From Candidatus Poribacteria bacterium (GTDB taxonomy: Bacteria; Poribacteria; WGA-4E; WGA-3G), in assembly GCA_965205015.1 (NCBI GenBank), contig OZ242029.1, positions 3,680,001-3,744,000 of the forward strand: a stretch of DNA of 64,000 nt, in the 5' to 3' direction. Shown piece by piece: positions 1-64,000 of this stretch. The stretch's first letter is position 1, and each line of letters begins with the position of its first letter. The translations under genes and the position numbers were made by a program. The notes under the pieces are model-generated. The model ran no database searches and was not told the origin of the DNA. It saw only the letters and a list, made by a program, of their open reading frames with translations.

Positions 1-590
1 TCGATGTAGCCGGGACAGATGGCGTTGACGGTTATGCCGAATTGCCCGATCTCCAATGCGGTATCCCGAACCATATTGACAATAGCGGCTTTTGCGGGAG
101 CATACGCAGGTCCTGCACCACCCCCATACGCGTGAACGGAGGCGATCTGGATAATCCTTCCATATTTCGAGTGTTTCAGGTGTGGAATGGCGAGTTTTGT
201 CGCGACAAAGACTCCGCGGAGATTGACGCCAACGACTCTGTCCCAATCCGCGATTGAGAGGTCCTGCGCGCCACCGGGGATATGGATGCCGGCGTTATTG
301 ACGAGAACGTCAAGTCCCCCAAAATGTTCAACGGTTCGCTGAATGACGTGTGCGACCTGCGCTTCGTCGGCGACATCGGCTTGCAGGAAGAGCCCTTCTG
401 TGCCGAGCTTTTCGATCTCTGAGACGGTCGGGGTTGTGGTCTCGGTTTCGTGGTATTTGCCGCGAAGTGGGGTTTCCTGTCTATCGACGACAACGACCCG
501 CGCACCCTCGCGGGCGAATTCGAGTGCGATGCCGCGTCCGATCCCTGAACTCCCACCGGTTACAATGCAGATGCGATCCTTAAGTAGCAT
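1..590 (-). CDS. SDR family oxidoreductase (3' end runs off the window)
   Basis: Manual translation from ATG at 590: MLLKDRICIVTGGSSGIGRGIA...GGLDVLVNNAG, with TGxxxGIG and NNAG motifs. Absent from the ORF track because it has no stop in the window. Confidence 0.9.
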   Translation of the reverse strand, partial: MLLKDRICIVTGGSSGIGRGIALEFAREGARVVVVDRQETPLRGKYHETETTTPTVSEIEKLGTEGLFLQADVADEAQVAHVIQRTVEHFGGLDVLVNNAGIHIPGGAQDLSIADWDRVVGVNLRGVFVATKLAIPHLKHSKYGRIIQIASVHAYGGGAGPAYAPAKAAIVNMVRDTALEIGQFGITVNAICPGYI

Positions 591-598
591 TCCGGACT

Positions 599-648
599 CT
601 CTCTTCCACAGTGAAGGAACATCATTAGGTCACAAAAACTCGCTGGTG
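599..648. repeat. 50-bp direct repeat, copy 1 (copy 2 at 9218-9267)
   Basis: CTCTCTTCCAcAgTGAAGGAACATCATTAGGTCACAAAAACTCGCTGGTG matches 9218-9267 at 48 of 50 positions. Confidence 0.9.
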
Positions 649-664
649 CCTTTTCCTTTTGATA

Positions 665-713
665 TTATACCTCATCTTCCAAAATCTTTACAACATTTTC
701 AGTGATGCGTTCC
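665..713 (-). pseudogene. remnant copy of the hsdM 3' end
   Basis: Encodes [15 protein letters not shown], versus the hsdM end [15 protein letters not shown] (9634-9682); about 41/49 nt identical. Confidence 0.8.
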
Positions 714-726
714 TTACTGACATCTA

Positions 727-2451
727 TCACCTCTCGGTATAAATACTTTTCCCTTCGCCGTAGTAAGAATCATAGATATGCTGATAAACTGCTTCAGACT
801 TTTGACCGAACAATTCCGGTGTGTAAGGCTGTGGAAGTTTATCATCAAGTATATTGCTAACAGTTTCTCTGACCTCAGCTGTCGATTGTGTCCGCTTCCG
901 CCAATCTAAGCCCAATTTCTCTTGCTTGAGCGTCTTAAGCAATTTCCTCACAGCAGTCTTCACTTCGTCTCTCTCAGGGACAGTTAGATGCGGTTCGTGT
1001 TGCGTCAGGAGATCGAACACCGCCAATTCCTCTTCGGTAAATTCTTCAGTACTGGCGCGTTGATCCTCTTGACGGAGCTCATTAGCGAAGTTAAAAAGCC
1101 CTTCAACGAAATTATCAACACCCATAGTGCCCGCGTTGTATTCTGCGATCATCTGCTCAAATTTCTGTTGATAATCCATGCGGCTTCTGTTGAGGCGAAT
1201 CATCGCGGTGAGTTTGGCATTGATTGCGCCTCTGAGTCTCTCCGCCTCGACGCGTTTGTGCTCTGTATTGAATTGTTCGCTTAACTGCTCGAAGTCAATT
1301 TGGCTTAAATCTACCTGATTCATGTCGTAGCTGTCAGGTGGTATCTGAATGAGATAGCCTTCCGGTGCGATCGATCGGTCGAGTAAACGCTCGACTTCTG
1401 TCATGACACCGGAGATGTCAGTCGGTGGCGTTAAATTTCTGATTTTCTGTGCGATGATTTTGATGAGTTGACAAATTCTGGTAAACTCGTGTGCACTGGG
1501 GTCAGGCAGGATCGCTTTGTAGAGTTTCGTGACATTCGTCGCGTGTTGTAGATAATTCCGTTTGGTTTCATCGTTAATCAGGATACATTCCATTGCATCA
1601 TTGATGTGGCTGATGTTTTGCAGAGCGTCATCCGTTTGGGCTGCCACTAAGTCAATACCGAGACCTTCGCAGAATTCGGAGATTTCGGTGATCGCTTTTC
1701 GGAGTTTTTCAACCAGTTTCGATTTGTCTGCAATCGGTGTTTCGCTTTCCGCATCAGTGCCCGTCGCGTAAATTGCTAACGCTTTTTCAAGATTACGGAA
1801 AATCCCGATGTAGTCAACAATTAAGCCGTTATTCTTATCTTCAAAGACGCGATTGACTCTGGCAATCGTCTGCATCAAAGTATGGTTTCGCTGTGGCTTG
1901 TCGAGATAGATAGTAGAACATGAGGGGACATCGAAACCTGTGATCCACATCGCGCAGACGAAGACGATTCGGAAGGGATCCTCTGGATTTTTGAATTTGA
2001 TATCCAAATCTTCTGTGTTCATACGGGCACGGTGGGGTATAATGTCAACGCCTTTCTGTCTGAGATCGTCAATTTCGTTTTGTCCCGGAGAAACCACGAC
2101 TGCCATATCGGTTTCTTCCATGTAGCGCACCCTTTCCTCTGAGAGGATCCGTTCGCTACTGGTCTATGTAGCGCGTTCGGACTTTAGGCGTTCAATACAC
2201 CGCTTCCAATATTTCTGCACTTTGTCGAACATCTTGACAGTAGTGGCTTTGTCTATTGAGATGACCATGGCTTTTCCTTGATAGCCTCTGCCCATAAAGT
2301 GGGCGACGATATCTTCGGCGATGGTTTCTAATCGTTCCTCTCGCGTGATGAGATGATACTCCCTGGCAAATTCGTGCTCCAGTTTTGCCTCTTGTGCCGC
2401 ATCGAGCTCGGCATCCTCAAGAATTTGTTCGATGTCTTCGTTGAAGTCCTC
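727..2451 (-). pseudogene. hsdR: type I restriction endonuclease subunit R, C-terminal part only, with in-frame TAG
   Basis: Motifs FVCAMWITGFDVP and LMQTIARVNR. The frame continues upstream (EDFNEDIEQ...KAMVISIDK...) but has TAG at 2164-2166. The N-terminal nuclease/DEAD region is absent. Confidence 0.85.
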
Positions 2452-2452
2452 G

Positions 2453-2605
2453 CGTCACTTCCCCTTCTTGATATAGCAAAATCGCAGCGTCTAACTGTGA
2501 TTCCTCTTCAAGGGATTTACGCAGTTGCTCGCGTTCAACTTTGCGCAGCTTCTGTATTAATGGTAACAGTTTTTCAAGCGTTATCGGTTCAGAAATTTGA
2601 ATCAT
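2453..2605 (-). pseudogene. UPF0175-like antitoxin, truncated and joined to hsdR sequence
   Basis: ...LDAAILLYQEGEVT resembles the UPF0175 'AIxLYxxGxxSLGKAA' motif, then switches abruptly into hsdR DNA at about 2452. Confidence 0.55.
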
Positions 2606-2620
2606 TGTGCTCTACTCCTA

Positions 2621-3293
2621 TCAATGCTCACGGCGTTCACGCCTTACCTCTGCGAGTGCTTCCTCAAAATCACGTATCACTTCTTCCTCTGGTGTATTGG
2701 CAAAAATATCATGGAAATGTGCCAGCGTTTTATCCCATTCTCTTTTAAACCGTTTGCGATCTTCCTCAACTTGAGTATGGAAGCCCGATATGAGATCTTC
2801 CCACTGCTGTGACACGGAGGATTCAGATTCCTGAATATCAGGAGCGAAAAAGACTTTGGCAGAGAAATTGTAATCTTTGACGAGACATTTGAGTTGATGA
2901 GCAAGGGGACTTAATTCTTCGTTTCGTTGTTGATTAGGATCCTCGACAAAAATAATATAATCATCCTGTGCGAGGTAAAGTTGAATTGCTTTCTTCAAAC
3001 TTTTTCTTATAGTAAAGTTTAGAATTAATTAGACACTTTAAAGAGGCGAGGATACAATCCTCGCCAGCGGCGGAGAGGATTGTTTCGCTAAGCAACTGTC
3101 TACATATTTTTCGACTTTACTATAAAGGTGCGCCTTTTCTATGGCACTTTCGGAGCGCACTTCTTCCCGCTGTCCGGATAACCAGATACGCAAGCTGCCG
3201 GAATCTCAAAAATATATTCTCCAAGAATCTGACCGCCCCAGCATCTTGATCGGATTGTAAATTCCAGACTCTTATGCTTATCATAATTACCAT
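2621..3293 (-). pseudogene. DUF4276-like paralog interrupted by a MITE
   Basis: Removing 3010-3124 restores one 186-codon frame (MVIMISIRVWNLQSDQDAG...KGAPLRKSLKKAIQLYLAQDDYIIF...KVFFAPDIQE) that aligns with the 3294-4034 protein. Confidence 0.8.
3010..3122. mobile_element. 113-bp MITE with terminal inverted repeats and TA target duplication
   Basis: Ends TAGTAAAGT...ACTTTACTA, TA at 3008-3009 and 3123-3124, internal hairpin GGCGAGGAT-ACA-ATCCTCGCC. Confidence 0.85.
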
Positions 3294-4034
3294 TCACTTG
3301 AATTGCGCTAATATGTTCCCTAATTCACGGAGGGAATTGTTACGCCGTAATGTTTCTCTGTCAATGACTATGTACTTAGCCAAATCAGGGGACACCCTTT
3401 CGTGATATCGATCACGGTTAATGTTCTTTTGTGGTATGTTTGGATTGAGGGCACGCAGAACCTGCTCAGAAAAATCTTTCAAGTACTCTTTGGGTCCCTT
3501 GCCTCCCACTTCCGTTTCGACAATGTGTTCCGTATTGCCTCTCTGATAACGCCTGAGAAATCGGACGAAGGATTGATTTGATAGTACCTTATCACGGCAA
3601 TTATTTCTATACTGTGCACGCCGACTCGCGAAATAACAGAAAACGCCAAGGCAATCAATCAACAACCACGCCTCAAGTTCTTGAATGGCAGGGGCAAAAA
3701 AGACTTTACCAGTAAAACTTCTATCCTGAACAATTTGTTCAATTTGGTTGATAAGCGAATGCTGTTGTTGTTTGCGTTGGTAGAGTGACATCGGACTATC
3801 ACTGTCAATGATGAAAATAACGTAATCATCTTTCTGAAGGTACTGATGGATTGTCTGCCTCAGCCTGTCGCTCAAAGAGTGCCCTTTTTTATTGTACATC
3901 AGGGATTCCGTGCCCCCAACTGTTTGAATAGATAGATTTCCGAGTTGCAAATACGTCACCAACTTATCTGCCAAATGTCCGACAACTTTGGCATCATTAG
4001 TTGATTCCAAGGTCCAAATCCTTATTCGTGGCAT
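3294..4034 (-). CDS. DUF4276-like (TOPRIM-like) partner of the AAA ATPase
   Basis: E..ND near the N-terminus, IIDSD, AIQELEAWLL; overlaps the ATPase stop. Confidence 0.7.
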   Translation of the reverse strand: MPRIRIWTLESTNDAKVVGHLADKLVTYLQLGNLSIQTVGGTESLMYNKKGHSLSDRLRQTIHQYLQKDDYVIFIIDSDSPMSLYQRKQQQHSLINQIEQIVQDRSFTGKVFFAPAIQELEAWLLIDCLGVFCYFASRRAQYRNNCRDKVLSNQSFVRFLRRYQRGNTEHIVETEVGGKGPKEYLKDFSEQVLRALNPNIPQKNINRDRYHERVSPDLAKYIVIDRETLRRNNSLRELGNILAQFK

Positions 4035-5215
4035 GCAGATTCATTCTCCACCATGTCTTGCAGAAGTTCGCTATGAAAGATAGCACTGCCAATCCCGAAG
4101 TCTTTAATCCACCCGCTTAGTGCTTCATCGTCCCCACGCTTATCCTCAATGTCAATTACTTCTGTACCGAGTCTGGGGCGGTTACGTAGGAGTAAAACAC
4201 CGAGAGAATTCGATAGACTTTCAGATTTGAAGTTGTCCAAGAGTTGTGAACTATGGGTTGTGATAATGACCTGTGTCCGTTCGGCAAGTTGCTCAAGAAC
4301 ACTTGCAATGTCTGTCAACGCGCCGGGATGCAGATTCCGCTCCGGTTCCTCAATGGAAATAAGTGACGGTAATTCAGATTGATTGAGCAAAGTATTATAT
4401 GCCAGAAGACGCAATGTGCCATCGGAGGCGTTTATTAAAGGTATTGGCTCCTTGTATCCTTCAAGCAGGCAGAGTTGGAATTCTCCATCGATTTTACGAT
4501 AGTCTATGTTGATATTGGTGGTAGCGGCTAGAGCTTCACTAACGTAGCGGAAATCCTCTGGAGTCTTCTCATGCCACTCCCAAAGTATGTCTGGGACATT
4601 CACACCGTAACGATTAAGTTTTAGAGATTCCTGAATATCATGTGTAATAGGAGAGAATCTATTAGGATTCGTTCGTATGTGGTCTGGCTGAAAGTCATAC
4701 AATTCCCATCCTTGAATAAATTCTGCTAAGGCACTCGTAGTGGGTTTATTGCCATAATCACCGGCGGACCTCAACGCGAGTTTATTAGATTTGTATGTTG
4801 TTGTGTCCTTTCTATCTTTATCCTCTTCATCCTTAACTGTCCCCTCTCCATCCTGAACAGAGATAATCTTGATCCCGTTCACTGATAATTCTTCGTCAAT
4901 AGAAACATTTTCATCTTTAGTTCTAAACTCCAATTTATATCGAACGGGTTTCTCCTTCACTTTGGCATGTAATTCGCAGGTGATGTGGTCGGCTCCACCT
5001 GCCCAAGCAATATTTGGGATGAAATCAATCGTGGTGGAAGGTATTTCAAATTTCAACATATTGTTGAGAAGACGTAGAGATCTCAAGGCATTGGATTTCC
5101 CACTTGCATTGGGTCCAACGAGAACCGTCAGAGACTTCAGCGGAAGTTCAACGTTCCGCAAACTCAGGTAATTTTTGATATGAACTTTCTCTAAAAATGC
5201 TATCTGTTCGGACAT
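4022..5215 (-). CDS. ABC/AAA_21-type ATPase (defence-associated)
   Basis: IKNYLSL, Walker A GPNASGKSN, signature ASDGTLR, Walker B IEEPERNLHP, ITTHS. Likely start ATG at 5215. Confidence 0.9.
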   Translation of the reverse strand: MSEQIAFLEKVHIKNYLSLRNVELPLKSLTVLVGPNASGKSNALRSLRLLNNMLKFEIPSTTIDFIPNIAWAGGADHITCELHAKVKEKPVRYKLEFRTKDENVSIDEELSVNGIKIISVQDGEGTVKDEEDKDRKDTTTYKSNKLALRSAGDYGNKPTTSALAEFIQGWELYDFQPDHIRTNPNRFSPITHDIQESLKLNRYGVNVPDILWEWHEKTPEDFRYVSEALAATTNINIDYRKIDGEFQLCLLEGYKEPIPLINASDGTLRLLAYNTLLNQSELPSLISIEEPERNLHPGALTDIASVLEQLAERTQVIITTHSSQLLDNFKSESLSNSLGVLLLRNRPRLGTEVIDIEDKRGDDEALSGWIKDFGIGSAIFHSELLQDMVENESACHE

Positions 5216-5255
5216 CGGTTTTGCCTTTATATCGGGATTCACCCTTCGATGCATC

Positions 5256-6278
5256 TCAGTTTTCAAGGTTCAAGAGGGCCTGTGTAAACTCATCAATATT
5301 TGATGCTCGCGCGGCGACACGATGTAACTGATCCAGACGTTGCAGATCGTCAATCGCCCCAAGAAAAGGCTTGAGTTTCTCTGCGACATCGGTCTGAAAT
5401 CGGACCTCCAGCACTGTGAGTATCGCTTCAACAGCGTGCTGTTTTTTGCCTTGTTCGATGCCTTGTTCGATGCCCTGTTCGATGCCTTGTTCGATGCCCT
5501 GTTTTTTGCCTTGTTCGATGCCTTTCTCAGTAAAGTATTGGATGATAGAAGATTCTTGCACGATGACCTCCGATATTATGTCGCGAATGGTTTGTGAGTC
5601 GTGTGCTAACCCACCAAGAATCGCTAAGTCCGCGAGTGTTTCCTTTTGTTGTGATTCGTCTTCCGTCCCTGCCTCAATCGCCTGCACGCAGTGCCGTATC
5701 CATTCTGGTGCGTCCAGGGAAGTGGGTGGTTTCATTAAGGCTGCGAACGGAACCAACCCTACCCGGTTCGTATTTAGAAGGGTTTGTCCATCCATCTCGG
5801 CGAGTCTAAGCACGCGGTATTGGATACCAATATTATATCCTGACACCTCTTGAACATACAGTCCCGGGTCGGTGTGTCCAGCCCGTGGATGTAGGTAAAC
5901 GACATGCGAATAGATTGGGAGTTTGTAAAATTCTATAGCACTACCGATATAACCCGCCATTCGGAAGGGCATCGGGACCTCCCGACTGTCGTGTGTCTGA
6001 AACTCACAGTGCACAATGGCTTGCGCGTCTCCGGTGGTAATGCGTATAAAACTATCAGCCACGTGTGTTTTCATGGAGAGTTGCTCGGTTTCAATCACTT
6101 GAAACTCGTCTGCTTCTATACCGAGGAGCGTCGTGACGAAACCCTTGGGATCTCTGCGAATCCCGCGTTTTGTGACGTTATCAAACTGTCTGGGCAGGAC
6201 GAGTTTTTGGTCAGGACCGTTCACTTTGGGTTTCTGCCTCCGCGGTGCGTTTAGATTCAGGATGAAGTTTCCTCCCAA
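5256..6278 (-). CDS. Rpn family PD-(D/E)xK recombination-promoting nuclease / putative transposase
   Basis: ADSF...VHCEFQT...MPFRMAGY; C-terminal GIEQ repeats and LEVRF tail. Start position uncertain. Confidence 0.85.
   Translation of the reverse strand: MGGNFILNLNAPRRQKPKVNGPDQKLVLPRQFDNVTKRGIRRDPKGFVTTLLGIEADEFQVIETEQLSMKTHVADSFIRITTGDAQAIVHCEFQTHDSREVPMPFRMAGYIGSAIEFYKLPIYSHVVYLHPRAGHTDPGLYVQEVSGYNIGIQYRVLRLAEMDGQTLLNTNRVGLVPFAALMKPPTSLDAPEWIRHCVQAIEAGTEDESQQKETLADLAILGGLAHDSQTIRDIISEVIVQESSIIQYFTEKGIEQGKKQGIEQGIEQGIEQGIEQGKKQHAVEAILTVLEVRFQTDVAEKLKPFLGAIDDLQRLDQLHRVAARASNIDEFTQALLNLEN
5438..5523 (-). repeat. 12-bp tandem repeats encoding GIEQ/GKKQ in Rpn
   Basis: About 7 units of GGCATCGAACA(A/G) or GGCAAAAAACAG. 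Confidence 0.85.
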
Positions 6279-6677
6279 TTGACTTATTGCAAATTATACA
6301 GCGTTGCGTTGTATTTGTCAATTGCTTTTCGGAGCAGTGTCAATGTCAAGTTCGGATACGTCTATCTCGCCGGAGATGAGTTTGGGGAGGAGAAGGTCGC
6401 GGGTTTGGTGGAGGTTGGCGTTTTTCATTGTTAGGTTTGATAATTCCAAAGAGATTGGTTCGGCAGCTTCCTCAAATTTAGCAACAATTGATTTTGTAGG
6501 CTCCAAGAGTTGAATGCCCAAGAGGTCCGCCTTTGTGATTGCATTGTAAATTGTTCCACTGCCGATCATGTCTTCCTCTTGAAATCTGTCTTTCAATTGC
6601 TCAAGGATAAATGCCTGATCGCTACTTTTGCTACGGATTGCCGAAAGCCCACGACCAATTACTATCTTCTTGTTGGC

Positions 6678-8039
6678 GTCACTTACCCCCATTTTTTTCT
6701 GAAGGTTTGTGGTGAAAGGTTTTAGTTGTAAAAAGTGTGAGAAACTCAGTGGGTTTATGATAAAATACCTCCTTACAGCAACTGTTTGTAAACGCATTTT
6801 ACAAAACATGTAAGGAGGTATTTTATGAAAAAGAGATACCCAAAACGGGTAAATCCAGAAACGATGATAACACGTTTTGGAGAAATCTTCAAGTCTGTTG
6901 GTATGAAAAAACCGGTTTTTCGGAATCTGGTATTGGTCTTGATAGCGATCAGTGTTGCCCCGACGTTTCGGATCAATGAAGTTGCGTCGCGTTTGTCGCT
7001 CGTCGTCAAGCGGGAGAAGTCGAAACAGAAAAGGTTTCTGCGTTTCCTTGACACCCCACTGCCGATTGATGCGCTCAAAGAAGCGTGGTTCGTGTCGGTT
7101 GTGGGTTGGTTTTTCAAGGATGCGGGTGCTCATCTGTATTTGCTCGTTGATGAGACGTCTCTGATTGCCGGGTGGAAAGCCCTTGTTGTTTCGATCCCGT
7201 TTCGGCATCGTGCGATCCCTGTCTTTTGGTTCATCTATAGCGATCACCAGCTTCACGAGGGTATCTATAAGAGTCATAATGAGATTATCCAATACTTCTG
7301 TGTCCATGTTTATCAAGAGGCTTTAGGGGTGGTGTCGCGGCATCAACAACGACCTGTTCTGGTGTTTGACCGTGGTTTTGGGCGTGCGCGATACGTCATC
7401 AAGTTTCTCAAGGCACGGGATATCCCGTTCGTGATGCGTGTTGCGAGAAATGTCGGTATCCGGCATGATGGGAGTCTGAAGAAACTTGATGACCTCGAAG
7501 CGGGCTGGTATCGGCATATCCTTTATCAGGCGCAGGAGCAGATACCGCTTCAACTCTATATCCTCAGAGATGAGACCTTCAAAGACCCGATGTATCTTAT
7601 CTCCAATCGCCTCAGTGGACATCAGATACATCACTGCTACAAACGCCGCATGCAGATTGAACACGGGTTTCGAGATATAAAGTCGTGCTTCGGATTTGGT
7701 AAACTCGTCTTGAAAAAACCGACACAAGCGCGTCTGGAGGTCCTTTGGTTATGTGCCTGCCTCGCTTATGGATTGCTGTTTATCAGTTACGAGAAGGTCG
7801 CCTCTACGCATTGGCAGAGGGCATATAATAGTAATAACAGAAAAACTTTTTCTGTTATTACTATTATCAAACGCGTGCTCACCGACTTATGGAACCAACA
7901 CTTTCTTATCTCCTTTTTCACCGAGATAGGTGCCAGAGGGGATCCACTTTTCGGACCCACTCACTGACTGACTTTCTCACAGAAAAACCTGACTACATCA
8001 ACTACAATCTACTCTCGAAAAAAAATGGGGGTAAGTGAC
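6678..8039 (+). mobile_element. IS4-family insertion sequence (1362 bp), 10-bp target duplication
   Basis: Inverted ends GTCACTTACCCCCATTTTTTT / AAAAAAATGGGGGTAAGTGAC; TCTTGTTGGC duplicated at 6668-6677 and 8040-8049. Confidence 0.92.
6825..7967 (+). CDS. IS4-family DDE transposase
   Basis: LVDETS, VFDRGF, and the YREK-type motif YKRRMQIEHGFRDIK; RBS AGGAGG. Confidence 0.9.
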   Translation: MKKRYPKRVNPETMITRFGEIFKSVGMKKPVFRNLVLVLIAISVAPTFRINEVASRLSLVVKREKSKQKRFLRFLDTPLPIDALKEAWFVSVVGWFFKDAGAHLYLLVDETSLIAGWKALVVSIPFRHRAIPVFWFIYSDHQLHEGIYKSHNEIIQYFCVHVYQEALGVVSRHQQRPVLVFDRGFGRARYVIKFLKARDIPFVMRVARNVGIRHDGSLKKLDDLEAGWYRHILYQAQEQIPLQLYILRDETFKDPMYLISNRLSGHQIHHCYKRRMQIEHGFRDIKSCFGFGKLVLKKPTQARLEVLWLCACLAYGLLFISYEKVASTHWQRAYNSNNRKTFSVITIIKRVLTDLWNQHFLISFFTEIGARGDPLFGPTH

Positions 8040-8878
8040 TCTTGTTGGCAAGGTTAATTCGTCCAACAGGCGCGCGAACGCTAAATAGTATATCCCCTAT
8101 CTCTGCGATACGTTTCTGAACAGTGCAGTAGACTCTATCTGTTGGAAATCTTTGCCCAAAGTCTGTAACGCCTTGATGAAAAGGTAAACCTTCACCTATT
8201 TCATTGTAGAATTCAGACTTTGGTGACTGTCCCATGAGCACATTACACATTTCACCAAGCCGTTTTACCTTTCATTCCCGCGGTATCGGTCCTAATTCTG
8301 ATTCCCCCGTCGGGACGTTCTCATGTCCGGGGAATCGGAGGTGGACGAACCATTCTCGGTAGAGGGTCTGTGCCATGTCCTCAAGGATTTTGATGCGGCG
8401 GGTGTTGTTTTCGATGAGGTCGTCGTAGGTGGAGAGGATGGCTGCGATTTTGCGCTGAGTTGGGAGCGAGACAGCTGGAACAGGAATATCTTCAACCGAT
8501 GACAATATAGCTCGTTGGCGCCCTGATGCCCCTGTCATGCTCTTTACAGCAGGATTCCGAATTATAGCACTCAAAGCCAAGTAAAACACATAAGTTGGGT
8601 CTGATACATTGGGCTTACCACGAAAGATGAAAAACTCGGTTGATCCGTAACAAGACTCATTACTCGCGTGTTTGTATCGGGCAATCTTGCCATTTTCTAA
8701 ACAAGGCGTAATACGTGCAAAAAGTGTATCGCCAGATTGAAATCGTGAGCCGCCACCTTTGTAGGCCCGTTTCTTCTGCGGATAAACAAACGCATTGCCT
8801 GGAGTGACATCCGCCATTTCAACGTACGGATATTCTTTACCTTTCTCTAACCGGATACTTGGATTGACCTCAACAAAA

Positions 8879-9067
8879 TCACCGAAACGAATCGTGTCTC
8901 TCATCACGTCTACTCTTTTGTTGTGATTTCAGATTGACCTGAAACTCAACTTCGTGGGTTTCGTCCCAATAATCGGCGAGGTTATGTGTATCCCAAAACT
9001 CGCTGATTTGCTCTGGGGTTGCATCGGGAGGCGGCATTGGATCCCGCTTTTTATCTGCTTTTTTCAT
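8879..9067 (-). CDS. BrnA/CopG-type antitoxin, possibly C-terminally altered
   Basis: [16 protein letters not shown] motif; lies immediately downstream of a BrnT fragment. Confidence 0.65.
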
Positions 9068-9212
9068 AATTTCTTCGCTCCGTTCTGCTCATATCTCTGG
9101 CACTGATAACCAATGCGCGGTGATGTGTCTTTAGGATAAAAATAACGATGAGATAACGTCCTGTGTCTGTTTGTCCCATAGCTGAGTAAACATTTTCGCC
9201 AGGGCGGTTTCC
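9051..9212 (-). pseudogene. BrnT-family toxin, 5'-truncated
   Basis: [24 protein letters not shown]...[15 protein letters not shown]. No start codon; it is cut at the 9218 repeat. Confidence 0.8.
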
Positions 9213-9217
9213 TTACG

Positions 9218-9267
9218 CTCTCTTCCAAAATGAAGGAACATCATTAGGTCACAAAAACTCGCTGGTG
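9218..9267. repeat. 50-bp direct repeat, copy 2
   Basis: See 599-648; includes the end of the XRE gene (HQRVFVT*). Confidence 0.9.
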
Positions 9268-9573
9268 ACTTATTGTTCCATCCGAAGGCGTAATGTAAAT
9301 TTCAACGTTACGATTTAGTTTCTTCACGATCATTAGCAACCGCTCCACAGTAAAATCTGTAAAATCCATTTTCTTGAGGCGAGACACATCACTCGGATCG
9401 AGTCCAAAGCGTGCTTCTGCTTTTGATGGCGTTAGTTTTAGTTGATCGAGAAGACGGTGGATTGCAAAGGCGAGGTCTACTCTTAACTGATGGTATTCCG
9501 CTTCTTCCTCAGAGAAACCGATGTCTAAAAAGACATTGCCAGAACTTTCCGTAACCTTTATTTCTTCACTCAT
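9244..9573 (-). CDS. XRE/HigA-like HTH antitoxin (toxin partner missing)
   Basis: MSEEIKVTESSGNVFLDIGF...DVSRL...FTVERL is typical of HTH_37 antitoxins. Confidence 0.8.
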   Translation of the reverse strand: MSEEIKVTESSGNVFLDIGFSEEEAEYHQLRVDLAFAIHRLLDQLKLTPSKAEARFGLDPSDVSRLKKMDFTDFTVERLLMIVKKLNRNVEIYITPSDGTISHQRVFVT

Positions 9574-9633
9574 TTTTTGCCTCCATTTCACATCTTTCAT
9601 CGCTTGGTCCACAGTTCTATCCTATTGTTGACA

Positions 9634-11199
9634 TTATATCCTATCCTCCAAGATTTTTACAACATTTTCAGCAATGCGTTCCTCTAACTGATGTGCTTCT
9701 GCGTTCAGGACTTCCAATTCCTCGTTGAGTTCGCCAAACCGTTCTGCAAAGTCGAAATCATCAGGTGTCTGTTCAGCGACTCCGACGTAACGCCCAGGAT
9801 TGAGACTCCATCCTTGTGCCTCAATCTCAGCAAGAGTCGCCACCTTGCAAAGTCCCGGAACGTCAACGTATTCTGTCTCGGGGAATTTTGTGGCGAGGAA
9901 ATCCGCGCTGTCGTGTTGGTCTTCAGGGCCTTCTCCGCGATAGAGTCTCACAATGTTCGCCAGGAATTCGAGTTGCAAGGGTGTGAATTCCCGATGTGCG
10001 CGACTCACCTGTTGATAGAGATGGCGTGCGTCTATAAACAAAACTTTATCGTGCCTATCGCTGTCCCGTTTGGATTTGTCAAAGAACCAGAGGGTGCAGG
10101 GCAGGGTGACGGTATAGAAAAAATTTGAGGCGATACTGACAACGACATCAACAGCTCCCTCTTTGATAATCTCGGTTCGGACTTCCAGTTCAGAGGCACG
10201 GGCATCGGCGGCGGAGTTCGCCATCACAAAGCCTGCACGTCCAGTCTCAGAAAGAGAACTATAGAAGAGTTGAATCCAGAGGTAATTGGCATTGTCAACG
10301 CGAGGGATACCGAAGGGAAATCGAGGGTCGTCTTTGATACGTTCTCTATCCACGCGATCTACATTGAAAGGTGGATTTGCCATGACGAAGTCAAACTTGC
10401 CAAGGCAATTATGTGGATCTTCGTAGTAACTGTTGGCTTGTCTAACATCGCCTTCAAGTCCATGCACGGCAAGATTCATTTTACACAATCTAATCGTTTC
10501 GGCGACGCGTTCCACGCCGTGGATACTGATGTGCCCTTGATTTCCATTGCTCTGGTGGTTGCGAATAAATTCAGCACTCTGGACGAACATGCCGCCAGAG
10601 CCACACGCAGGGTCGAGGATACGCCCGTGAAAGGGTTGAAGGATTTCGACGATGAGTTTAACGAGGGAGGTAGGCGTGAAGAACTCACCGCCGCGTTGCC
10701 CCTCACTCATGGCGAAGTTGCCGAGAAAGTACTCGTATACCTTTCCAAAAGCATCACCTTCAATGTCCATAGGGATCTGTTCCATGATGCGGAGAAGTTC
10801 AAGGAGCGTATTCTTTTCAAGGCGGTTGTAAGTCTTGGGGAGGATTCCCGCAACCTGTGGATTTTCTGTTTCAATTGCCTTCATCGCATCAGTGACGGCT
10901 TGCCCGATGTTTTCGCTCTCTGGTAAACTGAGGAGGTGTTGGAAACGGGCATTGTCCGGTAGATAAAACACGCCACGCGCTTGGTATTGTGTTCTTGGGT
11001 CGGTCCACCTGCGCCTGCTCGTAGAGGCTTCGCTATTGATTTCTTGCTCGGCTTGCGTAAATTTATGATCGGCGTATCTTAGGAAGATAAGCCCAAGCAC
11101 AGGCGTTGAATATTCTGAAGCCCGAAGACGTGAATTAGCTCTGAGTTCATCGGCGGCACTCCAGAGGCGGTTTTCGATTTCCGCAAGGTTGGTGTCCAT
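9634..11199 (-). CDS. hsdM: type I R-M methyltransferase subunit M
   Basis: [30 protein letters not shown]. Likely start ATG at 11199. Confidence 0.95.
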
Positions 11200-11222
11200 A
11201 ATGTTCCGTTTCCGTAGTGTTT

Positions 11223-11281
11223 TGTAGCGCAAACTTTTTAGTTTGCGGACACATCTGCACAATCTAACAGATTATGCTACA
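11223..11281. repeat. GTAG-type REP-like hairpin doublet
   Basis: TGTAGCGCAAACT-TTTT-AGTTTGCG ... AATCT-AAC-AGATT-ATGCTACA; a related half occurs at 47525-47549. Confidence 0.55.
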
Positions 11282-11296
11282 AAGGAGCAAATTAGG

Positions 11297-14200
11297 TTAG
11301 AAGTAAGATCTGCCGAGTGAGTTTCCGACACCGAATGCGTTGTAAGGCGCGCCAGCGGGTAAGGTGCGGAGTCCCCACGTTTCAGTCGTTGCGTCGTAAC
11401 CGACACCCATCGAAACCGCAGGCTCCTGAATCAGATTCACTTGGAACGTGAAGTCCTGACGGACACTGTTGTAGGCTGAGGGTACATTATCGCGCTGAAT
11501 ACCGACACGGTTCCAAGAGATACGGAGGTTCCAATCGTGGAGGTTACGCGTCATACTCACGCGTTGTGAATAAAATTGTCCGTCAATCGGATAATAGATA
11601 AGGCTCACGTCGAATTCAAGGTCTTGGCTAAAGCGGTAGCGTCCAGTGGCGGTAATAGATCGAGATGCTCGTCTGGAGGTATGCCGCTTGCTGAAAGAGT
11701 TACCGATACTGACGTTCCAAGAGGGTCGGGTATAGCGGATGTTGGTACGGAACCCGACCATTTTGAATTGTTTTCCATCATCGGGATGTGGATTGGGATC
11801 GTGTGTGAATCGGACGGTCATGTTGAGGTTCCGACTCGGGAGCGGGACGAATGTGAAATCGCTCTCAATGGGTTCATACTTCCGCCTATACAAGGGATCG
11901 AAATCCGTGAAATCGGCAGTGAGTCGGGTATCAAAATAGAAGATACGGTGTGCCGACTGGCTCCGTCGGGTCTTGATCTCAAAGTTTGTGTTGAAGTTAT
12001 AGGTGAGCCTTTTCCGTTCATAGAAATAGGTGCTGGGACCGAAAGGATAAAGGTTCTCGTCTTCATCAACAGCAGGTTGATAATTGAATCGGAGTGAGGA
12101 TTGGATTTCGTGTCTCAACTTTCGGAGCCCAGGGATATAACCGACGTTGAAGACTCGGAAGAGTGTGTTCGTGGCGGATCCATTAAAACTGTAAACGCCT
12201 TTTACGATGTTCCTATTTTTCTCCTGGTCTTGGTCGTGCCAGATCATGTTTGTATTGAGATCGAGGCTCATTTGGAGTTCCCGCAAGGGGGTAATCAGGA
12301 GCGTTGACTGCTTACGGATATCGAATCCGAGGTCTACCGTCTGTAGATATACATCTCTCTCCTCTACTTTACCCTTATAGACTTCTCTAAAAAAGTTACC
12401 GAGTTCAATATCCAAGTCGAAACTTGTGCTTTCAAGCGTCGGAACGGTGAAAAGTGAGAGAAAAGGTGTCTCTGTTCTGAATTTTTCAGCAACACTTTCC
12501 ATACGATCATTAAGGCTCCCAAGGAGAGGGAGTGCACTCATACGCATTCGCGAGAAATTCAGCGTAAATTGTGGCAGTTTCTGTAGCGAGGTTGTGCCTT
12601 CACCCGTGAAATCGTGAACGTGTCGGACTTCAAGTCTACCGGTAATATCTCCGATTGTTTCCCGCGAGAATGTGAGGTTGCCATTTTCGTCGCGATCCCT
12701 GTCGGACACGGTAGACAAACCGGTGCCGTAGGTGAGTATTGAGAAAGTGTTAAGCCTGGATTCTCCGGGAAGTTTTAGTTCTTCCTTGAAATTACGGGCT
12801 TGCAATTCTGTTCTACCCGTGAAATTGATAGGACGTCTCCCCTCTTCACGACTGTCCCACGGCGTATAGAAAGATTGTGTATGCCCCCATCGCATGATCC
12901 ACCGTCTACCGATCCGTGTCGCGTTCTGGCGTTCGTAAGAGTAGCGGTCTGCACCGTAGAAGTAAATATCGCCTCGATAGGTCCTCTTTTTGTCGACTTT
13001 GATGAGCCGGAAGGACTTTTTGGTTTGAATAGGACGGCTGCTATATTCACCTGCGTATAGCCTTTGGGCATCTGAAGCGACGGCACTCGGATCCTCCCAC
13101 CGTCCCCGAAAACCGTGTTTCCGATAGACTTTCAGTTCTTCCTCCTCGTCCTCGGCATCTTCTTCAGCATCGGCGTCTGCTTCATCCTCAGCATCTGCTT
13201 CAGCATCGGCGTCTGTGGACGCTGCATCGTCATCGGACGGATCGGGAGTCGTTTCGCCTTCTGCTTCGCTTTCTGATTCGTCCGGCTCTACGGTTTGGTC
13301 TTTATCGGTATCATCTTCGCCCCGCTCTACGCTCTGATTTTCATCGGTATCGCTTTGTGAGGGCGAGGGAACCTCGGCCCTACGCGGCGGCTCTGGTGTG
13401 GGGGCTACAGTGTCAGGTTCTTGTGTCTGTACTTCTTCAGTTGTATCTTGCGATTCATCGCCTTCCTCTATATCTTGTGCTTCACCGCCTTCCTCTATAT
13501 CTTGGGACTCACCCTCTTCCCCGGTTTCTTCCGGTTTAGGATTCATCACATCTTCGTAGAAAGCGTCCCATTCCGCTTCAAACTGTTCAGCGAGTGCCTC
13601 AAAGGTTGGGGTCTCCTCCTTTTCAATCAATTGGAAAATGTAGAGACCTTCAGGCATGGTGATAGGTCTCCGTTCGATAACATCCCCGGGATTCTCTAAT
13701 CGCCTCACTGCGGAACGCCACGAGGATTCCATTTCATTTAGGAGTAAACCTTTCCCTTCATTCGGTTCGGATAAGGTCGGTTCGGCAATGTCTGCGAATT
13801 GATCAGGCACGTGTATCAGTTGTTCAAAAGGCTCACCTTCTTGGGCACGTTTGAGCATGTCATCTGCTAATTCGCGTAGGACGTATTCCGTATCTTCACT
13901 GGCGGTAATAGCGATGTCAATGCGGCGGACTTTAATTTCACGTTCGCCGTAGACATCAACAACGCGATCGGCTTTAAGGATGTGGAAGGCAGACTCGGTT
14001 TGGACGATAGGGCTAATTTCGCCCTCTTGTAGTGCGAACGCGGCTTCCTCTAAAACGGGGTCAAGTTTGGGTTTACCGTCCTCATCAACTTCACCGGGAA
14101 CGAGGAATCCCAGGTCGCCGCCATCGTAACGGGTGTCGAAATGGTCAGAATTGCTCTGTGCGATTTCTGCGAAGTCAGCCCCCTCTTCTTGGAGCTGCCC

Positions 14201-15328
14201 GAGGACTTCTTCTGCCTTGTCTCTCGCACGCTTGATATCATCTTCGGTGATTTTATATTCAATAAAAATCTGACGCAGCCAGTAACGGACGTATTCACCG
14301 TCAAGTCGATCTTGCAATTCATCTGCTTTTTCTTTTAACTTCGTGCGTTGGTTCGGTGTTACATCAGGTGGAATCGGGATATGGATTTCTTGAAACTGTG
14401 TATCATTGAATCGGTATTTACCTTCGAACCCATATCCCTGTCCGCGCTTTGAACTTCTATCGTAGAGCAGTGCCCCATCGTAACGGCGTTTACGTGCCAC
14501 AGGTAAGATGATGCTGATGTTGGGACCTTGGTAACTATCCGTCCCGAGTTTGACGATAATCTTTGCAATTTTACCTTTCCGTATATCTCGTCGGATGACG
14601 GGAAAATAGAAGAGTGGAAATCCCCCAATACGTAAGACGATATTTTTAGCGATCATCTCCCGATCCTTGTGGACAATGACTTCGGAAACGCTGAAATAGT
14701 AGTGCGGATGTTTCAGGGAACAGGTCGTCAGGGATGCCCCGCGGATATAGGAGCGGTCTTCCTGTATTTTAAAGATTTCACTGCCGCCGAAGTACCACGG
14801 ATCGCTGAAGGTAAATCCGTTGCGGGCAATTCCTTTTTTGTTTTCGAGATTGAAGATGAGTTCATCGGAGTAAGTCTCTTCGTCCCCAATCTTTAGATGA
14901 ACGTTTCCAGATGCGCGCATCAGGTTTTCGTCAAAGTCTGCCCAGATATGGTCTGCTCGGAGAACGACATCCTCAAATTTAATAAGCGCATTTCCGTGAA
15001 TTTGGACGAAATTGTCAACCATAGCCATATCATCGCCATCGCCAATCACCATACCTTCTCCAGGTACATCTTTTTCGGGATTTAACCGCTCTGAGGCGGC
15101 TTCCTCCTCTTGTGTCTCATCCGTCGATTCGGGGACCCCCGTTTCAGACGCGGGAGGTTCAACGGATTGTGCCTCTTGCGCTATACTGTACTGTATTGGG
15201 CACAGGAGACATGCAATGACGAATAGTGCCAGTAGGGGCTGGGTTACCCAACCCCTACTACGCTCAATTCTGGGCATGGGGATAAGGAAGGCGTGATGAA
15301 TGAAATGGAGAGCAGTCCAGGAGGCCAT
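11297..15328 (-). CDS. lptD: LPS-assembly protein LptD with inserted parvulin PPIase domains and an acidic linker
   Basis: OstA-like N domain (LRADHI...ASGNV...TTCSLKHPHYYF...GFPLFYFP), parvulin motif (ADFAEIAQSNSD...GGDLGF...EISPIVQTESAFHILK), and a beta-strand-rich C-terminus (RNLHDWNLRISW). Confidence 0.75.
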   Translation of the reverse strand: MASWTALHFIHHAFLIPMPRIERSRGWVTQPLLALFVIACLLCPIQYSIAQEAQSVEPPASETGVPESTDETQEEEAASERLNPEKDVPGEGMVIGDGDDMAMVDNFVQIHGNALIKFEDVVLRADHIWADFDENLMRASGNVHLKIGDEETYSDELIFNLENKKGIARNGFTFSDPWYFGGSEIFKIQEDRSYIRGASLTTCSLKHPHYYFSVSEVIVHKDREMIAKNIVLRIGGFPLFYFPVIRRDIRKGKIAKIIVKLGTDSYQGPNISIILPVARKRRYDGALLYDRSSKRGQGYGFEGKYRFNDTQFQEIHIPIPPDVTPNQRTKLKEKADELQDRLDGEYVRYWLRQIFIEYKITEDDIKRARDKAEEVLGQLQEEGADFAEIAQSNSDHFDTRYDGGDLGFLVPGEVDEDGKPKLDPVLEEAAFALQEGEISPIVQTESAFHILKADRVVDVYGEREIKVRRIDIAITASEDTEYVLRELADDMLKRAQEGEPFEQLIHVPDQFADIAEPTLSEPNEGKGLLLNEMESSWRSAVRRLENPGDVIERRPITMPEGLYIFQLIEKEETPTFEALAEQFEAEWDAFYEDVMNPKPEETGEEGESQDIEEGGEAQDIEEGDESQDTTEEVQTQEPDTVAPTPEPPRRAEVPSPSQSDTDENQSVERGEDDTDKDQTVEPDESESEAEGETTPDPSDDDAASTDADAEADAEDEADADAEEDAEDEEEELKVYRKHGFRGRWEDPSAVASDAQRLYAGEYSSRPIQTKKSFRLIKVDKKRTYRGDIYFYGADRYSYERQNATRIGRRWIMRWGHTQSFYTPWDSREEGRRPINFTGRTELQARNFKEELKLPGESRLNTFSILTYGTGLSTVSDRDRDENGNLTFSRETIGDITGRLEVRHVHDFTGEGTTSLQKLPQFTLNFSRMRMSALPLLGSLNDRMESVAEKFRTETPFLSLFTVPTLESTSFDLDIELGNFFREVYKGKVEERDVYLQTVDLGFDIRKQSTLLITPLRELQMSLDLNTNMIWHDQDQEKNRNIVKGVYSFNGSATNTLFRVFNVGYIPGLRKLRHEIQSSLRFNYQPAVDEDENLYPFGPSTYFYERKRLTYNFNTNFEIKTRRSQSAHRIFYFDTRLTADFTDFDPLYRRKYEPIESDFTFVPLPSRNLNMTVRFTHDPNPHPDDGKQFKMVGFRTNIRYTRPSWNVSIGNSFSKRHTSRRASRSITATGRYRFSQDLEFDVSLIYYPIDGQFYSQRVSMTRNLHDWNLRISWNRVGIQRDNVPSAYNSVRQDFTFQVNLIQEPAVSMGVGYDATTETWGLRTLPAGAPYNAFGVGNSLGRSYF

Positions 15329-15331
15329 AAA

Positions 15332-16639
15332 CTAAAAATCTTTCAGTTCAATTCTAATGTAAGCGTTTTCAAGAAGTTTGTTAGTATAGGCATCCCATTC
15401 CTCTTGGAACCGCTGCTGGCGGAGTATTGCGGTAATCTGTTGTTTCTCTACCTCACTGAGGCTTGGGCTATTCCGTTCGTCGACTTTAAAGATGTGGAGC
15501 CCAGATTCAGTTTCGTGCGGTTGACTGTAGGTGTCGGGTTCGAGTGCTTCAATGGTTGTCCGGGTTTTCGGATTGAGTTCAGTTAAGGAGCGGACCCCGA
15601 GGTCACCGCCGTTATCTCGCGTTTCGGTATCGTCGGAATGTGCCGCTGCGAGTGCATTGAAATCTTCGCCGTTCTCCAGTTTTTTGAAAACTTCAACAAT
15701 ACGCTCGCGCGCTTCCTGTATAGCTTCCGCACTCGGTATGAGGGGAACGATGAGATACCGAAATGCGATCATCTGATCGGTTTTCATTGCGATCGTGAAG
15801 ACATAGAGTCCCTCGTTTCCTTCAACCGGCTCGCTGAATGTGCCAGTCTCCAAGTTTGTGAGTACATCTTGGAATATCTTTGGGAACCTTTTGAGCTCCT
15901 CTGCAGTAGCTTCTATGAGAATTCCTGCCTGTGAACTTGGGTTTTCCTTGGAGGTGTATCGCTGTGCAACCTCCTCGAACTTCGCGCGACCCGTTGTGAT
16001 TTCATTGAGCAATTTTTGAACAGTTTCAAATGCTGCATCCCGGTCGGCTTGATTCGGTTTAAAGGCGACAAAAATGTGCCGTAAATGCACTTTATCTATT
16101 TTGGTGGGGAGTTGGTCCCGATTTTCCTCAAAAAATTCTTGGATCTCACGCTCTCGCACTTGCAAGCGAGGGACAATTCTCCCCATCACAAGCTTCTCTG
16201 CTTTGAGATTTCGCTCCGACTGCTCTCGAAATGCTACGAGTGTCATACCTTCTCTGTTTAATTGCTTTTTAAATTCTTCGTCTGTTTCAATCTTATATCT
16301 TTTCTTAAAGTCTTGGATGTACTGCTCAATTTCCACATCGCTGACGGTAACTTTCAGCGTTAAGGCGGCTTCCAAAAGGAGCATCTGCCTGATAAGTCGG
16401 TCAAGTAATTCAGGTCTTTGTCGTTCTGCCTCGTTGAGTGCCTCGCGTTCGCTGAAACGATAAACCTGTTGGAGTTCCATGGCGCGCTGATTCACCAAGA
16501 CATCAAGTTCCCTCTTGGTCACGACATCGTCATTAACGTAAGCGATGATTTTGTCAAAAGTGCGAGCCGCACTACTCCGCACACCACCGATGATGAGCAA
16601 TAGAATGAACATGAGACAGGCAGTTGTTCTACACGCCAT
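15332..16639 (-). CDS. surA: SurA-like chaperone / peptidylprolyl isomerase
   Basis: DKIIAYVNDDVVTKREL N-domain; VHLRHIFV; GEDFNALAAAHSDD...NGGDLG. Confidence 0.85.
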   Translation of the reverse strand: MACRTTACLMFILLLIIGGVRSSAARTFDKIIAYVNDDVVTKRELDVLVNQRAMELQQVYRFSEREALNEAERQRPELLDRLIRQMLLLEAALTLKVTVSDVEIEQYIQDFKKRYKIETDEEFKKQLNREGMTLVAFREQSERNLKAEKLVMGRIVPRLQVREREIQEFFEENRDQLPTKIDKVHLRHIFVAFKPNQADRDAAFETVQKLLNEITTGRAKFEEVAQRYTSKENPSSQAGILIEATAEELKRFPKIFQDVLTNLETGTFSEPVEGNEGLYVFTIAMKTDQMIAFRYLIVPLIPSAEAIQEARERIVEVFKKLENGEDFNALAAAHSDDTETRDNGGDLGVRSLTELNPKTRTTIEALEPDTYSQPHETESGLHIFKVDERNSPSLSEVEKQQITAILRQQRFQEEWDAYTNKLLENAYIRIELKDF

Positions 16640-16669
16640 TATGGATACCTCCGTTATCAGTCTTCGGTT

Positions 16670-16742
16670 GGGAGCGTGGATGTGGTTGGAAGGTTGGAAG
16701 GTTGGGGGCACCCATCCTTCCATTCTTCCTCTCTTCCATCCG
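16670..16742. repeat. GGAAG/CTTCC octamer-arm hairpin element
   Basis: GGAAGGTT units followed by inverted CTTCCA units; similar elements at about 42335-42380 and 49777-49850. Confidence 0.6.
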
Positions 16743-16746
16743 AGGG

Positions 16747-17769
16747 TTATTCTTCAGGGGCTGCCTCTTCGGAGGGCTCCTCCTCCGCTGCCTCTTCGGT
16801 TTCTTCGGATTCTGCTTCTGGGATGCGATCTATGTACGTTTTGACCTCGGCGCGGTTTCGAAGTTCGGCAACCCAGTTATCCATGAGTTCCTGTCGCTTC
16901 TCGCGTTCCGCTTTCCGGATAACACTCTTCCGAACATCTTCCTCTTCAAACGGTTTTTGATATTCATCGCGAGCTTCGTCTTTTCGGAAGATCATGTAGT
17001 ATTTTTCTCCCTGAACGTCAACTTCAATGACACCATCGTACAGCTGACCGATTTCCGCAGTAAACGCCGCATCTAAGAAGGGTTCAGTTCCCGAAGGGAA
17101 AGAAGTCCGACTAATATAGTCCGTGTCACCCGGGGTAGCCGGATTTGCACCGGGACCAACGAGTTCACCACGGTCGGAGAGTTCCTGAGCGACTTCAAGG
17201 ATGTCTTTGCCTTCCTGGATTTGCGCGTAAACTTCATCAGCCCGATCTTTATTGAGGAGCGTGATACAGGAAAGCCTGACCTGCTCAGGACGCACGTACT
17301 CCGCTTTGTTCGCTTCATAGTACTGAACATAATCGTCTTCGGTCAAAGAGAGTTTATCGTCAATCTCTTGCGCGGTAATTTTCTTAACCATCAACTCGTG
17401 AAGATAATCCTGAACCTTCTTGAGGATTTCTGGGTCTTCGTTAAGTTTTTCGTCTCGGGCGAGACTGAGAATGAGTCGACTCTCCGCCATGAGAAGCATA
17501 TAGGTTTCCAGCCCCTCTTTATCCTGATATTGACGCTGTTTGTATTCGGGGAGTTCACTGATTTCCTGCATCATCTCTTCAAGGGTGATGCGGTGTTTGC
17601 CGTTCCAGTCAAATTCAGCGATGACCGTTCCATCAGCCCCGATCGCCTTGTCGCCGCAGCTATAGAAGACGGGATGCGTGACAAGGATCCCGATGAGAAG
17701 TAGGGGAATAACCGGAAATCTGGACTGATTCTTGATTCCGCCCATGAAGCGGGTAACTACTGTGAGCAT
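16747..17769 (-). CDS. PpiC/PrsA-type peptidylprolyl isomerase
   Basis: YVQYYEANKAEYVRPEQVRLSCI, parvulin fold, N-terminal signal. Confidence 0.8.
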   Translation of the reverse strand: MLTVVTRFMGGIKNQSRFPVIPLLLIGILVTHPVFYSCGDKAIGADGTVIAEFDWNGKHRITLEEMMQEISELPEYKQRQYQDKEGLETYMLLMAESRLILSLARDEKLNEDPEILKKVQDYLHELMVKKITAQEIDDKLSLTEDDYVQYYEANKAEYVRPEQVRLSCITLLNKDRADEVYAQIQEGKDILEVAQELSDRGELVGPGANPATPGDTDYISRTSFPSGTEPFLDAAFTAEIGQLYDGVIEVDVQGEKYYMIFRKDEARDEYQKPFEEEDVRKSVIRKAEREKRQELMDNWVAELRNRAEVKTYIDRIPEAESEETEEAAEEEPSEEAAPEE

Positions 17770-17787
17770 TTATCTAACTCCTTTTTT

Positions 17788-17874
17788 AATGGCTATCGGA
17801 GACCATCAGCTGTCGGCTGTCAGTAAAGAGGTATTCTACTACAGTAGAGTCCCCTTGCTGATTGCTGACCGCTA
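17788..17874. repeat. heptamer-arm (CTGAYRG/CYRTCAG-like) imperfect hairpin element
   Basis: Tandem ..TCAG/TCGG units and inverted CTGA.. units; similar at 18880-19010, 37083-37120, 42236-42320 and 42455-42550. Confidence 0.6.
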
Positions 17875-17883
17875 TTCTCCTGC

Positions 17884-18855
17884 CTACTGATCTGATTCCT
17901 CGGTTTCCGCTTCTTCGGGTTTTGGCGGTTCCGGAATATTTTCAGGATAGGTTTTCAACTGACCTTTCTCAGTAATTTCGGTGACCCATTCATTGATGCG
18001 TGCGCGTTTCTTTTCACGCTCCACCGTTCTTCGGACATCATCTTTGACCTCATCGAATTCCTGCTGACGGTCTGGGTGATGCTCTTCCTTACGGAAGATG
18101 AGGTAGAAGGTTTCTTCATTGACATCGACCTCAAAAAGGGTATCGGTCATTTCGCCGACCTCTTGCTCAAAAACAGCGTCAATGAACTCCGCCCAACGCG
18201 GGGACGCGGATTTGGTAAACATGTAGGTATTTCCTGGATCGTCCTTACTGGAGCCACCAGGTCCGTTGGCGAATTTACCTGCTTCAAAGACCTCTTTTGC
18301 CATCTCAACAATGTCTTTGCCAGCTTTGATGGCATCGAGGGTCTCGTTGGCAAAGTCTTCATCGTCAAGCGTAATGCAGGTTGCGCGAACCTTCGCTTCC
18401 TCAATGTAATCGCTCAAATTCGCTTGATATTGTGCCATGAGATCCTCATCGGAAATGATGATCTTAGCGTCCACTTCAGCTTCGGTCAATTTTTCAACCA
18501 TCAGCTGATGGGTATAGTCTTCAAGTTTTTTGAGGTGTTCGGCAAGCGAATCAAATCCGTCGTCGGCAGCGCGAAGAATCTGGAGGCGTTCATCTATCAA
18601 TTCCTCAAGATACTCGGCTTTGTCTTCCCGGGTCTCATAGTTCTGTTGGCGGTAAACGGGCAATTCTGCGATGGCAGCGTTCAAATCAGCCAATGAGATT
18701 TGATACGGCTTGCCATTCCACTTGTACTCTACTAAAATTACCTTGCTTTCGTCCATGGCAGACATGGGTTGTTCATGACCATCGGATTGAACAAATCTCC
18801 ATGTCAGTAGACAGGTCAGGGCAACAATTACAAAGATAGCAATCGTTTTTTTCAT
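17884..18855 (-). CDS. PpiC/PrsA-type peptidylprolyl isomerase (paralog of 16747-17769)
   Basis: Shares WNGK, ELP.Y.Q, VRATCITL and LIFRK.E blocks with the neighbouring gene. Start ATG at 18855. Confidence 0.8.
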   Translation of the reverse strand: MKKTIAIFVIVALTCLLTWRFVQSDGHEQPMSAMDESKVILVEYKWNGKPYQISLADLNAAIAELPVYRQQNYETREDKAEYLEELIDERLQILRAADDGFDSLAEHLKKLEDYTHQLMVEKLTEAEVDAKIIISDEDLMAQYQANLSDYIEEAKVRATCITLDDEDFANETLDAIKAGKDIVEMAKEVFEAGKFANGPGGSSKDDPGNTYMFTKSASPRWAEFIDAVFEQEVGEMTDTLFEVDVNEETFYLIFRKEEHHPDRQQEFDEVKDDVRRTVEREKKRARINEWVTEITEKGQLKTYPENIPEPPKPEEAETEESDQ

Positions 18856-19013
18856 ATTTTTAATGTTCCTTGCGGTTTCGTGGCTATCGGCAGAATAGCC
18901 GTCAGCCGTCAACCGTCAGCCGTCAGTCACAAAAGGAAACCTTTGTTAAACGCAAACCTTTTAACTGATAGCCGGCAGCCGATAACCGAGGGCTGATAGC
19001 TGATTGCCGTTGG

Positions 19014-22000
19014 TTACATATCAACAAACAACCTGAGCGTTTGTTGCAATTCAGTCAACATATTCGCACCAGTCACTCCCGGCATGCGAACCTTAAGTTG
19101 TGCCGGGGGTTGTAACTGGAGGTTCTTATTTTTGTGAACTATCTCAATGAATTTCTTCACATTAATTCGTGGCTTTCTTTCGTCAAAGGTAACCTTCACC
19201 TGCTCTTTCCCCGCAACAATAGCTGTGATACCGAGATGTTGGCTGAGTTGTTTGATGTCGGCGACCTCCAGCAACATTTCAGCAGGCTCGGGTATCGCCC
19301 CGTATCGGTCCTTCAACTCCTCACGAAGTTCATTAAGTGCCTCCCGATCTTTCAATCCAGCGATTTTTTTATAGATAGAGACCTTTTGACGACTATCCGG
19401 GACATAGGCATCCGGCAGATACGCTTCAACGGGTAGATTGATGCGTGTTTCCACGGTTTCCTCAACCTTTTCACCCTTGAGTGCCATCACCGCTTCCTCA
19501 AGAAGTCTACAATACAGTTCATAACCGACGGTGACGATATGTCCGTGCTGTTCGGCGCCGAGGATGTTGCCGGCACCGCGAATCTCTAAATCTCGAAGGG
19601 CTATTTTGAAACCTGAACCGAGGTCTGTAAATTCTTCGATAACGCGAAGCCGTTTTTGCGCGCCCTCCGTGATTGCTCGATCCTGTGGATAGAAGAGATA
19701 TCCGTAAGCTTGCGCCGTCGCGCGCCCGACGCGTCCTCGTAACTGATAGAGTTGTGCTAAACCGAGTGCATCCGCCCGATTAATGAGGATCGTGTTAACG
19801 TTGGGAATATCCAGTCCGGATTCAATAATCATTGTGCAGACCAGAATGTCATGTTTGTGCCGCACAAACTCCAGCATAATGGTTTCTAATTCACGTTCAG
19901 GCATCTGCCCATGTGCCACGGCAATGCGGGCATCCGGCGCCAGTTGTTGAATGGTTAAAGCGATACTCTGGATGTCTTGAACGCGATTGTGGACAAAAAA
20001 CACCTGTCCGCCGCGCCCTAATTCTGTCGTGATGGCTTCCCGAATCACGTCACTGTCGTAAGGCATAACGTACGTTTGGATCGGTAACCGATCGGCTGGG
20101 GGGGTGTTAATGACACTAAAGTCCCGAATCCCAACAAGCGACATGTGGAGCGTACGTGGAATCGGCGTAGCGGTCAATGTAAGGACATCAACGGTTTCTT
20201 TAAATTGTTTTATTTTCTCTTTATGCTTAACGCCGAAACGATGTTCTTCGTCAACTATTAAGAGTCCGAGGTTGTCGAACGCAACCGTTTTGGAAAGTAG
20301 ACTGTGTGTCCCAATAACAACATCAACCGCACCTTTCGCCAATCCCTCTTTAATCTGTTTTATCTCTTTCGGTGTGCGGAACCGGTTTAACATTTCGATG
20401 TTGACGGGGAAGGGTTGAAAACGTTTTTCAAAAGTATCGTAGTGTTGGAGGGCGAGAATCGTCGTAGGTACAAGGACTGCCACCTGTTTCTCGGACATGA
20501 CGGCTTTGAAAGCGGCACGCAGGGCTATCTCGGTTTTTCCGTATCCTACATCTCCACAGACGAGCCGATCCATCGGGCGTTCATCTTCCATACCAGCTTT
20601 GACATCTTCGATGGCTTGGAGTTGGTCATCAGTCTCTTGATACGGAAAAAGTGCTTCAAATTCGGTCTGCCAAGGCACCTCAGTGGGGAAACTGAAGCCT
20701 TTGCGCGCTTGGCGGAGGGCATACAACTTGAGGAGTTCCCCCGCCATTTGTTCGATTGACTTTTTAACGCGTCCCTTTCGTCGACCCCAAGCAGCCCCAC
20801 CAAGACGATCGACACGGGGTTTATGGGAATTGTCTTTGCTACCGACATATTTCTGAACGAAGTCAACTTGATAGGTCGGTACGTAAAGGATGTCATCGGC
20901 ACTGTATCTGAGTATCAGAAAATCTTGGGACTTTCCATCAATTGCCAATCGGCGTATCCCATCATAGATAGCGATGCCGTGCGAGACGTGTACGACATAA
21001 TCCCCAACCTTTAGATCGATGAGGCTGAGAATTGGCGTTCCGTCTGTAGAAGGGCGGCGACGTATGGGACGGCGATGCTGACGACTGCCAAAGAGTTCAT
21101 CTTCGGAAATAACGACAAGATTCAGTGCTTCATTGAGAAACCCTTCACTAATTGTGCCGACACTGGTTTGAATATCTGGTGGAAATAATTCGCGTTCTGC
21201 TAAAATTTCAGATACACGCTTTGACTGTTGCGGCGTTTCACAGAAGACATGAATTCGGATGCCTTCTTCCGTCCACGTTTTCATCTGGTTGATAACCGTT
21301 TGATAGTTGCCAGATGGTAATGCCAGCGGTTGCATCTCAAAATGCAAGGGCGATCTCTGATTGTCCATGGCCTCACGCGGTGGTGCTAAGGACGATGAAA
21401 TAACTGGATACTTCTCGAACGCAGCGGTGAGTGTTTCAAAGGGGGCGAGAAGTTTATCCGGTGGGACCATGAGGTTGGACGCCTCCAACTTCTTCTGGTA
21501 CAGCTCCTGCAGTTGCTCGTGCATGTGCGAGGCTTCACGCTTCTGCCATTGTGGTTCAATGCGGCAGACAATTGTGTCATTGGGCAGATAATCGGAGAGC
21601 AATTCGGTTTCTGGAACGAGCATGGGCAGAAAGCCTTCTATGCCGTCATTCAGTGGGCATTCCTGAAGCTGATATTGAGAAGATGCCGCTTTTGTTAAAG
21701 ATTGTGTTATCTCCCGAACCGTGTTTATCAATTGTGGTGTTGCGTGTTCTTTGATGAGAGCATCCGCTTGGGTTTGCCAATGCTCGACCGATACATCAGT
21801 AGAAAGGACTTCCCGTAAGGGGGTAAGCGTGCTCGATTCGAGGGACTCCGTTGAACGTTGCGATATCGGATCGAAGGCACGGATCGTATCAACTTCATCG
21901 CCAAAGAACTCAACCCGAATAGGCGTATCGGCAGTAAGCGGATAGACATCTAAGATATCGCCTCTGCGCGCAAATTCGCCTTTGACTTCTACCAGTTCAA

Positions 22001-22526
22001 CGTTTTGGTAGCCTTCTCGGATCAGCATCGCTGCGACATCGTCCGGGTCTATCTCATCTCCGAGATTCAGGACGCGACATGCCTCGGCAAATCGGTGGCG
22101 CGGCGGGAGTCTGTAAAGTACCGCTTGACTTGATGTTACAATGATACTTCGTTCTTTATAGAGTAAGTGTTCCAGACATCGAAGTCGATCTGCGACGGTT
22201 TCCTTGGGCGGCGCGATGCCATCAAAAATCTTTCGGGACCACCCTGGAAACAGATTTATCTTGGACTGCGCATCGAGCATAGGTGTCGTTTCTGAAGCAG
22301 AGGACGCTGTGTATGCGCAAATTTCTTCTAAAACTTGCTCGGCTTCACGGTGTGAAGGCAGGATAATCAGGAAGGATTTTTTAGGAAAATCGTCGATGAG
22401 GGCTGCCAAAAGATACGCGGTTGATGCGTTTGCCAATCCTCTGAGCCACGGGAGTTTCTGGTTTCCATCTTTAAGGCGTGCCACCAGCGTTTGATAATTT
22501 TCCGTTTTACGTAAAAACTCTATCAC
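19014..22526 (-). CDS. mfd: transcription-repair coupling factor
   Basis: GEFARRGDILDVYP, GDYVVHVSHGI, CGDVGYGKTE, DEEH, QLRGRVGR, TRCF C-domain. Likely GTG start at 22526. Confidence 0.97.
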   Translation of the reverse strand: MIEFLRKTENYQTLVARLKDGNQKLPWLRGLANASTAYLLAALIDDFPKKSFLIILPSHREAEQVLEEICAYTASSASETTPMLDAQSKINLFPGWSRKIFDGIAPPKETVADRLRCLEHLLYKERSIIVTSSQAVLYRLPPRHRFAEACRVLNLGDEIDPDDVAAMLIREGYQNVELVEVKGEFARRGDILDVYPLTADTPIRVEFFGDEVDTIRAFDPISQRSTESLESSTLTPLREVLSTDVSVEHWQTQADALIKEHATPQLINTVREITQSLTKAASSQYQLQECPLNDGIEGFLPMLVPETELLSDYLPNDTIVCRIEPQWQKREASHMHEQLQELYQKKLEASNLMVPPDKLLAPFETLTAAFEKYPVISSSLAPPREAMDNQRSPLHFEMQPLALPSGNYQTVINQMKTWTEEGIRIHVFCETPQQSKRVSEILAERELFPPDIQTSVGTISEGFLNEALNLVVISEDELFGSRQHRRPIRRRPSTDGTPILSLIDLKVGDYVVHVSHGIAIYDGIRRLAIDGKSQDFLILRYSADDILYVPTYQVDFVQKYVGSKDNSHKPRVDRLGGAAWGRRKGRVKKSIEQMAGELLKLYALRQARKGFSFPTEVPWQTEFEALFPYQETDDQLQAIEDVKAGMEDERPMDRLVCGDVGYGKTEIALRAAFKAVMSEKQVAVLVPTTILALQHYDTFEKRFQPFPVNIEMLNRFRTPKEIKQIKEGLAKGAVDVVIGTHSLLSKTVAFDNLGLLIVDEEHRFGVKHKEKIKQFKETVDVLTLTATPIPRTLHMSLVGIRDFSVINTPPADRLPIQTYVMPYDSDVIREAITTELGRGGQVFFVHNRVQDIQSIALTIQQLAPDARIAVAHGQMPERELETIMLEFVRHKHDILVCTMIIESGLDIPNVNTILINRADALGLAQLYQLRGRVGRATAQAYGYLFYPQDRAITEGAQKRLRVIEEFTDLGSGFKIALRDLEIRGAGNILGAEQHGHIVTVGYELYCRLLEEAVMALKGEKVEETVETRINLPVEAYLPDAYVPDSRQKVSIYKKIAGLKDREALNELREELKDRYGAIPEPAEMLLEVADIKQLSQHLGITAIVAGKEQVKVTFDERKPRINVKKFIEIVHKNKNLQLQPPAQLKVRMPGVTGANMLTELQQTLRLFVDM

Positions 22527-22687
22527 TATTTTTAATGTTCCTTGCGGATTTTTAATTTTACCTTGCGGAGAAGCGACGTGCATTTCAATTTTTACGTGCG
22601 TTCCTTAACTCCGCCTTCCTTTTTATTTCAGGCTACGGTTCCGTTCCTATTGCATCGTAGGTTTTAGAATTACAGAGTGGGTAACCT

Positions 22688-23464
22688 TCAGTCCGAGAGT
22701 TTGGTAAATTCGATATCGGTTAAGGTGATTTTTACTGTCAATTGTCCTATCTTGCTCTCTGCTTTGACAGGTAACCGACGTTCATCGTCCGTGAGCCAGA
22801 AGCGATCGCCTGCTGAAGTTTGGAGGACGAGCGTTTTGACCATACCCAATGCCTTACTTTTTACTATCGCTCTACGCTCAACAGTGAGCGTAACCTTCTG
22901 GACTTTTCCCTTGGCGATAATCGGAAAGAAATAAGTTTTACCGAGTTCAAATTCTTTAGAACGTAGGAAGTAGAGCGTTGACAACTCATCCTGCGTGCCA
23001 ACGGGTATTTCTATGACCTTTGTCTCGCGTTTTTCAGGCGACTTCGGCTTCGGACGAGAGATTTTTTCATATTCTGCCGTTTCTTCTCGAAAATCAACTG
23101 TGACGGTGGCACGATATTTTTGGTCCCGCAACTGGTTCTGAAATCGGACCGGTGAGAGGGTCATCGGGTTTAAGTACGTCTCCTCTTGTCTCTGAAAACT
23201 ATAGACTCTGAAAAGTGAACGGGTTTTCATTTCAGACTGGATGTGGTAAACAGCCTTCCCGTTCAGCGATGTCTCTTTGGCGATCCAGTCCGTTCGTCGG
23301 GCGGCAGGTATTTTTTTCCAACTGATATCGTATGTTAATTTTTCTCCTACCCTTAGCGGACTCGGAGCGATGTCTGGACTTTCAACAAGTGAACGGGAGG
23401 CACTATTTACGGCAAGCGTCCCTATGAGCAAAAAGATGAAAATTAAATGCTTTGCATACTGCAA
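22688..23464 (-). CDS. DUF3108-like exported protein
   Basis: GEKLTYDISW, QDELSTLYFLR, FWLTDDERRLPVK. Confidence 0.75.
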   Translation of the reverse strand: MQYAKHLIFIFLLIGTLAVNSASRSLVESPDIAPSPLRVGEKLTYDISWKKIPAARRTDWIAKETSLNGKAVYHIQSEMKTRSLFRVYSFQRQEETYLNPMTLSPVRFQNQLRDQKYRATVTVDFREETAEYEKISRPKPKSPEKRETKVIEIPVGTQDELSTLYFLRSKEFELGKTYFFPIIAKGKVQKVTLTVERRAIVKSKALGMVKTLVLQTSAGDRFWLTDDERRLPVKAESKIGQLTVKITLTDIEFTKLSD

Positions 23465-23494
23465 ACTTTTTGTCCTTTTTTAATTATACCTTTA

Positions 23495-24151
23495 TTAGAA
23501 TCTATGCGTAAAGATTAGAGAACTGATACCATTATCCCTTTGTTGCACGTGGACGGAAAATCTTCGATTATTATACGCTTCGGCTGTCTTCGGGGCATCA
23601 AGGATATTCCAAATGTGGATTCCGATACCTGTTGCGAGAAGAACACCGCTGAAAAATGCATGGTTCTTCATCCGAGTGCGTCCTTGCTCGTACGTTAAGA
23701 ATTCACCCGTTCGGATGTCTTGGAATCCTGTCTCAAAAACACCTTGGTCGTTGTAATGCAAGGCGCGTGCGATGTTATAGCCAGCAAGTGCAAAGGTTCC
23801 TAACTCAGCCGTCAGGAAAAATGTCGCTTTTGTATAATTGCCGGCGTAAGCCTGCCCCAATCCGGGCATAAAAGTTGACAACCGTGATGCTTTTTTCAGA
23901 TCAAGCGGTGGATAGTACCGTTCTGCGTGTGACCGAAACAGTGGATACTCCGATTCAGTTTCAGAAGTATCCGACAAATAGTTACGCAGAAATGGTTGCG
24001 TTTTTTGATTTTTCGCGTCAGACTTCTCATCAATGGCCGCGGTTTCAGCGTTTACCGATACAGAACCGGAGATGAAAAGTAGCAGAAACGCAAGTAGCAT
24101 GCAGAGAGGCGGCATCCACACCGCCTCAACTTTTTTTAACATGAAGTGCAC
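23495..24151 (-). CDS. membrane protein (PGLGQxY motif, DUF5683-like)
   Basis: LSTFMPGLGQAYAGNYTK...WNILDA. Confidence 0.6.
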   Translation of the reverse strand: MHFMLKKVEAVWMPPLCMLLAFLLLFISGSVSVNAETAAIDEKSDAKNQKTQPFLRNYLSDTSETESEYPLFRSHAERYYPPLDLKKASRLSTFMPGLGQAYAGNYTKATFFLTAELGTFALAGYNIARALHYNDQGVFETGFQDIRTGEFLTYEQGRTRMKNHAFFSGVLLATGIGIHIWNILDAPKTAEAYNNRRFSVHVQQRDNGISSLIFTHRF

Positions 24152-24154
24152 TCC

Positions 24155-24952
24155 TTATTGAAGTATCTTGAGAGATGGTGCCAATTGGACGTTTTCTGGC
24201 TCGGTTTGGTATGCCCAATCGAAGATGACAGCATCATCAGAAAGTTTGCGGACCTGAATTTTGGCGAAGTTTCCATCAGGTGTATAGATCGCATAGATAT
24301 GCTTCTCAATGAGTTCAACAAATAGCGTCGTATACCCAAATTCCGGAACAATATCAACCCCATCAAAGTATTCATGATACCCCAAATCTTGCATGAACGT
24401 GTCATTATCAGAATAGAGGTACTTGACGTTTACCTCGGTATCAAAGCCGAAATAGACATCGGTCGCGGGTGTGTCCCACGGGATACTCCCTTTTTCTGGT
24501 CGAGAGAAATCAAATCCGCTTCTTCCAGGGGCAAGATTGTAGTCATCCAGAACGACGTTCTGCCCTTCTGGTCGGGGTGTATCCCAAGCATCTTCGGGGC
24601 TCAACTTGCTCTCGTTCCCGTCAATATCATAAGCGGAAACGGCGTAATGGTACGTCTCTCCATTTCGCACTGTCGTATCTGTATAACGCGTGGTATTTTC
24701 CGACACCTCTACTAATGCATTAAAATCTGTGTCGTTGCGTCCACGCCACACTGTGTAACCCGCCAAGTCATATTCGCCATTTGGGTACCACTCGACGATG
24801 ACTTGCTCATCGCCTGTGATGGTTCTGACCCCGCGCGGCGTCGCGGGCGGCTCATCATCTGTATTGCTGGTATCAACGTAACATCCACTAATATTGCCAA
24901 GCAAGATAATGAAGAGTAGTGTTGTGAGAATTCCGTTAATTTGGACTAACAT
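24155..24952 (-). CDS. lipoprotein with fibronectin type III domain
   Basis: Lipobox ISGC; PPATPRGV...DLAGYTVWR...YHYAVSAYDIDGNES. Confidence 0.75.
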   Translation of the reverse strand: MLVQINGILTTLLFIILLGNISGCYVDTSNTDDEPPATPRGVRTITGDEQVIVEWYPNGEYDLAGYTVWRGRNDTDFNALVEVSENTTRYTDTTVRNGETYHYAVSAYDIDGNESKLSPEDAWDTPRPEGQNVVLDDYNLAPGRSGFDFSRPEKGSIPWDTPATDVYFGFDTEVNVKYLYSDNDTFMQDLGYHEYFDGVDIVPEFGYTTLFVELIEKHIYAIYTPDGNFAKIQVRKLSDDAVIFDWAYQTEPENVQLAPSLKILQ

Positions 24953-25244
24953 GTTTTATTTCCTCCAGAGTTTGAATTGTGTTGAACTCTGTAACGGATA
25001 TCCTCCTAAATGTGTTGACAGACCTTATAAAATAATATCACAAAAGGCTTGGGAATGCAAGTGAAAATTTCCTGAAGTCTGAGTTGTGATTTATGTGATT
25101 TGTGTGATTTACCGTGATTGTAACAGTCCGTGAGGGAGTTGTCTGAATCAGGATTCTCAGGATTTGTAAGATTATTGACACGCCACTTTGATTGTGATAG
25201 GATACGAAGAAAGATTTCATACCAATCTATATGAAGGAGACACA

Positions 25245-25742
25245 ATGAAAACGCTCCTGATTCTGCGGCATGCCAAATCCAGTTGGAAGTATCCAGAACT
25301 CTCTGATTATGATCGACCTCTCAATAGACGGGGTAAACGGGACGCCCCGCGCATGGGGAAATTTCTGCGGGAACAAGGAGTGACGCCTGACAGGATCCTC
25401 ACTTCATCGGCAAAGCGCGCGAGGAACACCGCGAGTCGCGTCGCAAAAACGTGCGGTTATCCGGGCAAAGTTAAAAAGTTAGATACGTTTTATGATGCTG
25501 TCGTTGGAATTTACTATGAAACGCTACAAACAGTGCCAGACAAATATCAGCGTGTCATGGTCGTCGGGCATAATCCGACAATGGAACAACTCGTGAATTA
25601 TTTGACTGGAGAGTTCAGACGGATGCCAACCGCTGCACTTGCCCATATCGAACTCCCCATCCAAGGTTGGGAAGCACTGGACTTGAATACAGTAGGAACG
25701 TTAGTCAATTTATGGACACCCAAAACACTTTTCACCGATTGA
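25245..25742 (+). CDS. sixA: phosphohistidine phosphatase SixA family
   Basis: LRHAKS, DRPLN.RG, VVGHNP; RBS AAGGAG. Confidence 0.88.
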   Translation: MKTLLILRHAKSSWKYPELSDYDRPLNRRGKRDAPRMGKFLREQGVTPDRILTSSAKRARNTASRVAKTCGYPGKVKKLDTFYDAVVGIYYETLQTVPDKYQRVMVVGHNPTMEQLVNYLTGEFRRMPTAALAHIELPIQGWEALDLNTVGTLVNLWTPKTLFTD

Positions 25743-27106
25743 GCCCATTGTTATTAGGCGTGCTTCTTTTCCTGTTTGTGGGCTTTTGCACACTCTGTAA
25801 ATTTTCGTCGGCTGAAATCCCGGTTTCAACAGCGAAAGACGGGCAATTCCTCCCGTGGGTCGTGGACGATGGTGACGGGGGCGTTGTTGTCATGTGGGAG
25901 GATTACCGGACGGGTCGGGATTGGGATGTCTACGGGCAGCGTGTTGATAGCAGCGGCACACCGCGCTGGGAGGAGAATGGGGTCGCAATCTGTAAGGCGG
26001 ATCGGAATCAACGTCGCTTACGAATGATTCGGCACGAAGCGCACGCGATCGTTGTTTGGAACGATCGGCGCGACAGAAGTAATTGGGATATCTATGCCCA
26101 AGCGGTGAATCTTGAAGGGGAGGTGCTTTGGCAAACAGATGGGATCCCTGTCTGTGTAAATGGGGCGGATCAATCCACGCAAGCGATTTTGAGTGACGGT
26201 GAAGGCGGGGCGATCTGCGTTTGGGAAGATGAACGTCGAAGTTCCGAATTCCAAGATCTGTACATCCAACGGATCACTGCGAAAGGCGAAACGCTGTGGA
26301 AACCTAACGGGATACCCGTTTTCCCGTCAGAATCCCTCCAGAGCGATCCGATTCTGCTTGCAGATGGGACGGGGGGTTTTTATATTGTTTGGTGGGATGT
26401 CATTGGGTATGACGCTTGGCATATCATGGCATACCGACTGAGCTTAGATGCAGAACCGTTGTGGGACGCACCGCGCCTCATTTCGCCAGCAGAAGGGGTG
26501 CAAGGCGAGCCGCGGGTGATCGCCGATGGTGAAGGCGGATTTATCGTTCTGTGGCAGGTTTACGAAAATTTTATTAACGATCAGCTTTACGCCCAGCGGG
26601 TTGCCCCTGACGGTCGCAAGGTGTGGGAGGATAAGGGTGTTCCTATCTGCACGGCGCCGGGTATCCAGAAACACGCTTCGGTTGCGAGCGACGGCGACGG
26701 CGGTTTTATCGTCGTCTGGAGAGACGAGCGCGATGTCTATTCCGATTTATATATGCAGCGCGTCCGTGCCGATGGAAGTCTTGTCTGGAAGGAAGATGGT
26801 ATCCCGCTTTGCACAGCGGGTGGGCATCAGGACAAACCCTTCATCGTGCGAACTGCGGAGAACCGTTTCTCTGTGGTATGGTTGGACTATCGAGAGGACT
26901 TCGGTGAGGAGAGTAGTGATGCAATTTATCGTCAGCAAATTGATTTAGAAGGCAATTCGTTGTGGGAAAGAAACGGGGTCGCTGTTTCTACAAGGGCAGG
27001 GAAACATTATCCGCCGTTTGTGGTAACTGTTGGAGGGGGGAAGTGGATCGTTGTCTGGAGCAATACCCAGCAAGACAATGGTGATATTTATCTTAAACGG
27101 TTTTAA
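25712..27106 (+). CDS. exported repeat (beta-propeller-like) protein
   Basis: About 7 repeats of DGxGG.IVVW.D.R....DIYAQR......LW...G. Confidence 0.7.
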   Translation: MDTQNTFHRLSPLLLGVLLFLFVGFCTLCKFSSAEIPVSTAKDGQFLPWVVDDGDGGVVVMWEDYRTGRDWDVYGQRVDSSGTPRWEENGVAICKADRNQRRLRMIRHEAHAIVVWNDRRDRSNWDIYAQAVNLEGEVLWQTDGIPVCVNGADQSTQAILSDGEGGAICVWEDERRSSEFQDLYIQRITAKGETLWKPNGIPVFPSESLQSDPILLADGTGGFYIVWWDVIGYDAWHIMAYRLSLDAEPLWDAPRLISPAEGVQGEPRVIADGEGGFIVLWQVYENFINDQLYAQRVAPDGRKVWEDKGVPICTAPGIQKHASVASDGDGGFIVVWRDERDVYSDLYMQRVRADGSLVWKEDGIPLCTAGGHQDKPFIVRTAENRFSVVWLDYREDFGEESSDAIYRQQIDLEGNSLWERNGVAVSTRAGKHYPPFVVTVGGGKWIVVWSNTQQDNGDIYLKRF

Positions 27107-28980
27107 GTGGATTCTCTGCTCATCTCAATGAGATGCGCGCCTTCAAGCCCAGAACGGACATCTTCATCATAACTCGTCACGACGACTTGGTGTTCTTCGG
27201 CGAGTTGACGGATGAAATCGACCATCAATGCTTTCCGTTCTTCATCTAAGTGGAGCGTTGGGTCATCGAAGACAAAAAAGCCGGGATTGCCTAATACCTT
27301 GGCGAGGGCAACCTTGAAGCAGAGATAGAGGAACATCTTCTCACTGCCGCTGAGCAACATCAGACTCCGATCGACACCATCTATCGTGAGCGAAGGGAGT
27401 AAATGTTGGCGTTGGAGGTCGATTCGAGTTTGTCCCCCGCTCCCGCGAGAACTTGAAAAGAGTTGCATCTTTTCGAGCCAGTGGTGCAACTCCTCTTCAG
27501 CGGGTTTGAGGATTTGACGTTGGAGGGTTTCGATGGTTTTGTCCACCCCGGCGCAGGCGAGTTCTAAACTCAGGAGTGTCTTTTCAATTTTAGCGGCATC
27601 TCTGTTCGTTCGCTGGAGCGCGCCAAGCCTGTCTAAACGGACGGCTTCTTGCTGCTTGAGTCGGTCGAGACGTTTCCGCTCCTGATCAATTTGGACTTTC
27701 AGCTTCGGTTTGTCTATGCCAGTGGAGGTTTCAGAGGGCAATTGTTCGTCTTTTTGGATTCCCCTCTCCGTTAATCGGGAAGTCAGATCGCTGAGTTCCC
27801 TCTGAATTTCCTCGATTTCGCCGGTGTGTTGTTCAAATCGTGCTAAACGTCCCTGCAAAGTTTGAAGTCGTTGTTCAAGTTCCCGCCGACTCTTTAAATT
27901 CTCGGTTTCTGTCTCTAGTGATTGCTTGAGGGACTCCAATTCGGTGCAGCGTTGTGATTTTTCAATTCCTTTTTCGTCGATAATCTGTTGAACGACCTCG
28001 CGCTCAACCTCCTGATAACAGGTTGGACAGTGCTGTTCATTGTTCTCAATTAGGGTTCGGAGGGTGTTACAGACATTCGTCAACGCCGCAATTTGCGACT
28101 CAAGGCTGCCAATTTGTTGTATCAGTTCCTCCCGTTTCGCTTCTAATCCAGCGGCTCCCTGAATACTGGTCTCGATTTTAGTGATCATTTCTCGCAACGG
28201 ATCAATGCCTTTGAATCCGCGCAATGCCTCGTGTTGCTCGTGTGTGAGTAGGTCTAAACGTCTCTGTAAACGGCGCTGGTGCTGTAGCCATTCTACGATT
28301 AAGGCAGCATCGCCGGTTTCGGCACCGTAGGCGGCTTCTAAGCCTTTCAACTTTTCTTCAATGCGTTCGATTTCGGTTTGATCCACGTTCTGTGCATTGA
28401 ACCGCAAACTATTTTGGTGCGCACGAATCCTGCCCTGCTCCCGTTTCGCGATGCGGCGTGTGTCAATAAACCGCTCCCGTACTTCAATGAGTCTGTCGAT
28501 ACCGAGGAGTGTATGGAGAATATCGCGCCGACTCGTGGACTGACGGGCGAGGAACTCAAAAATCTCGCCTTCGCGGAGGAACGTGGTGAGGGCAAGCTGC
28601 TCGTGCATAATGCCGAATCGCTCTTGTAACAGTGTTTCCGTCACCCGAACACGGTTCTCATCGAAGACGATCTGCCACCCCCCGTTTTTTTCTGACCGGA
28701 GTTGGATACGTTTTCCCGTCGCTCGGTAGAGTAGATAGCGTTCACCCTCCGCGATGAATTGGAGACCCGCCGTGCCGCTATAGGCTTTGGCATTTTTTAT
28801 CGCGGCGGCATCCACGCGCGGGACGATCGGCTTGCCGGTTAGCGTGAAGAAGATCGCATTGACGAGCGTGCTTTTCCCACTGAAGTTGGGACCGAAAATG
28901 AGATTGATGCCGTTGTGAAGCGCAAAATCGCGCTGTTCAAAACAGCCGAAAGTCTTAAGACGGATCCGCTCTAACTGCAT
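27103..28980 (-). CDS. Rad50/SbcC-like SMC ATPase
   Basis: Walker A GPNFSGKST, coiled coil, zinc hook CPTC, LSGSE, FDDPTLHLD. Confidence 0.85.
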   Translation of the reverse strand: MQLERIRLKTFGCFEQRDFALHNGINLIFGPNFSGKSTLVNAIFFTLTGKPIVPRVDAAAIKNAKAYSGTAGLQFIAEGERYLLYRATGKRIQLRSEKNGGWQIVFDENRVRVTETLLQERFGIMHEQLALTTFLREGEIFEFLARQSTSRRDILHTLLGIDRLIEVRERFIDTRRIAKREQGRIRAHQNSLRFNAQNVDQTEIERIEEKLKGLEAAYGAETGDAALIVEWLQHQRRLQRRLDLLTHEQHEALRGFKGIDPLREMITKIETSIQGAAGLEAKREELIQQIGSLESQIAALTNVCNTLRTLIENNEQHCPTCYQEVEREVVQQIIDEKGIEKSQRCTELESLKQSLETETENLKSRRELEQRLQTLQGRLARFEQHTGEIEEIQRELSDLTSRLTERGIQKDEQLPSETSTGIDKPKLKVQIDQERKRLDRLKQQEAVRLDRLGALQRTNRDAAKIEKTLLSLELACAGVDKTIETLQRQILKPAEEELHHWLEKMQLFSSSRGSGGQTRIDLQRQHLLPSLTIDGVDRSLMLLSGSEKMFLYLCFKVALAKVLGNPGFFVFDDPTLHLDEERKALMVDFIRQLAEEHQVVVTSYDEDVRSGLEGAHLIEMSREST

Positions 28981-28981
28981 A

Positions 28982-29188
28982 TCAGGCGTCTCTCTTTTGA
29001 TGAATAAGATCGTAAAGCATTTGGGCTCGAACTTTCTCACGTCCGTTCGTCAAAGTCAGTTCAAATGCGCGCACAATCGCTTCAAGTTCAGCGGGACCGA
29101 GGTCTCTATATTTTTCTTCCCGCTGAATCAATTCCTCAATTTCCTTTTTGTAAATATGTTGTGTTTCGTTTTCGAGGGAGATATCCAT
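28982..29188 (-). CDS. small hypothetical protein directly upstream of the SMC ATPase
   Basis: 68-aa ORF whose stop lies 1 nt before the ATPase ATG. Confidence 0.5.
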   Translation of the reverse strand: MDISLENETQHIYKKEIEELIQREEKYRDLGPAELEAIVRAFELTLTNGREKVRAQMLYDLIHQKRDA

Positions 29189-29306
29189 TTTTAATTATAT
29201 CTTGCGGATAAATGACGTGCGCCTGAACTTTGACGGGTGCTTCTTAGATCCGCACTCCATTTCATTGCGTGCTAACGTTTTCGGTGTTTTGAAACTTAGT
29301 TTCTTT

Positions 29307-30500
29307 TCAGATTTTTGTTTTAATCTGCATCAAGCGTTCAGCGGCTTCGGCGAGGACGTCGTCCGCCATACTAAACATGAACCGAAATTTCGTCCTACCG
29401 AGGTGTGGACGACTGTAGAAGCTTGAACCTGGCACACCACCGACTCCGATTTCTTTCACCAAATAGTGGGCAAAGGCGGTATCGTCAGAAAACCCAAAAT
29501 CGGTGATGTCGGTCATGATATAATACGCGCCCTCCGGCTCGTGGCAAAGGAATCCGGCTTTTGTGAGGTTCTCAACGAGATATTTACGATTCTTGTTATA
29601 TTTCGCAACCAAGTTCGCGTGGTAACTCGGTGGCAAATTGAGTGCCGCGACGCCAGCACGCTGAAGCGGATGCGGTGCCCCGACTGTCAAGAAGTCATGC
29701 ATTTTGCGGATGGCATCGGTCAAAATCTCCGGGGCAATGACGTACCCTAATCGCCAGCCCGTCATAGAATATGCCTTGCTCAATCCCGATACGGTAATCG
29801 TCCGATCCCGCATTTGCGGCAATGAACCGATACTGAGGTGGGACTTATCGTCATAGATCATGTGCTCGTATATTTCATCGGTGATCGCAAGGCAGTCGTA
29901 TTCACAGCAGAGGTCGGCGATCTCTTGAAGTTCGTCCTGTGTGAAAACCTTGCCGAGTGGGTTATTCGGCGTGTTTATGACGATCGCTTTTGTGTTGGCA
30001 GAGAAGGCATCTCGGAGTTCGGTTGGGTCGTAGGTAAAGTGGACAGTCCCGTCAGACGCGACGGTCTCCTGCAACGCCACATAGACGGGTTTCGCACCAG
30101 AGATGATGGTATCGGGTCCGTAGTTTTCATAAAAGGGTTCAAAGATGATAATCTCGTCGTCAGGATTGATGATTGCGAGAAGCGAGGAGAGCATGCCTTC
30201 CGTTGAACCGCAGGTGACGGTCACGTTTCTGTCGGGATCGGTGGGAATACAGTTAAAAGTCGTCATTTTATGAGCGATCGCTTCACGAAACGCGGGTGCT
30301 CCCCACGTGATGCTGTACTGATTATAGCCGTCTTGGATCGCTTCAATGGCTGCGGCTTTGACTTCTGGAGGGGGTTGATACGCGGGCGTGCCTTGGGAGA
30401 GGTTGATCGCATCATAGCGCAGGCAGAGTTGCGTCATGCCGCGGATGACGGATTCGGTAAAACGGGTGGATTTGTCTGAAAGTTTAGATCGAACGGAAAT
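29307..30500 (-). CDS. class I/II PLP-dependent aminotransferase
   Basis: INLSQG, NTPNNPLG, DEIYEH, SKAYSMTGWRLGY. The conserved-looking FTESVIR block lies upstream of ATG 30437, suggesting an ATT start at 30500. Confidence 0.9.
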   Translation of the reverse strand: MSVRSKLSDKSTRFTESVIRGMTQLCLRYDAINLSQGTPAYQPPPEVKAAAIEAIQDGYNQYSITWGAPAFREAIAHKMTTFNCIPTDPDRNVTVTCGSTEGMLSSLLAIINPDDEIIIFEPFYENYGPDTIISGAKPVYVALQETVASDGTVHFTYDPTELRDAFSANTKAIVINTPNNPLGKVFTQDELQEIADLCCEYDCLAITDEIYEHMIYDDKSHLSIGSLPQMRDRTITVSGLSKAYSMTGWRLGYVIAPEILTDAIRKMHDFLTVGAPHPLQRAGVAALNLPPSYHANLVAKYNKNRKYLVENLTKAGFLCHEPEGAYYIMTDITDFGFSDDTAFAHYLVKEIGVGGVPGSSFYSRPHLGRTKFRFMFSMADDVLAEAAERLMQIKTKI

Positions 30501-30514
30501 TTTGGATACCTCAC

Positions 30515-31096
30515 CTATTCTTCGGTTTTATAACTCAAAATGATACCGTCATCTAAAGGGATGTCAACAGAGTGTAGTAGCGGTGTATTAAAGACGAATT
30601 CGACATAGTCGGGCATTTCATCGCGCATTGTTATGGTGTCATCAGCGACAATTAGACCCCCGGGACGGATATTGGGGAGCGCCAATTCGAGATAGCGTTG
30701 ATACTCATTTTTCTCTGCATCAAGGAATACAAGATCAAAGGTCGCATTGCATTTCGATATTTCATTGAGCGCATCTCCGATGCGGACTTCGACGATACTG
30801 TCTAACCCGACTTCCTGAAGATGCGTCTGTGCTTCTTCCGCCCGCTTCTGATCAAATTCAAGCGTGATGAGTCTACCGCCTGTCTCCTTCAGTGCGGCAG
30901 CGAGCCAGATTGTGGAATAGCCGTTGCTTGTTCCGACTTCGAGTACGTTCTGCGCCTGGATGGAACGGATAAGGATAGAGAGAAATTGCCCATTTTCCGG
31001 CGCGATATTGGTATACTGTTTTGCCGTTTTCTCGAGGCGTTTTAGGACGGAGTCGTAATTTTCCATAGGTACGGCGCGATGCTGGCGTTCACTCAT
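30515..31096 (-). CDS. O-methyltransferase (caffeoyl-CoA type)
   Basis: LEVGTSNGYSTIWLA, FDLVFLDAEK, PGGLIVADD. Confidence 0.9.
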   Translation of the reverse strand: MSERQHRAVPMENYDSVLKRLEKTAKQYTNIAPENGQFLSILIRSIQAQNVLEVGTSNGYSTIWLAAALKETGGRLITLEFDQKRAEEAQTHLQEVGLDSIVEVRIGDALNEISKCNATFDLVFLDAEKNEYQRYLELALPNIRPGGLIVADDTITMRDEMPDYVEFVFNTPLLHSVDIPLDDGIILSYKTEE

Positions 31097-31134
31097 AAAA
31101 GAGAGAGGCGGCAAGAATTGCCGCCTCGTGTTCC

Positions 31135-31917
31135 TTAGCGAAGTCTCTTGATTTTGCCCCAAGACGTGGCGAGTTTATCTTTTGGATTCACTGCCAAAAA
31201 TTCATCAGCCCCCATCTCCATGCTCTGTTCCATCTCGTCATCAGAGAGGGCGCGGTTCCAGAGTCGGACTTCGTCAACCATACCGGGCCACGCTTCACCA
31301 GCCCAGGTGCCGATCTGAATTCGGCTTGTAGCACCTGCGGGTGCGACAGGGTTGTTAGAGTCCTGATCGTGCGTGACTTTGCCGTCTACGTAAATCTTGA
31401 CTTTGCCTTTGTTGTCGCTTGTATGGGTATAGGACAGATAATACCATTTCCCGGTATCAAGACCCGTCTTGTTATCGTTGATATCCAAGAACCCGCCGCC
31501 AGCACCGTTCGTCCAAACTTTGATGCCGTTTCCGGGGTTCATTCCGTATCCGAATCCGATGTGTCTTCCACCGCCACCCATGCGTGTGCCAAAAACGATA
31601 GCGTGTGCACTCGGCAGTCGGTCAAGATTAATCCATGCGGCTTGTGTAATTTCGTCTTCGATATGGAAAGCGGCGTCGTCCTCAACAGCGACGAAATCGC
31701 TGGACGCGCTGAATTGAAGCGCCTTTCCAAATTTACCGTCAACCCATTTGGCACCGCCGTTGAGTTCCCCTTCAAAGCCGTTTTCTGAGAAGTCCTCAAC
31801 CTTGTTGCCTTTACCTTCATCAAGTGGCATGTAGAGAACGAGCCCTTCGAGTAAATCCGCGGCAGCATAGGTGCTGAACACCAAGGTGAGAATTAAGACA
31901 ATAAACAGTTGTTTCAC
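31135..31917 (-). CDS. secreted LamG-like jellyroll protein
   Basis: Signal peptide, WVDGKFGKALQF, GMVDEVRLWNRALS, C-terminal AVNPKDKLATSWGKIK. Confidence 0.88.
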   Translation of the reverse strand: MKQLFIVLILTLVFSTYAAADLLEGLVLYMPLDEGKGNKVEDFSENGFEGELNGGAKWVDGKFGKALQFSASSDFVAVEDDAAFHIEDEITQAAWINLDRLPSAHAIVFGTRMGGGGRHIGFGYGMNPGNGIKVWTNGAGGGFLDINDNKTGLDTGKWYYLSYTHTSDNKGKVKIYVDGKVTHDQDSNNPVAPAGATSRIQIGTWAGEAWPGMVDEVRLWNRALSDDEMEQSMEMGADEFLAVNPKDKLATSWGKIKRLR

Positions 31918-31950
31918 AAGTTACCTCCATATAGATAGTTATACGTAACA

Positions 31951-31979
31951 ATGATACCACAAATCGAGGCAACTGTCAA
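31951..31979 (-). promoter_or_regulatory. sigma70-type promoter for the LamG gene
   Basis: TTGACA-17 nt-TATCAT on the minus strand. Confidence 0.6.
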
Positions 31980-32007
31980 GGAGGCTTTGATGATGAACTA
32001 AACTGCT

Positions 32008-32844
32008 TCATTGGAACAACTGCCAGCTTCTGCCGGGGAGATCGCTGCGGAACACCTCTACATTTCCCCTGTCTGCCATTGTGACATAACAGGTGCGTCC
32101 GTCTGGACCGCCGAAAGCGATATTGGAGCAGAGTTTACCCGTTAACTGGACTTCCAATAACACCTCACCTGCGGGTGAGAGTTTCGCGACGGTGCCTTTG
32201 CCGTGTCGGGTGATATAGAGATTGCCTTCAATATCGCACCGCATGCCGTCCATGTTGAAATCCGGGAACTGAATCAGGAGCCGTTTATTGCTAACCTCGC
32301 CTTCAGGGGAGAGGTCATACGCCCAGACGTTCCGTTGTGCGGATTCGTTGACGTACAGCACCTTTTCATCGGGACTCACTTCGATCCCGTTTGTCGTGCC
32401 CATATCCGCTTCCAGTAAGGTCACCGTTCCATCCGTATCGACCCGCCAGATTTGTCCGGTTGACGCGCCCCAATTCGGATCACTCGCATAGAGGATATCG
32501 TTCGCGCCAATGGCGAGATCGTTCGGCTGATTCATTGTCGGTTCGTGGGCATGGACGGTGATGCTCCGTGTGTCCATATCCACTTTGAGGACATTGTGAT
32601 TCGTGTAATCAGCGATGAACATAAAGCCTGCGCTGTCGAAACGGATGCCGTTGCCGATGCTACCGGTTGGGAGTTCGATAAAAACGCTGGCTGTGCCGTC
32701 GGGTGTCACCTTACCGATGGTGTGTTGCCGTTCGTAGTTAACGGCGTATAGATTTCCCTCAGCATCACAGGCGGGTCCCTCGATTCCCGATGTAAATCCG
32801 TTAACGGGTGTAAATTCTTGACTGACAAAAAGTTCTTCGTTCAT
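32008..32844 (-). CDS. SMP-30/gluconolactonase family protein
   Basis: EGPA, PNDL, NGIEVSPDEKVLYV, DGMRCD, NIAFGG. Confidence 0.9.
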   Translation of the reverse strand: MNEELFVSQEFTPVNGFTSGIEGPACDAEGNLYAVNYERQHTIGKVTPDGTASVFIELPTGSIGNGIRFDSAGFMFIADYTNHNVLKVDMDTRSITVHAHEPTMNQPNDLAIGANDILYASDPNWGASTGQIWRVDTDGTVTLLEADMGTTNGIEVSPDEKVLYVNESAQRNVWAYDLSPEGEVSNKRLLIQFPDFNMDGMRCDIEGNLYITRHGKGTVAKLSPAGEVLLEVQLTGKLCSNIAFGGPDGRTCYVTMADRGNVEVFRSDLPGRSWQLFQ

Positions 32845-32861
32845 TGTTCAATTCCTTAAAT

Positions 32862-34034
32862 TCAGTTTGTGGTGCAGAGCACAAATACGCCGGTATAGGC
32901 ATGCGCGAAGTTGCGTCCACCGATCGGTGCAAACTCTGAATTCCCGAAAAACCCGATAACGGGGAGTCCCGGAAACTTCTCTTGGATAACACCGATGTCG
33001 TGATTTGCTGCGCCGTATAACCCTTTACCGCGACCTAAGCAGTTAAAATAGAGTCCGAATGCGGGTGGCTGTTGCCGCGTTTTCTCGGCTAACTGTGTGA
33101 GAATCACCTGTATTTCTTCTGCAGCGGCGTTTGGATTTCGCAGATGGAACTGCACCAATTGCCCTTCCGTTACCTCCTCGGACACAGCCAGGGCATCGTG
33201 CTCCTCGTTAATACCGATCAGATTGCGAATCAGAAAATCTCCGCGGATCGGATTTTTATTTTCGGGATCCATTGCGATCCCGACGAAAACTGTGCCGCCT
33301 GAGCGACGAATATCATCCTGTGTTAGCAGTTGCAAGGTTCCCTTAAAGTTTTCCAATGCAGGCTCACCGTCCAATTCAAAAATAACGCGGCCCTCTGCTC
33401 TTGTAACCTCACGGGATCTACCGATGGGTTGACACCCTTGTGCTACACCGATCTCCGTGTTGAAATCTCCGGTGAGGAGGATACCCGTCAGTCCGCCTTC
33501 GGTTGCCTCTTCGCCTTTCCAATGATACATCTGCGCCCCGGTTGCATCACCAGAAACGGCAGCACCGACGACAGGCAGTTCCGTTCCATCATCACCAATA
33601 TGTGTTACGAGTTCTGCTGGGTTCACAGTCCGAACATCCGGGAAGATGACGAGAAGGGCGTCATCGTCGAGTTCAGGCTGAATGTCTTTTTGTATCTGCT
33701 CGCCTACCTCAGCTGCCGTGCCTCGCGCGCTAAAGGATACCGCCGAAAGTTGCTCGCTACGGATCACCATTACCGCGAGCGCGGGTTCTTCCTCAAACTC
33801 TCCTGCTGACGTCAAGACACTCATGCCACTGCATCCAATGAGTTCATCACAATTGGCGTTAGATTGGACTGCTTGGTACAAGTCTCCATATTCCGTTTGA
33901 TAGTTGATGGTCGCAAAGACGATTGCGAGATCCGCTTTGGCGATACCGGCGTTCCCCATTGCCATAATTGTTGCGCGCTCGGCGGCTTCCGAAGTGGAGA
34001 GGCTTTGCGAATGTCCGACACCTACATGAATCAT
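32862..34034 (-). CDS. FIST N/C domain protein
   Basis: LIGCS, VAQGCQPIG, ELDGEPA, YFNCLGRG, GFFGNSEFAP. Confidence 0.88.
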   Translation of the reverse strand: MIHVGVGHSQSLSTSEAAERATIMAMGNAGIAKADLAIVFATINYQTEYGDLYQAVQSNANCDELIGCSGMSVLTSAGEFEEEPALAVMVIRSEQLSAVSFSARGTAAEVGEQIQKDIQPELDDDALLVIFPDVRTVNPAELVTHIGDDGTELPVVGAAVSGDATGAQMYHWKGEEATEGGLTGILLTGDFNTEIGVAQGCQPIGRSREVTRAEGRVIFELDGEPALENFKGTLQLLTQDDIRRSGGTVFVGIAMDPENKNPIRGDFLIRNLIGINEEHDALAVSEEVTEGQLVQFHLRNPNAAAEEIQVILTQLAEKTRQQPPAFGLYFNCLGRGKGLYGAANHDIGVIQEKFPGLPVIGFFGNSEFAPIGGRNFAHAYTGVFVLCTTN

Positions 34035-34276
34035 CTTTCTCACCTGCCTTTTTGCGATAATAATACAGTATCCACAAGAAAAGGTCAACAATTACTCTCC
34101 GAAAAAACAGTGCGTGAAAACAGAGATATATGGTATACTAACCAGTATATGGCAGATTTACGGGAGAATGCGTTGGAATATTTGGTTTTCATTTTTATTT
34201 GGAAGTTCCAGGAGGACCGAATGATTCTGCGATAACATATTGCGTCAAGAGAAGCGTAAATTGGAGGAATAGGGAT

Positions 34277-35110
34277 TTGTCAGCCGAACTCCTTAATGGT
34301 AATCAACTTGCGAAGCGCGTCCGGAGCCAGATCCGGCGAAAATTAAAAAAACTCACATTCACACCGGGTCTCGCTGTTGTTCAAGTCGGCGATGACCCTG
34401 CATCAACGCTCTATATCAAACACAAACAACGTGATTGTGAAAAGGTGCATTTCCATTCCGAAGTCCACCGCTTACCGGCAGACACTCACCAAGACACCCT
34501 GATTGAACACGTTGAAGCTCTCAATGAACGGACGGATATCCATGGGATACTGGTGCAAATGCCACTCCCAGAGGGGATAGATAAAGAGGCAGTCATTGAC
34601 ACGATTTCTCCGGAGAAAGATGCGGACGGGCTGAACCCCGTCAATTTAGGGAATCTCCTCATCAACCGCGAGGGTGTGACCCCTTGTACACCCACAGGGA
34701 TTATTCGTCTGATTGAATTAACAGGTGAACAGATTGAGGGCAAGCACGCTGTCTGTATCGGTAGAAGTCCGTTGGTCGGTAAATCTGTTGGATTGATGCT
34801 CCTGAATCGAAACGCTACCGTTACGTATTGCCATTCCCGAACGATAGATTTGACAGCGGAGGTTCAGAAAGCAGATATCCTCGTTGCTGCTGTCGGTAGA
34901 CCGGAGTTTGTAACTGTGGACATGGTGAAACCTGGTGCTATCGTCATTGATGTCGGTATTAACCATGTCAATGGCCGCGCTATCGGGGATGTCAAATTTG
35001 AGGGCGTTAAAGAGGTGGCAGGATTTATAACCCCCGTCCCCGGGGGTGTGGGTCCTATGACACGCGCAATGTTATTAGAAAATACTTTGAAATTAGCGAT
35101 TGGAGGCTAA
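34277..35110 (+). CDS. folD: bifunctional methylenetetrahydrofolate dehydrogenase/cyclohydrolase
   Basis: HGILVQMPLP, KDADG, PCTP, ITPVPGGVGPMT; TTG start after GGAGG. Confidence 0.95.
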   Translation: MSAELLNGNQLAKRVRSQIRRKLKKLTFTPGLAVVQVGDDPASTLYIKHKQRDCEKVHFHSEVHRLPADTHQDTLIEHVEALNERTDIHGILVQMPLPEGIDKEAVIDTISPEKDADGLNPVNLGNLLINREGVTPCTPTGIIRLIELTGEQIEGKHAVCIGRSPLVGKSVGLMLLNRNATVTYCHSRTIDLTAEVQKADILVAAVGRPEFVTVDMVKPGAIVIDVGINHVNGRAIGDVKFEGVKEVAGFITPVPGGVGPMTRAMLLENTLKLAIGG

Positions 35111-35114
35111 CATA

Positions 35115-35879
35115 ATGGCGTTTCCAGGATTTGAATTGAAAGATAAGGTCATGTTAATCACGGGTTCCGGCAAGGGCATCGGCAGGGGAATCGCGCTCGC
35201 CGCTGCTCAGATGGGTGCGAAAGTCATTTTGAACAGTCGCACGCCGTCTGATCTTGAGGAGGTCGCGAGCGAGATCCGTGCGGACGGAGGTGAAGCGGCG
35301 TCGGTTGTGTTTGACGTTAGCGATATGACACAGGTTGCGACAGGTGCACAAGCGGCACTTGATGTCTGGGGGAGAGTGGATGTTCTCGTGAATAACGCCG
35401 GCACCAACCGTCCGAAACCCGCACTTGAGTTAACTGAAGACGATTGGGATGCGATCTATGATCTGAATCTTAAAGGACTGTTCTTCCTAACGCAGACGCT
35501 TGTGAAACCGATGATAGAGCGGGAGAGCGGAAAAATCATCAATATTTCCTCGACGATGGGCTTGGTAGGTGGACCGTTGCGGACTGCGTATTCAGGGAGC
35601 AAAGGCGGTGTCGTGTTGTTAACGAAAGGACTCGCCGTTGAATGGGCACCGCATAACGTTACTGTGAACGCTGTGGCACCGGCGTTTACGCGGACACCGC
35701 TTGCTGACGTTCTGTTACAACGCAAGGAATTTTATGAAGATGTTGTCCGCCGTATCCCGATGGGACGTGTCGGTGAGGTGGACGAGGTTGTCGGCGCAGT
35801 GCTGTTCTTAGCATCAGAGGCAGCAAACTGGGTGACTGGACAAACGATCGCCGTTGATGGCGGTTGGGTGGCTTGGTAA
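35115..35879 (+). CDS. SDR family oxidoreductase
   Basis: TGSGKGIG, NNAG, YSGSK. Confidence 0.92.
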   Translation: MAFPGFELKDKVMLITGSGKGIGRGIALAAAQMGAKVILNSRTPSDLEEVASEIRADGGEAASVVFDVSDMTQVATGAQAALDVWGRVDVLVNNAGTNRPKPALELTEDDWDAIYDLNLKGLFFLTQTLVKPMIERESGKIINISSTMGLVGGPLRTAYSGSKGGVVLLTKGLAVEWAPHNVTVNAVAPAFTRTPLADVLLQRKEFYEDVVRRIPMGRVGEVDEVVGAVLFLASEAANWVTGQTIAVDGGWVAW

Positions 35880-35882
35880 TTT

Positions 35883-37010
35883 TTACCAATTTTGACACAC
35901 AACCGGTTTTCGTTCGGCATAGCACCTCACTATGTCAATAATGAGTGCGATATCGTTCCGCGCAGATTCCAGTGAGGTATAACACGGTTCACCTTCTGTG
36001 ATACACGCATGGAAATGACGTAGTTCCCGGACAAACGCGCTTTCCCATTCAACAGCGGGTGTCTTGCTATAGGTCGTGCCATCGGGGTCTATCCCGTGTA
36101 TTGTTACCTCTGACAGGATACCGCGTGAAAAGCCGGTCGGATAGGATACGATCACGCGTTTGGTATCGCCGTAGATTTCTAAGGTCTCTTTAAAGTCCCA
36201 GAGGTCTGGCAGATCGACCCATGTCGCGACACAGCGGGCACCGTTCGGATAGCCAAACACGATCGTCACACCGCGTCCTTCGGACCAGACTTCGGCGCTA
36301 ATCACCTCGCTCGGCGAACCGAGCATTACCCGCAGACTGTAGATGTCGTGGATCATGCTGCCGGCAAGCAGGTAGAACACACGTGCGGCTTTGCTTTGGA
36401 TGTCGTTTTCGAGTCCGGTTTCTGACAGGACATCACCGATGGCTTCTGCTTGTGCTTTTTCTCGCGCCGCGCCCGCAGGCTTAAAGGCATCCGCAGAAAC
36501 ATCGTCAAAACGTTCAACATCAAATTGGCTCAGGTGTAAACTATTATTCGGATGGAGATGATTGATCTGCACAAAGCGGTAACTCTCCATTGTATCCACT
36601 TCGCGCTTGGCGAGTTGGAAGGCTGGATCATGTACCTTCATATATCCGGCTTGTGCGACGGTGTCTGCCGCACGCTGTGCAGCGAGCATCGCATCCATTT
36701 CTTGAAGTGAAAAACAGACGGGTTTTTCAATAAAAACGTGTTTCCCTGCCTTAAATGCAGCGAGTGCGACTTCCGTCTTTGGATCGCCGTGACACAGCAG
36801 CACGGCATCTACATCTGTGTTGAGCAATTCATTGACATCTGTCACGAATTGCGGAACATGGAACCGCTTTGAAACGGCTTGCGCTGCCCCCCGCGAAAGA
36901 TCACAAACGATGGATACTTCAAATTCTCGATGAAGTGCGGTAAGGTTGGGGAGATGATGTACTTGCGCGATGGCACCACACCCGACAACACCTATTCGGA
37001 CACGACTCAT
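35883..37010 (-). CDS. Gfo/Idh/MocA oxidoreductase
   Basis: GVVGCGAIA, GKHVFIEKP. Confidence 0.9.
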   Translation of the reverse strand: MSRVRIGVVGCGAIAQVHHLPNLTALHREFEVSIVCDLSRGAAQAVSKRFHVPQFVTDVNELLNTDVDAVLLCHGDPKTEVALAAFKAGKHVFIEKPVCFSLQEMDAMLAAQRAADTVAQAGYMKVHDPAFQLAKREVDTMESYRFVQINHLHPNNSLHLSQFDVERFDDVSADAFKPAGAAREKAQAEAIGDVLSETGLENDIQSKAARVFYLLAGSMIHDIYSLRVMLGSPSEVISAEVWSEGRGVTIVFGYPNGARCVATWVDLPDLWDFKETLEIYGDTKRVIVSYPTGFSRGILSEVTIHGIDPDGTTYSKTPAVEWESAFVRELRHFHACITEGEPCYTSLESARNDIALIIDIVRCYAERKPVVCQNW

Positions 37011-37151
37011 ATCTTTTACCTCCGATAGATAATGCTTCCTATACGTCTATCGTATCATATACCTGAAATAGATGCAATGTTTGGTTATCGGTTTTCGGTT
37101 GTCAGCGGTCGGCAGTCGGGATTCTACAGAAAGATTGACACCGTTGGGAAG

Positions 37152-37180
37152 TTGACAATAAAAGTAAAAACTCTCATAAT
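37152..37180 (+). promoter_or_regulatory. sigma70-type promoter
   Basis: TTGACA-17 nt-CATAAT upstream of the ORF at 37219. Confidence 0.55.
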
Positions 37181-37218
37181 AGATGCAACAGATTCTGTGA
37201 AGAATAGGGGGTATAGGT

Positions 37219-38835
37219 ATGGACTTGGCAATGATCCCGTGGCAGATGGTTCTTTTGTGTGGTTTGTCGGTTTGTGTTGGATGGGGGATACGCGGTAACT
37301 TTGGGCATGAATATGGTGCAGCACTCGCCGGTGCGCTTGGAGCGGTGGCAATTGCCCTGCTCTCTGGGCGTGAGGACTGGTGGCGACATGTCCACTATTT
37401 CGCTTTGTTTGGGGCAATCGGTTGGTCCTTTGGCGGAAGCATGTCGTATATGATGGTCGTCGGATATAGCCATTCTTCACACCCATTGACGGTGTTTTAT
37501 GGGTTTGCGAATCTGTTCGTTATCGGTTTTCTGTGGGCGGCCCTCGGTGGTGCTGGGACCGCGCTGCCTGCGTTCCTGACGCATTCCCAACTCTCGCTCC
37601 TCTTTACACCAATCCTGGCAGTCTTCATCGGTTGGTCGCTTCAGGCTGTGATTATCGATCGGGTCCTTGCCCCGAAACGGATGCAACGGCATGAGAGTCC
37701 GCTGTATTGGTACGACACGGATTGGGTGTCGGCGCTGGTGGCAATCGTTTCGGCACTTATCGTCGCGCTCTTCCGTGGTGGTTTGGACATGGGTACAAAC
37801 CTCGTCCTGTATCTGGGCATCTGTTGGTTCGGTGGGTTTTTGTTGCTGGTAAACATTTGTCGTCTCCGTATGACACCCCCGCGTGGGGATAACTGGGCGG
37901 GTTGCGTCGGTATGGTTATCGGGATCTTGGGATACTGTTCGCGTTATGAACTCAGCGGGGTCGCTTTCGCTACCTTGATGACGGGGTTCGGAGGCGGTAT
38001 CGCCTTTTCATTTGGACAATTGCTGAAACTCATCTACATCTGGACGGGTAACAAAATAAATTGGCACACGAATTGGCACAGTGTCATGGAGCAGACGCAA
38101 GGCTTCCTATTCGGACTCGGTATTGCAATACCGTTTGGTCTCCTTCTTAACCGAGCCCCACTGTTAGAAACCGGCTCGAATCTCCCGCAATGGATGGAAA
38201 TATTCGCTGTGTTCTGTGTGCTGATTCTACTGACCTACGTCAATTATCGGAAGGCAGCCGGAACGTGGGTGGATTTGGTCGAGGGTTTACCGGAGCGGTT
38301 CTTTGGGCTGCCGGTTGTCGGTTGGTTTCGGCATTCGCGAGGATGGATAGGCTGGTTCGAACTCTTTTATATCGGGCTCGGTATCGCCTGTGTATGGCTT
38401 TTGTCGGTACATTTCCGAGAACCGCTTGCCTTTCTCCCGACGAGTTGGTTGGGGAAGGGGCAACTGCTCTATTTTGTATTCCTGTGGTGGGTGGTTATCT
38501 TCAACTTTGAACGCGCTTTGGTCGGTTTCAGTCCACATCGATTGGTAACGGAAGGTGTGATTACGCTCAACGCGATTATCTGTACCGTGCTGATGGCACT
38601 CGGTCCACTATCGGTGCCGAAACAGACGGCTGGTCTCTTTTCATTTAATGAATGGGTTCTACAGACATTGATCTGGGGGCTTGTCGTGCTGGTAGGATCC
38701 ACCGTTGTTTTTTGGGGTGTGAAGCATCTGCTTTTCGGAAAGGCACACGCGCCGGGTGCGTCATTACATATCCGTTTCGGACCGGATGCCAATGCCCCGA
38801 AAGAGAAACCGAAAGCAGGGGAACAGCATCCGTAA
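37219..38835 (+). CDS. polytopic membrane protein of unknown function
   Basis: 538 aa with many hydrophobic segments; GWGIRGNFGHEYGAA. Confidence 0.8.
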   Translation: MDLAMIPWQMVLLCGLSVCVGWGIRGNFGHEYGAALAGALGAVAIALLSGREDWWRHVHYFALFGAIGWSFGGSMSYMMVVGYSHSSHPLTVFYGFANLFVIGFLWAALGGAGTALPAFLTHSQLSLLFTPILAVFIGWSLQAVIIDRVLAPKRMQRHESPLYWYDTDWVSALVAIVSALIVALFRGGLDMGTNLVLYLGICWFGGFLLLVNICRLRMTPPRGDNWAGCVGMVIGILGYCSRYELSGVAFATLMTGFGGGIAFSFGQLLKLIYIWTGNKINWHTNWHSVMEQTQGFLFGLGIAIPFGLLLNRAPLLETGSNLPQWMEIFAVFCVLILLTYVNYRKAAGTWVDLVEGLPERFFGLPVVGWFRHSRGWIGWFELFYIGLGIACVWLLSVHFREPLAFLPTSWLGKGQLLYFVFLWWVVIFNFERALVGFSPHRLVTEGVITLNAIICTVLMALGPLSVPKQTAGLFSFNEWVLQTLIWGLVVLVGSTVVFWGVKHLLFGKAHAPGASLHIRFGPDANAPKEKPKAGEQHP

Positions 38836-38871
38836 TGAGATTTAGCATTTTGATGACTTTTTTGAAAAAGG

Positions 38872-38900
38872 TTGACATCTGTTAGGGATTCGGTTATAAT
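38872..38900 (+). promoter_or_regulatory. perfect-consensus sigma70 promoter
   Basis: TTGACA-17 nt-TATAAT; RBS AGGAGG before ATG 38945. Confidence 0.75.
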
Positions 38901-38944
38901 GCTTCTATATTGTTGAGACTACTGCTAAAAGGAGGTATAAAGTA

Positions 38945-39334
38945 ATGAATAAAGAGGACCTTATCCTTCAGAAACTGGAATCTATGGAGACTGAGATAAA
39001 AGATACTCGTTCGGAGATAAAGGATGTTCGTTCGGAGATAAAGGATGTTCGTTCGGAGATAAAGGATATTCATTTTGAACTGAAGGATATCCGGGAAGAT
39101 GCATCAGAAATGAAAGTAAATCAAGCCAAACATGAAGGCAGTTTGCATACTATGGAGACCAAAATGAATGGTGAGTTCCAAAGGTTGGAGACCAAACTTG
39201 ACGGTCTGATCGAAAGTATGCGCGAGCGAAAATTGGACACAAACGAGCGTTGGAAAATAGGGGGCATCATCATCTCGTGTGGAGTTGCTGTTGTGTCGCT
39301 GATTCTCTCCATCCTTACGAGAATGGGACAGTAG
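38945..39334 (+). CDS. coiled-coil protein with 21-bp tandem repeats and a C-terminal TM helix
   Basis: EIKD(T/V)RS heptads encoded by GGAGATAAAGGATGTTCGTTC repeats; hydrophobic tail. Confidence 0.75.
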   Translation: MNKEDLILQKLESMETEIKDTRSEIKDVRSEIKDVRSEIKDIHFELKDIREDASEMKVNQAKHEGSLHTMETKMNGEFQRLETKLDGLIESMRERKLDTNERWKIGGIIISCGVAVVSLILSILTRMGQ

Positions 39335-39338
39335 GAAC

Positions 39339-39435
39339 TACTGCTTTGTCCAATCCAAACTGAGTGTTGGGTTTCACTACGTTCAACCCAACCTACGGGT
39401 TTTCCTCCTATCATTTTAATCTGGACAGAACACTA
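39339..39435. mobile_element. MITE-like element carrying a REP-like sequence
   Basis: Imperfect ends TACTGCTTTGTCCA / TGGACAGAACACTA; internal GTTGGGTT...AACCCAACCTAC. Confidence 0.5.
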
Positions 39436-39443
39436 CCAGCTTA

Positions 39444-40589
39444 CTATAAATGCCGTTGGCGATACACCTGTCCGCCCTTGACAACGACGACCGGTTCCAG
39501 TATCTGTTTGCCGATTCTCACCTGATCATTTGCATCTACGAGTTGAAATTCACCCTCACGCAGTTCAAAAATTACCGCATCTCCCCACGCATCGACAGCC
39601 AAGGTCCCAACCTGCCCCGGCATCAAGATGGTATCTGCAGGAATGCTCGTAACTTTCGCCAAGGCATCGTCAAGCGACATACCGAGATACAGGAATTTGT
39701 TGACGACATTGACGAGATCGTAGACGGGACCCTTGACGTTATAGATGTGCAGGTCGGACGAGATGGTCGTCGGTTCAACGCCTTGCGCCATCGCTTTCTG
39801 AACGACATCCCAACTGAAAGAACCTGCTCCGTGTCCAACGTCGAAGATGACCCCGCGCTCGATCGCAGCATGGACGGCGTCCCGAATCCTACCGTTTTCG
39901 TCCAAGATACCGCACGCCATATCGTGGAAGCAGTGTGTTAGGATGTCCCGCTCCCCCATCAGTGCCAATATATCGTCTATGGATTCACACCATGCGTCTT
40001 GTGGATGAACCATTAGCGGTAACCCAGCGGCATCGGCGGCTTCGCGCGCCCTGTGCAACGGCACCATTTTCGCTCTCGCACCGACGATCGTCTCCCGCGT
40101 TAAACGGACCTTGACCCCCAGAATGATGTCGCGATGCTGCTCTATCATCCGACACGCTTTTCCGACATCGGCATAGTCAGGGTTTTCCAGTTCCCCAATC
40201 TCCTGTGTAAGCATGCCTTGTGAAGAGATGTTCAACTGTGCGAGGATACGCGTATCGCTCACGTCAATGACGTATTTACGGAAACCGGGAAACGTATCCG
40301 CTCCCGCTGAACCCGCATCGACGACTGTCGTTGCGCCGCGTGCTAAACAGGTAGGATCGGGTTCAATCCCGAAATGGCTCACGCCGTAGAAGACATGCAC
40401 GTGTAAATCGATTAAACCGGGTGTGACGAAACATCCCTCGGCATCTAATACTTCCCGCGCTTCAGATGAGGGTATATCGTCGCTGATCGCCGAGACGTGT
40501 CCATTCGCGAATGCGATATCTTTACGCGCATGGATACCCTGCGCAGGATCAATGACGGTTCCGTTTTTAATGATGAGTTCATAGTTCAT
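39444..40589 (-). CDS. amidohydrolase/deacetylase (dihydroorotase-like) metallohydrolase
   Basis: PGLIDLHVH, GATTVVDAGSAG, DILTHCF, FDVGHG, TISSDLH. Confidence 0.9.
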   Translation of the reverse strand: MNYELIIKNGTVIDPAQGIHARKDIAFANGHVSAISDDIPSSEAREVLDAEGCFVTPGLIDLHVHVFYGVSHFGIEPDPTCLARGATTVVDAGSAGADTFPGFRKYVIDVSDTRILAQLNISSQGMLTQEIGELENPDYADVGKACRMIEQHRDIILGVKVRLTRETIVGARAKMVPLHRAREAADAAGLPLMVHPQDAWCESIDDILALMGERDILTHCFHDMACGILDENGRIRDAVHAAIERGVIFDVGHGAGSFSWDVVQKAMAQGVEPTTISSDLHIYNVKGPVYDLVNVVNKFLYLGMSLDDALAKVTSIPADTILMPGQVGTLAVDAWGDAVIFELREGEFQLVDANDQVRIGKQILEPVVVVKGGQVYRQRHL

Positions 40590-40600
40590 GTGCGAAGTCC

Positions 40601-42112
40601 TTAGAATGTGCTTTCACGATTTGTAATCGGACACCACCGTGCCATGAGCAGGTAATCAAACAGTGCTGACTCTGCTTCTGGGGTGTCGATGCGTTTCAGC
40701 GCCAAGACGGCGTTGTCTCGGACGTACCGGTTTTCGTCGCTAAAGGCGTTTGCGAGCACTGGGACGGCATCGTTTGCAGCGGGTCCAATTTGCGCTAATG
40801 CTAATGCGGCTTCAAATCGCGCCTGCCCATCCTCATCGCTCGCCACCATATCGGTCAGGACAGGTACAGCGGGAGCGGCAATGGGTCCTAAGCCTCCGAA
40901 GGCTTCGGCGAGATAACGACGGACCTCAACGCATTCGTCTTTTGTGCGTTCCATCAATGCGGGGATAGCAGACGCTGCAGGATTTCCAATTTGCGCTAAA
41001 GCGTAGGCGGCTTCAACTCGCACGGCATCTTCGGTATGTTGTAAGGCTTCGCTCAAGGCAGACACAGCGGGTTCACCGACCGCAGCGAGCGCATACGCTG
41101 CCATTCGTCGCATGATTGGGTCTTCCGTACCGAGTGTTTCAATTAGTTGGGACACAGCGGGTTCACCGATCGATCCGAGGGCATACGCGGCGTTCAAACG
41201 GACAGGTTCATACACATCACACAGTGCTTGGATGAGGTGTGGAATTGCTTCTGCACCGGATTCGTCCAACATCCCTAAGTCGTCGGCGGCACGGGAACGG
41301 ACAGTGGCATCGTCATCACCTAATGCAGCGATGTGGTTTGCCAAATCTCCGTTGGCAACCGATTGGGCAGAATTCCCGTTGGACGTGCCTGCCACCCAAT
41401 TCCAGACATGTTTCCACGTTCCTTGATGCGTCGGAGTCGCTGAATCAACATCTCCCAGTTTCCAGTGCGGATCCGTTACGTTCCACTCCGGTTTCTGCGG
41501 TGCGTCCATCCGAATGAACTGGAATTTCATCATGTAGCGGGTCTTGTCGGTCAGATTTGCCATTGCGCGGTGCCAGAGATCGAAGTGAATAATCGTTAGG
41601 GTACCCGCTTCGCCGCTGAGCGCTAATTCACCCTCGTTGTCCTTCGTGATACGCGTATCGTAGTACTGCGTTCCCGGTAAAACTGCTGAGGGTCCGATTT
41701 CGAGCGGCGAGTCTTGGGGATAGTAGAACGCCATTGCCCAGCGGGGACAGTGGTGGCGGACTTTTTGATACCCCCAGTAGCTATCCTTGTGGAATCCTTG
41801 TCCATCGCTGTGAGGGCGGTTCTGATGCGGATGTCGATGGGAATGCATGGCGTAATTCTCGCCCAGAATACTCGTAAACGCGCCACGGACAGTAGGTTCC
41901 TCAAAAACGGCTTGCAATTCGGGGACGCGTGGCAAGATATTATTCCCTAAGTTCCCTTCTTTTGCTGTGAGTTCCTGTGTTTTGCGATAGATCGTTTCGT
42001 GGAAACTGCGCGGCAGATCGGCTTTTACGGTGAGATGTCCGTTCACAATAAATTCTCGCATCTGCGCGTCGGTCAGTTTGTGGCTTTCCTTTAGTTGTGA
42101 ATGCGTTTGCAT
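40601..42112 (-). CDS. phytanoyl-CoA dioxygenase (PhyH)-like domain fused to HEAT repeats
   Basis: HKD...DLWHRA facial-triad pattern, followed by VRxxAAxALG repeats. Confidence 0.85.
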   Translation of the reverse strand: MQTHSQLKESHKLTDAQMREFIVNGHLTVKADLPRSFHETIYRKTQELTAKEGNLGNNILPRVPELQAVFEEPTVRGAFTSILGENYAMHSHRHPHQNRPHSDGQGFHKDSYWGYQKVRHHCPRWAMAFYYPQDSPLEIGPSAVLPGTQYYDTRITKDNEGELALSGEAGTLTIIHFDLWHRAMANLTDKTRYMMKFQFIRMDAPQKPEWNVTDPHWKLGDVDSATPTHQGTWKHVWNWVAGTSNGNSAQSVANGDLANHIAALGDDDATVRSRAADDLGMLDESGAEAIPHLIQALCDVYEPVRLNAAYALGSIGEPAVSQLIETLGTEDPIMRRMAAYALAAVGEPAVSALSEALQHTEDAVRVEAAYALAQIGNPAASAIPALMERTKDECVEVRRYLAEAFGGLGPIAAPAVPVLTDMVASDEDGQARFEAALALAQIGPAANDAVPVLANAFSDENRYVRDNAVLALKRIDTPEAESALFDYLLMARWCPITNRESTF

Positions 42113-42552
42113 GGTCAAACTCCCTTTTAAGGGTTATCAGTTGTTGGGATTCCGAGATCCCTCCTACCAGATATCCAAACGTTCTTAATCTATTTTACGT
42201 GACACGCGTTTATTTGTCATCTATTTTAATTTTTAGGTATCGGTTATCAGTTTTCAATTATCAGTTACAAGATATTTTTGACGGTATCAGAATCCTCCGT
42301 AACCGACGACTGACAACCTGTGTCGGATAGTTTAGAAGGTTGGAATATTGACAGGATGTGGAATGGAAAACTGGAAGAGATACAAGACGCGAGCGAGGTT
42401 GAAAAGGGTCTCCATCTGCCCTTTGAAATGGGAAGGCACAAGGTGGCATCGTGTTCAGCAGTTAGCACGCATCGGTAGGCGATCAGAAGACCCGTTATTC
42501 AATGGAAATCTCTTTAGCTGACAACTGATAACCGAAAACTGACGACTATCAC

Positions 42553-45362
42553 ATTCCCTACGAACGGGAAGGCATATCCAAAGCATGGAATAACCAGGGA
42601 CAGGCTATCCAACAGTACTTGTTTCAATTCCCTACGAACGGGAAGGCATATCCAAAGGCACGAATTACTGATTGACTGTTATGAAAGGAAGTCGTCACGT
42701 TTCAATTCCCTACGAACGGGAAGGCATATCCAAAGGTCACGGCAGGGCTGATGCACTTTCCTACTCTAAACTGGTGTTTCAATTCCCTACGAACGGGAAG
42801 GCATATCCAAAGTTAGCAATCGTAGCAGGTGTATCGACGAAGGATGTTTCAATTCCCTACGAACGGGAAGGCATATCCAAAGTATCTCGTGTATTTTCAG
42901 TAATCCACATAAGCGTAAGTTTCAATTCCCTACGAACGGGAAGGCATATCCAAAGGAAAATGTTGGAGCGCAAGTGGATACCATCAAAAGCCGCATGTTT
43001 CAATTCCCTACGAACGGGAAGGCATATCCAAAGTTATCACGGTTAACGGCGTTGAATACACGATAACGTTTCAATTCCCTACGAACGGGAAGGCATATCC
43101 AAAGCCAAAGATGGCTGAACCGATTACGGACTTTCTAATGTTTCAATTCCCTACGAACGGGAAGGCATATCCAAAGTATCGCTTTTATTGCTAATTCTTC
43201 TTGACTTTCATTGGCAATGTTTCAATTCCCTACGAACGGGAAGGCATATCCAAAGGATCCATGCGAATGAGATCAAGAGCCGACCTCACTTCAAGTTTCA
43301 ATTCCCTACGAACGGGAAGGCATATCCAAAGGGATATCTTTAATGAGCCCGGGATGATCACAAAAGTGTTTCAATTCCCTACGAACGGGAAGGCATATCC
43401 AAAGTCCTAAAGGAGAATTGTAAAATGGCATCAACACCGACCGCGTTTCAATTCCCTACGAACAGGAAGGCATATCCAAAGAGTACAGCCAGCAGTTCTC
43501 TGGCGTCCACTGGTAGAATCGTTTCAATTCCCTACGAACGGGAAAGCATATCCAAAGTCAAAATTGCGGAGACGTGTTGGTGGAAAAAGACAAGTGAGTT
43601 TCAATTCCCTACGAACGGGAAGGCATATCCAAAGTATTACAATCTCAATTATCACAATTATCCTGAAAAGTTTCAATTCCCTACGAACGGGAAGGCATAT
43701 CCAAAGTCTACATAAACGACGGGCATCATGACCCCTATTAGGATGTTTCAATTCCCTACGAACGGGAAGGCATATCCAAAGTCAGTGTCTTGGGAAGATA
43801 TGCAGCATGGCTTTAGCATTGTTTCAATTCCCTACGAACGGGAAGGCATATCCAAAGCTCAGGTCAATGCAGTTTTTCACTCTACGCACGTTGAGATAGT
43901 TTCAATTCCCTACGAACGGGAAGGCATATCCAAAGAATGTTATTGACAACGAAAAAAGACGCTGGCATCATGTTTCAATTCCCTACGAACGGGAAGGCAT
44001 ATCCAAAGCTCTTAATCGTTACGGCGGATGCAAAGAAGCCAGAAGCGTTTCAATTCCCTACGAACGGGAAGGCATATCCAAAGTTGTTGCATTCCTCGCA
44101 GTAACGACCGCAACAGCAAAGAAGCCGTTTCAATTCCCTACGAACGGGAAGGCATATCCAAAGAACACCCGTTTACCCCGCAGCGAAAAAAAGTAAACTT
44201 ACTGTTTCAATTCCCTACGAACGGGAAGGCATATCCAAAGGGTAGTACTCTCTTATCCTTATTAAGAAAGTATACCGTTTCAATTCCCTACGAACGGGAA
44301 GGCATATCCAAAGAAGAGTATAGGAAGATTGAGGAAGAGGTGCGAAAGCAGTTTCAATTCCCTACGAACGGGAAGGCATATCCAAAGACCACACATCCCG
44401 GCTGGGGTCTCGTTTGGCAGTGCCACAGTTTCAATTCCCTACGAACGGGAAGGCATATCCAAAGCAAACCCTGTCCGGCGAAACTGCTCAACATAGAACT
44501 ATGAAGTTTCAATTCCCTACGAACGGGAAGGCATATCCAAAGTGGGCAGAAGAATTGGAAAGCGAACCCAAAGGAAGTTTCAATTCCCTACGAACGGGAA
44601 GGCATATCCAAAGATTAGGTCGTGTTGTCATCAGACTATCTTGGAAACAAGTTTCAATTCCCTACGAACGGGAAGGCATATCCAAAGTTAAAAAATAGAA
44701 GAAACGAGGGTTGCCGCCCTCAAAAGTTTCAATTCCCTACGAACGGGAAGGCATATCCAAAGACTGCGTTGCACCCCACCCTTGTTGTCATAAATTAATG
44801 AGTTTCAATTCCCTACGAACGGGAAGGCATATCCAAAGGCAGTCATTAGGGCTATTGCCACATTTCGAGTTTTCACTTGTTTGTTTCAATTCCCTACGAA
44901 CGGGAAGGCATATCCAAAGGGTGACGGAATAAAGGTCGTCCGGGAGCCCGGACAAAAGTTTCAATTCCCTACGAACGGGAAGGCATATCCAAAGTTAAAG
45001 GGTCTACGGGCATTAATTTTATGGATATCACTATTTGTTTCAATTCCCTACGAACGGGAAGGCATATCCAAAGTCAAAAAGGAGACTCTCATGGCAACCG
45101 CAACCGCGTTTCAATTCCCTACGAACGGGAAGGCATATCCAAAGGCTGAAAGTTCTCAATACCGATATGGAGCGTATCCAGTTTCAATTCCCTACGAACG
45201 GGAAGGCATATCCAAAGCTATAACTGCGATCCAGACCATCTGTTGATGCACCTGTTTCAATTCCCTACGAACGGGAAGGCATATCCAAAGTTTTTTATAA
45301 AAAGGAGAATAATCATGTTATTTGAGTTTCAATTCCCTACGAACGGGAAGGCATATCCAAAG
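42553..45362 (-). CRISPR. CRISPR array: 38 repeats (leftmost degenerate), 37 spacers of 33-44 nt; repeat as transcribed CTTTGGATATGCCTTCCCGTTCGTAGGGAATTGAAAC
   Basis: 37-bp repeat counted by eye, with single-base variants at 43445 and 43521. The degenerate copy on the left, the ATTGAAAC 3' end and a leftward promoter on the right give the minus orientation. Confidence 0.97.
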
Positions 45363-45625
45363 AGACCCCATTTTGCACCCAGTCGGGCCGTGGCTCCGGA
45401 TACCCCAAAACCAAACGCGAACTGCGCAGGGCTTTTTTTGCGCAAAAATTCATCCCTAAAATCCCACAAACCCTTATGAACATTGACCCAAACGCGATTT
45501 TTTAGCAAAATCGGTATGGAAGTCAGTCCACATCTATGTTCTTGGACGAATTAAGCCGTGCTGGAGTCCGAGGGATGAATCGTGTTTGTTTTTATAAGTA
45601 TACACAAAATTCGGAAAAATGTCAA
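45363..45625 (-). promoter_or_regulatory. CRISPR leader with sigma70 promoter
   Basis: Non-coding. Minus-strand TTGACA (45625-45620)-17 nt-TATACT (45602-45597) points into the array. Confidence 0.8.
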
Positions 45626-45672
45626 ATTTTTTGTATTCTTTTTAGGAATTACTAAGATTTTCTGAGTACTCC

Positions 45673-45701
45673 TTGACAAACAGGCTAACATCACTCATAA
45701 T
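45673..45701 (+). promoter_or_regulatory. sigma70 promoter for cas2, divergent from the leader promoter
   Basis: TTGACA-17 nt-CATAAT. Confidence 0.6.
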
Positions 45702-45735
45702 GATGAATATATCAGCGAAATGGAGGGTCAATTCG

Positions 45736-46011
45736 GTGTTCTACGTCATTTCTTACGATATTCCAGACAACCGGCGGCGCAATCAACTCGCCAAAGTCCT
45801 CAAAGGGTTCGGGACGCGAGTCCAATACAGTGTGTTTGAAGCACATCTCAACAGGACACAGTATGAAGAACTCAAACGCGCCGTTGCGCGTGTTATTAAT
45901 GCTTCCGAAGATTCAGTGCGCTACTATGCCCTCTGTGGGGCATGCGCGACGCGGATTGAAGTGCCAGCCCTCGGAGATGTAACCCCGGATCCGCAAACAA
46001 TTGTGGTTTGA
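45736..46011 (+). CDS. cas2: CRISPR-associated endoribonuclease Cas2
   Basis: YVISYDIPDNRRR...GTRVQYSVFE...DSVRYYALC; GTG start after GGAGG. Confidence 0.96.
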   Translation: MFYVISYDIPDNRRRNQLAKVLKGFGTRVQYSVFEAHLNRTQYEELKRAVARVINASEDSVRYYALCGACATRIEVPALGDVTPDPQTIVV

Positions 46012-46012
46012 T

Positions 46013-47425
46013 ATGCGACTCCCTGACCTCACGCTCGACCAAATCCGGCAACGGTGTACAGCACAGAGTTTCACGCGCGGCACGGAATACTTTCACGCCG
46101 GGATGATTGGAAACCCAATCTCTCAGGGTTATACATTGTCGGCAACATGTGAGGGGACAGACATAGATCCGTATCACGTCTCTGTGGAATTGATGCCGAC
46201 TGGAATCGCTACCACCTCTTGTTCGTGTCCTTATGCCGGTGACTCTGGCGGCCACGGGGATTGTAAGCATACCGTTGCGCTTTTGTTGACCTATGTCCAT
46301 ACACCCGATATCATCTCCTCTATCGATACCTTAATGACCATGCTCGCGGAAAAACCGAAGGAAAGTCTTTTACGCATTCTCTCAGAGGTGCTGAAACATG
46401 CACCAGAGGTGGAACCCGTTGTGCGAGTCTACGCCGATAGGTGTGACAAGGAAACGGAGACGACACCTACGGTGCTTCGCGTATATCTCGAACGGATTGA
46501 CTGCATCTTCGGGGACGGTTTTCTGGAACAGCATCAGCTTCGTAACGTCCTCATTCAACTTGAGAGGTTAGTAGAGCAGGCAGCATCGCTTTCAGAAATC
46601 GGAGAAACAGAACTCGCGCTGTCAATTCTTCACGCCTTGATACACCAATCCATCGTCCGTTATCCCGATACACTCCAGAAACAGGAATTACCGAGATTCG
46701 TTAAGAAATGCACAACGACGTTTGCGGAGATTGCTATGGAGGCGCGAGAATTGGATTCGGTAGGCCTCGGCATAGAAGTTCTGCCGGTTCCCTTACGTGA
46801 ACACTATCAGATGTTGTTGGCACTGAGCTTCGAGGCGGCACCCGTCTTCACACCGCTCCTGACACGCCTCCTTCAGCAGTGCTGCACTACGCCAGAATCG
46901 GCAGATTTACAAGCAACAATTGAACAACGGCTCGATGAAAGTCCCGATCGGCAGGCACATGTTCAACTCCTCTTTGCTTTGTCTCTCCAGTCCGGTAGCA
47001 TCGGAGAGTGTCTTCGGCTCGCACGCCGCGAAGGAGAAAATTATCTCCTGATCCATACGCTCTTCACACACCAGCAAGACGCTGCCGCATGGCAGGCACT
47101 CGAAACGCACCCTTTGTCGGTTGATGAACATTGGTGCCTTTTGGAAAGCCCGATTGCCACGCGTATTCCAGGGTTTACTGATAAATTGCTCATGTCCGTC
47201 AGGCATTACGACTCCGACACCGCGATTGCCCTATATCACAGACGCATTGAAAAGACCGTCCTTCCCCGAAAGCAGAAGGATTACAAAAAAACTCGGAACT
47301 ATCTGGCTGATTTACGGGAACTCTATGAGGCGTGTGATCAGGAAAGCCAGTGGACCTCGTACCTGACAACCTTCCGAAAACAGCATGCACGCAAACGCTT
47401 GCTGCTGCAAATAATTGATGTATAG
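46013..47425 (+). CDS. SWIM zinc-finger protein with helical C-terminus
   Basis: SFTRGTEYF...PYHV...SCSCPY...CKHTVALL; ATG 1 nt after the cas2 stop. Confidence 0.85.
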   Translation: MRLPDLTLDQIRQRCTAQSFTRGTEYFHAGMIGNPISQGYTLSATCEGTDIDPYHVSVELMPTGIATTSCSCPYAGDSGGHGDCKHTVALLLTYVHTPDIISSIDTLMTMLAEKPKESLLRILSEVLKHAPEVEPVVRVYADRCDKETETTPTVLRVYLERIDCIFGDGFLEQHQLRNVLIQLERLVEQAASLSEIGETELALSILHALIHQSIVRYPDTLQKQELPRFVKKCTTTFAEIAMEARELDSVGLGIEVLPVPLREHYQMLLALSFEAAPVFTPLLTRLLQQCCTTPESADLQATIEQRLDESPDRQAHVQLLFALSLQSGSIGECLRLARREGENYLLIHTLFTHQQDAAAWQALETHPLSVDEHWCLLESPIATRIPGFTDKLLMSVRHYDSDTAIALYHRRIEKTVLPRKQKDYKKTRNYLADLRELYEACDQESQWTSYLTTFRKQHARKRLLLQIIDV

Positions 47426-47444
47426 CACGCCCCTGGAGCGGAAA

Positions 47445-47613
47445 TCTCCCTTTTTTTAAATTTTTTACTATCCTTTTTATCCCCTGTAGACTCTATACAA
47501 ATGTCCGTCCCTTGGTTATCCACTGCGCAAACTAACAGTTTACGCTACAAGAAGTCTCTTTTTTTAAATTTTTTGCTATCCTTTTTACCCATTGCAGACT
47601 CTATACAAACGTC
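47445..47613. repeat. about 60-bp direct repeat pair (47445-47505, 47555-47613)
   Basis: TTTTTTAAATTTTTT(A/G)CTATCCTTTTTA...AGACTCTATACAAA(T/C)GTC occurs twice. Confidence 0.8.
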
Positions 47614-47849
47614 TGATCACTGTCTAATGAACCACCAACTCCTTTCTCACTTAACCTGCAACAATTCCTAAACCTTAAACGACTCTTCTGTCGAGTTTCA
47701 AATTAAAGGGATCTGTTTTCGTTTGTAGTAGGGCAATTCATTGCCCGTTTTGAACTTGCGAACGTGCGATAAATCGCACGACGACGAATCTTACCCTAAA
47801 AGTCAAAGTAGACGCATCACCAGCACACAGATAAACAGGAGGATTCCGA

Positions 47850-48406
47850 ATGTTCGATTACACACCGAGCCCTTCACTCTCCACACAACTCTGCGAACCT
47901 GAAACACTACATGATGCTTGGCGAAAAGTCCGGAGCAATAAAGGAAACCCCGGCATTGATGGGGTTACGATTCAACAGTTTGAGGTAAACCTGACAAAAC
48001 ATCTCCGTCAGCTCTCACGTGAACTCACTGAAGACCGGTATTATCCGCTTCCTGTTCAGAAGTTCACAATCAAAAAATCAAATGGCACCACCCGTGAGCT
48101 CTCTGTCCTGACGCTGAAAGATCGGATTGTTCAACGCGCCGTTTGTGATCTCATCAAAAAACAGAAATTGTGGACTTCAACACCGGGATTGAATTCCTTG
48201 GACACATCTTTGACAGGGACGGCTGTTACCAACCCGTTCCTGAGTCCCGGTCAAAAAGTTTACAGAATCAGGTCCAACGCGTCCTGAAAAATGGCGCAGC
48301 ACACGTCGTTCATTCTGGACAACATGTGACACAGCACGGAAAAAATATCGCCACGCACCTCAGTGAACGTCTCAAACGCGGAAACAATTCTCGTAGGTTG
48401 GGTTGA
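47850..48406 (+). pseudogene. CRISPR-associated group II intron-like reverse transcriptase with internal deletion
   Basis: RT0-2 (AWRKVRSNKGNPGIDG, YYPLPV, RELSVLTLKDRIVQRAV) joins out of frame at about 48155 to RT7 (KTEIVDFNTGIEFLGHIF). PQG and YxDD motifs are absent. Confidence 0.85.
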
Positions 48407-48640
48407 ACGGGACTGTGAAATACGATCCGTCCTTCAAACACCCAGCAAACACGGGATTCTGTTATAGGTCTTCACGGATGTAGTGAAACCCAACAGCTTA
48501 TACCGCTATATCCGTAGAAGCCTTACCGGAAAAGCGTTGGGTTTCGCTCTGTATTTCTAAAAGGGTAAGTATAGGAACCTAACACCAATAATGTTTAAAA
48601 GTGTAGGTTTCAGTGTTTATCCGCTCAACCCAACCTACGG
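48392..48640. repeat. REP-like composite palindrome between RT and cas1
   Basis: CGTAGGTTGGGTTGA at the left, inverted TCAACCCAACCTACG at the right, internal GAAACCCAAC / GTTGGGTTTC pair. Confidence 0.7.
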
Positions 48641-48718
48641 TGCAGTGTTTTAAATTGACACCTATGGGTTAAACGTGAGCGGAATCCAACGTCTCATTCC
48701 TTACTTAGGAGGTATCAA

Positions 48719-49711
48719 ATGGCAATTCTTTACATCACGCAACAAGGGGCAGTTCTCCACAAATCCGGCAACCGAGTCATTGTGAAAAAGGACCGCGATG
48801 TGCTTCAGGAAATCCCGATCGTCCAACTCGACGAGGTCGTCATTTTCGGGAACGGAAACATCACAACCCCGACAATAGGATACCTACTCCACAAAAACAT
48901 TCCTGTCTCTTTTCTCTCTTCACAAGGGAAATACAAAGGGAAACTTCAACCCCCTTATGCCAAGGACACCCTCATTCGGCAACATCAATACGCCGTTGCT
49001 GCGGATCCGACGCGGTGCCTTGAATTCGCCAAATGTTTCGTCCGAGGCAAACTCACGAACGCTATCCGATTCTCCCGACGGCAACGCTCCCAAAACGCCG
49101 AAGTGAAATCCACTCTGGATGCCGCCCATCAAACTTTGGAAAGACTGGAACGTGCCGAGAATTTAGAATCGCTGCTCGGATACGAAGGCACCGGCACCGC
49201 TGCCCATTACCGGGCATTCCGACAATTCTTGACACACGATTGGGGGTTCACCACGCGACAATTCCGACCGCCACCCGATCCAATTAACGCAATGCTTTCA
49301 CTCGGTTACACGCTCCTGCACAATCACGTCTATACCTTCATCAATGTGGTTGGGTTCGATCCATACTGCGGATACTTCCATCAACCCAGGCACGGACACG
49401 CCGCACTCGCCTCCGATCTCATGGAGGAGTTCCGACAAATCATCGTGGATGGTTATGTGCTTTCGCTCGTCAACAACAATCGTATCAGACCCGACGACTT
49501 TGAGCGAACCACCAAAGGCATCCGTTTTACCAAGGAGGCGTTGGATCGGTTCCTTGTTGGCTACTACGGGCGGATGCAACAGACGTTTCAACATCCAACC
49601 CGCAATGAGAAAACGACCTACCTGCGCTGTATTGAACTCCAGGTCCGGCACTTAGCGCACGTAATCACAGGCAAGGCCCCCACATATAAACCGTTTCTCA
49701 TCCGGACCTAA
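48719..49711 (+). CDS. cas1: CRISPR-associated endonuclease Cas1
   Basis: LYITQQGAVL, LLGYEG, RPPPDPINAMLSLGY, ALASDLMEEFR. Confidence 0.97.
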   Translation: MAILYITQQGAVLHKSGNRVIVKKDRDVLQEIPIVQLDEVVIFGNGNITTPTIGYLLHKNIPVSFLSSQGKYKGKLQPPYAKDTLIRQHQYAVAADPTRCLEFAKCFVRGKLTNAIRFSRRQRSQNAEVKSTLDAAHQTLERLERAENLESLLGYEGTGTAAHYRAFRQFLTHDWGFTTRQFRPPPDPINAMLSLGYTLLHNHVYTFINVVGFDPYCGYFHQPRHGHAALASDLMEEFRQIIVDGYVLSLVNNNRIRPDDFERTTKGIRFTKEALDRFLVGYYGRMQQTFQHPTRNEKTTYLRCIELQVRHLAHVITGKAPTYKPFLIRT

Positions 49712-50100
49712 GGGGCCACTTTGTAGTATAATCTTTAGATTGAGTCTCCTATGAACACGCATAAGAAATAAATCTGAGGAATGGAAGGATGGAAGATAGG
49801 AAGCATGGGGAACACCCTCTCCTTCTTCCACGCTTCCACTCTTCCAACCCATCTGAAACCTAAATATCGCTTGGGATGAGTATAGCCGTCTGGTGGCACT
49901 GGCTGAGAAGTGGAAGCAGTTGGGATGCTCGCACAAATGGTTGGATACACCCCGGAAAAATCGAGTGGCGTGTTTCCTTCGGTGGCACAGGAACAACGCT
50001 CTACGGCGTGAAGATAGGCTTGGAAAAGGCATGCCCGGGGCCCCTCGAAAACGGTACCCCAGAAACGTGTATTCTCCAAATATTTGCAAGGTATCAAATT

Positions 50101-50301
50101 ATGCCTGAATTCATCACTTCCCCAATATTTTTGATAATCGCAGCAATACTCGGCATATTTCTCCTAATCGCTATTATCAAGGGAGCGGTCCGCCTCTTCA
50201 TCTGGCTCGCGATTATTGCTGTGCTCCTTATCGGTCTCGGCATTACCACACAAACCGAGCTGCGCGAGTGGTTCGAGAATCTCCTCAAAAGTATACAGTG
50301 A
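50101..50301 (+). CDS. small two-TM membrane protein
   Basis: 66-aa hydrophobic ORF MPEFITSPIFLIIAAILG... Confidence 0.55.
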   Translation: MPEFITSPIFLIIAAILGIFLLIAIIKGAVRLFIWLAIIAVLLIGLGITTQTELREWFENLLKSIQ

Positions 50302-50340
50302 CGGGCGGTGCGACTCAGCGCGTCGTTCTTCATCCATCTC

Positions 50341-51320
50341 TCAATCCACCTCGCGATCGGATCTGATGCGGTAGTGTCCGTATCCAAACGCAGTGTGATG
50401 CCCGATATGCAGATGTTCACCGAGGCAAATAAACGGCAGAAAAGGTGCCAACTCGCCTTTAAACCGGATGTTACCCATGAATCCGTTCATCGGAACCCTT
50501 GCTTTCGCGCGGTGAGAGTAGCGCCCGCGCTGCAGCCACTGTAAACGGGATGTATGCCTGACGGACTGTGCCGCCTCGATTAAAGCGCGGGCATCTACCT
50601 CTGTATCCAAGTCTTCCTCACAATGAAAATAATTGAGGAAACGGATGCGCCGGAGCAGATTCCGGATGAGGTGTTCAAACGTCATAGTGCGTGCCCAGTG
50701 TCCGTTGATCTTGATACTCGTGAGTGTGAGAAACGCCAATTCAATCTCGTCCGTGACGTGCGGGGCGGCTTGCATCACATCGTCAAGTCGAAGAACGATG
50801 CCGTCATCTGTCAGCATCTCGGTCTCCGCTGTGAAAATTGTCTGAGGTTGATCGCTACCGCGCCCAGGCAGGCTTTCGACGCGAGTGAGTTGACACTGCC
50901 CGCGTTTGTCCTGGAGTCCGATCCTGCGTTTCCCCATCTGATCAAAGGTAAACACCATCCACGGTAACAGATGGATTGCCTCACCGATGAGCGTCAAGTT
51001 GCAAGTGAAGGTATCGCCCGGTGCAAAGTCCGATTTCCCAGTGTGTGGGGGTTCAAGGATAAAGGGGTGTGGTGCATACGTTTGACCTCGGAGCATTGGA
51101 CTCTCGTCTGGGACAGGCGTTTCAAAGCATTTAGAATAGACGCACCGTTCTGGGAACTGGCACCGTTCCTCACATTCCTGTGTAGTGCCGACGCAGGTGA
51201 TGTGGCGCAGGATATACCCGAATCTTCCCCGGAATACGTTGCCTTTGTAGAACGGCATCTTCAGCGGTTCTTGGACGGTGTAAGTGAAGCGGTAACGTGC
51301 AAAGCGAAAGTTTTGAGCAT
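50341..51320 (-). CDS. cas6: CRISPR pre-crRNA endoribonuclease Cas6 (apparent 1-nt frameshift in the first codons)
   Basis: GNVFRGRFG, C-terminal G-loop LHIGHHTAFGYGHY. ATG at 51320 is out of frame with QNFRFARYRFTYTVQEPLKMP. Confidence 0.85.
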
Positions 51321-51327
51321 AGCGTAT

Positions 51328-52425
51328 TCACGCCCAACCGAAGGCAGTGCGGACGTATTGATGAAACCTTTGCTGGAGGTAATACCACATATCTTTTCCC
51401 CAGATTTCTAAAGATGGGCTTGAATGCCCTGTCTCTTCTTTCAATTCGGCTTGGATAAGCTGCTGTGCTTTTCGCGAAGCCCTGCACAACACGATGGCAC
51501 GTGCTTCAATACCGCCAAGTTGCCGCATCCGTAAAATAGCCTCCATCCCTTTTTGCTTCACCAGGGCGTGTTCCCGGGCAAGGGTGCATGAAACGACAAT
51601 GGTTTGGTATCCGAGTACTGCCACTACATCAAGTTCAAACGGTTTTACACTTGCGTCTGGGGCATCAGCTCGCCGGACATATACTTTATGGAAAAGTCTA
51701 TAGTTGTCTCGATCTGAGCACTGTCGAGAGATGTCTGCTAAAGCATGTTGAAAGGCAGCATACGCCCCATACTCAAGCAATTCGGGGCTCGTGAAATATC
51801 CGCTGCGGAGTGCTGCCCTACCCTGAGTCACCTGTTCAGCACTGAGGGTTCCGGGAGCAGGACAATTTCTCGTTCGATTGTTACCCGATTCATCCGAGTA
51901 ATCGTAAGGAAATGGCCCGAGTTCGAAACCGTTGAGTTCGGCAATCCGCCGCAAACATGGCTCGATTCCTTTACGAGTATCTGAGACTAAGGCATTTCCG
52001 TTCCGGTCCATGAGGGTTGCGCCTGCGTCGGCACGTGGATCCAGATAGGAGGTTTCTATATCCATATTTCGTGATAAAACCGAAACCTGAATATTTTCTG
52101 CTGCAGCGACGGTTTCAACGCACATCACCTTCGTACCACCGGTATAATGCACGTGAATGCAAGTGGTATTATCCGGTAGATTGTGTATGAGATTCTGGGT
52201 TATGTCGTCGCGTACGGTAGATGGATTTCCCGACACCGTTTCGACCGTGTCAATAGGGAATGCAGCGCGGCTATATTTCAGGAGTCGGTCTCGTTCGGGG
52301 CTTGTTTCTTTCGTATGCACAAGTCGTACATGGATAGGGTGTCGCAGGTTATATTTCAAATGGTGGAGAGCCACCCAGACAGGTAATGGATTGGTGCCAA
52401 CTGTTAGCATGAGGAGTGTTTCCAT
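51328..52425 (-). CDS. CARF + PD-(D/E)xK nuclease effector (Card1/Can2, DUF1887-like)
   Basis: LTVGTNPLP, VHYTGGTKVM, ELDVVAVLGY...VSCT...QLGG. Confidence 0.8.
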   Translation of the reverse strand: METLLMLTVGTNPLPVWVALHHLKYNLRHPIHVRLVHTKETSPERDRLLKYSRAAFPIDTVETVSGNPSTVRDDITQNLIHNLPDNTTCIHVHYTGGTKVMCVETVAAAENIQVSVLSRNMDIETSYLDPRADAGATLMDRNGNALVSDTRKGIEPCLRRIAELNGFELGPFPYDYSDESGNNRTRNCPAPGTLSAEQVTQGRAALRSGYFTSPELLEYGAYAAFQHALADISRQCSDRDNYRLFHKVYVRRADAPDASVKPFELDVVAVLGYQTIVVSCTLAREHALVKQKGMEAILRMRQLGGIEARAIVLCRASRKAQQLIQAELKEETGHSSPSLEIWGKDMWYYLQQRFHQYVRTAFGWA

Positions 52426-52485
52426 GAGAGCAGTTTCCTCCGTTTTCCTACAAATTTTTGCCTTTGGCTGCAACTGTTGTGCTTG

Positions 52486-52556
52486 TGTTGCGGTATCTTT
52501 AGTGGTTCTTGACGGTATAGGTGAAGCGGTAGTGTACAAAGTGAAAGTCTTGGAGC
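52486..52556 (-). pseudogene. degenerate duplicate of the cas6 5' end
   Basis: Reads LQDFHFVHYRFTYTV-EPLKIP, versus cas6 QNFRFARYRFTYTVQEPLKMP. Confidence 0.75.
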
Positions 52557-52867
52557 CTGATAAAAATCTATAAACCGGATCAATCTAACCTACGCGACAC
52601 CATTTTGTCAGGACGTGGTTTTCGGTCAAAAGCGGACACACCTGTTCTTCGAGCGATGTGTTGGAATCTGCCGCTTCGCAACCGCCTTCTATCAACTTTG
52701 CTGCCGTGAATGTGCCTTGAAACCTTCATTTTTTTAGCATTTCATGTAGTGGAAAAGAGGATTTATGATTGTAATAATCTACCATGTGGTCCCAGTTATC
52801 TTGCCATTCTTGATAAACCGGATGTGACTTATCTTTTAAATCTTTTAAAGCACATGAAGAAAGCAAT

Positions 52868-53491
52868 TCACGGAATTACTCCGTTAATTTTACCTGTGTT
52901 ATCAACAGCAATAACCCTCAGTTTCACCTTTGCTCCAATTACACCAGGATAATAGGGACGTTCAAAGACAAGGACCCCACTCTCATCAATATCCAATTGA
53001 ACCGTTACCTTAAATCCTTCCTTTTTCAGAATCGTTGCGTTGACTCTATCACCGACTTTGACTTTCGGTTTTTCCGGTTCTTTTGGTGGCTGAGGTATTT
53101 GTGTCGAACGCTGTTTCGGTGTTTGCTGCTGTGCTTGTTGAGGACGTTGTTCCTCTACAGCCCGCTCAGGCTCGACGCGATAGTAACGCATCAACCGCAA
53201 ACTCCAACCGAGAATCGTCAGGATTTCACCGGTGTCGTTGACATCATGGAGGTGCGTTTCACAAGCTTCTTGGATATTCCGATAAAACCGCTGCGTCTGA
53301 CGGCTTCGGATGAGGGCGTTTCGTGTATTTGCCAACCGCTGAATGAGGGACATAAGCCGATTTTTCGCCTCACCTTCATCTTTGTGGTGTCTCATGAAAG
53401 CGACCACTTTACCGAGCTCATTCGGATCGGTGCCCCAGTCGACTAAATCAAAGGCGATGTCATGGGCAATTGACCACTGTTTTTTATCCAT
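52868..53491 (-). CDS. CRISPR-linked hypothetical: helical domain, Q/P linker, S1/OB-like tail
   Basis: Last gene of the effector operon; ILGWSLRLMRYY; KVKVGDRVNATIL...GAKVKLRVIAVD. Confidence 0.7.
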   Translation of the reverse strand: MDKKQWSIAHDIAFDLVDWGTDPNELGKVVAFMRHHKDEGEAKNRLMSLIQRLANTRNALIRSRQTQRFYRNIQEACETHLHDVNDTGEILTILGWSLRLMRYYRVEPERAVEEQRPQQAQQQTPKQRSTQIPQPPKEPEKPKVKVGDRVNATILKKEGFKVTVQLDIDESGVLVFERPYYPGVIGAKVKLRVIAVDNTGKINGVIP

Positions 53492-53503
53492 CGAGTACCT
53501 CCA

Positions 53504-54487
53504 TTAGTAAAGCCCAGAGGGGCAGTTGCGATCATTGGGATAGCGAAGGACTTGTGCGAGCTCTGTCAATAAATCCCGCTTGATGAGCGAATTTGCCGCT
53601 TGATTGGTGCATTCGCTCTTCCATACTTCCAATTGCTCACCTGTTCTCGCTGCCTCGGCTTGAACGTTCCAATCCAAGTAGCGATCACGAGTTTGTTCTT
53701 CAACTTGTATTTCATCCATCTGAACATCAATTGAACCGAAACAAATCGGCTTCGCTCCACCGATTTTGAGTTTAAACGGGTGGTCAGGATGATGCCCCAA
53801 TGCAGTAAAAAGTAACCCCCATTCTGACCTTTTCAGATTATCTACTTGGATAACAAAACGAAATTTTGAACCCTTTTTACACGCTTCGACGGGGGTTTCA
53901 CCAGAAGTTACCTCTCCGTGCATGTAAAACTTGCGTCCCGGAATATCCCGCATTCTCCGTTGATAACGCCCTGGTGCATAAAGTTCTGGCACAAATTCTG
54001 TGCCGATTTCTCCTTCAATGTGAGGAGCATCCTGTATCGCGATATTCCCTTGAAATCCCATCGCGCCAAACATTCTGCACGCCACACACAACCTGTTTTT
54101 TTGACGACACTCTGCAAAATCTCTCGGTACTGATCGGCGAATGCGATTGGAAACTTTGCAGACACAACTCTCCGAAATCGCTTCGGCGACACTTCGAATA
54201 GCCCCTTTAAGGGAACTACCGGGAATCACAATATTTCCGCCAGTTCGGACTGCCGTTTTGATGAGTTCTACATTTTGCCCGATGTCTATGATGCCGCTAC
54301 CAATATGGATTGGTGATAGTGCCTCAATTGTTCCATGAATCTGACCTGATATGTGATCCGCGTGATATTGGTCATGTCCGGTTGGATGTTTTTTATCAAT
54401 GCGTTTGGGAAGCGGTATGTATGCAAAAGGCTTTGGTGCGGCTTGCTCTCGATTTCTGCTCTGTTTACTGCGTTGGTATTGTCCCAT
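53504..54487 (-). CDS. cas7: Cas7-group RAMP (Csm5-like)
   Basis: LSPIHIGSG, IPGSSLKGAIRS, CVACRMFG, GRKFY, KIGGAKPICFG. Confidence 0.85.
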   Translation of the reverse strand: MGQYQRSKQSRNREQAAPKPFAYIPLPKRIDKKHPTGHDQYHADHISGQIHGTIEALSPIHIGSGIIDIGQNVELIKTAVRTGGNIVIPGSSLKGAIRSVAEAISESCVCKVSNRIRRSVPRDFAECRQKNRLCVACRMFGAMGFQGNIAIQDAPHIEGEIGTEFVPELYAPGRYQRRMRDIPGRKFYMHGEVTSGETPVEACKKGSKFRFVIQVDNLKRSEWGLLFTALGHHPDHPFKLKIGGAKPICFGSIDVQMDEIQVEEQTRDRYLDWNVQAEAARTGEQLEVWKSECTNQAANSLIKRDLLTELAQVLRYPNDRNCPSGLY

Positions 54488-54499
54488 GTTCCATACTCC

Positions 54500-54985
54500 T
54501 TATCTTTCAACAAATTCCGTATATCGCGTGAATCGGATGGCCTGCGACTTAAGGTCCCTATACTGAATTATCCTAACCTTTGGAAACTTACACCAATCCA
54601 TTGGGTAGTCAAGTTCTCGAGGGATTCGCGTGTCTCGCCAAGGTTTTGTTTCACCACCCCCGAGTAGAAAAACTTTCTGCGGCGCGCTTGTTTCCCATTT
54701 ACCTTGTCCAGTGAATCCTTCTGGCAGGAATCCCTCAGACAGCCAAAGCAACACATAACCATCCGCAGTTTTTTGCCAACGGATCTCGCGTTTTTTATCA
54801 AACAACCTGCCGTGTGTATATTTTTCGATTTTTGCTGCATTTGGAATGCCTTTTTTCCAATCGGTGATTCTATTCGGACGTTGGAGCAGATAGTATGACA
54901 ACTCATTAAATTGTATACTTGTCAATAGTTCATTAAGTGCCGAAACATCAGATACACGTGCTGTTGCAACAATTGCTTTTCCCAC
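54500..54985 (-). CDS. csx19: Csx19-like type III-D subunit
   Basis: GRLFDKKREIRWQK...RFTRY; GTG start after AAGGAG; position between the RAMP genes. Confidence 0.7.
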   Translation of the reverse strand: MGKAIVATARVSDVSALNELLTSIQFNELSYYLLQRPNRITDWKKGIPNAAKIEKYTHGRLFDKKREIRWQKTADGYVLLWLSEGFLPEGFTGQGKWETSAPQKVFLLGGGETKPWRDTRIPRELDYPMDWCKFPKVRIIQYRDLKSQAIRFTRYTEFVER

Positions 54986-54989
54986 TTGG

Positions 54990-55919
54990 TTATTCTCCTT
55001 CGATCCTGTTTCGCCATGAACCGACACATTCACGCCACAGCGCGGTGAGGTCGTCCGATTCCTCAAAAGATAGTGTGGCACCGAGTCCATAGTCATCTGC
55101 TTGGGCCTGAACGTTCGTATTGACAGAATCAGGGTTGGAAAACCCGTAAGCCTCCGCATCCCCCGCATCATTGACAAGTTGCCCAGCTCCGACAACAATA
55201 TTGTTGTCAAATGGAGCAATTTGATTCCCTACCGGACGCAATTGATTATTTTCAACAACCATTGTCGGATAATAAATTGTGACCCGATTGATTTTCATGT
55301 TCACCTGTCCTAAACCGCGGGATTTTGCGAAACCGATACCGATACGCTGCTCGTCAAAATCGCGGATGGCGAGTGCAATAAGTGCCAGTTGTGCAATTGT
55401 AAAGTTTTTTACACGAATTGTCGTCTTAAAAGCACCTGCTGTAATAACCTCAAAATTGAATGGACCGACTGCAACTGAACCGAAGACACGGTCAATGGCA
55501 ACACCATTTCGCTCTTCTCGGCGAATCTCTCCCGGGTTGACAGGATACGCATCCTCAATACGGGCATGTGCTGAGATTTCTGTGCTGCCAAAAATTTGGC
55601 AAACCGTACAGGTCTTTTTGTAGAGTGCAGCCCTGTTTTCTTCCGTCAAATTTCTACATGGTGAGTTCCTTTGCAATGGATCACATGCTGTTACGTTGCC
55701 ACCGACCGTCCGCACAATACGTTCACAATGGGCGCGGATCGCACCTTTCAACGAGGAACCCGGAAGATAAACGCTTCTATCACCTTCATGGTAGGTTTCA
55801 ACGAACTCCATATCTGGCTTGGTCGGGTCTGCCCCTTGGTCGCTTGCTTTGATAAGCAAGGGTCCGACGGGAGAGATCGTTATTTCAATAATGGCTTGGT
55901 TGACCATCCGTTTGTGCAT
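54990..55919 (-). CDS. cas7: Cas7-group RAMP (Csm3-like)
   Basis: YLPGSSLKGAIRAH, RNGVAIDRVFG, IGFAKSRGLG. Confidence 0.9.
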   Translation of the reverse strand: MHKRMVNQAIIEITISPVGPLLIKASDQGADPTKPDMEFVETYHEGDRSVYLPGSSLKGAIRAHCERIVRTVGGNVTACDPLQRNSPCRNLTEENRAALYKKTCTVCQIFGSTEISAHARIEDAYPVNPGEIRREERNGVAIDRVFGSVAVGPFNFEVITAGAFKTTIRVKNFTIAQLALIALAIRDFDEQRIGIGFAKSRGLGQVNMKINRVTIYYPTMVVENNQLRPVGNQIAPFDNNIVVGAGQLVNDAGDAEAYGFSNPDSVNTNVQAQADDYGLGATLSFEESDDLTALWRECVGSWRNRIEGE

Positions 55920-56755
55920 TAGTTTCCCTCCAATTGATTATTAATTTTGGCTTGAAACGCATTTATCCAAGAGGCCCAGTCAGCATTTTCGCCTGCATAG
56001 TCTTCGGTCAAATACTTTATGATATTTGAACTGTCGATGTAGGTAGCAGTTTCAAGCGATAACTCAATTACGCCAAGTCCTCGGCTACTCCCGCCACCGA
56101 TCGTCAATTCGCCTTTCTCAAAAGCGGATAGACCGATGTAAAGCATACCGAGTTGCCAATCTTCAGCGTTATCAACGATTGCTTTAAAATCAAATAGGAC
56201 ACCTGCCGGGACGACTTCATAATCATAGAGTTTCCCCTCGGAAGCAGTTTCCGTATCTCGATCAATAGCGACTCCATCTCTTTGCTGATACTGGTCAAAC
56301 CAAATATCTGGTTGCACATGCAAGTCGCGGATTTGCAACTTAGAAGCGTACCACAACGATCCAAAAAGTTGGCACACCCAACAAGTATCCTTCAAAATTT
56401 TCTTGCTAAATTCTTGGTCTGTCCAGTTGTGCCGTTCCTGAGGATTTTTAAGTCCTGCCTCTCGTTTTTTTCGCAAATCTTGCATATTACTTCGGTTGAT
56501 ACACTGTTTGTCGTCATCAACAGGATTACAAACGATGTGTTTGTCATTTGTAAAACTCCGCAGCACACTTTCGACGTAAGACCGCAGCACGCCCTTAAAA
56601 CTTGAACCCGGGATATAAGGAAATCCCGCTGTATCCCGGACAACAGGAAGATCAGAGCCGACAACTGCTGTGGAACGACCAGCACCGATACGAATTGCTG
56701 TTAACGTTTCCACCTCGCCAGACAAATTGAGCCGAGATCGGAATTTATTAAACAT
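55919..56755 (-). CDS. cas7: Cas7-group RAMP (Csm3/Csx7-like)
   Basis: TAIRIGAG, SDLPVVRD, YIPGSSFKGVLRS, DGVAIDRDT, IGGGSSRGLG. Confidence 0.9.
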   Translation of the reverse strand: MFNKFRSRLNLSGEVETLTAIRIGAGRSTAVVGSDLPVVRDTAGFPYIPGSSFKGVLRSYVESVLRSFTNDKHIVCNPVDDDKQCINRSNMQDLRKKREAGLKNPQERHNWTDQEFSKKILKDTCWVCQLFGSLWYASKLQIRDLHVQPDIWFDQYQQRDGVAIDRDTETASEGKLYDYEVVPAGVLFDFKAIVDNAEDWQLGMLYIGLSAFEKGELTIGGGSSRGLGVIELSLETATYIDSSNIIKYLTEDYAGENADWASWINAFQAKINNQLEGN

Positions 56756-57225
56756 TAGTTGTTTCTCCTTTCGTTTGCCAGAAAAACTTGATACCGTGCC
56801 AGGTTGCCCAAGTAAAGCTGCATGAGACGTAAGTGAACTTGTTGAATCCGATCTTTACCCGAATCCGTGGATGGATCTTCACCTATTGATTGGACAATAT
56901 TCTCAGCATCTTCACCTAATGTTTCGATCTCTTTAACTAATGCAACGGCAAAACTTATGTCGCCCCCACCAGTGTCGCTCCACATCCGGTTCGCACCGCT
57001 CCGACCAAGTTGATAACGGATATAGTTCTTGGTAACCTCAATCCCACTTCCGGGTTCTGTTGCCACATTCAAGACATTCCGAAATGGTGAACGTTCGTTT
57101 CGGAGATTATAGCTTTTCGCCAATTCCTGCATCTTTGGAATAAGTATTTCCATCTGCAAACCAATTTCCCGCTCTATTATCAGATTTTTCTGTTTTTCAG
57201 TGGCAACTTGCTCTGTTTGGCTCAT
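56755..57225 (-). CDS. cas11: Cas11 small subunit (Csm2-like)
   Basis: Small helical protein with NYIRYQLGR...W and LYLGNLAR; operon position. Confidence 0.7.
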   Translation of the reverse strand: MSQTEQVATEKQKNLIIEREIGLQMEILIPKMQELAKSYNLRNERSPFRNVLNVATEPGSGIEVTKNYIRYQLGRSGANRMWSDTGGGDISFAVALVKEIETLGEDAENIVQSIGEDPSTDSGKDRIQQVHLRLMQLYLGNLARYQVFLANERRNN

Positions 57226-59054
57226 TCTGCTTCCTCCTTGTTTTCTGATTTGACTTTATCTTTCATTTGAAGATGGAACCGGTCACAAATCAATATTTGT
57301 CCGAATCCCTCTTCACGTCGATTGCCGATGCCGATACTTTCGAGTGTTTGCAGTTCAGGCAGCCAAGTGTCAATGTCTGGCGTATGAAATACAAAGACAC
57401 TTCCCATACGAGTGCCAAGGTCTACTTCTTTTGGCAACCCCCATACCGCGTTCCACCCACTGACATAATCGTAACTCGCAAAACTGCGAATGAGTGTTAC
57501 CTCAGCCTTACAATCTGCTATCTTTTGAAGCATCGGTGCAGTGAGAACCATGCTCCGTTGCCACCCATCTTCTGCTGTCAGGATGGTATCGGATTGCAAA
57601 TTAACACTGAAGTAAGTGCCCTTGAAAGCATCCATTTCGACAGTTGATAAGTGATGGTAAGCCCCCCATAACCGTTTCAACTCTTCGTTAAATTCAGAAA
57701 TACGTTCTTCTAACGAATCTCGGTCTGAAGGTTTCGTCACCTTTACGCGAATCTGTCCAAGTCCTCGGGATGTGCCGCCGCCGAGCCGCCGAACCTGCTT
57801 CTGCAAGGTATCAGCAACCTGACTTACGAGATCCGATGGAACTCGTGCGGAACCTTGCAAAGTCCCTTCTTTTTCATCTGCTGTTAACGGATCAACGGCT
57901 GTGAGGTGATAAAGTAGTTCATCCTCAGCCACTTTACGCTGTCGGTTGATTGCGACTCGGGTAAGCAATCGTGTGTTTAAGGCTCGCCTTTCATAAGATG
58001 TCCCAACATGCTCATAAAATCCGCCTTGTGATTCAACCCGTCCACTGCAGCATGGACAATTGGGCTGATACATCGATTCTGCCTTTTCTGAAACGATTCT
58101 CTCAAGAAGTGTGTCGAAAATTCCGTGTTTATCTTCATCTCCCTCTTTCAAAAATCCAGAAAAATCCTTACAACCTACAGCTGTTGCGGGTAGGACTTTT
58201 GAACCCGGATAACAGTTTCGGAAGATTCCAGCATCTTCATTGAGAAACAATTGTTGAAAATCAGCGTCAGGTTCGCTATTCTCCGAATCTGCCCGCCATA
58301 CCTTTGCAATCGCACCGCGTATTAATCCTCCGCGAATATATTGAACTGCCTCGGCTGCCTGTCCGGTAGGTTTGCGTCCACCCGGGAGAAGAGGCGATTT
58401 CAGCGTGATTTTGATCTGTAACTCAGTGAAATCACCTGGGTCTGATTTTATCGATGAAACTGTTGGCGGTCTCATCTCAAGTTCTTCTCGTTCAATATTC
58501 AGCCAACCGAGTCCACGAGATTTTCCAGTGCCTACCGCATGAATATAGTTGAGTCCTGCCCGTAGCAATTTAAGCTGATCATTTGTGATTCCACCATCAA
58601 TCGTCACATTTCCAGAGAATTCAATACCGGCATTTGCCAAACTCGTCTCGATAAAATAGAGGCGTTGGTCCTCTGCGACTCGCCGCCGCCGATTGATAGT
58701 CACGCCGTTCCGAATTTCTGTTGATTCTACTACTAAATCTGTAGTCATCACCAAATCATCGATAAAAATTCTTGATTCTTGATCCGGCGCACCAAAGATC
58801 TGACAGATAACGCAGTGGTCAATTCTGCACATCGTCTCGGCACGTGGACTGTTGCACACATGTTTACCTTCCCCTCTTGCAATTGCCTCACAAGCGTGCC
58901 GCCAGATACCTTTCAGAGTTGAAGCAGGGATGTAAAGCTTCCCATCACTGGTTTTAACCGTAGACTTGTCGGCACGGATTTCACTTGAGCCGCTATCACC
59001 GATGCAGAGCGCGGTATCAATCGTCGCTGTAATTCGCCACCGTTTTTCAGTCAC
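57222..59054 (-). CDS. csx10: Cas7-Cas5 (Csx10-like) RAMP fusion
   Basis: N-part YIPASTLKGIWRH...VGTGKSRGLG; C-part YIRGGLIRGAIA...LGGGTSRGLG...IGNRREEGFG. GTG start at 59054. Confidence 0.8.
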   Translation of the reverse strand: MTEKRWRITATIDTALCIGDSGSSEIRADKSTVKTSDGKLYIPASTLKGIWRHACEAIARGEGKHVCNSPRAETMCRIDHCVICQIFGAPDQESRIFIDDLVMTTDLVVESTEIRNGVTINRRRRVAEDQRLYFIETSLANAGIEFSGNVTIDGGITNDQLKLLRAGLNYIHAVGTGKSRGLGWLNIEREELEMRPPTVSSIKSDPGDFTELQIKITLKSPLLPGGRKPTGQAAEAVQYIRGGLIRGAIAKVWRADSENSEPDADFQQLFLNEDAGIFRNCYPGSKVLPATAVGCKDFSGFLKEGDEDKHGIFDTLLERIVSEKAESMYQPNCPCCSGRVESQGGFYEHVGTSYERRALNTRLLTRVAINRQRKVAEDELLYHLTAVDPLTADEKEGTLQGSARVPSDLVSQVADTLQKQVRRLGGGTSRGLGQIRVKVTKPSDRDSLEERISEFNEELKRLWGAYHHLSTVEMDAFKGTYFSVNLQSDTILTAEDGWQRSMVLTAPMLQKIADCKAEVTLIRSFASYDYVSGWNAVWGLPKEVDLGTRMGSVFVFHTPDIDTWLPELQTLESIGIGNRREEGFGQILICDRFHLQMKDKVKSENKEEAE

Positions 59055-61647
59055 TGTTGTCCTCCTCCGATTCAGCATGAGGTCCAGAGATAAATTCGTA
59101 AGCTTCAATCAGGTCCAGCAACAAGGTCTCGTAGGATTTCTCATTTTTTTTATTTTTCTGTAGCATTGCATACCAAGGTCCGGGACTGTTCATAACATCA
59201 GGCCCCCCTTGCCAGTTCTGCTCTAACTCATCTCGGAGGATTTTCTCATTGCCACTTTCGAGACGACTTCGGAAATAGAGATATTCAAGTGTAGAAGTCT
59301 GTCTACCCAATTTGAGCGATTGTCGAAGTTGGTAAAGCTGTGAACGTGGGAAATCACTTTCTTTCAAGACTTGGACAGTATCAATGAAACCACAAAGTTC
59401 ATGCAATGTAAACGGACGCATGGTTAGCGAATCCCCTTTATCAGTCTTATAAAACTGCTGGCGAAAATCGTTTAATTCACTGGCAATCATTAAGAGTGAT
59501 TTGAGGGAAAAAAAGTCAACCGTTCCACCAGAATAACCAAACTTCGTTTTTAGCATCTTTGCCCTGGTTTTCGCAGATTTGAGTAATTTGCCAGCAAGGT
59601 CTTCCATAAATGCAATCGGCATATGCTCATTTGCAATTACTAAACCGAGAGACATGCTAAATTGTGGCAATTGACTATCTGCCCCGTTTTCCCACTGTTG
59701 GCGTTGGTAGCGTTGTGCTGTATTTGGACATTTCGCTTTTTCGTTTTCGTACACTGAACGACTCATGAAGGTTTCGTCAAAGTTGATTCCGATCTCGTAG
59801 GCGATTTCGAGTGCCTTATCGCCTGGGACAATTAGAATAAGATCGTCACCACCAATACTAATGATTTCAAATGGGAAAACGTATCGGGGGTTATCGTCTT
59901 TTATTTCGATCGGTTTAAGTTTCGCCAATGCCTTAAACGTTGCCTCCTGCATTGCAACAAAAACCCGTTCGGAGAATTGACGATATTGTGCTGCGGTTTG
60001 GATCTTCTCCAAATAGCCTCCCATATTGTTGCCATCTGCATAGATAAATGCGATGAAACCCTCCGGATCGCTTGCCTTTCCAATATCACTTAAGTCGTTT
60101 GGACCATCAGGCGGCTTCTTATAATTTAGCGACAAGTCTGGAGATGATGCAACATATTCGTTGAATAACGAGATCCAATCAGTCAAACGATAATTTCCGC
60201 CTCCATCTTGCTCTGCTGGTGACCATTGAAGCCCCTTGGTGAAAGGAACTAACTCGTTGATTTTCAGCTGCTTTTTTGATGCCCGCCCCGTAATGTATTT
60301 ACGCCAGCATGCTTCACACAGTTGTTGATCCGTTGAGATTTCGGGAATATGAATAACAGGCCGACGGTCACAACTATTACATGTTTGGCTATAGGGATCG
60401 CGTTCAATGAAAACGGGCAAATCACGGCTTGTTTTTCGATGCAGCATTTGATTTCCCTCTCGCCGCTTGAATTTTGCCATCGCCAATTTTGACGTTAGTT
60501 CTCCGAAAGTCTTTTTACTGAAGAAGTTTGGTGCCTCTTTTCCACCGAAGTAATTCTCTATGACTCGGCCTACTTCAGTTTCTGCACTTTGTCCTGTCTC
60601 GTGAAATTCTTCAATCCAAAACCGTTCAGGGTTCAAACCATACTGTAGCTCAAGTAAGTCAAACGTGTTCCCAACGGCAACACTGTTTGAAGTAAGTGTT
60701 TCCTGCGTATAAATCCGTTCAATTTCATCAGCAATATCGTGAACGATCGAGGCAGGCGTAAAGGCGAGACAATCACCACCGGCGGAATAGATAACACATT
60801 CTCGGGCAGACAAACTATGTCCGCTCCGTTTTCTGAAGTTTTTTTGAATATCTTCTGACCGTTTGGGATCCTCAAGGGATTTGCGTCCTAAGAGAGCAGG
60901 GAGGTATTCAATATTAATGCGGTCAAGTAACGTACTTGCTCCGCGAATTTCGGGCAACTTTGCAGATTCAAAAACATAGCCCTTAATCTTCGTGGCACCC
61001 CCCGATACAAGCCCTACCTGACGCACTTTCAACGCAGTATACTGTTTCAACTGATGTGTGGAAAACGACGCTCGAGCATCCACGGGAGAGTGCTCAGATG
61101 CCACTGTTTTCGCCGCATGCACAATCTGTGCGCACACATCGCCGTCTGATTCTGGGGCGATCGCCGAAGTCAAAAGTCCAGCCCACACAGCATCGTAAAC
61201 ATCGTCGAGCCCATCCTCTTTCCATGTTGCTGTCAATGCAGAGAGGCGTAGTTGATCCAAGATGTCAGTATCAGACTTGTAACCGTTGTCATAACCCAGG
61301 CAATACGCGATCGCTGAGGCGGTTAGCGCATGATCCGCAACCGTTGCCCCCGGGAGTGAACGGCACGGCATCCACCGGAATGATCGGAATGATAATTCAC
61401 CGTCTGCCCCAACTCTTCCTTGCCATAATACATCCAGTTGGGGAAGCAGCAACTCGATCATGAAAGAGACACGCTCGGTGATACGCTGCTCGGGCCAGTC
61501 TCGAATATGTGCAGCGGTTTGCTCAACAACAGTGTCCCAATCTTCTTGTGTGATGCCGAATTGATCTCCCAAGATCAGATCTGTCCAACAATAATGTATT
61601 TGTTGCCCTTCTTTAAGCAGTTTACCTGTTTTCCAATCTCTGGTCAT
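59047..61647 (-). CDS. cas10: Cas10 large subunit with cyclase (GGDD) motif
   Basis: IKGYVFESAKLPEIRGASTLL, YSAGGD, CNSC..CEAC, YADGNNMG, SIGGDDLIL. No recognisable intact HD nuclease. Confidence 0.95.
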   Translation of the reverse strand: MTRDWKTGKLLKEGQQIHYCWTDLILGDQFGITQEDWDTVVEQTAAHIRDWPEQRITERVSFMIELLLPQLDVLWQGRVGADGELSFRSFRWMPCRSLPGATVADHALTASAIAYCLGYDNGYKSDTDILDQLRLSALTATWKEDGLDDVYDAVWAGLLTSAIAPESDGDVCAQIVHAAKTVASEHSPVDARASFSTHQLKQYTALKVRQVGLVSGGATKIKGYVFESAKLPEIRGASTLLDRINIEYLPALLGRKSLEDPKRSEDIQKNFRKRSGHSLSARECVIYSAGGDCLAFTPASIVHDIADEIERIYTQETLTSNSVAVGNTFDLLELQYGLNPERFWIEEFHETGQSAETEVGRVIENYFGGKEAPNFFSKKTFGELTSKLAMAKFKRREGNQMLHRKTSRDLPVFIERDPYSQTCNSCDRRPVIHIPEISTDQQLCEACWRKYITGRASKKQLKINELVPFTKGLQWSPAEQDGGGNYRLTDWISLFNEYVASSPDLSLNYKKPPDGPNDLSDIGKASDPEGFIAFIYADGNNMGGYLEKIQTAAQYRQFSERVFVAMQEATFKALAKLKPIEIKDDNPRYVFPFEIISIGGDDLILIVPGDKALEIAYEIGINFDETFMSRSVYENEKAKCPNTAQRYQRQQWENGADSQLPQFSMSLGLVIANEHMPIAFMEDLAGKLLKSAKTRAKMLKTKFGYSGGTVDFFSLKSLLMIASELNDFRQQFYKTDKGDSLTMRPFTLHELCGFIDTVQVLKESDFPRSQLYQLRQSLKLGRQTSTLEYLYFRSRLESGNEKILRDELEQNWQGGPDVMNSPGPWYAMLQKNKKNEKSYETLLLDLIEAYEFISGPHAESEEDNSD

Positions 61648-61711
61648 ACGCCTCCTCCACTTTTCATTCATCCATCATGACGTGAAAGTTCCCGCTTTGT
61701 ATACTTTGAAC

Positions 61712-62854
61712 CTACTTTATATCCAACCAGTCGTTGAGATCTGCTACAACACCTGCTAATTGGTCCAAGTCCTCTGTCGTTGTGATGACTCTAAACTTCA
61801 CACACCACGTCCCATTCGAGTATATGCCTTGAACATCTCTGCCTGAGAGCCGAAATCGCGTTGATTCCGACAGATCTGGATTCCAATAGGTTGAGTGGCA
61901 GTATCGGACATAGGACCTTGCCTCGGTGACCTCTTGCAAAAAGTGTAAAACAAAAGGGCGGGCTTGGTTGTAGCCGTGTTTGCCCAACTCTGGTTTTTCT
62001 TTTTCACGATTATATGCAGCACGCGGGAGACTTGTCTCCTTCAACACTTGAAAACGGGAACGGAAGGTCTCGTGGAAAATCTGTCCCGTGGCTGAAAGTT
62101 CAAGATAGTCCTCGCCTTCGATTTTCACGCGATTGATCAGTGGTTCAAAGCGTTCATCCCAATCCTCACTGAAATCTTTCCAAGGTTCACAAGCATTAGA
62201 CCGGCTCAGCGCCATAAACATACCGCTTGCACGTTGCCAGAGTGAAAAATCGAGTGCTACTGGCATGGGTGGAAAAGGGATAATCGCATCAAAACGTTCG
62301 TGCTTATAATATACTGGAATGTCAAGGGCTTGCCCCATGAGGACAGCAATCGCGATCTGGGCTTTATACCCGCCTGTTGCATTAATCGCGCATGGCGTAT
62401 AATTCTGTCTTGATTCACGCACCCGTTCACCGAAAAGTTTGGCAAGATTACGCAAACCTTGGGTCCGAAATAGGTTGGGATCATCGTCACGTAAACCCTC
62501 CACACAATGAATTTCTACCTGCCAACCGTCCTGTGTGAAGTAGAAGTGTAAAATCTGAGCGATTGCTGATCCATCACCTGTCTCAGAGTGAAATAGATGA
62601 AGGTAGCCTTTCTCAATAATCCCTTGTTTAAGGAGATCCGTCACAGAGTTAATTTCTGCACCGCAGAGTCGCTCGGTCGGATTGATTTGATGTAGTTGAG
62701 TCGCTACTTCTAACCAATTTTTGTCGGAATACGCCTGAGCCAGGGCAGCACGGATCGGGTCAGTTTGTTTTTCCTTAATAAGATTGGATAGGTTGGGATA
62801 TACCAGACTTGTTCCAATTGTACAGAGGAGTGTGTGGGGTCGTGATTTGGACAT
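61712..62854 (-). CDS. APE2256/SSO1393-family CARF protein with an extra C-terminal domain
   Basis: LCTIGTSL, GAEINS, LFHSETGDG, INATGGYKAQ, PVYYKHERF. Confidence 0.82.
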   Translation of the reverse strand: MSKSRPHTLLCTIGTSLVYPNLSNLIKEKQTDPIRAALAQAYSDKNWLEVATQLHQINPTERLCGAEINSVTDLLKQGIIEKGYLHLFHSETGDGSAIAQILHFYFTQDGWQVEIHCVEGLRDDDPNLFRTQGLRNLAKLFGERVRESRQNYTPCAINATGGYKAQIAIAVLMGQALDIPVYYKHERFDAIIPFPPMPVALDFSLWQRASGMFMALSRSNACEPWKDFSEDWDERFEPLINRVKIEGEDYLELSATGQIFHETFRSRFQVLKETSLPRAAYNREKEKPELGKHGYNQARPFVLHFLQEVTEARSYVRYCHSTYWNPDLSESTRFRLSGRDVQGIYSNGTWCVKFRVITTTEDLDQLAGVVADLNDWLDIK

Positions 62855-62897
62855 TAAATATTCCTATATTTACTATATCATTGCTTATTTTCGTCGG

Positions 62898-64000
62898 TCA
62901 GTTTAGTTCCTTTAATAATTTATTCCAAAAATTCTGAACGCTCTGAAGAGATGTAGGAGACTCGTCAAGTGCATCTATCCGCATTGCATGATGATGCCAT
63001 GCATTGCGTAATTCTTCCGTCAGTTGATTCCAGAAATTACCAAATCCTTCCGGCACCGATGATATAGGTGTGGATGTGGATACCTCCCCTCTTGCAGCAG
63101 CTCCGATAGCACCGAGTTCTTTGCTATACCATTCCCGCACATCAAGTTCCAACCAATTCTGAATATCCTTACAATTGTCTGATTTCCAAATTACCCAAGA
63201 GACCACCCACTCCCGCATCAAACCGACTGCCAGTGAAAGTTGATCTCGTTCCAGATACAAATTGATCATATAAGCCTGACGCTTTAACTCATCTTCATTC
63301 AAAGGGATCTCCTCTTTCCATTTTCCTTTACGCGGCGGAGATTCTTCAAAAGCTAATTGTTCTGTCGCGCTGGTGATGCTCTTGGTGAGTTCGCCAACAA
63401 GGGGTGGGAGACTGGGACTGTCTATTGTGGGAAGTGCTTGAACTGAATCTATGAGCCCTCTACTGGCTTTTTCCAATTCTAAAGGCAAGGCAGACTCATA
63501 AGCAAACGCATACTTTTCGAGCCACTTAACAGAACTCCTGACCTGTGTGGCCTGTTCCGAACGTTCTTCCCCCGCATCCTTCTTACCTTCCTTAAATAAT
63601 TGTCCAGTTTCTTGACGTAGCACCGCCGCTAATGGCTGGAGGAGACCCGCTATGGGCTTTGTCGTGCCCTGATCGCGGAACATCCGAACTGCATAGAACC
63701 ATTCTGGTAATTCCAGGAGTGGCTGTAGGTCAATGATGGGTTTGGGTTCATCTGGCGGTATCCCTTCAAACATACCGTAGTAGGCACCGCGGATATTGAC
63801 GCCACGAAGCGATGTAAGGTAGAGCACCAAGGCATAGAAGATAAAAGGAAAGTGTCGGAACCCCTGTGTGACATCGAGCGTTAGGTCAGCCCCTTCTGGA
63901 ATCCTATTAGCAACGGACTCAAGAATCTGACGAATTTCGTCGGTGCTGCTTCCGTCAGGGATCTCAATTAACTCGGGACTTAGTTTAAGGGTTCTACAGA
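62898..64000 (-). CDS. csx1: Csx1/TM1812-family CARF-HEPN RNase (5' end outside the window)
   Basis: Frame open to the window edge: IPDGSSTDEIRQI...LDVTQGFRHFP (DxTHG-like); HEPN RNAWHH. Confidence 0.82.
   Translation of the reverse strand, partial: CRTLKLSPELIEIPDGSSTDEIRQILESVANRIPEGADLTLDVTQGFRHFPFIFYALVLYLTSLRGVNIRGAYYGMFEGIPPDEPKPIIDLQPLLELPEWFYAVRMFRDQGTTKPIAGLLQPLAAVLRQETGQLFKEGKKDAGEERSEQATQVRSSVKWLEKYAFAYESALPLELEKASRGLIDSVQALPTIDSPSLPPLVGELTKSITSATEQLAFEESPPRKGKWKEEIPLNEDELKRQAYMINLYLERDQLSLAVGLMREWVVSWVIWKSDNCKDIQNWLELDVREWYSKELGAIGAAARGEVSTSTPISSVPEGFGNFWNQLTEELRNAWHHHAMRIDALDESPTSLQSVQNFWNKLLKELN

Follow-up and report, generated by a model that had tools for sequence, protein, structure and literature searches.

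A conserved SWIM zinc-finger gene in the type III adaptation cluster of Candidatus Poribacteria, and its possible role as a non-catalytic adaptor

Genes and features of the locus

The CRISPR system described here belongs to a sponge symbiont, Candidatus Poribacteria, and is a type III locus lying within a 64,000-nt stretch of DNA, hereafter the window (Table 1). Its effector genes are of type III-D according to PADLOC, with matches to Cas10 (E 6e-68), Cas5_IIId (Csx10; E 3e-100), Csm2 (III-D; E 2e-28) and Csx21 (E 2.5e-39) and several to Csm3/Cas7_IIId. A preliminary description of this DNA had placed cas2, a SWIM zinc-finger gene and cas1 on the plus strand, and Pfam matches to all three bear this out. 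The Cas2 and Cas1 domains are full length, covering PF09827 profile positions 2–73 of 74 (TIGR01573, 61 bits against a cut-off of 24.5) and PF01867 profile positions 1–280 of 283 (TIGR00287, 299 bits against a cut-off of 71.7), respectively, and cas1 is 80–92% identical to its orthologs in related loci. The GTG at 45736 that opens cas2 is preceded by GGAGGG and aligns with the MFYVISYDIP/VFYVISYDIP starts of Cas2 homologs; longer ORFs are possible from TTG 45673 or ATG 45700. As the preliminary description had it, the SWIM gene of about 470 codons begins 1 nt past the cas2 stop (TGA 46009–46011, ATG 46013; junction TGA-T-ATG), at the start that its homologs choose (MQLP...). Judging from the sequence, SWIM probably shares a transcript with cas2, and its translation is probably coupled to that of cas2. 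In most related loci, cas6 is found directly 5' of cas2 on the same strand.

Table 1. Features of the type III locus, in window coordinates.
Feature	Position	Strand	Description and evidence
CRISPR array	42547-45362	- (probable)	38 copies of a 37-nt repeat; start-to-start spacing 70-80 nt
Intergenic region with divergent promoter-like sites	45363-45735		Consensus scan
cas2	45736-46011	+	91 aa from GTG 45736; Pfam CRISPR_Cas2 (PF09827) E 7e-24; NCBIfam TIGR01573 E 1e-16
SWIM / alpha-solenoid gene	46013-47425	+	470 aa; Pfam SWIM, invariant C/C/C/H columns, models, ZSWIM8 match, dN/dS
Tandem ~60-nt non-coding element	47447-47613	+	Copies 47447-47505 and 47555-47613, 88% alike
Reverse-transcriptase pseudogene	47850-48383	+	Two fragments in different frames: N-terminal, ~102 codons (47850-48155), and C-terminal, ~76 codons (48156-48383)
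MITE-like insertion	48392-48639		248 nt, 19-nt terminal inverted repeats; between RT remnant and cas1
cas1	48719-49711	+	330 aa, intact; Pfam Cas_Cas1 (PF01867) E 7e-92; TIGR00287 E 4e-89
cas6	50341-51258	-	Pfam CRISPR_Cas6 E 2e-16; PADLOC Cas6 E 3e-83; synteny
Type III-D effector and signalling genes	51328-63830	-	Csx1-like CARF-PDDEXK, Csx21, Csm3-like RAMPs, Csm2, Csx10/Cas5-IIId, Cas10, CARF-DUF2103/RelE, CARF-HEPN

The array is probably transcribed from the minus strand, as suggested by the reverse complement of the repeat, which ends in ATTGAAAC, by the degenerate left-end repeat (copy at 42544–42601), and by a minus-strand promoter-like site, TTGACA-17-TATACT (45625–45597), that points into the array from the putative leader side. 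The repeat-end criterion is the convention for the 8-nt crRNA tag. A second, plus-strand site (TTGACA-17-CATAAT, 45673–45701), sigma-70-like with 11/12 matches, lies just 5' of cas2; the consensus scan gave 8 promoter-like sites against 4.8 ± 2.5 in shuffles, which makes it weak evidence. The earlier proposal that one promoter serves the whole cluster is doubtful, given the 424-nt gap with a conserved element of about 60 nt between SWIM and the RT remnant. This element has the invariant cores CT(A/C)TCCTTTT and GACTCTATA, and in relatives it is located 53–455 nt upstream of RT, being present in 22 of the 27 RT-bearing loci.

What had been described as an RT/cas1 pair retains an intact cas1, but its RT is a deletion pseudogene lacking the YADD region. 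Window positions 47820–48156 correspond to 2529–2868 of a related locus with an intact RT (L001), and 48156–48383 to 3715–3942; approximately 847 nt are gone, with a frameshift, equivalent to codons ~115–397 of the intact 473-aa RT, in which YADD occupies residues 362–365. A Pfam search of both RT fragments of the window found no RVT_1 palm with YxDD, and the intact L001 ortholog has the features of a CRISPR-associated RT (RVT_1, E 8e-33), with PADLOC matches to "RT" (CAS; E 6.5e-98) and to the RT part of the fused "Cas1_IIIb" (E 9e-61). The deletion junction is spanned with 0 differences by two contigs from public runs that may be from the source samples (X1, 47721–49800; X3, 47786–49188). 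The MITE-like insertion is missing from L001, and its termini show many joints and loose ends in four public runs. The RT pseudogene, this insertion and multicopy repeats within the cluster could be taken to mean that the adaptation module of the window is decaying and that SWIM is a leftover with no current role. We consider this highly improbable in view of SWIM, cas2 and cas1, which are full length and 89–95% identical to L001, the near-perfect copies of the 38-repeat array, and the selection on the SWIM family described below.

Architecture of the SWIM protein and selection on it

The protein consists of a SWIM module (residues ~1–100) and helical repeats (~153–470), joined by a linker modelled with low confidence (model residues 114–156 from the TTG start, that is, ~110–152 from the ATG). 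The SWIM domain PF04434 is matched by residues 58–98 of the TTG-started ORF (E 1.3e-4; 21.8 bits against a gathering cut-off of 19.6), and the zinc ligands C70, C72, C84 and H86 (CxCxnCxH) are invariant in alignments of 31, 19 and 26 sequences. The model of the N-terminal domain (pLDDT 89) has the SWIM fold and matches ZSWIM8 only: superposition on residues 108–230 of 9rwz_M by VIA-align gave Z 12.4 and an rmsd of 3.8 over 112 residues with 24% identity, Foldseek gave E 3e-7, and the next structure, Shu2 (6dex_B), reached Z 4.0. Beyond this domain, the models show an alpha-solenoid, or helical repeat; the whole-protein match to ZSWIM8 is weak (TM 0.2), and the helical repeats resemble many unrelated proteins. 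Searches of Pfam and NCBIfam, together with model and structure comparison, found no nuclease or other catalytic domain, which leaves the proposed prespacer-processing role of the preliminary description with no basis and makes a catalytic part for SWIM in that step unlikely. Among 23 CRISPR-linked copies, dN/dS is 0.19 in the N-terminal part and 0.27 in the C-terminal part; the CRISPR-linked family is under purifying selection.

Linkage in Candidatus Poribacteria and in distant homologs

Of the 41 closest loci, all from Candidatus Poribacteria, 27 carry cas2 directly 5' of SWIM, and 19 of the 25 loci with a called cas2 have a tight junction between the two genes (−7 to +4 nt by tblastn coordinates); in one locus (L041), Cas2 and SWIM domains share a single 282-aa ORF. 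Among 34 sampled genomes with this cas1 ortholog, 23 place SWIM no more than 10 kb from it, and 2 others carry SWIM on a separate contig. The ~470-aa poribacterial form occurs in cas context in these 27 loci, and the 13 loci without cas2 all hold truncated derivatives of 179–335 aa. Eleven of these 13 contain a truncated paralog (312–335 aa) amid housekeeping genes; ten of the eleven end at the identical site, with a dN/dS of 0.28 over those ten. This constraint outside cas loci indicates that the N-terminal two thirds of the protein, at least, work without adjacent cas genes. In a tree rooted with group C, all 11 group B rows and 4 group A rows form a 15-row clade (support 100/100), such that the standalone forms of Poribacteria fall within the CRISPR-linked clade, for which cas context appears to be the ancestral state. 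A single ancestral event followed by vertical inheritance may underlie the linkage in Poribacteria. Five assessable genomes of the 34 keep cas6-cas2-(array)-RT-cas1 without SWIM, and one of the five (L084) still has 19 residues of the SWIM C-terminus; the gene is thus dispensable.

Distant SWIM homologs share about 23–57% identity between groups. A species-genome scan returned 36 distant loci, mostly from Acidobacteria and Chloroflexota, of which 6, all from Acidobacteria, are type III loci and 30 have SWIM away from cas genes; in metagenomes, type III genes accompany SWIM in 13 of 80 loci, the other 67, many on short contigs, having no cas genes next to it. On these counts, the ~470-aa poribacterial form is mostly confined to CRISPR-cas loci, as expected of a Cas protein in the strict sense, and the wider family is not. 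None of the distant type III loci has RT fused to Cas1. For example, one genome locus reads cas6-CARF-DUF3024-SWIM-cas1-x-RT-cas2 (L070), another Cmr2-6, SAVED, SWIM, Cas_NE0113, a cas1 fragment and cas2 (L044), and two metagenome loci read Csx16-(SAVED-TM or CARF-TM)-SWIM-Cas_NE0113-RT-Cas1-Cas2 (L098, L120). Taken with the counts in the closest set, this recurrence upholds the view that SWIM is a conserved member of the adaptation cluster and not a chance neighbour. The preliminary description had named close homologs lying mostly outside CRISPR loci, or related cas2-RT-cas1 loci lacking the gene, as observations that would refute it, and both apply in part: the 13 loci without cas2 (11 of them with truncated paralogs) stand beside the 27 with it, and the 5 genomes without SWIM beside the 23 with SWIM near cas1.

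The loci away from cas genes bear on the idea that SWIM is a self-sufficient defence gene, or some other gene, merely lodged in CRISPR loci and defence islands, with kinship to PDC-S62 and no functional tie to Cas. PDC-S62 (PDLC05053, a 566-position profile) is a PADLOC single-gene candidate for phage defence that is not Cas-linked, and it is similar in length to the long SWIM forms (556–583 aa). All five SWIM proteins tested match it (E 1.6e-9 to 3.9e-20), including that of the window (E 2.7e-12, profile positions 9–133) and that of L070 (E 3.9e-20, positions 8–173); distant homologs also sit beside PD-Lambda-5, HEC-05, PDC-M05, Lamassu-like, AEP/PrimPol, or IS200 / PRiA4_ORF3 genes, and purifying selection acts on the truncated paralog although it has no cas neighbours. 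However, the PDC-S62 alignments are confined to positions within about 3–173, the N-terminal third, no effector domain was found in the SWIM protein, and a mere lodger would not be expected to show a 1-nt junction with cas2, a position between cas2 and RT-cas1, or conservation over many species. The nesting of standalone poribacterial forms within the CRISPR-linked clade also argues against this reading, which we judge unlikely.

A different emphasis comes from Acidobacteria, in which SWIM adjoins CARF/SAVED signalling genes as often as cas1/cas2. In at least 8 loci (Acidobacteria and metagenomes), SWIM directly follows Csx16 and CARF-TM/SAVED-TM and precedes Cas_NE0113, and some of these (L043, L046, L049) are without nearby adaptation genes. 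SWIM could therefore be a type III accessory for regulation or signalling rather than acquisition: it might partner cyclic-oligoadenylate (CARF/SAVED) effectors, or might regulate the expression of cas/RT-cas1 by binding DNA or protein, possibly via the strongly conserved ~60-nt element just 3' of SWIM. SWIM fingers were reportedly first predicted by Makarova, Aravind and Koonin in 2002 to bind DNA or proteins, which counts in favour of such a regulator. Against it, loci that lack SWIM (L084, L085, L086, L088) carry the ~60-nt element too, Pfam and NCBIfam revealed no helix-turn-helix or other DNA-binding domain beyond the zinc module, and the poribacterial SWIM is coupled to cas2, with the CARF genes on the opposite strand. 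Moreover, the SWIM domain of ZSWIM8 is structural and not DNA-binding (PMC13083262). On balance, regulation or signalling in place of acquisition seems rather improbable.

Proposed role and comparison with known systems

Adaptation modules of type III systems that contain RT-Cas1/Cas2 or Cas6-RT-Cas1 take spacers from RNA, as the module of Marinomonas mediterranea MMB-1 is said to do in work by Silas et al. from 2016, and RT-CRISPR clades have reportedly been described by Toro and co-workers. The poribacterial cluster resembles RT-Cas1/Cas2 modules in having a group-II-intron-like RT beside cas1 and cas2 in a type III locus, with cas6 adjacent in most relatives. It differs in that RT, Cas1 and Cas6 are unfused, the order is cas6-cas2-SWIM-RT-cas1, the conserved SWIM gene is an extra component, and the RT of the window is a deletion pseudogene.

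We favour the reading, at a probability of about 0.45, that SWIM is a CRISPR-associated adaptor, non-catalytic, that probably takes part in spacer acquisition or controls it. The poribacterial gene belongs to the type III adaptation cluster (cas6-cas2-SWIM-RT-cas1), and its product has a ZSWIM8-like zinc-binding module followed by an alpha-helical solenoid that could offer a large binding surface; its most likely role would be that of an accessory or scaffold subunit that binds a partner, protein or nucleic acid, while spacers are acquired. Such a subunit may keep Cas6, RT and Cas1-Cas2, unfused here, in one assembly, or may tie them to the leader or the effector. It would be helpful rather than essential, since some lineages have lost SWIM yet keep RT-cas1, and independent of RT, since SWIM persists intact and under constraint even in loci with a deleted RT, such as that of the window.

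The likeness to ZSWIM8 lies in the SWIM-module fold and the helical repeat region that follows; the bacterial protein is half as large as ZSWIM8, and prokaryotes are not known to have cullin ligases. ZSWIM8 (PDB 9rwz) is described as the substrate receptor of a CUL3 ubiquitin ligase, with the BC-box, CUL3-box and dimerising D-domain of such cullin-RING receptors, that recognises AGO2-miRNA-trigger complexes; its SWIM domain organises the protein, and the downstream helical domain binds the AGO2-RNA substrate, thereby sensing an RNA-guided effector complex (PMC13083262). By analogy, SWIM could be the prokaryotic counterpart of ZSWIM8, a sensor and adaptor of the state of an RNA-guided complex that couples interference or signalling to spacer acquisition from RNA. 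The state sensed might, for example, be that of a target-bound type III effector, or of an RT/Cas1-Cas2 integrase loaded with RNA or cDNA. This extension, which we hold to be quite unlikely, would account for the position of SWIM between CARF/SAVED genes and RT-Cas1-Cas2 in two phyla.

SWIM domains have been noted near related machinery before. Type XIII retrons have SWIM accessory genes and likewise place a SWIM-domain protein recurrently beside a bacterial defence RT; the RT class differs, and the likeness is that of the SWIM finger (PMC13712802). The preliminary description had called the protein undescribed, which needs qualification: in the part available, a figure legend of Altae-Tran et al. 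(2023, Science; PMC10910872) lists "SWIM: Zinc Finger domain" as linked to Cas adaptation genes, with no description or function given there. The example gene (1675 nt, ~558 aa) is close in length to the long forms reported here and is a candidate member of the same family, although its contig is not among our 80 metagenome loci with SWIM homologs.

RT-linked type III adaptation is under development for molecular recording and is, to our knowledge, the only route by which RNA sequences are recorded into DNA in cells. An additional, conserved subunit whose binding surface is large could set what is captured, or could govern the assembly of unfused RT, Cas6 and Cas1-Cas2. The occurrence of a SWIM module and a helical domain near RNA-guided machinery suggests, by analogy with ZSWIM8, that this pairing may predate eukaryotes. 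Should SWIM prove unrelated to CRISPR function, it would still represent a widespread, constrained family that is enriched near defence genes; if it is indeed an adaptation subunit, reconstituting these systems away from their uncultivated hosts would require it.

Organization of the type III-D locus and loss of its reverse transcriptase

The window holds a type III-D CRISPR-Cas locus, whose features are collected in the table below. The array is probably transcribed on the minus strand, since the reverse complement of its repeat ends in ATTGAAAC and its leftmost repeat is degenerate. The minus-strand gene set comprises cas6, a Csx1-like CARF-PDDEXK gene, Csx21, Csm3-like RAMPs, Csm2, Csx10/Cas5-IIId, Cas10, CARF-DUF2103/RelE and CARF-HEPN; three distinct CARF effectors (at 51328-52539, 61715-62854 and 62901-63830, respectively) accompany Csx21 in one type III-D locus. 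An Rfam search of positions 42000-51000 on both strands (E up to 0.1) gave no match. Elsewhere in the window lies a type I restriction-modification locus (730-11262).

Features of the type III-D locus and of the type I restriction-modification locus
Feature	Position	Strand	Details
HsdR	730-2130		C-terminal part only
AAA_21/AbiEii-like ATPase gene	4025-5266		inside type I locus
DDE transposase	6825-7964		interrupts type I locus
HsdS	8275-8907		fragment
HsdM	9637-11262		
CRISPR array	42547-45362	probably -	38 repeats; 37-nt repeat
Intergenic region, array to cas2			373 nt; holds two divergent promoter-like sites
Promoter-like site toward array	45625-45597		TTGACA-17-TATACT; consensus match only
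Promoter-like site toward cas2	45673-45701		TTGACA-17-CATAAT; consensus match only
cas2	45736-46011	+	intact; Pfam E 7e-24
SWIM gene	46013-47425	+	intact, 470 codons; Pfam SWIM 21.8 bits, cut-off 19.6
~60-nt non-coding element, tandem pair	47447-47505 and 47555-47613		also e.g. L021:11606-11663 and L084:7144-7211 (related loci)
MITE-like element	48392-48639		248 nt; 19-nt terminal inverted repeats; inserted between RT remnant and cas1
cas1	48719-49711	+	intact; Pfam E 7e-92
cas6 and effector/signalling genes	50341-63830	-	

The RT that the preliminary description placed beside cas1 is a pseudogene: approximately 847 nt (codons ~115-397) are deleted, the frame is shifted, and YADD is gone. In the nearest relative, a locus from a Candidatus Poribacteria MAG (L001) with ~90% DNA identity to the window across the cluster, the RT is intact at 473 aa (RVT_1, E 8e-33; PADLOC CAS-associated RT, E 6.5e-98; group-II-intron-RT-like TIGR04416, 273 bits, under the cut-off of 300). 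Window positions 47820-48156 align with L001 2529-2868 and 48156-48383 with L001 3715-3942, and the YADD of the L001 RT (residues 362-365) falls inside the segment absent from the window. An assembly artefact was rejected as the cause of the deletion, as contigs of two public sequencing runs (X1 and X3) span the junction with 0 differences, although the two runs sample a single study and could themselves be the source of the assembly. In a run from another study (X4), the contig of a relative departs from the window at precisely 48155, the point where an intact RT should diverge.

Several non-coding elements lie around the RT remnant. In four public runs, numerous joints and loose ends fall at the termini of the 248-nt element, which thus behaves like a MITE and is multicopy in these communities. 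A repeat of ~70 nt (47715-47790) is covered 10-50 times as deeply as its flanks in each of the four public runs examined, and several copies occur in four related loci (L027, L030, L032, L036), where they are intergenic within cas clusters (in the cas6/cas2 gap or before cas1). The ~60-nt element, with the invariant cores CT[A/C]TCCTTTT ... GACTCTATA, is found 53-455 nt upstream of the RT in 22/27 RT-bearing loci, SWIM-less loci included, and upstream of cas1 in a locus that has lost its RT (L082); it is tandemly duplicated in the window, L001 and L004. It may serve an RT-cas1 unit as promoter or operator, or else belong to an RNA.

Linkage of the SWIM gene to cas genes in Poribacteria

As initially described, the SWIM gene begins 1 nt after the cas2 stop (TGA, 46009-46011) and has about 470 codons, given that its ATG is the start common to homologs. 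Scanning genomes at species level gave 274 relatives. Of the 80 best loci, which were retained, the 41 closest (48-89% identity) all carry the label Poribacteria, apart from one MAG labelled Gammaproteobacteria. The usual order among these 41 is cas6-cas2-SWIM-RT-cas1 on one strand. The proposed cas neighbourhood was borne out in most of them, with cas2 directly upstream in 27 and a cas2 fragment in one more, but 13 lack cas2. The N-terminal part of the RT is present in 20/41 and cas1 in 21/41, several absences reflecting short contigs. Where a cas2 was called (25 loci), the cas2/SWIM junction is tight in 19 and spans 148-608 nt in the other six. One otherwise decayed locus (L041:9596-10441) carries a single 282-aa ORF with both a Cas2 domain (45-117) and a SWIM finger (190-226), and a remnant of the same type lies broken into pieces in L052.

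Linkage was also examined from the side of Cas1. Of 150 genomes sampled evenly across the phylum, 34 encode a full-length Cas1 of at least 81% identity; the SWIM gene lies within 10 kb of Cas1 on the same contig in 23 of these and on another contig in two. The remaining nine have no SWIM match, four of them with contigs ending nearby, so that related loci lacking the gene do exist: in five assessable genomes (six loci), cas6-cas2 is followed by an array or other DNA and then RT-cas1, except that the RT is missing in both loci of one genome (G041; L082 and L083). One SWIM-less locus (L084) retains a 19-residue remnant of the SWIM C-terminus, indicating that the gene was lost there. A further genome (G071:C90:6939-9604) has the SWIM gene 261 nt from cas1, too little space for an RT, so that SWIM has been retained there without an RT, as it has in the window. 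On this linkage evidence, we consider with high confidence that SWIM is a CRISPR-associated gene in Poribacteria.

Among the 13 loci without cas2, 11 carry a short SWIM form of 312-335 aa (L007, L011, L014, L017, L020, L023, L024, L028, L031, L033 and L034; match from ~10001, or from 5450 in L024), which lacks the C-terminal ~140 residues. Ten of the 11 stop at one site (...SE[EG]E[EG] or ...SEEAG), and L024 stops earlier. The short form resides outside cas loci, with housekeeping genes around it in three distinct settings; in L033, fragments of cas6 and cas1 lie beside it. Purifying selection acts on both forms: median dN/dS is 0.19 and 0.27 in the two parts of the long one and 0.28 in the short one, taken over the ten loci. 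NCBIfam has no family for either the SWIM protein or its short paralog. Such a constrained standalone gene would suit an independent lodger or defence gene, an explanation of the family that we retain as a less probable rival to a role in adaptation. A maximum-likelihood tree with distant homologs as the root places the short forms within the poribacterial CRISPR-linked clade, in one group (support 100/100) with four CRISPR-linked genes of loosened cas context (L009, L010, L016, L019). From this nesting, the cas-linked state looks ancestral and the standalone form derived.

Distant homologs, protein architecture and possible function

SWIM also recurs as a type III neighbour outside Poribacteria. 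Homologs from other phyla (~23-29% identity in whole-protein alignment; 30-47% over the best N-terminal segment) include a long form of 556-638 aa, with added TPR-like repeats and the same C-terminal domain, and a short form of ~324-341 aa. Among the best 80 of the 274 relatives, 6 of 36 distant genome loci have a type III context, all in Acidobacteria: SWIM follows Cmr genes and CARF, SAVED or Csx16 genes in L043, L044 and L064, follows Csx16 and SAVED-TM or CARF-TM in L046 and L049, and stands in the order cas6-CARF-DUF3024-SWIM-cas1-x-RT-cas2 in L070. A metagenome scan (80 loci of 354 relatives, many short) found type III genes in 13/80 loci, two of which (L098, L120) share the order Csx16-(SAVED-TM or CARF-TM)-SWIM-Cas_NE0113-RT-Cas1-Cas2. 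The arrangement of type III effectors, Csx16, CARF-TM or SAVED-TM, SWIM, Cas_NE0113, unfused RT, Cas1 and Cas2 is repeated in L098, L120, L044 and L090. A Pfam STIV_B116-like gene sits immediately upstream in L043 and L046, and PADLOC also calls the L046 copy Csx16. The remaining distant loci lie near other defence genes, IS200/PRiA4_ORF3 genes or housekeeping genes. All five SWIM proteins tested in PADLOC match the N-terminal part of PDC-S62, a single-gene phage-defence candidate, within positions 3-173 of 566. Two pattern matches came from a scan of IMG/VR viral contigs with the SWIM alignment, neither confirmed as a relative. The absence of an SNF2 helicase was upheld for the window, and an SNF2 partner was therefore rejected; among the distant loci, L046 does have an SNF2-like gene ~4 kb off.

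The model of the full SWIM protein (mean pLDDT 78) has three regions. A compact N-domain, made of two helices, a four-stranded sheet, a zinc knuckle and one further helix, is joined by a linker of low confidence (model residues 114-156, counting from a TTG four codons before the ATG) to a C-terminal solenoid of ~18 helices. Modelled alone (pLDDT 89), the N-domain matches only ZSWIM8, the substrate receptor of a CUL3 ubiquitin ligase, with a VIA-align Z of 12.4 (rmsd 3.8 over 112 residues at 24% identity) and a Foldseek E of 3e-7; Shu2, another SWIM protein, comes second at Z 4.0. ZSWIM8 also ranks first in a whole-protein Foldseek search (E 6e-6), yet with a TM of 0.2, and the helical part resembles many unrelated repeat proteins. 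The predicted succession of a SWIM module and a helical part is like that of ZSWIM8, in which a dimeric superdomain is organised by the SWIM domain, and a helical domain further along the chain binds the AGO2-miRNA-trigger complex (PMC13083262). Residues 389-474 resemble the Ku80 C-terminal domain (Z 8.4, rmsd 2.1, 86 residues) and two homologs have precomputed PF08785 labels, both too weak to build on. A co-fold of two Cas2 copies with SWIM scored 0.01 against a mark of 0.32, in a run without controls, and so counts neither for nor against binding.

Pfam, NCBIfam and fold searches found no catalytic domain in the SWIM protein. Because no nuclease domain was among the results, a nuclease or prespacer-trimming role was rejected, and with it the suggestion of a prespacer-processing factor; the predicted build of the protein points to a binding or scaffold protein rather than an enzyme. 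The coupling of SWIM to cas2 and its location within cas6-cas2-SWIM-RT-cas1 speak for a part in spacer acquisition or in the control of it. Cas6, RT and Cas1-Cas2 parts are fused in other lineages, and SWIM could plausibly scaffold them where they are unfused. The adaptation reading is held at a probability of about 0.45 on account of the losses, the persistence of SWIM with a dead or absent RT (in the window, and in G071, where it abuts cas1), the constrained short form, and the signalling genes that neighbour it in Acidobacteria. Those neighbours would fit a regulatory or signalling accessory, a rival reading that we retain at the same lower probability as the lodger or defence gene.

Relation to earlier reports

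The entry "SWIM: Zinc Finger domain" appears in Altae-Tran et al. (2023), where a figure legend covers a panel of new adaptation-module associations, and their supplement includes a "(SWIM).gb" example of 1675 nt, without discussion in the available portion of the text. Their gene may belong to the same family as the window gene; the supplement contig is not among the 80 loci returned of the 354 metagenome relatives. Literature on SWIM with CRISPR, type III, Cas1, RT, CARF or Poribacteria yielded no account of the gene beyond that legend and supplement entry. Type XIII retrons have also been noted to carry SWIM accessory genes (PMC13712802). In light of these reports, the SWIM gene is a CRISPR accessory gene, a known category rather than a new one, which is better documented here. 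New in the present analysis are its conserved operon position and coupling to cas2, its phylogenetic spread and losses, the derived standalone paralog, the predicted ZSWIM8-like architecture of its product, and the finding that the RT of the window is a pseudogene.
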